Assembly: GCF_001017655.1 (NCBI RefSeq)
Contig: NZ_CP010904.1
Span: forward strand, 2,070,001-2,102,000
DNA: 32,000 nt
Reading direction: 5' to 3'
From: Kiritimatiella glycovorans
GTDB lineage: Bacteria; Verrucomicrobiota; Kiritimatiellia; Kiritimatiellales; Kiritimatiellaceae
The stretch's first letter is position 1, and every line of letters starts with the position of its first letter. The translations under genes were made by a program, and so were the position numbers. Shown piece by piece: positions 1-32,000 of this stretch. The notes below the pieces were generated by a model, which saw only the letters and a program-made list of their open reading frames with translations, ran no database searches and was not told the origin of the DNA.

Positions 1-1102
1 CGGCGAGCACCTCCATGTAGTGGTCGAGCCGGCAGGTGGAGAGCACGCGGTGCACTTTCGGACGGGGCCGCACGGCGACAAACTCGCCGCCCGCCTCCCG
101 GCAGCCTTTGCGCACCTCGATCATCGCCCCCAGCTCCAGGCTCGAGAGCCAGGGGCGTTCGCCGAGATCGATCACGACCGAAGGTCTGGCGGGCGTAATC
201 TCCTTTACCGTTTCGGCCACCCACGCCGCGGCATTCCTTTCCCGGGCCAGCGAAGGCATCATGCGAAAGACCGCGCCCACGCGGTCCCATGGCAGCTTCG
301 ATTCCGCGGGCGGCACCTCCGCATCGGGGGTGCGCCGCGCCTTCGCGATCCGGTGCGAGGCGCCGAGGAGAAAGGCGGCATTGCGGGCGTAACGGCCCGC
401 CAGGCGTTTGGGATCGCTGAGCATGCGCCACAACCACTCCATTCTCAGCTTTTGAAACGCCCGGGGTGCGCGGCGCTGGGTTCCGGCCAGAAAGTCGAAG
501 GTCCCCCCCACCCCGATCGCGACCGGGACATCCCAATCGCGGAAATGCATATTGATCCACTTCTCCTGTTTGGGCGCGCCGAAGGCGACCAGCAGCAGAT
601 CGGGGGCAGCCTCGCGCAGACGCCGGCGCAGGTCCTCATGGTTCATCTCGTGCAGCGGGGCGTAGGGCGGGGAGAAGGTGCCGACGACCTTGAGTTTCGG
701 GTAACGCGCTTTCAGCGCCGCCGCCGCGCGCTCGGGGACCCCTTCTCTGCCGCCCAACAGGTAGACGCGCCATCCTTCGCGCGCGGCACGTTCCGCGAGC
801 CGGGGCGTGAGGTCGCTGCCGGTCACCCGTTCCTTGAGCCGGGGGCCGAAACGGGAGGACGCGGCCACGATCGGCCACCCGTCGGCGATCACGAGATCGG
901 ACTCGATGAGAATACGCTGCAGCTCCGGATCGCGCCACGCCTGGCTGAGGAAATCCAGGTTGGGGGTCGTCACGCAGGCGGGCCTTCCCGAGCGGATCCG
1001 CTCCGCCACCCACCCCACGGCCTCCTCGAAATTCACATTATCGAACGGGACGCCGAACAGGACCAGGGGTACGCGGGTCGACACTGCGTCATTCGATTTC
1101 AT
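1..1102 (-). CDS. WecG/TagA/CpsF-family (GT26) glycosyltransferase with C-terminal STAS-like domain; partial, 3' end runs off the window
   Basis: Manual minus-strand translation from ATG (complement of 1100-1102) gives 367 uninterrupted codons down to position 2. GT26 hallmarks: MKSNDAVSTRVPLVLFGVPFDNV...VTTPNLDFL...DLVIADGWPIV...VYLLGG...FGAPKQEKW...GVGGTFDFLAGTQRRAPRAFQKLRMEWLWRMLSDPKRL. The tail is STAS-like: PSVVIDLGERPWLSSLELGAMIEVRKGCREAGGEFVAVRPRPKVHRVLSTCRLDHYMEVLA. Not in the ORF track because no stop lies in the window. The first 408 codons of + ORF 20..1957 are its antisense shadow. Confidence 0.85.
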   Translation of the reverse strand, partial: MKSNDAVSTRVPLVLFGVPFDNVNFEEAVGWVAERIRSGRPACVTTPNLDFLSQAWRDPELQRILIESDLVIADGWPIVAASSRFGPRLKERVTGSDLTPRLAERAAREGWRVYLLGGREGVPERAAAALKARYPKLKVVGTFSPPYAPLHEMNHEDLRRRLREAAPDLLLVAFGAPKQEKWINMHFRDWDVPVAIGVGGTFDFLAGTQRRAPRAFQKLRMEWLWRMLSDPKRLAGRYARNAAFLLGASHRIAKARRTPDAEVPPAESKLPWDRVGAVFRMMPSLARERNAAAWVAETVKEITPARPSVVIDLGERPWLSSLELGAMIEVRKGCREAGGEFVAVRPRPKVHRVLSTCRLDHYMEVLA

Positions 1103-1243
1103 GGGTTCGAGCCTACACCGCCCCCGAAACCGCGGCAACAGGGAAACGGAGGAACCATAATGCAGGTTTTCATTTTAGCGCGAAAACGTTATCGTCGGCG
1201 CACAGAAGCCTCGTACCGTTGTCCCGCGAAGAAGGGTGCCGCC

Positions 1244-1957
1244 ATGAATACCGTCTGGGCCTCCATCCGAAAAAACATCCTGATCGGGCTCCTGCTCGTC
1301 ACTCCGCTGGCGGTCACTCTGTTCCTGATCCGGTTTTTGTACAACATCGTACACGGCCCGCTGAGCACGCTGCTGCCCGAGGCCATGCGCCATCCCGTCA
1401 TGCAGCCGCTGCTCGTGCTCGCGGCGATAGGGCTGGGCATGCTCTGCCTGTTCCTGCTCGGATTCTTCTTCCGCAATGTCGCGGGCAGGCGATTTTACCG
1501 GTTCGCCGACCGGGCCGTGAGCCGCCTGCCCCTGATCAATAAAATCTATGTGTCCACACGCGACCTCACCGCCGCGCTTTTTACGCAGCGCCAGACGCTC
1601 TTCCGCTCGGCGGTATTGATGGAATACCCGCGCCGCGGCATCTACTCGATGGCCTTCGTCACCGCCAACGTGCCCGCCTCTTTCCGCCGGCGCGCTCAGG
1701 CCGAACTGCCCGGGGATGAACTGGTCACGCTGTTCGTACCCACCACCCCCAACCCCACCTCCGGCGTGCTGATCGTCGCCCCGCGCTCGGAGCTGGTCGA
1801 ACTGGATATCACCGTATCCGAAGCGATGAAGCTGGTGATTTCCGGCGGCGCGGTCTTTCCGGGCGACGAAGCGGAGCAGAAGGGGGCCACCCTGATCGAC
1901 CTGCTGGACACCTGGGCCCATGCCAGGGGCCTCAAAAAGGACGGGGGCACGTCATGA
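1244..1957 (+). CDS. DUF502-family membrane protein
   Basis: ATG at 1244 lies in frame within track ORF 20..1957. Two N-terminal TM helices (ILIGLLLVTPLAVTLFLI; LLVLAAIGLGMLCLFLLGFFF) are followed by RLPLINKIYVSTRDL...PRRGIYSMAFVT...FVPTTPNPTSGVLIVAPR, the typical DUF502 core. The stop overlaps the mgtE start (ATGA). Confidence 0.8.
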   Translation: MNTVWASIRKNILIGLLLVTPLAVTLFLIRFLYNIVHGPLSTLLPEAMRHPVMQPLLVLAAIGLGMLCLFLLGFFFRNVAGRRFYRFADRAVSRLPLINKIYVSTRDLTAALFTQRQTLFRSAVLMEYPRRGIYSMAFVTANVPASFRRRAQAELPGDELVTLFVPTTPNPTSGVLIVAPRSELVELDITVSEAMKLVISGGAVFPGDEAEQKGATLIDLLDTWAHARGLKKDGGTS

Positions 1958-3336
1958 CCGATCTGAACCGTCTCAAGCAGCAGATCTCGTTCTGTGCCCG
2001 CGGCGACCTGTGGGAGCAGGTTCCGCGTTTCCTGCAGGACCTCCACCCCGCCGACCTGGCCGAAATCATCGCCGATGCCCCGCCGGAAGCGCAGGGACCC
2101 ATTTTCGAGCAGATCGACGACGAATTGAAGCCGGACGTGCTCGTGGAACTCGAAGGCGCGGCGGAGGAGAACGTGCTGCGGTCGCTGAGTTCGGAAGAGA
2201 TCTCCGACTTCGTCGAAGACATGGCCCCCGACGACGCCGCCGACATCCTGGGGGAAGTGGAGGAACGCAGCCAGGAGATCCTCGAGCTGATGGAGGAGGA
2301 GGAATCCGGCGACGTCCGCGAGCTGCTCCAGTATGAGGAGGACACCGCGGGCGGGATCATGACCACGGACTTCGTGGCCGTGCGCAACACCATCACCGCC
2401 GGCGAGGCGGTCGAATACATCGCCTCGCTCGAGCTGGACGAGCCGTTTTACTACGCCTACGTGGTCGACAGGGAAGACCGGCTCGTGGGCTGGGTGGAGC
2501 TGTGGGACCTGCTGAAGCCCTCGAACCGCAACAAGCGCGTGGTCGATCTGGTCGAACACGACGCGATCCCGGTGCATGTGAGCACGGACCAGGAAGAGGC
2601 GGCGCGGGTGGCGGCGAAGTACGACCTGAGTTCGCTGCCGGTACTCGACGAAGAAAACCGGCTGGTGGGACGCATCACGATGGACGACCTGCTGGACGTC
2701 ATCCAGGAGGAGGCGTCGGAGGATCTGTTCAAGTTCGCGGGATCGAACGAATCCGAGCTGGAATACGATTCGCCGCTGCGCGCCTGCCGGGCACGACTGC
2801 CCTGGCTGCTGATCACGCTGGCAACGGGGTTCCTGAGCAGCGTCATTCTCAAACACTTTATCGCGCAGATTACAACCGCCGAGGTGCTCTCGCTGAGTTT
2901 CTTCGTGCCGATCATCATGGCCATGGGCGGCAACACCGGCATCCAGTCGTCGACACTGATCATCCGCGGCCTCGCGGTGGGCACGGTGCGCAACCAGAAA
3001 ATCCTCAAGCTGCTGTCGCGCGAAATCATCGCCGGCGCCCTGATGGGAATCTGCTGCGGACTGATCATCGGCCTGTGGGCGAAACTGATGATCGACCGCA
3101 CCGTGACGGATGCGATGGCGTTTTCGACCTTCTACCTGTCGTTTACCGTGGGCATTGCGCTGTTCGCGGCCATGTCGTTCGCGGCGGTGTTCGGCGCGCT
3201 CGCCCCTATACTGCTCGACCGCAGCAAGGCCGACCCGGCGGTGGCATCGGGTCCCTTTGTGACGGCCTCCAACGACGTGATCGCGCTGATCATCTACTAT
3301 CTGGTCACGCTGCTGATGCTGGCGATGCACGGATGA
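1954..3336 (+). CDS. mgtE: Magnesium transporter MgtE
   Basis: 460 aa. Acidic N-domain (HPADLAEII...), a CBS-pair region (IMTTDFVAV...; LPVLDEENRLVGRITMDDLLDVI), and a C-terminal 5-TM domain with MGGNTGIQSSTLIIRGLA and PFVTASNDVIALIIYY motifs. Confidence 0.92.
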   Translation: MTDLNRLKQQISFCARGDLWEQVPRFLQDLHPADLAEIIADAPPEAQGPIFEQIDDELKPDVLVELEGAAEENVLRSLSSEEISDFVEDMAPDDAADILGEVEERSQEILELMEEEESGDVRELLQYEEDTAGGIMTTDFVAVRNTITAGEAVEYIASLELDEPFYYAYVVDREDRLVGWVELWDLLKPSNRNKRVVDLVEHDAIPVHVSTDQEEAARVAAKYDLSSLPVLDEENRLVGRITMDDLLDVIQEEASEDLFKFAGSNESELEYDSPLRACRARLPWLLITLATGFLSSVILKHFIAQITTAEVLSLSFFVPIIMAMGGNTGIQSSTLIIRGLAVGTVRNQKILKLLSREIIAGALMGICCGLIIGLWAKLMIDRTVTDAMAFSTFYLSFTVGIALFAAMSFAAVFGALAPILLDRSKADPAVASGPFVTASNDVIALIIYYLVTLLMLAMHG

Positions 3337-3379
3337 CCTCCTACCCCGCAACCCGCAAACTATAACCCGCCGCTTACCC

Positions 3380-4156
3380 ATGATCCTCAAAACCCCCGCC
3401 ATCCCGTTACGGATCACGCCGTACAGCAACACGTCGCGGGTGGTGCGCTGGCTGACTCCGGAGCGGGGCCGGCTGGGCACGCTGATCAAGGGAGCGCTGC
3501 GTCCGCGCGGGGGGTTCCTGGGGCAGTACGACTATTTCGCGACCAGCGAGCTGCTCTACTACGAGCGCCGCAAGGAGGGGCTGCACATCGCGCGGGAATG
3601 CACGATGACGGAGCGTCGCCCCGAGCTGAGAACGAACTGGCGCGGCGGGGTGTGCGCCTCCTACGTGACGGCCGTCGCCGACCGCCTCACGCCGGACGAC
3701 GCTCCGTCGGCCGAGCTGTTCGCTTTTCTTGAGCGGGCGCTCGATCACGCCCGGTTCGTGACGGAGCGCGCCGCGGAATTCCTGCTCTGGTTTGAGCTGC
3801 AGTGCTGCATCCGGGAGGGGCGCGCCCCGCGGCTGGAGTGCTGCGCCGCCTGCGGCAGCCCGATCGCGGACGGGGATGAGCTTGGCTTCGACGTCGCCCG
3901 CGGCGGCGTCCTTCACACCGCCTGCCGCCGCGGCGGGGACTCCGCGCAGCCTGTGGCCCCGGATGTACTGGCGCTCATGCGCGCCTGGGCCCGGGCTGCG
4001 CAGCCCGGGCAGGCGGCGCGCACCCGAACGCGCCCCCGCCAGCGGGAGACGATCGGCGCCCTGCTCGGCGCCTTCCTCGAATACCACCTCGAACTCCCCG
4101 CCGCGCCGCGCAAAGCCGCGTACTTCGCCCTGACCGCGGGCGAGACCCTCACCTGA
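3380..4156 (+). CDS. recO: DNA repair protein RecO
   Basis: 258 aa. N-terminal OB-fold pattern (LRITPYSNTSRVVRWLTPERGRLGTLIKGA...), then a helical region and a Cys cluster (CCAACGSP...HTAC) typical of the RecO zinc-binding region. Confidence 0.85.
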   Translation: MILKTPAIPLRITPYSNTSRVVRWLTPERGRLGTLIKGALRPRGGFLGQYDYFATSELLYYERRKEGLHIARECTMTERRPELRTNWRGGVCASYVTAVADRLTPDDAPSAELFAFLERALDHARFVTERAAEFLLWFELQCCIREGRAPRLECCAACGSPIADGDELGFDVARGGVLHTACRRGGDSAQPVAPDVLALMRAWARAAQPGQAARTRTRPRQRETIGALLGAFLEYHLELPAAPRKAAYFALTAGETLT

Positions 4157-4300
4157 CAAGCTCCCCGCTCCGGCCTTGCTTTGAGCTTTACCATTCCGGA
4201 GTGCATTCCATTTTAGCGTTACTATTATGGAGTACATTCCGTTTCAGAACACGGACCCCGGTCAAGCCCGCCGCAGGAAACAGTGGATGGTCCCTGAACA

Positions 4301-5116
4301 TCAGGACTCCGCCAGGGGGCGCAGCACCTCGTGGGTTCGGTGGATATCTTCCAGCCGGACCCACAGATCGCGTACTTTTTCCGGCACCGCCTCTTCATCA
4401 CAGACGTGATGCCGGAGATCGCCCCGCAGCACTTTTCCGGTGGCCTCCACGGCACGCTCTTCATCCCACGGCTCCTCCAGAAAAGCGAACAGGCGCTTCA
4501 TTTCGTCCATGCGCGTGTCCGGGTCCATGAACCGTTCATAGCGGACGGCAACGAGCGGGATGCCTTCCGCGGCGGCGAAAAAGCGCTCGTGGTGCAGGCG
4601 CCACAGCCACAGCCCGAATCGGCGGGGAATATGCTGCCGACGCTGAAGAGAGCGGGCGACCTCGGCGGGGTGGCGGAAACAGAGCAGCAGGCGCTCTATG
4701 TCGGCGTACTGCCGCCAGACCCCCAGGGTCAGGGTGAACCGGACTTCTTTGATATATTTCCCAGCGTATTGGCCGGCGGTCCGCCGCAGCTCACGTTCCA
4801 GCCGTGGTCCGCGCTTCTCGATGGTGGCGGGGTCGGGCTTGAGGAAGGCGGGGATATTCAGCGCACTTCTCAGCCCGTTCTCGAGCCGTTCGGGAAGACC
4901 GCTTCTGAGCACGCGAAAGTACATAGAGGTGGGGAGATGACCGAGAATCATCTCGTTATTGAGCCGCAGCACTTCAAGGTTTTCGAAGTACCCCTGCTCG
5001 TTCCACCGATCACGTTCGAGCAGCAGGTCGGGGTCTCCACAGTCCGCTCCCAGCGCCTGAATCAGGTGGGTGATGAACGAGGTCCCGCTCCGGTGCATGC
5101 CGGTGACGATGCGCAT
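4301..5116 (-). CDS. PAPS-dependent sulfotransferase family protein (RSGTS-type 5'-PSB motif)
   Basis: 271 aa. N-terminal MRIVTGMHRSGTSFITHL is a 5'-phosphosulfate-binding loop. FRHPAEVARSLQRR resembles the 3'-phosphate-binding RxPxxxxxS motif. It starts 12 nt downstream of the GT2 gene stop on the same strand. Confidence 0.75.
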   Translation of the reverse strand: MRIVTGMHRSGTSFITHLIQALGADCGDPDLLLERDRWNEQGYFENLEVLRLNNEMILGHLPTSMYFRVLRSGLPERLENGLRSALNIPAFLKPDPATIEKRGPRLERELRRTAGQYAGKYIKEVRFTLTLGVWRQYADIERLLLCFRHPAEVARSLQRRQHIPRRFGLWLWRLHHERFFAAAEGIPLVAVRYERFMDPDTRMDEMKRLFAFLEEPWDEERAVEATGKVLRGDLRHHVCDEEAVPEKVRDLWVRLEDIHRTHEVLRPLAES

Positions 5117-5128
5117 AGGCCGTTCCGT

Positions 5129-6067
5129 TCAGAGTTCTTTTCTGCTCAGCAGGTAGAGAGGCCGCTTCTTCACTTCCTCGTAAATCCGACTGACGTACTG
5201 GCCCAGCATACCGATGGCGAAAAGCTGTGCTCCGCCCAGCAGCAGCACGGCCGCCATCAGGGACGTCCAGCCCGGCACCATCGCCGCCGGATCGACCCAC
5301 TTGATAATCACGATCCGCAGCAGCCAGAGGACGCCGAGGATGCAGGTGATGATGCCCAGCCACGAGATGAGACGCAGCGGAGCGGAGGAGAAAGAGGTGA
5401 TGGCGTCGAACGCCAAATGCAGCGACTTCCAGACGGGGTACTTGGTCTCGCCGTCGTGGCGCGCCTCGCGGTCGTATTCGACCGATCCCTGGGTAAAGCC
5501 GATCCAGCAGGTGAGCCCGCGCATGAACCGGTGCTGCTCGCGAACGCCGCGCAGCGACTCGACCGCGCGGCGGTCCAGCAGCCGGAAATCCCCGGCGTTG
5601 AGCGGAACATCCACGCGCGCCAGTCGTCGGAACAGCTTGTAAAAACCGGCGGCGAGCGTCCTTTTCAGCCAGGACTCTCCCGCCCGCCTGCGCCGGACGG
5701 CGTACACCACCTCGCATCCCTCCCGCCAGCGGCGCAGAAGATCCGGAATCACCTCGGGGGGATCCTGCAGATCGGCGTCGATAATGACGACCGCATCGGC
5801 GTCGGCGTGGTCCATGCCCGCAGTGATCGCCACCTGGTGGCCGAAGTTGCGCGAGAGCCGGAGCAGCCCGACGCGTGGATCTTTTTCCCTCAGTTCGAGC
5901 AGTACATCCGGGCCGTCGTCGGTGCTTCCGTCGTCCACGAATATGAATCGGACTTCTTCGGGCTCCGATTCGAATACGCGGATCGTACGCTCGTAGAGTG
6001 TGCGCAGATTTTCGCGCTCGTTCAGGAACGGAACCACCAACGCTACGGTTTTGTTTTGATCAGCCAT
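5129..6067 (-). CDS. GT2 polyprenyl-phosphate glycosyltransferase (ArnC/GtrB/DPM1-like, with two C-terminal TM helices)
   Basis: VALVVPFLNERENL...FIFVDDGSTDDG...SRNFGHQVAITAGMDHA...VIIDADLQDPPE...AGDFRLLDRR, then two C-terminal TM helices (LISWLGIITCILGVLWLL; LMAAVLLLGGAQLFAIGMLGQYVSRIYEEVKKRP). Start chosen at MADQNK (6067); the track ORF extends to 6109. Confidence 0.85.
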   Translation of the reverse strand: MADQNKTVALVVPFLNERENLRTLYERTIRVFESEPEEVRFIFVDDGSTDDGPDVLLELREKDPRVGLLRLSRNFGHQVAITAGMDHADADAVVIIDADLQDPPEVIPDLLRRWREGCEVVYAVRRRRAGESWLKRTLAAGFYKLFRRLARVDVPLNAGDFRLLDRRAVESLRGVREQHRFMRGLTCWIGFTQGSVEYDREARHDGETKYPVWKSLHLAFDAITSFSSAPLRLISWLGIITCILGVLWLLRIVIIKWVDPAAMVPGWTSLMAAVLLLGGAQLFAIGMLGQYVSRIYEEVKKRPLYLLSRKEL

Positions 6068-6170
6068 GATACGGGCCCACTTTATACGGTGGCGGCACGG
6101 GAATGCCAACCATGATCCTCGCCGATAAAGACTTGTCGCCCATCCCCGGAAACCTCAGTCTGACGGCGCG

Positions 6171-8153
6171 ATGAAGCACAAGACCCTAAAGTACACGGAC
6201 CATGCCTTTTTTGCCCTGGTCCTTCTGGCGGCGGCATTCGTGCGCCTGTTCCGGCTGGGCCGCTGCGCCTTCAAGGGCGACACGATCAACTATTACCGCA
6301 ACGCCGCGGCCGGCACCGGCGTGTTCGAGATCTGGAGGGACTATCCCTGGCACAACCAGGTCCCGTTCACGGAATCGTTCATGCTTGCGTTTCTGAAGGT
6401 CTTCCAGCTCCCCGTCAACCATTTCACGGTCCGGCTGCCGTTCGCCCTGATCGGCATCGGGGCGGTCGCCGTGCTCTATTATTTCGTGCGCCCGCGCTGG
6501 GGCCGGATCACGGCGTTGCTCGCGGCCCTGTTCTGCGCCTTCGCGCCCTATCACGTCTACCTCTCGCGGGAAGCGTATTACTACGCCGGGGTCGTGCTGA
6601 CCTCGGCCCTCGCGCTGTGGGCGTTCTGGCCGGTGTGGACAAGGGCCCTTCGCACCGAACCCCCCGACTGGAGAGCCTTCGGGCTGTGGTGGGCCGCGAG
6701 CCTTCTGGCCGCGCATACCCACATGTCCGTCTGGCCGGTGTTCGGGGTCCAGTGGCTGATGCTGGCCTGGTCCGCGTTCAAAACCCACCGCGCCGACCGC
6801 GATCTGCTTCTCCAGTGGTCCAAACCGCTGGTTCTCACCCCGCTGCTCGTAGCGGTGGTGCTCTCCCCCTGGATCTACCGCCTCTTTACCGCCTCCCGCC
6901 TCCATCCGCCCGGTCACGAAGCACGCTTTGTGGAGTGGCTCGCGTCCGTGGCCGGGATCGTACCGGTGATGACGTTCGGGACGCAGTGGTTCGCCCTGCT
7001 GTGGCTGCTCGTACCCGTGTCCGGCGTTGTGTGGACGGTGTGGCGGGGAAGCGAACAGGTACGCCCTCACACGCGCCGTCTGCTCCTGCTGAGCGCGTTT
7101 CAGGCCGTCGCCCTGCTGAGCGTTTTTACCGTGCTCGGAAAAGGATATCCGCTGAAACACACCTATTGTGCCCCGCTTTTCGCGCCCGTTGCAGTGCTGA
7201 CGGCCATCGGGATCGCGGGATGGGGGTCATGGTTGACCGCGAGCCGTAAAACAGACGGCCGCATCGTGGCCGTCGCACTCGCCGCAGTCTGCGTCGCGCT
7301 GTGGCTCGTACCCGTCCGCGCCAACGTAAACCTCCCGGGCAAAACCAAAATGTTCCGATACGTGGAGCGATGGTTCGAATCAAACGCCCGTGAACAGACC
7401 CCGCTGGTGGTCGCCGACCAGTTGACCGCGATCCAGATGAGCGCCGCCGTACCGGAAAAGGCGTATCTGACGTTCCTTTCACCACAGGGCAGGATGTCTG
7501 ACCCGGAACAGCGCCGCAAAGTCCAGGCGTTCCGACGGGAGCGGCTGCGCGAAATGATGGACCGTTTCCCGTCGGCAATGTACGTCGACTACCTGGACCA
7601 CGCAAAGATGCAGCACCCCGGCGAATCGACCTGGAACCCGCGGGAGTTCTTCGCCCATACCGTCGTCTTCACCAACCGCGAAGCCCTGACTCTCCGGCGA
7701 TGGGGCGTCGCGCCGCGGCCCGACTTCTACGGCGAGGGCACGGAGGGCATGATCACCCGCATCCACTACAACAAAGCGGAAGATCTGGCTCACCGGGCCG
7801 CAGCGCAAGAGACTTCCCTGCTGCCGCTCTACGGCGAGGGCTGGTCGTACGTCAAAACACGCGATTTGCGCGACTGGGCGATACTGGGTTCGCGCGCCAC
7901 GCTCCGGGTTCTCAATGGCGGAGATCAGCCGCGGCGCGTAAATCTCTCCATCGAAGCCGTCCCGCTGGGCGGGATGAAGACGATCACTCTTTCCGATGGC
8001 GCGGAATTTACCTTCGAAAACCGGGCGCTCGGAAAATGGGTGACCGAAGCGATCGAATTCGCGCCGGGCACGAACCGCGTCACGCTGACCGATGCCTCGC
8101 CGGCAACGGGCGACACGCGCCCGCTGCTGATCCGGTCGATCTCGTTTGAGTGA
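6171..8153 (+). CDS. GT-C fold membrane glycosyltransferase (ArnT/PMT, GT39/GT83-like) with C-terminal soluble domain
   Basis: 660 aa. The N-terminal ~400 aa are polytopic, with first-loop pattern FRLGRCAFKGDTINYYRNA and FALIGIGAVAVLYYF...FAPYHVYLSREAYYY, typical of the ArnT/PMT_2 family. The C-terminal ~250 aa are soluble. Divergently transcribed from the ArnC-like GT2. Confidence 0.75.
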   Translation: MKHKTLKYTDHAFFALVLLAAAFVRLFRLGRCAFKGDTINYYRNAAAGTGVFEIWRDYPWHNQVPFTESFMLAFLKVFQLPVNHFTVRLPFALIGIGAVAVLYYFVRPRWGRITALLAALFCAFAPYHVYLSREAYYYAGVVLTSALALWAFWPVWTRALRTEPPDWRAFGLWWAASLLAAHTHMSVWPVFGVQWLMLAWSAFKTHRADRDLLLQWSKPLVLTPLLVAVVLSPWIYRLFTASRLHPPGHEARFVEWLASVAGIVPVMTFGTQWFALLWLLVPVSGVVWTVWRGSEQVRPHTRRLLLLSAFQAVALLSVFTVLGKGYPLKHTYCAPLFAPVAVLTAIGIAGWGSWLTASRKTDGRIVAVALAAVCVALWLVPVRANVNLPGKTKMFRYVERWFESNAREQTPLVVADQLTAIQMSAAVPEKAYLTFLSPQGRMSDPEQRRKVQAFRRERLREMMDRFPSAMYVDYLDHAKMQHPGESTWNPREFFAHTVVFTNREALTLRRWGVAPRPDFYGEGTEGMITRIHYNKAEDLAHRAAAQETSLLPLYGEGWSYVKTRDLRDWAILGSRATLRVLNGGDQPRRVNLSIEAVPLGGMKTITLSDGAEFTFENRALGKWVTEAIEFAPGTNRVTLTDASPATGDTRPLLIRSISFE

Positions 8154-8297
8154 AGAGGCCTGCGTCTCCCGGGTAGGGCGTGATCTCTCCGCCTTCGGCT
8201 CTTTATGCCTTCGGCGGACAGGCTAAGCTCTTTTGCGGACGGCCTTCTGCTGTCCAGCAGAATCCCTACCCTCACGCCCCGTCGTCTTTGCCCCCTG

Positions 8298-10562
8298 TCA
8301 GGGAGAAATCTCAAACCTGTGCCGGAGATAAACCTTTTTCCCGTCCGGCTTCCAGGCGGGTACGCGTATTCCCACCGCCCCGGCCTGCATGCCGACCCAC
8401 GGGTTCGGCGCGATCGTGATGAACGGCAGTTCGGGAGGCCCTTTGACGCCGCGGTGCGCATAGACGTCCCATCCGGAATCGTCGTATCCGCGTTCCGTCC
8501 ACCCCGATTCGACGTCATCGGCATACTTCCAGCCCGCCTGCGTCGTCACATTGCCGGCGTGCGTCCTTAGACAGAGCTGCACCCAGGGCATCCGCCGGGT
8601 CCGTTCGGATTCGACGGCCAGCGCATGGCCCCCGGCATCGAGTTCGACCGGCCAGGCATGAAAGACGGCCGGATGATCGATCCGCGCCGCCTGCTCGCCG
8701 TCGAGAAACACCTTCGTCAGCGCGTTGGCGTACACGCCCAGCAGGGCGCGACGCTCATCCGCATGAAACCACTTGAGCTGCCGGGCCTGTTCGCGGACCG
8801 CACCCTCCCCGCTCGCAATTACGGCCTTCAATTCGTCGGCGTGCGCCGCGAGACCGTCGCGGCGGATCCGGTAGGCGAGTTCGCGCAATTCCAGCATCTC
8901 CATGGCCTCGAAGTCCGGATGACGCTCCATGAACGCGCGCAGGTAATCATGCGCGCCCTCGAAATCCCCCAGCCATTCGTGGTTGATCAGCGAAGTCATC
9001 AGCGTCTGTTCGGCGTAACGGCCGGGGGGCACCGGGCGCGCGTCCGGCCCGGACGGCGGGGGAACCGGGGCGGGCGCGTCGAGGTAATAATACGCCACGC
9101 TCTCCATCGTGCCGGGGCTGTCATGACCGGGGCCGCGCTCGAACTGCACCCGGATCGACTCGTCGAAGGTCACCGGGTCCGGCCCGTGGAAGCGATACTG
9201 GACGGTCCGGAACGGCTCGCGCATAAGCAGTCCGTGCATCGGACGGGCCGCCGCATATTTGTAATACCATCCGCCGTTGAAGTAATCCTCCAGTCCCGTG
9301 CCCCGCCACTGCGGGCGGGCGGCGCCGTCGAGGGTGATGGTCTCATCGCCCTCGAGGATCCACCAGCTGTCCTTGCGGCTGTCGACGTAGAGCATGGTCC
9401 CCGCATAACGTCCGCGGCCCTTCGCGTCGAGCACGGTATGCGGCGTCCCGAGATCTTCCGGCGTGGAGCGGCGGTAGACCGCGTGGAAGTATGCCCGCGC
9501 AGTTTCACCGTCGTCCGGCACCGTGCGGCGGCAGGCCAGTTGCACCGGCACAACCGGCCCGCTTCTGTTGATCACCTCGATCTCCGCCGATGAACGGTAA
9601 GTCATCGGGAACCGGCAGATGAAACGATCCGCTTCCATGCCCAGCCAGTGAGACTCGTAGCGCACCCGTCGCCACCCGCTGCCGAAAAACGCAGCCAGCG
9701 GCACGTGGACGGAAGGCGAAGACGCACCGTCCCAGGTCATGCGGAGTTCAAGCGACGACAGCGCCGCTTCAGCGGCCGTGGCCGACTCAAATCCGGAGAG
9801 ATCCGGCTCGACCACCAATTCATCGATCTTCGTCGGCCCGGCATCGAGATGGAGGACGAGCGGTCGGTCCGGGGCCACCTCCGCCGCGACCTGCTCCTGC
9901 TCTTTTGAAACCGCCGGTCCTTTTTTCCAGCGTTCCAGGACCTCGCGCAGCGCCGACTCGTCTTCGGCGGAGAGTTCTTTCGGGTAATCGGGCGCCTCGT
10001 CGAGCGACTGATGATTGATCTGGTAGAACAGGCGCGGGAATCCTCTGCCGGAGTAGCCGCGATCACGAACCATGATCCGCAGGCGTTGGCGGTACGGGAT
10101 GGGAACGTAGGAATAGAGGCAGCTCTGCTCCCAGTTCGCGAGCGGGGCGGTGAACGGGAACTCTCCTTCCAGGGCCTTGCGGCGCGTGAGGACGATGCGC
10201 GGCCTGCGCTCCCTTCCGAACAGAAAGCGGATCTCCTGATCGGGCTGGATCCCGGTCATCCAGAAACGCGTCACCACGCCCGGCCCCTCGAGATCGGCGA
10301 CCAGCTTCCATCCGTCCGGAGCCGGTCCGGCGAAGTGATTGAAGTCGTCGTTTCCGCCGGTGGGATCGACGGAGGATTCGAGTGTCGTGCAAGGCTGTGC
10401 CGGAGCATCGATTGCGGCGCTCGAAAGCACCTCGTGAACCACTTCGGCATAGGGCCGGTGCTGAGGTTCCTGCGATCCACAACCGGCGGACAGAAACAGG
10501 CCGGCGATCACAAACGAAAAAAGAGCCGTTTTGAGCATGGAAGATCGAAGATCCTTCGACAT
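8298..10562 (-). CDS. Lipoprotein with DUF2961/GH172-type domain and ~270-aa C-terminal extension (helical region plus beta-sandwich-like end)
   Basis: 754 aa. Lipobox signal peptide (MLKTALFSFVIAGLFLSAGC). DUF2961 hallmarks: GPGVVTRFWMTG...IRFLFG and DSWWILEGDETITLDGAARPQWRGTGLEDYFNGGWYY. C-terminal WTERGYDDSGWDVY resembles sugar-binding beta-sandwich modules. An alternative start is at 10538. Confidence 0.75.
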   Translation of the reverse strand: MSKDLRSSMLKTALFSFVIAGLFLSAGCGSQEPQHRPYAEVVHEVLSSAAIDAPAQPCTTLESSVDPTGGNDDFNHFAGPAPDGWKLVADLEGPGVVTRFWMTGIQPDQEIRFLFGRERRPRIVLTRRKALEGEFPFTAPLANWEQSCLYSYVPIPYRQRLRIMVRDRGYSGRGFPRLFYQINHQSLDEAPDYPKELSAEDESALREVLERWKKGPAVSKEQEQVAAEVAPDRPLVLHLDAGPTKIDELVVEPDLSGFESATAAEAALSSLELRMTWDGASSPSVHVPLAAFFGSGWRRVRYESHWLGMEADRFICRFPMTYRSSAEIEVINRSGPVVPVQLACRRTVPDDGETARAYFHAVYRRSTPEDLGTPHTVLDAKGRGRYAGTMLYVDSRKDSWWILEGDETITLDGAARPQWRGTGLEDYFNGGWYYKYAAARPMHGLLMREPFRTVQYRFHGPDPVTFDESIRVQFERGPGHDSPGTMESVAYYYLDAPAPVPPPSGPDARPVPPGRYAEQTLMTSLINHEWLGDFEGAHDYLRAFMERHPDFEAMEMLELRELAYRIRRDGLAAHADELKAVIASGEGAVREQARQLKWFHADERRALLGVYANALTKVFLDGEQAARIDHPAVFHAWPVELDAGGHALAVESERTRRMPWVQLCLRTHAGNVTTQAGWKYADDVESGWTERGYDDSGWDVYAHRGVKGPPELPFITIAPNPWVGMQAGAVGIRVPAWKPDGKKVYLRHRFEISP

Positions 10563-10621
10563 AATAACCGCCTTTCAACCGGACAGGATCCAGTAAGATC
10601 CATAGAATGTAATCAAGCCCG

Positions 10622-10651
10622 TTGACGTATACATGATTCCCGCCATAAAAA
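10622..10651 (+). promoter_or_regulatory. Candidate sigma70-type promoter for the GT2 gene at 10721
   Basis: TTGACG (10622-10627), then a 16-18 nt spacer, then CATAAA/TAAAAA (10644-10651), in an AT-rich divergent intergenic region. GGAG lies 6 nt upstream of ATG 10721. Confidence 0.3.
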
Positions 10652-10720
10652 ACATAGAAGTCTTTTCTGTGACTCTTGTGCCTCTTTGTGGCTATCCAAT
10701 CCTGTCTTGAGGAGATCTTG

Positions 10721-11551
10721 ATGGCGGAGAATGAGCTTTCAGAACAACCGCGCGTGGCCCTGATCGTCTCCGCACGGAACGAAGAGGCGGATATCGGCGA
10801 CTGCCTGCGGAGCCTGCTCGCGCAGGATTACGTGAACAAGCAAGTCATCCTGGTCGACAACGCGTCGACCGACCGCACGGCGGAGATCGCGCGCGGGCTT
10901 GGGGTACGCGTGGAGGACCGGGGGCCTGAGCGCAGCGCGCAGCGCAATCACGGCGCCGCGGTGTCGGACGCCGGATTCGTCTGTTTCCTCGACGCTGACA
11001 TGATCTGCCCGGAAACGATGGTTCGGGAATGCCTGGCACAGATGGAGGATGCGGCGGTCGGCGCGGTGGTCATTCCCGAGGAATCGTTCGGCGAGGGATT
11101 CTGGTCGCAGTGCAAGGTACTCGAGCGGAGCTGTTACCCGCCCGGCGCCTATGTGGAAGCCGCGCGCTTCTACCGGCGCGACGTCTTCGATGCGCTGGGA
11201 GGATTCGACGAAGGACTCACGGGGCTGGAAGATCTCGATCTGCACCAGCGTTGCGCCGCACAGTATGCGATCGGGTACAGCGCAACGCCGATCCGTCATC
11301 ATGAAGGCCGCATCCGTTTCCTTGAGCAGATGGGCAAGAAGTACCGCTATGGCCGCCTTTCGCCGGCTTATGCCCGCAAGCATCCCGAGGCCTTCCGCCG
11401 GCAGGGCAACCCGTTTCGCGGCTACTTCTGGCACGAGCGGAAACGGCTTGCGCGCACTCCGTTTCTGACGACTGCCATGCTCTTCATGAAGTGTTGTGAA
11501 TTAGTCGCGGGGGGCATCGGGGTGCTGATGGGTCATCTTCGGGGGCGATAA
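10721..11551 (+). CDS. GT2 family glycosyltransferase
   Basis: VALIVSARNEEADIGDCLRSLLAQDY...ILVDNASTDRTAEIA...FLDADMICP...GLEDLDL. The ATG at 10721 is preceded by GGAG. The track ORF begins at an upstream TTG (10676). Confidence 0.8.
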   Translation: MAENELSEQPRVALIVSARNEEADIGDCLRSLLAQDYVNKQVILVDNASTDRTAEIARGLGVRVEDRGPERSAQRNHGAAVSDAGFVCFLDADMICPETMVRECLAQMEDAAVGAVVIPEESFGEGFWSQCKVLERSCYPPGAYVEAARFYRRDVFDALGGFDEGLTGLEDLDLHQRCAAQYAIGYSATPIRHHEGRIRFLEQMGKKYRYGRLSPAYARKHPEAFRRQGNPFRGYFWHERKRLARTPFLTTAMLFMKCCELVAGGIGVLMGHLRGR

Positions 11552-11563
11552 ACCGCGGGGGGC

Positions 11564-12745
11564 TCAATCACGGATCAGCGATCGCGCCAGATCGAGGGTC
11601 TCTCTCCCGGTGATCTCCCAGGAAAACCCCGACGCGTAATCCAAAGCCTCGGCCGCCTTTTGTTCCAGCGCCCCGGGATTGTCCAAAAGCTCTGCCGCGC
11701 ACCGGGCCAGGGCCTCGGGATCATCGACCGGAACCGTTTCCATCCCCTTTTCGAAGACCGCGTATACGGGGAGGTCGTAGGCCACGACCGGCAGGCCGCA
11801 CTTCATGGCCTCGAGATTCACTTGGCCGAAGCTTTCAAACCGGCTGGGCATCAGGAAAAGCCGGGCACTCTGGAGTACGCGCCATTTCTCATCGCCGTCC
11901 AGAAACCCCTTCCAGTCGATGTGCGCGTCCGCCTTTTCGCGTTTGATCTGCTGCTTGAACCGGCGTTCCAGGGTGCGGTCTCCCGAACCGATAATCACGG
12001 CTCGAAAACCGGGGCGCTGTCGTCCGATCCTCGCGCACACGTTCACCAGATCCTCCAGTCCCTTCTGGGCGTGGAAGCGTCCGCACCAGGCCGCGTCGTA
12101 CTTCTTATTCACATTGAACTCGGGTACATCCGCCCCGCTGTAGCGCGAGACCACATGTATCCGCTGTGCCGGGAACCACTGCCGGAGCTGTCGCTCGTAG
12201 AGGGGATTGTTGGTAAGAAGGGTGGCCCGCTTCGGGATGCGGCTGCGATATCGCCATTGTTCGAGCCTGTAGCGAATCAGCCTCGGGTCCGGCAGGTGGA
12301 CAGACCCCGTGTACTGCCCGTTGTATCCCCGCCACAGGTCGGGGGCGAGCATATGAACCCAGGCGATCAGCGCCGCCTCCGGCCATCGGTCGGCCAGACG
12401 AAAAAACGGCGTGCGATTGGGAAAAAATTCGTTATGGCAGAGCAGTACCGTATCGGGTTTCCGTTCGAGGCGCTCGATCAGCCGAAGGGCGTGGCGGACC
12501 CGACGCATGTACGCCTGCATGATATCGACGGCGCCCTCGGCTCCGCCACAGGAAGGCACGGGGTGCAGTCTGCAATGCGGATGACAATCCAGACCGAGGG
12601 AGGCATAATTGGGCACGGCGCTGCCGGGCAGCAGGACCTCGTTATCGACCCCCTGTCCCGCCAGATAGCGCACGGTCTCCAGCGTGCATCGATCGCCGCC
12701 GGACATGCCTGAGGTATAGGCCAGATCAAAGTGGATCAACCTCAT
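11564..12745 (-). CDS. GT4 (Glycos_transf_1) glycosyltransferase
   Basis: 393 aa. C-terminal GT-B motif: GRFHAQKGLEDLV...VIIGSGD...LFLMPSRFESFGQVNLEAMKCGLPVVAYD. Last gene of the minus-strand operon. Confidence 0.85.
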   Translation of the reverse strand: MRLIHFDLAYTSGMSGGDRCTLETVRYLAGQGVDNEVLLPGSAVPNYASLGLDCHPHCRLHPVPSCGGAEGAVDIMQAYMRRVRHALRLIERLERKPDTVLLCHNEFFPNRTPFFRLADRWPEAALIAWVHMLAPDLWRGYNGQYTGSVHLPDPRLIRYRLEQWRYRSRIPKRATLLTNNPLYERQLRQWFPAQRIHVVSRYSGADVPEFNVNKKYDAAWCGRFHAQKGLEDLVNVCARIGRQRPGFRAVIIGSGDRTLERRFKQQIKREKADAHIDWKGFLDGDEKWRVLQSARLFLMPSRFESFGQVNLEAMKCGLPVVAYDLPVYAVFEKGMETVPVDDPEALARCAAELLDNPGALEQKAAEALDYASGFSWEITGRETLDLARSLIRD

Positions 12746-12800
12746 ACATGACCCCCTTGGACCTCAGCACGTATCATCATCGCTGAACGGCCTTGAGGCA

Positions 12801-13544
12801 TCAGGGTTTCGCCCCTGCCCGGCCCAGCAGAATGCCGAATGTTCGCGCCCCCTTGAATTCCGCCGGACCCCGCCCCTGGTTCCACCAGCCGCGTACGCTG
12901 AATCCCGCCGACTCGCAGAGATCCTTCAGTGCCGGCGGGGAAAACGCGCGGATATGGCCGGCCGGAACGAACGGCGCCACCTTCTTCTTCAGAAAACCCG
13001 GACGAAGACCGTACGTGATCGATTCGTCGCCGACCTCGGGCCCGAGGGGCTGGCCTCCGCACAGCATCATGATCCGGTTCAGCCAGGAGGTCAGATTGGG
13101 GGTGCTGATCACGACGAGCGCTTCGTCCGCGGCGATTCGATAAAGCTCGCGCACCAGGTGTTCGGTATGAAAAACGTGCTCGATGACGTGATTGCAGAAA
13201 ACGAGGTCAAAGCTCCGATCGGGTGCCGGAACGGGGTCTTTATTCAAATCACATACGTGGAAGGTGAAGGGTTTTCCCCGGTACGCGAAATCCGCGTCGA
13301 CGGGGACCACATCCGTCCCGCAGACCGTCTCGACCGCCAGCTCTCTGCGTTCCAATTCCGCAACCAGGTCACGCAGGAAAACCCCGCGACCGCAGCCGGC
13401 ATCCATGATCCGGATCGGGCTGTCCCCCCGCACGCGGAGCCAGTTCCGCATGGCGCGGCCGCGGAAGAGGGCATCCAGCCTGTAGGTGCCCTTCGCATAC
13501 TCCGATTCGTCGCAGAACTTTTGTCTGTAGAAATCTGCATCCAT
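12801..13544 (-). CDS. Class I SAM-dependent methyltransferase
   Basis: 247 aa. Motif I is IRIMDAGCGRGVFLRDL; post-I/II is FDLVFCNHVIEHV. It starts 3 nt after the upstream gene's stop. Confidence 0.8.
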   Translation of the reverse strand: MDADFYRQKFCDESEYAKGTYRLDALFRGRAMRNWLRVRGDSPIRIMDAGCGRGVFLRDLVAELERRELAVETVCGTDVVPVDADFAYRGKPFTFHVCDLNKDPVPAPDRSFDLVFCNHVIEHVFHTEHLVRELYRIAADEALVVISTPNLTSWLNRIMMLCGGQPLGPEVGDESITYGLRPGFLKKKVAPFVPAGHIRAFSPPALKDLCESAGFSVRGWWNQGRGPAEFKGARTFGILLGRAGAKP

Positions 13545-13547
13545 GAA

Positions 13548-16091
13548 TCACCCGGAGCGATTTTTCCGATTCCGAGAATCCAGCCACCCGCCGGCGCCCC
13601 CCAGCAGGATGGCCGCCGCGAGGCTGACGAACACGGCTCCCGAAGCCAGGCCTCTGAACGCCGGGCGCGGGGCGAACCGGAATTCCACCTCATGCCGGCC
13701 CTCGGGGAGCAGAACGCCGCGCATCAGGTAGTTGGCGCGGACAGCCCCTGCTCTCACCCCGTCAATATGCACCCGCCAGTCGGGGCTGTATCGCGCATTA
13801 TGCAGCAACAGTGAGGGCCGGTCTGCGTCCACCCTTACCCGGGCGTATCCTCTCCGGGATTCGATCACCCTGCCCGCCCGCGGTTCCGCGGTGCCGTTTA
13901 CGGCACCGGCCGAGGTCAGCGGCGTTTCCGTCAGCACCGTCCGGGCGGGATGCCGGGCCTCATCGGCAAGGCGGCTCAGCACCTCCTCGGGTCCCGGCTG
14001 CACCCTTACGTTTTCAAATACCGCAAAGCGCGGCAGCGCGCCCTGCACCCGGTATACGTAATGACCGCGGCCTCCGAGATCTTCACCCTCCGCCACCTTT
14101 TCCAGCGCCGGATTTTCATTCAGCAGCGGTTCCAGACGCACCGGTTGCCGGGAGAGGCCGTAGAGGTATCCGTCCGTCACCACGTACTTTACATTGCACA
14201 ACTGCCAGAACCGGATATTGCGCTCGAGCAGTTCGCGGAACATCTCACGGCCCCCTTTTTGCGGAGCGCCAGGGAGGACCGCGCGGAAAAAGGAGCGATA
14301 CTCGGCAGCCACACGTGACTGCGGGGTATTCTCCATCGTTTCAATCCCGTAATAAGGGAAATGATAGGTAACGTAGCGGCCTCGATAGGGCGTCAGGGGA
14401 AGCGGAATGGCCTGACCGCCGTGAAACACCTTCAGCGAAGCCGCGACGCGGAACGGCGCCTGTTCTTCCTTCTGCGTATTCAAAAAGCGCAGCACCGTAC
14501 CCTGCGCATAGAAGTCGTCGGGCTTGAACAGTGCCCGCCGCAGGTAAAACCCGTCCACGGCAAACAGCTCGATCACCAGCACCACTCCGATCAGGGCGAC
14601 CCCCGCGGACCGAGCCCATTTCCTATCGCGAAAGCGGATCGTCATCCAGACCGCCCCCAGCACCAGGACCGCCCACACGACCATGCGTAACAGCGACGCG
14701 GTTCGGGCCTTCGCCGCGGCCGCCCCCGCCTCCGCGGACCCTAGCTGCGCGCCGAACCCCTGCGCGAGGTCGGGCTGGAAGGCATAGGTGCCGAGCAGCC
14801 CTACGAAACCCGCGACCGCAATTGCGACGAGACCATTGCGCAGAAGAGCGAGAAACCGCGTACGGTCCCGGCGAAAGGCCTCGCTAAAGTACTGAACACC
14901 GAACCCCGCCAGGAGCGACAGCGAAAAGGTCGCCACACTCATGAATTTGACCGGGGCGCGAAAGCGGTCCATGAGGGGCAGCTGAAACCAGAGCTGAAAC
15001 AGCGGGCGACCCGGCCAGAAGCGTCCGCACGCGAGCAGCAGTGCAAGCAGGGACAGCACGGCGAAGAAGCGCACCCTCGAATCCCGCCTCACGCCTGTGA
15101 GGATCGCCACGGCCGCCCAGAAGCAGACCGTGAATCCCGCGGCGTCGCTGTTGTGCGAGACCGGCTTGGTTCCGTGATAGGGGCGCGCGGGATCGCCGCT
15201 GAGTTCCCCGTGGTAGCCGGGGACGAACAGATCAATCCACTCCGCCGGATGGTGGGACCAGCTCGTCGAGAACTGCCACTTCGCCTCCTCCGTCCGAGTT
15301 CCGGCGGTCGTGACGCCGCCGGCCATATTCTTTCCGCCCGCCTGACGCTGCAGCTCGAAAGAGAACACCGAAAGCATCACACCGGCGGCCAGTCCCGCAC
15401 GCAGCCAGAAACCCGCCCCGAAAGCCGCCCGCAACCGCGACGGGAAGTTTATTCCGTCGGGGCAGTCGCTCCACGCCCGGAAGAGCAGGTAGGCCGCCGC
15501 CGCGAAGGAGAAATAGAGACCCCGCTGCGGGTCTTCGTTCATCAGCATCCCCCAGGCACAGCCGCCGGCCAGCGCCGAGGCCGCGCGGTCCAGTACCCCC
15601 CGCCCCCGCTCCGTCCAGCGTGTGATGAAGTAGAACAGCGCGGCAATGAAGGCGGGGGCGCTCAGCACCGTGAGGTGAACCGGGTAGATCAGCGTGACGA
15701 AATGCGGCGTGAACCCGAAGGCCGCGGCCCCGATGACCGCGGGGCCGCGTTCGAGCCGGTATTCGCGGAGCAGCAGATACGTGAAGAGCATGGCCGTCGC
15801 CCAGGAGGCGATGCACAGCCCGTACAGCATCCCCCCCGGATCGAGCAGCCGGGACGCGAGGGTCCACGTCTGGACGCCGAACACCCCCGATCCGCCGAGC
15901 CAGTAGGGCGTCCACCAGCCCTCGAACCCGTCATCGATCCATCCGTCGCGTACGCTCCGGATGGAGAAATTTCCGTCGACCCCGAGTACGGGGCGGAATT
16001 CCGGAACCAGGGCGGGGAGAAAGAAGACCGACGCGAGCAAGAGAAAAAGCAACGACACCAGCAGGGTTTCACGTGACAGGTTTCGCATCAT
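13548..16091 (-). CDS. YfhO-like GT-C polytopic membrane glycosyltransferase
   Basis: 847 aa. ~500 aa polytopic N-terminal part, then a ~300-aa soluble region ending in YSPDWRVHIDGVRAGAVRANYLMRGVLLPEGRHEVEFRFAPRP, followed by a terminal TM helix (ASGAVFVSLAAAILLGG). This C-terminal pattern and overall size match the YfhO family architecture. Confidence 0.65.
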   Translation of the reverse strand: MMRNLSRETLLVSLLFLLLASVFFLPALVPEFRPVLGVDGNFSIRSVRDGWIDDGFEGWWTPYWLGGSGVFGVQTWTLASRLLDPGGMLYGLCIASWATAMLFTYLLLREYRLERGPAVIGAAAFGFTPHFVTLIYPVHLTVLSAPAFIAALFYFITRWTERGRGVLDRAASALAGGCAWGMLMNEDPQRGLYFSFAAAAYLLFRAWSDCPDGINFPSRLRAAFGAGFWLRAGLAAGVMLSVFSFELQRQAGGKNMAGGVTTAGTRTEEAKWQFSTSWSHHPAEWIDLFVPGYHGELSGDPARPYHGTKPVSHNSDAAGFTVCFWAAVAILTGVRRDSRVRFFAVLSLLALLLACGRFWPGRPLFQLWFQLPLMDRFRAPVKFMSVATFSLSLLAGFGVQYFSEAFRRDRTRFLALLRNGLVAIAVAGFVGLLGTYAFQPDLAQGFGAQLGSAEAGAAAAKARTASLLRMVVWAVLVLGAVWMTIRFRDRKWARSAGVALIGVVLVIELFAVDGFYLRRALFKPDDFYAQGTVLRFLNTQKEEQAPFRVAASLKVFHGGQAIPLPLTPYRGRYVTYHFPYYGIETMENTPQSRVAAEYRSFFRAVLPGAPQKGGREMFRELLERNIRFWQLCNVKYVVTDGYLYGLSRQPVRLEPLLNENPALEKVAEGEDLGGRGHYVYRVQGALPRFAVFENVRVQPGPEEVLSRLADEARHPARTVLTETPLTSAGAVNGTAEPRAGRVIESRRGYARVRVDADRPSLLLHNARYSPDWRVHIDGVRAGAVRANYLMRGVLLPEGRHEVEFRFAPRPAFRGLASGAVFVSLAAAILLGGAGGWLDSRNRKNRSG

Positions 16092-17182
16092 GGCTCCTTT
16101 CTACACACCTTCTGCAGCAGCGACAACCATTTGTCGGCCGAGCGGTCCCAGGAGAATTCCGCCGCCCACGCCAGGGAAGATTCGGACCAAGCCGCGCGGC
16201 GGTCCGGATCATCCAACAGCCCCCGTATCTTATCCGCCAGCACGTCCGCCGCCCCGTAGGGAAACACGTCCCCGTTCACCCCGGGCCGGATGGAATCGCG
16301 GATGCCGGGGACGTCCGACCCGAGCACCGGGGTTCCGCAGGCATTCGCCTCGAGGTTCGTGATACTCCATCCCTCCATCATACTGGGGTTGACCGCGATC
16401 CACGCCCGCTGAAGAAACCGGCGTTTATCCTCCTCGCTCACCCGGCCCTCGAACCGGACGCGGTCGCTGATCCCGTACTCGCGGCAGATCCCCCGCAGGC
16501 GGGGTTCGTCATCGCCGTGACCGATCAGTCTGAAGAGCACCTCAGGGGCATGCAGTAGGCGGACCGCGTCGAGCAGCACGTCCACGGACTTATAGCGTTT
16601 GAGCCGTCCGAGGTAGACGATCTCCGGCCGCTGCGCCTTATCTCCGGGCGTCAGGTCGCCGGAAAAGGCGTTATAGATCACCTCTACCGCCGTCTGCGCG
16701 CCGAACAACCCGCGTATCATTTCAGCGGAACTCGGCGACACCGTAACGATCGGGCGGCCGCGATATACCTTGGGCATGACACGGCTTTCGAGAAATCTTC
16801 CCAGCAGGGCAAGCGGGGGCGTCAGTTCACGCCGCCAGACCTCGGTGTGGACGTGGTGAACGAGCAGGACTACGGGGCATGAGACGTACAGGGGGGAGAA
16901 GAATGGGATGCCGTTTTCCACATCGATGACCACCTCGGGGCGCGGACGCAGCCGCCGGAGGGCGGCCTGCGCTTTCATGTAGATGGTGTATTTGCCCCCG
17001 ACGCGGCGGAAGCTGATCCCGTCGTGCACCTCCTCCGCCGGCGCGCCCCGGACCCGCGCGGCCAGCCAGTCGACGCTATGCCCCTGCGCCGCCCAGCGTT
17101 TCGCCTGTTCGTGGAGATACACCTCCGACCCCCCGGCCTGGGGATGCCGGAAACACCGCCAGTTGAGGACGGCGATCTTCAC
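16088..17182 (-). CDS. GT4 (Glycos_transf_1) glycosyltransferase
   Basis: VKIAVLNWRCFRHPQAGGSEVYLHE...; C-terminal GRLKRYKSVDVLL...LIGHGDDE...NPSMMEGWSITNLEANACGTPVLGSD. Start chosen at GTG 17182: GAAGGAAG lies 7 nt upstream and it makes a GTGA overlap with the flippase stop. The track ORF extends to 17260. Confidence 0.85.
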   Translation of the reverse strand: MKIAVLNWRCFRHPQAGGSEVYLHEQAKRWAAQGHSVDWLAARVRGAPAEEVHDGISFRRVGGKYTIYMKAQAALRRLRPRPEVVIDVENGIPFFSPLYVSCPVVLLVHHVHTEVWRRELTPPLALLGRFLESRVMPKVYRGRPIVTVSPSSAEMIRGLFGAQTAVEVIYNAFSGDLTPGDKAQRPEIVYLGRLKRYKSVDVLLDAVRLLHAPEVLFRLIGHGDDEPRLRGICREYGISDRVRFEGRVSEEDKRRFLQRAWIAVNPSMMEGWSITNLEANACGTPVLGSDVPGIRDSIRPGVNGDVFPYGAADVLADKIRGLLDDPDRRAAWSESSLAWAAEFSWDRSADKWLSLLQKVCRKEP

Positions 17183-18447
17183 GATCGTGCTTCCTTCTGC
17201 AGTATGCGCTTTCCGCGTCCGCCGAACATCGAGATCATAAGGAAGGCGATCGACAGCCACCCCCCTGCCGCCACACAGGCGATCATCTGACGAGGAGTCT
17301 CATGGAAAGCGAAAAGGGCCATCAGATAACCCGTCACGAGCGGAAGCAGGCCGAGCGTGCGGCCGGTCAGATGACGCGCCCAGAGGTACTTGGACACGAT
17401 ACCGACCAAGCTGATGGGAAGCGCAGCCCAGACGTAGAGGCGGGCGCAGTCGAGATAGGCGCCGCCGTCGATGCCGTACATCAGGCGCATGGGAACGGCG
17501 GGGACAAGCGCGATCAGCACGGCGGCCGCGAGTGAACTCAGGAGCGCGAACAGAAAAGGCGCAAAGAAGATGGCCCGCCGCGCAGAGGTCACCGCACGGG
17601 GGAACATGGCCAGCGCCACGGGCTGGGCGAGGAAGAGCACGGTTCGTGAAAGGGTGGCCGCCTTGCCGTACACCGCCAGCGCCTCCCCCTCCAGAAACCG
17701 CTTCGACATCATGATATCGCCGTGCATCAGGAGAAAGACGGCGCCCTGCCCCAGCAGTACCGGCCAGAGGTATCGGTAGATCGGGCCTGTGTCGTAATCG
17801 GGTATGGCGGTTGTTTCCCTGACCACGCGACGGAAGGGAATATTACCGATGGCGAGACTCAGGAAGGTCGCGAGAAGGACGCCGGTCATAACCCCGTCGA
17901 CGCTCCCTCCCCACCAGACGATCAGCGCGCAGAGCAGCAGTCTGAAAAAACCGCTGCTGAAATTGGAGGCGGCCAGCCAGCCGAAATTCCGGGAACCCTG
18001 GAGGGCGCCGCCGATGATCGGCCGGTAGAGCATCAGCACTGCGATAGTTCCGAGCAGGATGATCGACCAGATGCTCGGCGCCTCGAAAAGCCGTCGCAAC
18101 CAGGGTGAGAACAGGATCCAGGCCGCGAGCCCTCCGCACGCCCAGAAGCTGACCCGCCGCATGGCGCGCTTGAAAATGGTAACCCATACCTGAACCGCGT
18201 TCTGGTGCGCGTGCTCGGCGATGTAGCGCGCGATCGTAATCTGCATCGCGGCCGCGGGCAGCCCCAGCACACTGAGCAGGCCGAGCAACGCGACGACGGC
18301 TGCGTAGTCCACCCCCGGCATCATTCGGCCCAGCACCACGTGCACGAGCAGATAGAAAAAACCCGTCACGGCTCCGGTACCGATCAGCAGCCCGCTGTCC
18401 CATGCAAACCGATACCGGTCGCGCAGATTCTTCACAAACCCGATCAT
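17179..18447 (-). CDS. PST/MOP-family polysaccharide flippase (Wzx-like), copy 1
   Basis: 422 aa, about 12 predicted TM helices. The N-terminal pattern VHVVLGRMMPGVDYAAVVALLGLLSVLGLPAAAMQITIARYIAE is typical of polysaccharide-biosynthesis (PST) flippases. ATGA overlap with the upstream sulfotransferase gene. Confidence 0.75.
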   Translation of the reverse strand: MIGFVKNLRDRYRFAWDSGLLIGTGAVTGFFYLLVHVVLGRMMPGVDYAAVVALLGLLSVLGLPAAAMQITIARYIAEHAHQNAVQVWVTIFKRAMRRVSFWACGGLAAWILFSPWLRRLFEAPSIWSIILLGTIAVLMLYRPIIGGALQGSRNFGWLAASNFSSGFFRLLLCALIVWWGGSVDGVMTGVLLATFLSLAIGNIPFRRVVRETTAIPDYDTGPIYRYLWPVLLGQGAVFLLMHGDIMMSKRFLEGEALAVYGKAATLSRTVLFLAQPVALAMFPRAVTSARRAIFFAPFLFALLSSLAAAVLIALVPAVPMRLMYGIDGGAYLDCARLYVWAALPISLVGIVSKYLWARHLTGRTLGLLPLVTGYLMALFAFHETPRQMIACVAAGGWLSIAFLMISMFGGRGKRILQKEARS

Positions 18448-19373
18448 TCCGTGGCCTTCCGCTGATCCGCTTCGAGCCAGTGCGATAAGTCGCGCCCCGT
18501 CAAATGCTCCAGCACCCCGACGTCCTCCCGATACACGCGGCAGAGCCGCCGACGCATCGCCTCCGACATACGCACGGGGCGAAGATTACGGCTCCGCAAC
18601 CGCTCTATACACCCGGAGACGGTGTCCTCCGGCAAACCCGCCCGGATTATGAGATCTTTCAGCTTCAGTTTCCATGGCGACGGCTTGAAAAAAACTTTCT
18701 GGATCCATCGATTTACGGGAACCCCGGAACGGTTCAGTGCCGCGACATCGGGAGGGCGGAAAGCGGAATCGAGACCGAGCCATTCGTAGACGCCGGCTAT
18801 CCAAGGGTCGAAACGTTGTATCATGTCCTCGAACAGTTCCACCCTCACCCGGGAAAAATGCTCCAGATAGGTTCGCACCGGATCCGCGTAATACCCCATC
18901 GCGATGTAATGCCGGTTCCAGGGAATCGCGTCGGCGCCTCCGCTGAGTTCCTGCTCGACCGCATCCTCGAACGTGCGCAGTTCGTTCATATCGCGCACAT
19001 AATGCATGTAATTGGAATACGCCCGGTCCACCGGATTCCTGAGCAGAATCAGGATCCGCACGTCGCCCACCAGGTCACGGATCGTCGGCGCGGACTCGCG
19101 GTGCGTGTAAAGATAACTGCTCGCCACCTCGCCGGACACGGGCGCACGTTCACCGGAGACCCTTCCGAACAGCGCCCTGTATTCCGCTTCGGTATAGATC
19201 CGCCCCCGGAATCCGGGCAGCCTCCGCACGGCATCCCGGTTGAACAGATAGGTGTCCTTGGTGGGCACGTAACATCCGGGATGGGCACGAAGATAGCGAT
19301 AGAGCGAGGTCGTTCCGCACTTCTCTCCGCCCGGCACGATAAAAGCAGGCGATGAAGGGCTCCCGGCGTTCAT
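18444..19373 (-). CDS. PAPS-dependent carbohydrate sulfotransferase (Sulfotransfer_1-like, KxGTT type)
   Basis: 309 aa from ATG 19373: MNAGSPSSPAFIVPGGEKCGTTSLYRYL (5'-PSB loop)...ILILLRNPVDRAYSNYMH (3'-PB motif). The track ORF 18444..20021 carries a spurious 216-codon N-terminal extension that overlaps the GT2 gene in another frame. Confidence 0.85.
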   Translation of the reverse strand: MNAGSPSSPAFIVPGGEKCGTTSLYRYLRAHPGCYVPTKDTYLFNRDAVRRLPGFRGRIYTEAEYRALFGRVSGERAPVSGEVASSYLYTHRESAPTIRDLVGDVRILILLRNPVDRAYSNYMHYVRDMNELRTFEDAVEQELSGGADAIPWNRHYIAMGYYADPVRTYLEHFSRVRVELFEDMIQRFDPWIAGVYEWLGLDSAFRPPDVAALNRSGVPVNRWIQKVFFKPSPWKLKLKDLIIRAGLPEDTVSGCIERLRSRNLRPVRMSEAMRRRLCRVYREDVGVLEHLTGRDLSHWLEADQRKATE

Positions 19374-20137
19374 GACCCCCACCTCATGACCCGGCTCACC
19401 GCGCGGCCCAGCACCGGGACGAGAAAACGAAAGGGCGAATACACCAGCCTCAACCGCACCAGCGCCACGGCCATCTCCGTACTCGCCTTGCCCATCCGCA
19501 GCTTCGACCCCGCGGCGTCGCTCCAGGTGGTGGGGATCTCGCGGATCGTCCCGCCGGCGCGCCGTACCTGGTAGAGCAGATCGACGTCGAAGGCCCAGTT
19601 GGTCGTGCCGAGCTTCGGAAGCACCCGCTGCAGTGTCGCCCCGCGAAACAGTTTGGCCCCGCACTGGGTATCGTGGAGCGCGAGTCCGAACAGGAGCCGT
19701 ACCAGCCCATTGAACACGCGCGACGCGGCGCGGCGCGAAAGGGGCTGTTTCGGCTCGACGCGCGAAGCCGGAAGCCAGCGGGAAGCGATGATCGCGTCCG
19801 CGTCGCCGATCCGGTCGACCAGATCCTGAAAGGCCTCCGGCGGCGTCGCGCCGTCGGCGTCCACAAACCCCACGAGTTCCCCGCGCGCCTCGCGGAATCC
19901 CATCATCACCGCCCCGCCCTTCCCTACCCGGCCGGGTTCGATCAGAATTTTTATCTGCGGATACTGCTTTCCCGCTTCGCGCGCCACCTCCGCCGTGCGG
20001 TCGGTCGAGCCGTTGACGCACACGATCAGTTCGACATCATCGCCGTACCGCGGCGAGAAGTACGAGGCATACCGCTCCAGCGCCGGCCCGAGCCTGCACT
20101 CCTCATTGAACGCCGGTATGATGATGGAGAGTTTCAT
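19370..20137 (-). CDS. GT2 glycosyltransferase, dolichyl/polyprenyl-phosphate hexosyltransferase-like (DPM1/DPG-synthase type)
   Basis: 255 aa. KLSIIIPAFNEECRL...LIVCVNGSTDRTAEVA...GKGGAVMMG...FVDADGATPP...HDTQCGAKLFR...WAFDVDLL, the signature series of Dpm1/Alg5-like GT2 enzymes. ATGA overlap with the sulfotransferase start. Confidence 0.85.
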   Translation of the reverse strand: MKLSIIIPAFNEECRLGPALERYASYFSPRYGDDVELIVCVNGSTDRTAEVAREAGKQYPQIKILIEPGRVGKGGAVMMGFREARGELVGFVDADGATPPEAFQDLVDRIGDADAIIASRWLPASRVEPKQPLSRRAASRVFNGLVRLLFGLALHDTQCGAKLFRGATLQRVLPKLGTTNWAFDVDLLYQVRRAGGTIREIPTTWSDAAGSKLRMGKASTEMAVALVRLRLVYSPFRFLVPVLGRAVSRVMRWGS

Positions 20138-20155
20138 CCTCGATCCATATACGAT

Positions 20156-21427
20156 CTATGCTTCCCGCCGCGTCAGCAGCATGACCAGTCCCGCCAGCGC
20201 ACCGTAGGTCGACGCGGCCAGCGCCATGGCCACCTGGCCGGTCGTCTCGTGGAAGAGTGCGACCCCGGCAATAAATACCGCGGCGGCGCCTCCCACCCAC
20301 AGAATGCACGCGAAACGATGCTGGGCGAGTTCATAATTGAGTAAAACGAAAATCAATCCCAGCGGCGCCATGGCCACGCAGACACCCCGGAGGAGCTGCA
20401 CGAGCCCCGGAGCGGGGTCGATCACCCCGAACAGGATGCGGAGCGGTACGGCGGGGAACAGCGTCACCGCCGCCACGACGCCCGCGATCAGCAATCCGGT
20501 CAGCGCCAGGGCCTTGAACAGGGTCTTGCGGTCGGCCGCCGCACTCGCGCCGGTCGAGATCACCTTCGGGAACAGCGCGAACCCGACCGGCTGGCATAGA
20601 AAGACGATGATCCGCGCCACGGCCGAGGCGCGGGCGTAGTCGCCGAAATCGATCTCCGCCGGGAAGAACAGTTTGACCAGCACGTTATCGCCGTTCATCA
20701 GCAGCGCGTAGCCGAAAAGCGCCGCGAGCGAGAGCAGGAAATAACGGTTCGTCGCGACCGGCTTGCCGGGGTCGCCGGCGGGCGCGGGCAGCCGGCGCGC
20801 CAGTACCGCGCCGCCGATCGCGATGCACGCGACCATCCCCAGCAGGTGCGCCGTCAACCCGCCGGCCGCCGTCGCAAAACCCAGCCCCACCGCGATCCCC
20901 CCGAACAGGAGGCGGAGGAAGGTCCAGGCGTTCACCGTCACGCTCATCCAGAAGAAATGCTGCAGACCCTGCAGCACCCCGCTGAGCACCGGACGAAACG
21001 CCGCGACGAAAAGCACCGCCGCCAGCAGCGCCACCGGCAGGGCCGAATCGAGATACAGCGCCCGCCGGATCGGCCCGCCCGCCAGGAGCAGCAACAGGAG
21101 GAGGGGGCCGGCCACGAGTAAAACCCGTTTCAGCCAGCTCTGCAGCAGGCGACGTATCTCGTGCTCGCGGCCCTCCTTCTCCAGCCGGCCGCAGAAGTGG
21201 GCCAGCGTGCTCTGCAGCGCCATCAGCGGGACGGAAAAGACGAGAAACGCGCTGAGCATCGCCGCCAGGACCCCGTACTCCGCCCGCGAACAGGTCCGGC
21301 CCATGAGCAGGTGAAAGAGGAGATTCGCCACACTGCCCGCGTGCCCGACCCCCATCAGGATCAGGCTGTGATAGAGCAGGTGATCGCCGTCCCACCGGTC
21401 CCGCACGCGGCGGAGACGGCTTCTCAT
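20156..21427 (-). CDS. PST/MOP-family polysaccharide flippase (Wzx-like), copy 2
   Basis: About 12 TM helices. N-terminal LLMGRTCSRAEYGVLAAMLSAFLVFSVPLMALQSTLAHF is the same PST pattern as copy 1. Start chosen at ATG 21427 (GGAAGG 11 nt upstream). An alternative ATG at 21454 would overlap the ATPase stop (TGATG). The track ORF extends to 21520. Confidence 0.7.
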   Translation of the reverse strand: MRSRLRRVRDRWDGDHLLYHSLILMGVGHAGSVANLLFHLLMGRTCSRAEYGVLAAMLSAFLVFSVPLMALQSTLAHFCGRLEKEGREHEIRRLLQSWLKRVLLVAGPLLLLLLLAGGPIRRALYLDSALPVALLAAVLFVAAFRPVLSGVLQGLQHFFWMSVTVNAWTFLRLLFGGIAVGLGFATAAGGLTAHLLGMVACIAIGGAVLARRLPAPAGDPGKPVATNRYFLLSLAALFGYALLMNGDNVLVKLFFPAEIDFGDYARASAVARIIVFLCQPVGFALFPKVISTGASAAADRKTLFKALALTGLLIAGVVAAVTLFPAVPLRILFGVIDPAPGLVQLLRGVCVAMAPLGLIFVLLNYELAQHRFACILWVGGAAAVFIAGVALFHETTGQVAMALAASTYGALAGLVMLLTRREA

Positions 21428-21453
21428 AGTTCCACGCGCCTTCCGTTCGTTCA

Positions 21454-22683
21454 TCAGAGTTCCCAATAGGGTATCGCCTGGATGTTTTCGCCGAGCTGCA
21501 TCCGCCTCCGACAACGGCACACGACAAACCCCCTGCGGGCCTGCGGTCCGGCGGTCGCGAGAAAGGTCCGCAGATGGCGCACATCCTTACCCGAAGGCCT
21601 GTCCGTCCACTTCACTTCGACCGGCATCTGTTCGCCGTCCAGTTCCACGATATAATCAATTTCCGTTCCACTCCGCGTCCGCAGGTGAAAAAGCCTGCCC
21701 CGGCCGAGATAGTGAAGCCTCTTGATCAACTCCTGCCCCACCCACTGCTCGAAAATCGCCCCCGCGTCATGGCGAATCGTCGACTCGGAAAAATCGAGGC
21801 GGGCGGCGGCATTGCGTACCCCGGTGTCCATGAAACACATCCGCGGGGTCGAACACAGACCCTTGCGTCGGCTGCTCGAAAAAGCCGGTATCCGGAACGC
21901 GATGAACATGTCCTCGAGAAGTTCGTAATAGGACCGGATCGTCGGGAGGGCCACACCGATCTGACGGGAGAGGCTCGACATGTTGACGATCGAACCCGAT
22001 TCTGAAGCGGACAGCTCGAGGAACCGGACAAAGGCGCCCCAATCCCTCACCAGCATCTCGCGCCGAATCTCCTCCTCCAGGTATATCTGCGTGTAACTCC
22101 GGAGAAGTTCGCCCTTCATCTCGCGGGCCGCCTCGGCAATCCCCGGCAGATCCCCGAAAAGGAGCCGGTCTTCCAGCGATACGGGATCGAAACGAGGATT
22201 CGATGAATCCCGTTCCGTTTCAAACGGCACGGTCTCCCCGCCCGACCCCTCGGGAAACGGACGTTCCAGCGTGGTGAGCGGCACGAGCCGCCGATAGATC
22301 GCGCGCCCCGGGAGAAGATTGGCGCCGGTTTTGCGAAGTCTGCGGGCCGAACTTCCGCAGAGCACAAACTTCCACCGCGAAGCGTCCTCATCATACAGAT
22401 GCTGCACCGCGTTGAATATCTCCGGTACACTCTGGGCCTCATCGACGACCACCGTCGTCCGCTTCCCGCCGCCCAGGGCCCTGCATTCCTGCTCGAATTT
22501 TTCGGGAGATGCCAGATACGCCGATCGCTCCGCAGGGCTTGAAAGATCGATCCAGAGATCGGCATCGGAAAACGCCGAGCGCAAAAGCGTGGATTTGCCT
22601 ACCTGTCTGGCGCCGAAGAGAATGAGCACGTAAGGCTCCTCCCTCAGCCGGTTAATCCCCGCTTCCAGAATCCGCCATTTCAT
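21454..22683 (-). CDS. COG1373-type AAA+ ATPase (AAA_14) with C-terminal DUF4143 / PD-(D/E)xK-like domain
   Basis: 409 aa. Walker A is LFGARQVGKST; Walker B is VVVDEAQ. C-terminal GTEIDYIVELDGEQMPVEVKW fits a D...ExK nuclease-fold motif. The gene uses far more A/T-ending codons (AAA, GAA, ATT, GAT, CTT) than its neighbours. Confidence 0.85.
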   Translation of the reverse strand: MKWRILEAGINRLREEPYVLILFGARQVGKSTLLRSAFSDADLWIDLSSPAERSAYLASPEKFEQECRALGGGKRTTVVVDEAQSVPEIFNAVQHLYDEDASRWKFVLCGSSARRLRKTGANLLPGRAIYRRLVPLTTLERPFPEGSGGETVPFETERDSSNPRFDPVSLEDRLLFGDLPGIAEAAREMKGELLRSYTQIYLEEEIRREMLVRDWGAFVRFLELSASESGSIVNMSSLSRQIGVALPTIRSYYELLEDMFIAFRIPAFSSSRRKGLCSTPRMCFMDTGVRNAAARLDFSESTIRHDAGAIFEQWVGQELIKRLHYLGRGRLFHLRTRSGTEIDYIVELDGEQMPVEVKWTDRPSGKDVRHLRTFLATAGPQARRGFVVCRCRRRMQLGENIQAIPYWEL

Positions 22684-22708
22684 AACATCACCTTAATATT
22701 TACTGTAA

Positions 22709-22737
22709 AATCTAAGGTGACCTATTAAATATGTCAA
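22709..22737 (-). promoter_or_regulatory. Candidate sigma70-type promoter of the AAA+ gene
   Basis: The minus strand reads TTGACA (22737-22732), 17 nt spacer, TAGATT (22714-22709), then about 25 nt including AAGGTGA, then ATG 22683. The -35 hexamer overlaps the stop codon (22734-22736) of the upstream GT-C gene. Confidence 0.4.
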
Positions 22738-24353
22738 TATATTGATGTGTAGATTCTCAGAAGCGTATGCCCCTGCCCGAAATGCTCGATCTCGCGCACC
22801 GGACGGAAGCGTTCCCGCACCAGCTCATAGAATCGCTCCGTCTCCTCTGCGGGCAGCGGCTGTATTTCGGGACAGGCGATGGTCAGCCCGTACCCGCTGA
22901 ACGCGGCCATGGGGGCGTCGGCGGTGCGGAGCCGTTCGGTGAGCATGGCACGGTTGAGCAGGTGAAGCCGCTCCGCCCTTTCGCGTTCCATGTCGGGATA
23001 GTAACTGAACGGCCCCATTTCCATTTCACGCGGCACGCGGCGGTCGGCTTCGACGGCGAGATAGGCGTCCTGCGTGAGCAGGATCGAGCCGGCCGGGGTG
23101 CGTGCGCGGATGAACGCGCCCGCGTCGCGCAGTTTGACCAGGTCCGGCCGCTCCTTGAACTTCCACCAGATCCGGTCGCGTCCGCGCACGAACCACTGCT
23201 GATTGATCGGCGACGAACCCGCGCCCGCCAGCGAAGCGAGCACCACCAGCACGGCCAATCCCGGAAGGAGGCGGCGCGGGATGAGCGGCACCAGCGCGAC
23301 CACCAGCGCGACCGCGAGCACCGGGTAGATGATCGCCTGATAGTCGTCGTACGGAAACGGCGCGATCAGGTGCACCAGCGTCACCGCCGCCCCGCCCGCC
23401 CAGAGCACGCCCGGCGAACAGGCCGGAGCCGACGTCCCGCTTCGCTCCCGGTCGCGTCTGAACCGCAGCAGCATCGACGCCAGCGTCAGGACGGCCCACA
23501 GGTAATACGCCTGTACGAAACGGGAGACGAACCCCGCCTTCAGGACCAGGGCCTCCATCAGGCCCCCGGGTTCACGGCCCGAATGATAGCCCAGCATCCC
23601 GAACCGGAACTCTTCCGGTGCGATCAGGAGGAAAGGAAGCATCCACAGCGCGAGCACGAATGCCCCGCCGATCCCGAAGCAGACCCAGTTGAGTTGCCGT
23701 CCGAGGTACTGCCCCCGGCTGTTGAACCGCTCGCGGTTCGCTTCCGCCTCGCCGCTCCGGGAGATGAGCCAGACGCCGACGACCGGGAGCAGGATCCCTG
23801 CGGACAGGCGCGTACCGGCGGCGAGCGCGAAAAAGAACCCCGACCAGAAACACGCCATACCGCCGAACCGGAGGCTGCGCCGGAACGTGAGGGCGAGGAA
23901 TCCCGCGGCGATCCATGTCGCGGCCAGCCCGTAGGTTTTGACCACGGTCGTGAAATAGCTCTGGTAGCAATTGAGCAGAATCAGCGCCAGCGTCGCGCAG
24001 GCCGCGACCGCCGCATAGTCCTTTCCGCCCGCCGTGCGTTCGCGCACCGAGCGGAACGCCGTCCACGCCGCCAGCAGTGCCGCCGCCGCGCCGAAACACG
24101 CCGTGATCAGCCGTCCGCCCGCCACGCCCCACGCGCGGACGAGCGGGGCGAACACGGCGTACACAAACGGCAGGACCGGTCCCTGCGTAAACGCGAAATC
24201 CGCGTACGGGATCCGCCCCTCCGCCACCGAACGCGCCGCAAGGAGATACCAGCCCTCGTCCTGGTTCAGATCGCCCAGCCACAGATTCGCCCCGCAGAGC
24301 AGAACCGCCGCGCCCGCGGTCGACAGGATCAGAATGAACATCAGGGTACGCAT
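22734..24353 (-). CDS. GT-C fold membrane glycosyltransferase (GT39/PMT_2-like)
   Basis: 539 aa. Polytopic N-terminal ~390 aa with first-loop acidic motif WLGDLNQDEGWYLLAARSVAEGRIPYADFAFTQGP, then a ~150-aa soluble C-terminal domain. First gene of the minus-strand operon. Confidence 0.75.
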   Translation of the reverse strand: MRTLMFILILSTAGAAVLLCGANLWLGDLNQDEGWYLLAARSVAEGRIPYADFAFTQGPVLPFVYAVFAPLVRAWGVAGGRLITACFGAAAALLAAWTAFRSVRERTAGGKDYAAVAACATLALILLNCYQSYFTTVVKTYGLAATWIAAGFLALTFRRSLRFGGMACFWSGFFFALAAGTRLSAGILLPVVGVWLISRSGEAEANRERFNSRGQYLGRQLNWVCFGIGGAFVLALWMLPFLLIAPEEFRFGMLGYHSGREPGGLMEALVLKAGFVSRFVQAYYLWAVLTLASMLLRFRRDRERSGTSAPACSPGVLWAGGAAVTLVHLIAPFPYDDYQAIIYPVLAVALVVALVPLIPRRLLPGLAVLVVLASLAGAGSSPINQQWFVRGRDRIWWKFKERPDLVKLRDAGAFIRARTPAGSILLTQDAYLAVEADRRVPREMEMGPFSYYPDMERERAERLHLLNRAMLTERLRTADAPMAAFSGYGLTIACPEIQPLPAEETERFYELVRERFRPVREIEHFGQGHTLLRIYTSIY

Positions 24354-24466
24354 CGCCGGGCTCGACGATGACAGAAGCCCCCGCGCGCGACAAGGCGTTT
24401 AAATTCGGTTATTCGTGGATTTTTATGGAAAGGTTCCCGGGAAAGGTGGGATGCGGGAGATCGCAG

Positions 24467-24513
24467 GGGGAGAGAGCATGGGATTCATCATGAAGGACAT
24501 GAAGAGCATGAAG
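24467..24513 (-). repeat. CTTCATG-triplet element, copy A (minus orientation)
   Basis: The minus strand reads cttcatgctcttcatgtccttcatgatgaatcccatgctctctcccc. It matches copy B at 42 of 45 aligned positions plus a 2-nt indel. Its core is three tandem 9-mers (CTTCATGNN). It ends 113 nt upstream of, and is co-oriented with, the GT-C start at 24353. Confidence 0.8.
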
Positions 24514-24544
24514 ATTGGTTGAGGTGGGGGGGGTGAACATAATT

Positions 24545-24637
24545 CGTACTCTTACTCGTACTCGTACGCGTACTCGGACCGCCGAAGGCGTGATTCCATC
24601 CCCCGATTCAAGGAATTCGAGTACGAGTAGGAGTACG
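24545..24637. repeat. Hexamer array (GTACTC)x5 and inverted (GAGTAC)x3, forming a 20-bp inverted repeat around a 53-nt spacer
   Basis: cgtactcttactcgtactcg (24545-24564) pairs with cgagtacgagtaggagtacg (24618-24637), complementary at 19 of 20 positions. The hexamer units gtactc/ttactc/gtactc/gtacgc/gtactc span 24546-24575. Confidence 0.8.
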
Positions 24638-24651
24638 ATGTGACGCAGCAC

Positions 24652-24783
24652 TTCTCATTATGGCCGCATTCCGACCGCGGACGGCGTGGCAGCCGTCCCT
24701 CCCGAGTCGATATCCGACGCATTTTCGGGCACTGGGAGGGTCGGGTGCCACCCCGACCGAAAAGGGTGAAGCCATAATGAGAA
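24652..24783. repeat. 132-nt palindromic structured element with perfect 13-bp terminal inverted repeats
   Basis: TTCTCATTATGGC (24652-24664) pairs with GCCATAATGAGAA (24771-24783). Internal hairpins are GGACGGC/GCCGTCC (24679-24685 with 24692-24698) and GGTCGGG/CCCGACC (24739-24745 with 24752-24758). An alternative pairing is CCCTCCC/GGGAGGG (24697-24703 with 24734-24740). Confidence 0.7.
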
Positions 24784-24818
24784 TCGCTGGATGTGACGCG
24801 AGCGGACTTGCCGCCGCT

Positions 24819-25004
24819 CACCATGGTTTGGTTACATACGGTCGTCTCTTCGGCCTCATCCTTGAAAACCAGTTCGGGCTCCACGCCGGAATTGTCGAAG
24901 CAATGCAGGGTGTCGGCGAGGGGTCGGTACAGTGCCAGCAGGTTCGGCAACGTCCGGGCATATCGACGACGCACATCCGGTTCCGGCACATGATGCCCGC
25001 CGCC
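24819..25004 (-). pseudogene. C-terminal relic of a zeta-toxin-like / COG4185 P-loop kinase gene (5' two-thirds missing)
   Basis: The minus frame reads (stop)GGGHHVPEPDVRRRYARTLPNLLALYRPLADTLHCFDNSGVEPELVFKDE. The GGHxVPExxxRRRY...N...LAD....DNS pattern is the C-terminal signature of COG4185/zeta-like ATPases. No Walker A region precedes it: an in-frame stop lies at 25005-25007 and the neighbouring lipoprotein gene ends at 25013. Confidence 0.55.
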
Positions 25005-25012
25005 TCACCCCA

Positions 25013-25786
25013 TCATTTCTTCAGGGGCGGGAGGCGGTAGATCTGGACATCGTTGAGGCGCGCGTGCATCCCCCCGAAATGGATGCCGAACCAGCCCCGG
25101 CTCAGCGCCTCGGGATCGACATCCTCGAACAGGAGCGTGCGATTCCGGTACACCGCGACGCGCGGCGGATGGATCACGAGGGCGAAGCGGTAGCGCGGGC
25201 CGGGCTCGAGCAGGTACAGCTCGTGTCTCTTTTGCCCCAGCACATCGGCGGTGCGATCTCCTCCCGCCAGCCGGGCGAAACGGGTCACCTTGTTGTCCGC
25301 CATGCCGTATCCCAGAAAGTAGGAGCGCAGATCACCGAAGTGCTCCAGTGCGCGGGGATCGCGCGGCGCGAAGGGGGGATCGTTCGGCGACGCCGGATCC
25401 CGGGCCGGCGCAAAGAACGAGAGATCGGTGCGGCCCTCCCCTTCGAGGTCAAGCACCTCCACCTCGAACTCGATTCGAAGCGGCGCGACCAGTTCCGTTT
25501 CGAACCAGACCGTCGCCCCTTCCGGAGCAAGGACATCCAGGCAGCCCGCCTCCCGGTCGTATCCGACCTCGCCCCCCGGCCCCACCGTCCAGCGCCAGCG
25601 GGCCCGCGCCCGTTCGAAGGACTCACGGTAGAGCAGGCGTGCCCCGTCGATGCGCTGCGGGGATCGGTCCAGCATCGCACACCCCGACAGGAAGAACGGC
25701 GACACGAGAAGCATCAGGACCGCCGCCCCGGTTCTCAGCGCACGTCGGCCCCCGGGCCCAGATCCGATTCGGGCGAGAGCAGGCAT
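25013..25786 (-). CDS. Lipoprotein of unknown function, possibly a concanavalin/LamG-like beta-sandwich (DUF1961-like)
   Basis: 257 aa. ATG 25786 is preceded by AAGGGAGA. Signal peptide with lipobox (AAVLMLLVSPFFLSGC). The mature part is beta-rich (WFETELVAPLRIEFEVEV...YFLGYG...RFALVIHPPRVAVYRN...WFGIHFGGMHARLNDVQIY). The 5' end overlaps the metG 3' end by 52 nt. Confidence 0.6.
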   Translation of the reverse strand: MPALARIGSGPGGRRALRTGAAVLMLLVSPFFLSGCAMLDRSPQRIDGARLLYRESFERARARWRWTVGPGGEVGYDREAGCLDVLAPEGATVWFETELVAPLRIEFEVEVLDLEGEGRTDLSFFAPARDPASPNDPPFAPRDPRALEHFGDLRSYFLGYGMADNKVTRFARLAGGDRTADVLGQKRHELYLLEPGPRYRFALVIHPPRVAVYRNRTLLFEDVDPEALSRGWFGIHFGGMHARLNDVQIYRLPPLKK

Positions 25787-27669
25787 AATCGGTCTCCCTT
25801 GCTGGCGGCCAGGACCATCCCCTGAGATTCCACCCCGCGCAGCCTGGCCGGCTTCAGATTGGCGACCACCACCACGGTTTTCCCCGGCAGATCCTCGGGA
25901 GCATACTGCGCTGCAATCCCCGCCACCAGCTGGCGCGGTTCATCGCCGAGGTCGACCTGCAGCTTCATCAGCTTGTCCGTGCCTTCGATCCGCTCGGCGG
26001 ATTCAATCCGCGCGGTCTTGAGCTGCACCTTCGCGAAATCGTCGATCGTAATCGTCTCCATGGATATCCCTTCCTTCTTCTCCGGCGGCGCGGCCGGTTT
26101 CCCGGCAGCGGCCCCGGTCTCTTCCGCCATTTCGGCGCGCGGAAAGAGTACGGCCCTGCGTTCCACGGCGCTGCCCGGCTCGAGTTCGCGGCGGTTGCGC
26201 AGGTGTCTGACCTCCGGCGCGCGGCGCTCCATCCCCAGCGCGGCGCGCAGATCGAGCATTTTCGCGGGCATTACGGGGTACAGCAGCGCCGCGGCCACGC
26301 GCAGCGACTCGGCCGCCGCGTACAGCGTCAGGGCCACGTCCTCCTGCGCGCCCTCCTTCCAGCGCGTCCAGGGCGACTTGCGTTCGAGATAGCGGTTCAC
26401 TCCCCGCACCGCCTCCATGACGGAGGCGAGTCCCGAATCGAGTTCCATCGCCGGGACGGCGGCTTCCATGGCGTCCACCGCCTTCTGCGTCAAGGCCCAC
26501 ACCTCCTGCTCCTCATCTCCCTCCAGCGCCTCCGCGTCGACCGCGGGGATCGTCCCTCCGCAGTAACGGTGGAGCATATTCAGCACCCGGCTGAGCAGGT
26601 TGCCGAGGTCGTTGGCGAGATCGCTGTTGTAGCGCGTGATAAAGGCCTCCTCCGTGAACGAGGCGTCCTGACCGAGTTTCATTTCGGCGATCAGAAAATA
26701 GCGGAACGGGTCGACGCCGTAGCGTTCGATCATCTCCATCGGGTTGACGACATTCCCCAGCGACTTGCTCATCTTCGTCCGGCCCGTGAGCCACCATCCG
26801 TGGGCGAAGATGCTCTCCGGCATCGGCAGCCCCATCGCCTTGAGCATGGTAGGCCAGTACACGGTGTGCGTGGTGAGGATGTCCTTGCCGATCAGGTGGC
26901 AGGAGGCCGGCCACCAGCGGCGGAACCGTTCGTCGTCGCTCCCGTACCCGACGGCGGTGACGTAATTGAGCAGGGCGTCAAACCACACATACGTGACGAA
27001 ATCGCGGTCGAACGGAAGCTCGATGCCCCAGGTGAGCCGGGTCTTCGGCCGCGAGATACACAGATCCTGCAGCGGCTGTTTGAGGAACCCGAGCGTCTCG
27101 TTGGCGCGGAAGTCGGGGCGGATGAAGCCGGGGTGGCTTTGGATGTATTCGATCAGCCAGTCCCGGTAGCGGCTCATCCGGAAGAAGTAGTTCGACTCGC
27201 GAATCGGGTCGACCGCACGGTCGCATTCCGGGCAGCGTCCTTCGACGAGGTCCTTTTCGGTGTAGAACCGCTCGCAGCCGACGCAATACCAGCCCTCGTA
27301 CTCCGCGCGGTAGATCTCGCCGCGGTCGTAGAGATCCTGCAGCACGGCCTGCACGATCGTCGTATGGCGCTCCTCCGTGGTGCGGATGAAGTCATCGTGC
27401 GTGATCTCCAGCCGCTCCCACAGTTCCCTGAAGCGGACGACCGTATCGTCGCACTGCTGCTGCGGCGTAATGCCCTTTTTCTCCGCCGCCTGCTGCACCT
27501 TCTGCCCGTGCTCGTCCGTGCCCGTCAGGAACCAGGTCGGGACCCCGAGCAGGCGGTGATAGTTCGCCAGCACGTCGGCGAGGATCGTCGTATACGCATG
27601 GCCGATGTGCGGCCGGTCGTTGACGTAATAAATCGGCGTCGTGACGTAATAATGTAAGGGCTCGGTCAT
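25735..27669 (-). CDS. metG: Methionine--tRNA ligase with C-terminal tRNA-binding (EMAP/Trbp111-like) domain
   Basis: 644 aa. HIGH motif (PHIGHAYT), KMSKS motif (KMSKSLGN), a Cys knuckle (CVGCERF...CPECD), and a C-terminal FAKVQLKTARIESAERIEGTDKLMKLQVDLG OB-fold domain. Confidence 0.95.
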   Translation of the reverse strand: MTEPLHYYVTTPIYYVNDRPHIGHAYTTILADVLANYHRLLGVPTWFLTGTDEHGQKVQQAAEKKGITPQQQCDDTVVRFRELWERLEITHDDFIRTTEERHTTIVQAVLQDLYDRGEIYRAEYEGWYCVGCERFYTEKDLVEGRCPECDRAVDPIRESNYFFRMSRYRDWLIEYIQSHPGFIRPDFRANETLGFLKQPLQDLCISRPKTRLTWGIELPFDRDFVTYVWFDALLNYVTAVGYGSDDERFRRWWPASCHLIGKDILTTHTVYWPTMLKAMGLPMPESIFAHGWWLTGRTKMSKSLGNVVNPMEMIERYGVDPFRYFLIAEMKLGQDASFTEEAFITRYNSDLANDLGNLLSRVLNMLHRYCGGTIPAVDAEALEGDEEQEVWALTQKAVDAMEAAVPAMELDSGLASVMEAVRGVNRYLERKSPWTRWKEGAQEDVALTLYAAAESLRVAAALLYPVMPAKMLDLRAALGMERRAPEVRHLRNRRELEPGSAVERRAVLFPRAEMAEETGAAAGKPAAPPEKKEGISMETITIDDFAKVQLKTARIESAERIEGTDKLMKLQVDLGDEPRQLVAGIAAQYAPEDLPGKTVVVVANLKPARLRGVESQGMVLAASKGDRLCLLSPESDLGPGADVR

Positions 27670-27764
27670 CCATTCGTCCTTTTTCTGTGCTCCGCTCCCG
27701 AGCGGGCAGATGTACTAATTATCGGGGGACAATTAAATCAAAATCCTTTACGGTGAGCCCCCGT

Positions 27765-29468
27765 ATGAACTGGACCATCATCGACGGCATCGGGCCCTTT
27801 TTCACCTGCGACCGGCGGAAACGCATCAACTGGTCGAAGGCGCCCTTCGAAATCCTCGAACACAGCGGGCTGCCCGATCCCCGCCGGCTGGCCGCGGTCG
27901 AGGCCGCCTTCCGCACCTTTGCGCGCCGCGTGGCGGAGGAGGGATTCAATACCGTCACGCTCGACGACCTCGCGCACCTGGCCGACCTCCCCGGCTACCC
28001 GCCCGCGCTGCGACGCAGGCTCGCGGGCTGGCGTGCGTTTTACCGCCGCCTGTTCCGGATCGCCGCGTCCCACGAACTGCGCGTGCTGATTACGACCGAC
28101 GTGGTCTTCGAGCCGCCCGGGTACAAACCCCGGCCCGGACGCGGTCCGCGTCGCGCCGCGGCGTTTCTCGGCCGGGCCTGCGACGCGGTCCTGCGCGAGT
28201 TTCCCGAAGTCGCCGGCATGATCTTCCGGCTCGGCGAGGCGGACGCGGACGAGGTCCGGCACGAGTTCCGCAGTCGGCTCGCCCTGCGCACTCCCGGTCA
28301 GGCGCGGCGATTCCTGAAGCGCATGCTGCCGGTATTCGAGCGCAACGAGCGCTGGATGATCGTCCGGACGTGGACCGTCGGCGCGCACTTCATCGGCGAC
28401 CTGATCTGGAACCCCGACACTTTCGATCGCGTCTTCGCCGGCCTGGACAGCGGGAGACTGATCATCTCGATGAAGTATGGAGAGTCCGATTTCTTCCGCT
28501 TCCTTCCTTTGAACCCGCTCTTCTTCCACAGCAACCACCGCAAAATCGTCGAGCTGCAGGCGCGGCGGGAATACGAGGGATTCGGCGAATACCCCTCCTT
28601 TACCGGCTGGGACTACGAGCGCTACGCCTCGGAACTGGTCGGCGCCGTGAACGTGGAAGGCCTCTCCGTCTGGTGCCAGACGGGAGGGTGGAGCGGCTTC
28701 AGGCGGCTGACCTACCTGGACGACTCGGCGCTCTGGGCGGAGGTCAATGCGAACACGGCGCTGCGCATCTTCCGCGACAACATCTCCGCCGACCGCGCCG
28801 TCCAGCTCTTCTACAAGCAGCGGTTCGGCGACGTGCACTGGGGACCGTTCCGCGAGCTGCTTCAGCTCTCCGACGAAGTCATCCGCGATCTGCTCTACAT
28901 CGACGACTTCGCGACGCGGAATATCTTCTTCCGCCGGCTGCGCGTGCCGCCGCTGTTCGCCGTATACTGGGACCGCATCCTGATCAACCACCCGGTGCGC
29001 AAGCTGATGCGATGCTTCGTCCGGCGCGGGGAGGAAAAAGTGCGCCAGGGCTATATCGCGCTGGAAAAAATCGAGAGAATGATCGAACTCGCGGAACAGC
29101 TCGGGCTTCCGTCCGACGACCTCCGCTTCCAGTACGATACGTTCCGGATCATCGCCGCCGCCCGCGAGTACTACTTCCGCCCGTTCACCGCGGAAATCCG
29201 GGACCGCATCGAGCAGCTCAAGAAGGACTACAAACGACGCTGGCCGAAACCGCGGTACAAGGTGCACACCGACTTCTCACGGTTCGCGCTCAAACGGTCG
29301 CGAATGAAGGCGATCCTGAAAATCATGCTGCGCCGCCGCAGCGGGTACCGCCGCCTCGACCGCTTGTTCACCCTGCGCGTGCTGCTCCTGCTCTACCCGC
29401 TCGTCGCGCGGCTCGTCCCGAAATTCATGCGACGCGAAGCGATGGGGCTGTACTCGGTGTTTCGGTAA
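27765..29468 (+). CDS. Uncharacterised 567-aa protein; possible TIM-barrel glycan-active enzyme with a strongly basic C-terminal tail
   Basis: ATG 27765 (MNWTIIDGIGPFF...) lies in frame within track ORF 27687..29468. Coding-like composition throughout. Segments such as EEGFNTVTLDDLAHL, RVLITTDVVF, MIFRLGEAD and IISMKYGESDFF alternate like a beta/alpha barrel. The C-terminus is KKDYKRRWPKPRYK...LRRRSGYRRLDRLFTLRVLLLLYPLVARLV. No family could be assigned from memory. Confidence 0.6.
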   Translation: MNWTIIDGIGPFFTCDRRKRINWSKAPFEILEHSGLPDPRRLAAVEAAFRTFARRVAEEGFNTVTLDDLAHLADLPGYPPALRRRLAGWRAFYRRLFRIAASHELRVLITTDVVFEPPGYKPRPGRGPRRAAAFLGRACDAVLREFPEVAGMIFRLGEADADEVRHEFRSRLALRTPGQARRFLKRMLPVFERNERWMIVRTWTVGAHFIGDLIWNPDTFDRVFAGLDSGRLIISMKYGESDFFRFLPLNPLFFHSNHRKIVELQARREYEGFGEYPSFTGWDYERYASELVGAVNVEGLSVWCQTGGWSGFRRLTYLDDSALWAEVNANTALRIFRDNISADRAVQLFYKQRFGDVHWGPFRELLQLSDEVIRDLLYIDDFATRNIFFRRLRVPPLFAVYWDRILINHPVRKLMRCFVRRGEEKVRQGYIALEKIERMIELAEQLGLPSDDLRFQYDTFRIIAAAREYYFRPFTAEIRDRIEQLKKDYKRRWPKPRYKVHTDFSRFALKRSRMKAILKIMLRRRSGYRRLDRLFTLRVLLLLYPLVARLVPKFMRREAMGLYSVFR

Positions 29469-29689
29469 CGGGTTCGGACGATGCGGGAAGGCGGGGAGTC
29501 CTCACCGCGGAGACGTCCTGCCGCGCGACAGGGCAGCAGGACTCGTCGAAATCGTGACACGAGACCCGCGGCGCCGTTGACCCGTATTCAGCGTCCCGCG
29601 TAATCCCCGTGTTTCCGGCACAGGTCGATGAACGTTTCTACGCGTTCCGGGGCGACGTCGTTCCGGATGATGTGGGCCGGGGAGATCCT

Positions 29690-29910
29690 ATAGCCGCCGC
29701 CGGGGCGAGAAGATCGAGTTCTCCCCGGCGAAAGCGCTGCGCTAGAACGAGCGCAGCGCAGTCGAACGGGTCAACAGCCATCTGCACGAGAAACACGGAG
29801 GGCGGCACGTTCGAGTGCGCGGCCCCGGTCAAGGTGGCGGCCCACCTGGCCTTCGGCCTGCTCGTCATCGCCGCCGAGCAGAGGTTCAGAATGCTCGGGA
29901 AGCTCCTTCG
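29690..29910 (+). pseudogene. C-terminal relic of an IS4/IS5-superfamily DDE transposase (in-frame stop and frameshift)
   Basis: The frame starting at 29746 reads NERSAVERVNSHLHEKHGGRHVRVRG, immediately after a TAG at 29743-29745. After a +1 frame shift it continues VKVAAHLAFGLLVIAAEQRFRML. The Y/N-x-RS-x-VER-x-NS-x-L...VRG...KV..H pattern is the conserved C-terminal block of these transposases. No N-terminal DDE region is present upstream. Confidence 0.55.
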
Positions 29911-30040
29911 CGTGCTGCAGGGCATCGAAAAGCCCGGTCGCGAAAGCCGGGATAGACGGAGTGCGCTCGAAAAAAGCCCTGTTCGGCCCCTCACACTTCC
30001 GAACGCACCGAAATGTGCGCGGGCGCGCCATGTTCACTTA

Positions 30041-30089
30041 CAAAACCCCTCGTGGCGACCGCCGCAGGCGGGCGACGCGAGGGGTTTTG
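30041..30089. terminator. Strong hairpin with flanking T/A runs (bidirectional intrinsic-terminator-like)
   Basis: CAAAACCCCTCG (30041-30052) pairs with CGAGGGGTTTTG (30078-30089), a perfect 12-bp stem. An inner CCGCC-GCA-GGCGG hairpin lies in the loop. The GC-rich core CCCCTCG/CGAGGGG is followed by TTTT on either strand. Confidence 0.45.
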
Positions 30090-30114
30090 CAAGAGCCTCT
30101 TCTCTGTGAACCCC

Positions 30115-30146
30115 GATTTCGACTTCGATTCGGATTTCGAGATTTC
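30115..30146. repeat. Imperfect hexamer array (GAYTTC-like)
   Basis: gatttc gacttc gattcg gatttc gagatttc, preceded by ccccgatt, which also occurs at 24601-24608 next to the other hexamer array. Confidence 0.7.
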
Positions 30147-30330
30147 ATCCGTGTCATCGGTAATCCGTGGTCGAAAACACAAGCAAGGTCTCTCGCAAAG
30201 GCGCCGGGACCGCAAAGATGAATGAAAAGAGCACAGGCAAAGAGATCGTACGCGCTCTCTTACGTTCGCAGCAGACCCGCAGGTCCGCGCAGCGGGAAAA
30301 GTTTGTAGTAGGTCCGCAGGCCTGCGAAGC

Positions 30331-30373
30331 AGGGCCAGGGCCGTTATCTTCACGCGCCCTGGCCCTTCGGGCC
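30331..30373. other. Perfect 11-bp stem hairpin followed by a second small hairpin, in non-coding DNA
   Basis: AGGGCCAGGGC (30331-30341) pairs with GCCCTGGCCCT (30356-30366) around a 14-nt loop. GGCCC-TTC-GGGCC follows at 30361-30373. The palindrome GCAGGCCTGC lies at 30316-30325. Confidence 0.6.
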
Positions 30374-30406
30374 TTACGGCGCTACTACGAACTCTTCCTC
30401 ACGCTC

Positions 30407-30451
30407 CTTCATGCTCTTCATGCCCTTCATGGTGAATCCCATTCTCTCCCC
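30407..30451 (+). repeat. CTTCATG-triplet element, copy B (plus orientation)
   Basis: cttcatgctcttcatgcccttcatggtgaatcccattctctcccc. It is the inverted partner of copy A (24467-24513). It ends 136 nt upstream of, and is co-oriented with, the comM start at 30588. Confidence 0.8.
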
Positions 30452-30587
30452 GCGACAGCGATATTCACGCAGCCACTCCCCCCGATCTGTGGGCGTTTGC
30501 GCGAACACGAGGTCTATTAACGACACTCTAACTTGCGGGACGCACGCGGGGGACGTATGGTTCGCGAACCTTTCCCATTCCTCTCTC

Positions 30588-32000
30588 ATGCTCGCCAACC
30601 TTCATTCCGGCACCCTGTATGGCGTCGACGCGGTCCCCGTCGAGATCGAGGTCAACACCGCTTACGGCGAAGAGGTCAGAGTCGTCATCGTGGGGCTCCC
30701 CGACACCGCGGTGCGGGAGAGCACGGACCGCGTCTGGTCCGCGCTGATCGAGTCGGGATTCATGCCGCACCGCGGCAGGACGATCATCAATCTGGCCCCG
30801 GCGGACATGAAAAAGGAGGGTCCGGCTTTCGATCTTCCGATCGCGCTCGGCGTGCTCGCGGCCAAGGGCGATCTCGCCGCCGGCCGGCTGGACACCCTGT
30901 GCATTGCGGGCGAACTGGCCCTGAGCGGAGAGGTGCGCGCGATACGCGGCGCTCTTCCGCTGGCGCTGGGCGCGCGGGAGCGGGGGCATCGCGCGCTGCT
31001 CCTGCCCGCCGACAACGCCGATGAAGCGGCGGTCGTGGAGGATCTCGAGGTCTATCCCGTACGGACGCTGCGCGAGGCCGCGGATTTCATCGACGGCCGG
31101 ATCGCGATTGAGCGGCGGCGGGTGCCGGAACGCGCGTTTGAAGAGGGCACGGCCTACGACGAGGATCTCGGCGAGGTGCGCGGGCAGGAATCGGCGCGGC
31201 GGGCGGTCGAGGTGGCCGTGGCGGGCGGACACAATCTGCTGGTAATCGGGCCGCCGGGCACCGGCAAGACGATGCTTGCGAGGCGCATCCCCTCGATTCT
31301 GCCGGAGATGACCCTGGACGAGGCGCTCGAAGCGACCAAGATCCACAGCATCGCCGGCACACTCCCCCGTTCGAGTCCGCTGCTGAGGCGGCGTCCCTTC
31401 CGCTCGCCGCACCACACCATCTCCGACGCGGGTCTGCTCGGCGGCGGCACGCATCCCGCGCCGGGCGAGGTCAGCCTGGCGCATCACGGCGTGCTCTTCC
31501 TCGACGAGCTGCCCGAGTTCCAGCGCGCCGTGCTCGAGGTGCTGCGTCAGCCGCTCGAAGACGGCGAAGTCACCATCGCACGCGCCGCGGCGACCGTGAC
31601 GTTTCCCAGCCGGTTTATCCTGGTCGCCTCGATGAACCCCTGTCCCTGCGGGTACTACGGCGACCCGCGCCGCGCGTGCCGCTGCACGCCGCGCCAGATC
31701 CGGCGCTACCGCGACCGCCTCTCGGGACCGCTTCTCGACCGCATCGATCTGCACGTCGAAGTCCCCGCCGTCTCCGCGCGCGAATTGCAGTCGTCACAGA
31801 ACGGCGAATCTTCCTCCGCCGTACGCCGGCGCGTTGTGGCGGCGCGGCAGCGGCAGCAGCGCCGCTTCGCGGCGTCGCCCCCCGTACGCTGCAATGCCGC
31901 CATGCCCGCCCGGCTGGTGCGCCGGAGCTGCCGGCCCGACGACGGCGCCGCGGCGCTGCTGCGGATGGCGATGGACGAGCAGCACCTGAGCGCGCGGGCG
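30588..32000 (+). CDS. comM: Mg-chelatase-like AAA+ protein ComM/YifB; partial, 3' end runs off the window
   Basis: Manual translation from ATG 30588: MLANLHSGTLYGVDAVPVEIEV...VGLPDTAVRESTDRV...INLAPADMKKEGPAFDLPIALGVLAA (Lon-protease-like N-domain), GQESARRAVEVAVAGGHNLLVIGPPGTGKTMLARR (Walker A), GVLFLDELPEF (Walker B), MNPCPCGYYGDPRRACRC (zinc ribbon), LSGPLLDRIDLHVEV. Open to the window end (471 codons). Not in the ORF track because no stop is present. Track ORF 30528..31754(-) is its antisense shadow. Confidence 0.9.
   Translation, partial: MLANLHSGTLYGVDAVPVEIEVNTAYGEEVRVVIVGLPDTAVRESTDRVWSALIESGFMPHRGRTIINLAPADMKKEGPAFDLPIALGVLAAKGDLAAGRLDTLCIAGELALSGEVRAIRGALPLALGARERGHRALLLPADNADEAAVVEDLEVYPVRTLREAADFIDGRIAIERRRVPERAFEEGTAYDEDLGEVRGQESARRAVEVAVAGGHNLLVIGPPGTGKTMLARRIPSILPEMTLDEALEATKIHSIAGTLPRSSPLLRRRPFRSPHHTISDAGLLGGGTHPAPGEVSLAHHGVLFLDELPEFQRAVLEVLRQPLEDGEVTIARAAATVTFPSRFILVASMNPCPCGYYGDPRRACRCTPRQIRRYRDRLSGPLLDRIDLHVEVPAVSARELQSSQNGESSSAVRRRVVAARQRQQRRFAASPPVRCNAAMPARLVRRSCRPDDGAAALLRMAMDEQHLSARA

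Follow-up and report, generated by a model that had tools for sequence, protein, structure and literature searches.

A putative composite envelope-glycan locus in Kiritimatiella glycovorans combining GT-C glycosyltransferases, GT2 enzymes and MOP flippases

Kiritimatiella glycovorans is a salt-loving bacterium. In a 32-kb stretch of its chromosome (the window, 32,000 nucleotides, all of which was analysed), ten co-directional, tightly packed minus-strand ORFs occupy positions 11564-24353. A sequence-only reading had seen in them an operon for a sulfated and methylated glycoconjugate that lacks polymerisation and export genes, which raises the question of what route to a glycan such a gene set could serve. 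Here, we address this question by examining the gene families, their fold models and their conservation in related loci.

Gene packing and the GT-C, GT2 and flippase triad

The ORFs were checked on the sequence and their junctions read directly, and both proved to be as previously claimed. ATGA start/stop overlaps lie at 19370-19373, 18444-18447 and 16088-16091, a GTGA overlap lies at 17179-17182, and a 3-nt gap (13545-13547) separates the YfhO-like gene from the methyltransferase gene; other intergenic gaps measure 55 nt (12746-12800), 18 nt (20138-20155) and 50 nt (22684-22733). The start of GT4a at 17182 is backed by orthologues that align from residue 1, and that of the sulfotransferase by the alignment of its residues 2-301 with residues 2-303 of PDB entry 3rnl. 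The start of PST1 is most likely the ATG at 21427, which would leave a 26-nt gap after the AAA gene. Spacing suggests that the ten genes are co-transcribed. Terminator-like matches show no excess (13 found, 13.6 expected from shuffles). The arrangement is not a product of chance, as portions of it are found again in over 20 independent loci.

The first gene, GTC (22734-24353, minus strand), found no match in Pfam and NCBIfam searches, and its assignment as an ArnT-like GT-C glycosyltransferase comes from a fold model and from conservation. The closest PDB folds to its AF2 model (pLDDT 80, pTM 0.85) are those of ArnT (5f15 and 5ezm, TM 0.55-0.58), a protein of equal length, followed by AglB/PglB/STT3, ALG12, AftA and PMT. 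In Kiritimatiellales, with Tichowtungia, Pontiella and strain S94 among them, GTC has over 1500 homologues that share about 50% identity, and UniRef names for GTC homologues are of the RgtA/B/C/D-like type. An invariant motif, N30-Q-D32-E33-G-W-Y, follows TM1 and places the DE pair within the first loop.

The product of GT2dpm (19370-20137, minus strand) is a Dpm1/ArnC/GtrB-like GT2, predicted to be a polyprenyl-phosphate sugar synthase. It matches Pfam Glycos_transf_2 (6.8e-29), and its best PDB matches are DPMS (5mlz, 3e-21), three ArnC entries (about 1e-17) and GtrB (1.5e-15). Only DPMS, ArnC and GtrB can be aligned with positions 1-206 of the 226 in its orthologue profile; other GT2s align with the N-terminal ~110 positions only. 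In its acceptor half, the protein thus resembles polyprenyl-phosphate GT2s alone. Among NCBIfam models, ArnC, the haloarchaeal dolichyl-P hexose transferase and AglJ score best, all far below the equivalog cutoffs, so that the sugar, and even the lipid acceptor, are predictions. The third member of the triad, PST1 (20156-21427, minus strand), has about 11 hydrophobic segments and no Pfam match; synteny and its full-length paralogy with PST2 (27% identity, E 8e-30) place it among the MOP-superfamily flippases. Its role is uncertain, because MOP proteins classically flip Und-PP-oligosaccharides and because Pontiella-type loci, in which GtrA adjoins GTC, have GtrA plus a MOP protein.

Of 46 metagenomic loci, 22 have a GT2 gene immediately downstream of GTC, in most cases across a gap of 6-54 nt, and in 19 a MOP protein follows GTC-GT2; in two loci (L024 and L031) the GT2 and MOP genes are fused into one ORF. 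Gene order thus points to the triad of GTC, GT2dpm and a MOP flippase (module A) as the order-wide conserved core of the cluster. The triad stands alone in many loci, and about half of the GTC loci have nothing related downstream of GTC; therefore, module A and the second module described below (module B) may serve different products.

The sequence-only reading had reported the absence of polymerisation, export and initiation genes, and this was borne out. Families of phosphoglycosyltransferases, Wzy, Wzz/Wzc, Wza, ABC transporters and synthases are absent from the real genes of the window, and phosphoglycosyltransferases, Wzy, Wzz and Wza are likewise absent from seven annotated homologous neighbourhoods in other genera and from the families that occur two or more times among 91 additional downstream ORFs. 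As GT2dpm would itself charge the lipid carrier, it is no anomaly that a phosphoglycosyltransferase, a polymerase and an exporter are missing; their absence is to be expected. The lipid substrate of the two GT4 enzymes, GT4a and GT4b, may depend on an initiating enzyme whose gene lies elsewhere.

A second module and its tailoring genes

PST2 (17179-18447, minus strand) is a Wzx-like MOP/PST flippase (Polysacc_synt, 30 bits against a cutoff of 28.2 bits); in L004 and L026, an orthologue that shares 40-49% identity with it is encoded upstream of GT4a. GT4a (16088-17182, minus strand; Glycos_transf_1, 3.5e-37), a predicted cytoplasmic GT-B enzyme of family GT4, is the conserved partner of the YfhO-like gene: its orthologues in five loci (L001, L002, L004, L022 and L026) share 51-56% identity, and a Glyco_transf_9 gene occupies its position in L020 and L021. 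The YfhO-like gene itself (13548-16091, minus strand) encodes 847 aa; the C-terminal part is a beta-rich domain, and a TM helix comes last. Its Pfam match, to YfhO, is weak and confined to the C-terminus, and its orthologues bear PF09586 and PF13231. The AF2 model (pLDDT 69) has a GT-C fold, closest to ArnT, AftD, AftA, STT3 and PMT, with ArnT the best match. Identity to orthologues is 35-40% within Kiritimatiellales and falls to about 27% for those of Brevinematales. A MOP gene, GT4a (or GT9), an optional methyltransferase gene and the YfhO-like gene follow one another in this order in L001, L002, L004, L020-L022 and L026, and the combination of MOP flippase, GT4 and YfhO-like GT-C appears from this synteny to be a second conserved module. 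One of these loci, L004, has the gene content GtrA-GTC-GT2-PST2-GT4a-YfhO-sulfotransferase. Pfam matches, the paralogy of PST1 and PST2 and the GT-C fold models thus confirm or support all the family labels given earlier.

The description of the genes as a cluster for a sulfated and methylated glycan holds as far as the glycan is concerned, but sulfation and methylation appear to be only lineage-specific additions to the conserved core, as does GT4b. The sulfotransferase (18444-19373, minus strand), predicted to be a cytoplasmic PAPS-type carbohydrate enzyme, matches Sulfotransfer_3 (6e-11) and Sulfotransfer_1 (1.2e-9) and, in the PDB, 3rnl (2.5e-38), followed by heparan sulfate 3-OST-3A1 and NDST1. 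It carries the motifs GGEKCGTTS and RNPVDRAYS, contains no hydrophobic segment and has a GC3 of 0.72. The gene is syntenic only in L004 (40% identity), and the Sulfotransfer_3 genes of L106 and of the Pontiella F21 cluster are unrelated to it. The SAM-dependent methyltransferase (12801-13544, minus strand; Methyltransf_23, 1.2e-19) is partly conserved: in L002, L022 and L026 an orthologue (44-47% identity) lies between GT4a and YfhO. GT4b (11564-12745, minus strand; Glycos_transf_1, 8.7e-27) has weak positional counterparts only (26-29% identity, in L002 and L026).

Extent of the locus, a passenger gene and the leader

The bounds stated earlier were those of the operon. However, homologues of the genes at 10676-11551, 8298-10562, 6171-8153 and 5129-6109 accompany the YfhO-like gene in other Kiritimatiellales, and the functional locus appears to reach left beyond 11564 to about 4301. 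The most conserved gene of the neighbourhood, a GT2 with a C-terminal TM helix (10676-11551, plus strand; Glycos_transf_2, 2.3e-22), converges on the operon across a 12-nt spacer and probably starts at the ATG at 10721. Its homologues in L001, L002, L020 and L021 (69-74% identity) always lie beside the YfhO-like gene on the opposite strand. Next to it, a DUF2961 (GH172) gene (8298-10562, minus strand; 2.1e-61) encodes a secreted protein or lipoprotein with an N-terminal signal sequence ending in ...LSAGC, and its homologues adjoin YfhO-like or PMT_2 genes in L002, L003 and L040. Enzymes of family GH172 act as exo-alpha-D-arabinofuranosidases or alpha-D-fructofuranosidases (PMC10115798, PMC8605356), and it is possible that this protein is a trimming or remodelling hydrolase.

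Further left lies a third GT-C glycosyltransferase, of the PMT_2 family (6171-8153, plus strand; 28.5 bits, cutoff 26.1). It has about 11 hydrophobic segments, and its homologues in L002, L003 and L054 share 25-27% identity with it. Divergent from this PMT_2 gene is a full-length polyprenyl-phosphate GT2 of the GtrB/PgfS/ArnC type (5129-6109, minus strand; Glycos_transf_2, 6.4e-30), which matches the NCBIfam models PgfS (268 bits) and ArnC (167) over its full length, both under the equivalog cutoffs, and has a 62% homologue in L003. An ORF on the opposite strand to this gene, 4331-6115 (plus), was rejected as an antisense artefact. A possible second sulfotransferase (4301-5116, minus strand) scores below threshold on Sulfotransfer_3 (18.9 bits, cutoff 27); its motifs MHRSGTSF and CFRHPAEVARS resemble PAPS-binding loops, and the protein matches neither the first sulfotransferase nor any PDB chain. 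A WecG/TagA-family GT (5-1174, minus strand), truncated at the window's left edge, points to Und-PP-type glycan genes nearby; in known systems, these GTs act on Und-PP-GlcNAc.

One gene inside the operon probably does not belong to the glycan pathway, contrary to its earlier inclusion. The AAA_14/DUF4143 gene (21454-22683, minus strand; AAA_14 2e-21, DUF4143 1e-33) matches PADLOC family PDC-S01 (6e-72, 240.7 bits), a candidate phage-defence family, has a GC3 of 0.72 against 0.84-0.86 in its neighbours GTC, PST1 and GT2dpm, and has no homologue in any of the related loci compared. Upstream of it, an AT-rich, promoter-like spacer (22684-22733, minus strand; GC 0.26 against about 0.64 for the window) is overlapped by a sigma-70-like match, TTGACA-17-TAGATT, at 22737..22709. 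Composition and synteny therefore suggest an inserted passenger.

Upstream of GTC, a 659-nt leader or promoter region (24354-25012, minus strand) has no credible ORF and matches no Rfam family. It contains a hairpin of inverted hexamer repeats at about 24540-24640 (-47.8 kcal/mol, z = -4.4), whose (CGAGTA)n arms run in opposite orientations and give 6 matches where 0.02 are expected.

Proposed route and its alternatives

From the gene families, folds, order and conservation observed here, we lean towards a composite envelope-glycan locus that works through polyprenyl-phosphate-linked sugars and GT-C transferases, and not by a Wzy, ABC or synthase route. In module A, GT2dpm would load a sugar onto polyprenyl phosphate at the cytoplasmic face, PST1 would flip it across the membrane, and GTC would transfer it in the periplasm. 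In module B (PST2, GT4a and the YfhO-like GT-C, with the methyltransferase, sulfotransferase and GT4b), a lipid-linked saccharide would be assembled, methylated and sulfated in the cytoplasm, where SAM and PAPS are found and where both tailoring enzymes, which have no signal peptides, are placed. This saccharide would then be flipped and passed to, or decorated by, GT-C enzymes on the outer face. The GtrB/PgfS-like GT2 and PMT_2 GT-C pair, the GT2 at 10676-11551 and the GH172 lipoprotein are likely to contribute to the same glycoconjugate. We infer the substrates, the order of the steps and a single product for both modules, as well as the acceptor, for which LPS core or lipid A, a lipoglycan or a protein are candidates.

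The scheme of cytoplasmic assembly and tailoring, flipping, and transfer or decoration outside by GT-C enzymes, already put forward in the sequence-only reading, remains the best one. Contrary to the earlier claim, the combination does not fall outside known schemes: a Dpm1/ArnC-like GT2, a flippase and a GT-C constitute a widespread three-component logic of periplasmic glycosylation. In Haloferax, AglD (GT2), AglR (Wzx-like) and AglS (GT-C) cooperate, and a methyltransferase, AglP, is present (PMC3871713); in Halobacterium, dolichol monophosphate is the carrier on which a sulfated tetrasaccharide is built, and 3-O-methylglucose occurs in it transiently (PMC8674786). The cluster is made of known enzyme families, and a matching one is known from a sister genus. 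The putative sulfated glycosaminoglycan cluster published for Pontiella sulfatireligans F21 (PMC7356697) comprises yfhO, an Und-P mannosyltransferase GT2, a tuaB flippase, met, stf, GT2/GT4 and gtrA, a kit that the K. glycovorans genes match.

These Pontiella data also lend some weight to a sulfated, glycosaminoglycan-like exopolysaccharide made by a classical Wzx/Wzy-type route, with initiator, polymerase, co-polymerase and exporter encoded elsewhere and the GT-Cs adding side branches. K. glycovorans makes exopolymers (PMC5148204), those of Pontiella strains are sulfated (N-sulfated; PMC7356697), the sulfotransferase is nearest, among characterised enzymes, to heparan sulfate 3-O- and N-sulfotransferases, and two Wzx-like MOP proteins and the WecG/TagA-family GT are present. 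We nevertheless consider this route unlikely, given the lack of phosphoglycosyltransferase, Wzy, Wzz and Wza genes in the window and the seven neighbourhoods. Moreover, conservation falls on the GT-C, GT2 and MOP genes rather than on polymerisation genes, and GTC keeps about 50% identity order-wide, at a whole-genome AAI to K. glycovorans of 44-50%, unlike variable EPS genes. Somewhat less probable still is that the GT-Cs are protein O-glycosyltransferases (PMT/TMEM260/TMTC-like) that give secreted or envelope proteins a sulfated, methylated glycan. Here, the PMT_2-family GT-C fits, as do the PMT, STT3, PglB and AglB fold matches, the best score of the GT2 at 5129-6109 on PgfS, part of a streptococcal protein-glycosylation system, and a TMEM260_N plus TPR GT-C that divergently adjoins GtrA-GTC in Pontiella-type loci. 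However, the window has no TMEM260/TPR homologue, STT3 and PglL families are unmatched, the operon encodes no candidate target protein, and both GT-C models match best the lipid A transferase ArnT.

That resemblance, together with the equal length of ArnT and GTC and the RgtA/B/C/D-like labels, would also suit two unrelated, abutting systems, a reading that we hold to be as improbable as the exopolysaccharide route. It would make the triad a self-contained housekeeping device that adds one sugar to a conserved acceptor, for example lipid A or LPS core, like ArnC/ArnT or RgtE/RgtA-D. PST2, GT4a, the YfhO-like gene, the methyltransferase, the sulfotransferase and GT4b would form a separate, variable glycan system. 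The triad is often solitary beside housekeeping genes, and the genes that follow it vary by genus (NeuB/CMP-transferase, Rml genes, pyruvyl transferase, radical SAM). Yet in K. glycovorans 4-nt start/stop overlaps join both parts through the sulfotransferase gene, and the two lie side by side in the same orientation in Kiritimatiella, Tichowtungia-like and Pontiella loci. In addition, the polyprenyl-P-sugar that the YfhO-like GT-C requires as its donor could come from the GT2 of the triad.

Conserved core of the locus

The strongest signal in our comparison of related loci is a triad of genes formed by GTC (22734-24353), which encodes an ArnT-like GT-C, GT2dpm (19370-20137), which encodes a Dpm1-like GT2, and PST1 (20156-21427), which encodes a MOP flippase. 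The YfhO-like family served as query for genomes and the GT-C family for metagenomes, after which the proteins of the window were compared by tblastn with more than 100 loci. Among the 46 loci with at least 4 kb downstream of GTC, a Dpm1-like GT2 directly follows GTC in 22, mostly across gaps of 6-54 nt, and a PST1-type MOP protein comes next in 19. Homologues of GTC number more than 1500, at about 50% identity, and all cultured Kiritimatiellales have one. Since the average amino acid identity (AAI) between K. glycovorans and Pontiella is 44-50%, no higher than the identity of GTC, this gene behaves as a core gene rather than as a variable exopolysaccharide gene. GT2dpm and the MOP protein form a single ORF in Pontiella desulfatans (L024:11518-13515) and in a metagenome contig (L031:12507-14555), and we know of no described GT2-MOP fusion. 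The analysis thus yields a testable conserved set, which occurs throughout the order and includes two cases of GT2-flippase fusion.

The family labels of the sequence-only reading are confirmed by Pfam for two GT4s, a class-I methyltransferase, a Sulfotransfer_1/3 enzyme, the GT2, an AAA_14+DUF4143 protein and one Polysacc_synt (MOP/PST) protein; the labels that have no firm Pfam match are backed by paralogy for PST1 and by model fold for GTC and the YfhO-like protein. The best NCBIfam matches of GT2dpm are ArnC, the haloarchaeal dolichyl-phosphate hexose transferase and AglJ, all scoring below the equivalog cutoffs. A profile built from 15 orthologues aligns over positions 1-206 of 226 only with DPMS, ArnC and GtrB, while other GT2s match only its nucleotide-binding half, and by family match GT2dpm is predicted to be a Dpm1/GtrB/ArnC-type GT2 like those of three-component glycosylation systems. 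As for the flippases, PST2 (17179-18447) scores 30 bits on Polysacc_synt (cutoff 28.2), as expected of a Wzx-type MOP/PST protein, and PST1 is its full-length paralogue (27% identity, E 8e-30). A small flippase of the GtrA/ArnE/F type was sought in the window with PF04138 and by tblastn with Pontiella GtrA, and neither gave a match; GtrA adjoins GTC in Pontiella-type loci, and its position in the window is taken by the two MOP proteins.

The AlphaFold model of GTC (pLDDT 80, pTM 0.85) finds its best solved matches in ArnT (TM 0.55-0.58, same length), followed by AglB/PglB/STT3, ALG12, AftA and PMT, and an NQDEGWY motif after the first helix, including D32-E33, is invariant in the family. ArnT is also the best match for the model of the YfhO-like protein (13548-16091; pLDDT 69), which further resembles AftD, AftA, STT3 and PMT and belongs to a family in which D38 is nearly invariant. 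The GT-C fold and the acidic motif in the first external loop that mark the transferases of three-component systems are therefore both present. A third GT-C, at 6171-8153, matches PMT_2. No Pfam match to the STT3 family was obtained in the window, AglB, PglB and STT3 being secondary fold matches after ArnT. Outside Kiritimatiellales, the closest relatives of the YfhO-like protein are from Brevinematales, at ~27% identity. In one Brevinematales chromosome (L008:9914-14533), the gene lies among housekeeping genes and directly upstream of an isoamylase-like GH13/CBM48 gene; as a clue to function this homologue was dismissed, since such surroundings say nothing on the matter.

A second recurrent module comprises a MOP flippase, the glycosyltransferase gene GT4a (16088-17182), an optional methyltransferase and the YfhO-like GT-C. 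GT4a is 51-56% identical between loci, and two loci (L020/L021) carry a GT9 gene at the same position. In a Pontiella MAG (L004), the order is GtrA-GTC-GT2-PST2-GT4a-YfhO-sulfotransferase, with direct orthology, at 35-61% identity, to six genes of the window, including the sulfotransferase. Downstream content differs by genus and may consist of Rml genes, of NeuB with a CMP-transferase and another sulfotransferase, of a pyruvyl transferase with a radical SAM protein, or of extra methyltransferases. When 91 ORFs that lie downstream of GTC in 12 loci were classified with Pfam, many of the more distant loci turned out to pass directly from the triad into housekeeping genes, which weakens the notion of a triad invariably followed by variable tailoring genes. 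The GTC/GT2/MOP set is the conserved core, and the sulfation and methylation genes are lineage-specific, a separation that the analysis makes possible.

Layout of the ten genes and a probably inserted AAA gene

All ten minus-strand ORFs proposed between 24353 and 11564 are present in the sequence, together with the junctions described for them: ATGA overlaps at 19370-19373, 18444-18447 and 16088-16091, a GTGA overlap at 17179-17182, a 3-nt gap at 13545-13547 and further gaps of 55, 18 and 50 nt. Alignments with orthologues back the short starts that had been assumed for GT4a and the sulfotransferase, and place the start of PST1 at ATG 21427, 26 nt after the AAA gene. This spacing suggests that the ten genes are co-transcribed. 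Terminator-like matches inside the operon stay at chance level, no more numerous than in shuffled sequences, and one promoter-like site lies upstream of the AAA gene, in a spacer of 26% GC.

Parts of the sequence-only reading needed revision. The AAA gene (21454-22683) had been counted as a member of the glycan operon, and we found no counterpart of it in any related locus. Over residues 6-407, essentially its full length, its product matches the PADLOC candidate defence family PDC-S01 (6e-72, 240.7 bits). Its GC3 is 0.72, compared with 0.84-0.86 in its neighbours, and an AT-rich, promoter-like spacer precedes it. We read the gene as an apparent insertion that split the GT-C/GT2/flippase triad; its defence role is a candidate assignment in PADLOC. 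Setting it aside removes an unrelated passenger from the proposed pathway.

The operon had also been taken to end at 11564, the end of the glycosyltransferase gene GT4b (11564-12745). However, the locus extends further left, where a GT2 (10676-11551), a DUF2961/GH172 protein, the PMT_2 GT-C and a GtrB/PgfS/ArnC-like GT2 at 5129-6109 travel with the YfhO-like gene in other Kiritimatiellales. The 5129-6109 GT2 matches PgfS (268 bits) and ArnC (167 bits) over its full length in NCBIfam. The locus thereby holds three GT-C genes and two polyprenyl-phosphate GT2 genes.

Tailoring and pathway class

In anoxic sediments, guts and hypersaline mats, Kiritimatiellales abound as degraders of sulfated glycans, and their relatives secrete sulfated polymers; to our knowledge, bacterial carbohydrate sulfotransferases are barely characterized. 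The sulfotransferase of the locus (18444-19373) scores 43.5 and 38.4 bits against Sulfotransfer_3 and Sulfotransfer_1 (cutoffs 27 and 22). Among PDB chains, it is closest to 3rnl, a bacterial structural-genomics enzyme (2.5e-38), followed by the heparan sulfate enzymes 3-OST-3A1 (8.5e-12) and NDST1 (about 1e-6). Both PAPS-binding loops, GGEKCGTTS and RNPVDRAYS, are visible, and the protein is a predicted PAPS-dependent carbohydrate sulfotransferase. The family is widespread in bacteria (3519 matches), and the nearest relatives are just 45-47% identical. Neither the sulfotransferase nor the methyltransferase (12801-13544) has a signal peptide or hydrophobic segments, which, together with their cytoplasmic cofactors, points to tailoring on a cytoplasmic intermediate. 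This intermediate is probably lipid-linked and later flipped by a MOP protein. A second sulfotransferase is possible at 4301-5116 on the minus strand, where similar PAPS loops occur in a protein that scores 18.9 bits only and resembles neither the first sulfotransferase nor any PDB chain. The window contains no amino-sugar or hexosamine genes (vioA/DegT or GlcNAc-specific enzymes).

The absence of polymerization and export modules, a central claim of the earlier reading, was borne out. Among the real genes of the window, none encodes a phosphoglycosyltransferase of the WbaP/Bac_transf or WecA/Glycos_transf_4 type, and an initiating enzyme of this kind is also absent from seven annotated related neighbourhoods. 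Wzy_C, Wzz and Poly_export have no match in the window, and Wzy, Wzz/Wzc and Wza are not among the families seen at least twice in the 91 ORFs downstream of GTC in the 12 other loci. Neither ABC_tran nor ABC2_membrane matches the window, and the four GT2 proteins of the locus, with 255-326 aa and 0-2 hydrophobic segments each, do not have the make-up of a processive multi-TM synthase. The further claim that the locus fits no canonical pathway stands in part: the hallmarks of the Wzy, ABC and synthase routes are lacking in the window, but a known logic of extracytoplasmic glycosylation does fit, in which a GT2 charges polyprenyl phosphate, a flippase moves the product and a GT-C transfers the sugar. 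Such three-component periplasmic systems include GtrA/GtrB/GtrC (O-antigen glucosylation), ArnC/ArnEF/ArnT, CsbB/GtcA/YfhO (teichoic-acid glycosylation) and RgtE/RgtA-D. Since they need no phosphoglycosyltransferase, Wzy, co-polymerase or exporter, the absence of these components from the window and the seven neighbourhoods is explained. As in these systems, a Dpm1/GtrB/ArnC-like GT2 stands beside a GT-C transferase and a flippase gene, co-oriented and tightly spaced, with YfhO as the nearest family and ArnT as the nearest fold. In contrast, the window has, in place of GtrA or ArnEF, a MOP/Wzx-like flippase with 12-14 TM segments, which two relatives carry as a fusion with the GT2, and the locus has three GT-C and two polyprenyl-phosphate GT2 genes and embeds a cytoplasmic sulfotransferase and methyltransferase. 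We consider it best filed as a conserved, elaborate surface-glycan locus built from known families, of the polyprenyl-phosphate-sugar/GT-C glycosylation type, to which lineage-specific sulfation and methylation have been added.

A cluster of related content has been published for Pontiella sulfatireligans F21, in the same class (Kiritimatiellae), where a putative sulfated glycosaminoglycan cluster was proposed from annotation and N-sulfated EPS was measured (van Vliet et al. 2020, PMC7356697, Fig. 5). The genes shared with F21 (yfhO, an Und-P mannosyltransferase GT2, a tuaB MOP flippase, met, stf and GT2/GT4 genes) co-occur in the window, a comparison of gene content with the published legend; sequence orthology comes from the Pontiella MAG, not from F21. 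Unlike the window, F21 has gtrA, vioA (a transaminase) and gmd. Gene order also differs, and the AAA/DUF4143 insertion and the two MOP paralogues are found in the window. This type of locus had therefore already been noticed, though neither characterized nor read as a polyprenyl-phosphate/GT-C system. The genome paper of K. glycovorans reports exopolymer formation and does not discuss the locus (PMC5148204).

As the target of the polyprenyl-phosphate/GT-C system, we favour a conserved envelope acceptor, given that ArnT is the nearest fold and that conservation is housekeeping-like. Candidate acceptors are the LPS core or lipid A, a lipoglycan, or a protein. The locus may glycosylate proteins, in view of its PMT_2 gene and PgfS-like GT2 and of the TMEM260-TPR genes that neighbour it in Pontiella. 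These neighbours, in L024, L025, L106 and L004, lie upstream of the GTC homologue, where GtrA-GTC is divergently adjoined by a GT4 and by a ~1050-1150-aa TMEM260_N + TPR protein, which we take to be a protein O-mannosyltransferase-type GT-C; homologues of GtrA or TMEM260-TPR are absent from the K. glycovorans window. Assembly of lipomannan and lipoarabinomannan in mycobacteria and corynebacteria, with the GT4s PimA/PimB', the GT2 Ppm1 and GT-C mannosyl- and arabinosyltransferases, offers a further parallel: it likewise combines cytoplasmic GT4s, a polyprenyl-phosphate-sugar GT2 and several GT-Cs and dispenses with a phosphoglycosyltransferase, Wzy and an exporter. The fold matches include AftA and AftD, and characterized relatives of the GH172 protein cleave D-arabinofuranosides. 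However, phylum and envelope differ, the resemblance is architectural only, and genes for decaprenyl-phosphate-arabinose synthesis or a phosphatidylinositol anchor were not seen in the window.

A bolder and rather unlikely possibility is an archaeal-style route, by which a sulfated oligosaccharide built on polyprenol monophosphate would be transferred en bloc to an envelope acceptor in Kiritimatiellales. The oligosaccharide would be started by the Dpm1-like GT2 on the monophosphate of polyprenol instead of the diphosphate, the chain would be lengthened in the cytoplasm by GT4 and GT2 enzymes, and the methyltransferase and PAPS sulfotransferase would tailor the lipid-linked form. A MOP protein, GT2-fused in some species, would then flip the tailored oligosaccharide, and the ArnT-like or YfhO-like GT-C conserved across the order would perform the en bloc transfer, such that the triad would account for initiation, flipping and transfer and the variable middle genes for serotype-like diversity. 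Dolichol-phosphate mannose is handled in Haloferax volcanii by AglD together with a Wzx-like protein, AglR, and a GT-C, AglS (PMC3871713), and Halobacterium salinarum builds a sulfated tetrasaccharide with a transient 3-O-methylglucose on dolichol monophosphate (PMC8674786). Haloarchaeal N-glycosylation (AglJ/G/I/E/P and AglD/AglR/AglS in Hfx. volcanii) resembles the locus in a GT2 charging polyprenol monophosphate, a Wzx-like MOP protein implicated in flipping, a GT-C acting outside and a SAM methyltransferase, and the glycan is sulfated and methylated on the lipid before transfer, the order we propose here; both organisms are halophiles. However, K. glycovorans is a bacterium with an outer membrane, the window gives no AglB/STT3 sequence match, sequence similarity is at the family level only, and the monophosphate carrier may bear a single sugar rather than an oligosaccharide. 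Should a MOP protein indeed flip a polyprenyl-monophosphate sugar, or sulfation of an oligosaccharide take place on the monophosphate, a mechanism described to date from haloarchaea would have its bacterial counterpart in this locus; otherwise the locus would be an ordinary though elaborate surface-glycan decoration cluster.

Flanking genes

To the left of the ten genes, the small GT2 at 10676-11551 on the plus strand has a C-terminal helix and keeps 69-74% identity in four other loci of Kiritimatiellales, a value well beyond those of the other genes of the locus and also above the whole-genome AAI. It is convergent with the operon, and its homologues always adjoin the YfhO-like gene on the opposite strand. 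Its best NCBIfam matches are MftF-like and arsenosugar-type GT2 models. The secreted GH172/DUF2961 protein (8298-10562, minus strand) is syntenic with GT-C genes in L002:11680-13884, L003:3030-5249 and L040:10315-12483. Characterized GH172 enzymes cleave alpha-D-arabinofuranosides or alpha-D-fructofuranosides, which may point to a furanoside component of the glycan or to its remodelling. That the sugar is D-arabinofuranose or fructofuranose is speculation, and no donor-synthesis genes for either were found.

Further left, an ORF of 594 codons at 4331-6115 (plus strand) with no Pfam match was first taken as a conserved unknown gene. We then discarded it as antisense, an artefact of the high GC of this genome, because its translation is of low complexity and real genes lie on the minus strand at 5129-6109 and 4301-5116. 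The ORF at 20-1957 (plus strand) had similarly been read as one DUF502 gene, which is partly wrong: the DUF502 match is confined to its last third, and its 5' part is antisense to a minus-strand gene at 5-1174. The latter, cut by the left edge of the window, encodes a WecG/TagA/CpsF-family (GT26) glycosyltransferase fused to a C-terminal STAS domain (anti-sigma antagonist-like). Und-PP-type glycan genes may continue to the left of the window, and DUF502, MgtE and RecO separate the WecG/TagA gene from the glycan locus.

The right flank is not glycan-related and comprises a DUF6250 lipoprotein, MetRS, an unknown 593-aa protein and a ComM-like ATPase. The 593-aa ORF (27687-29468, plus strand) has no Pfam or NCBIfam match and a coding-like GC3 of 0.86. 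A stretch of 659 nt upstream of 24353 is non-coding. At 24535-24650 on the minus strand, it contains the hexamer CGAGTA in inverted arrays (6 matches, 0.02 expected), which fold into a ~20-bp hairpin (-47.8 kcal/mol, z = -4.4). An Rfam scan of the window returned no family, this hairpin included. The hairpin could either terminate the DUF6250 gene upstream or serve the operon as a leader element. The DUF6250 protein (25013-25786, minus strand) has a signal sequence with a lipobox-like FFLSGC. Its longest ORF shares 52 nt with the end of the MetRS gene (25735-27669, minus strand), so its true start probably lies further downstream.
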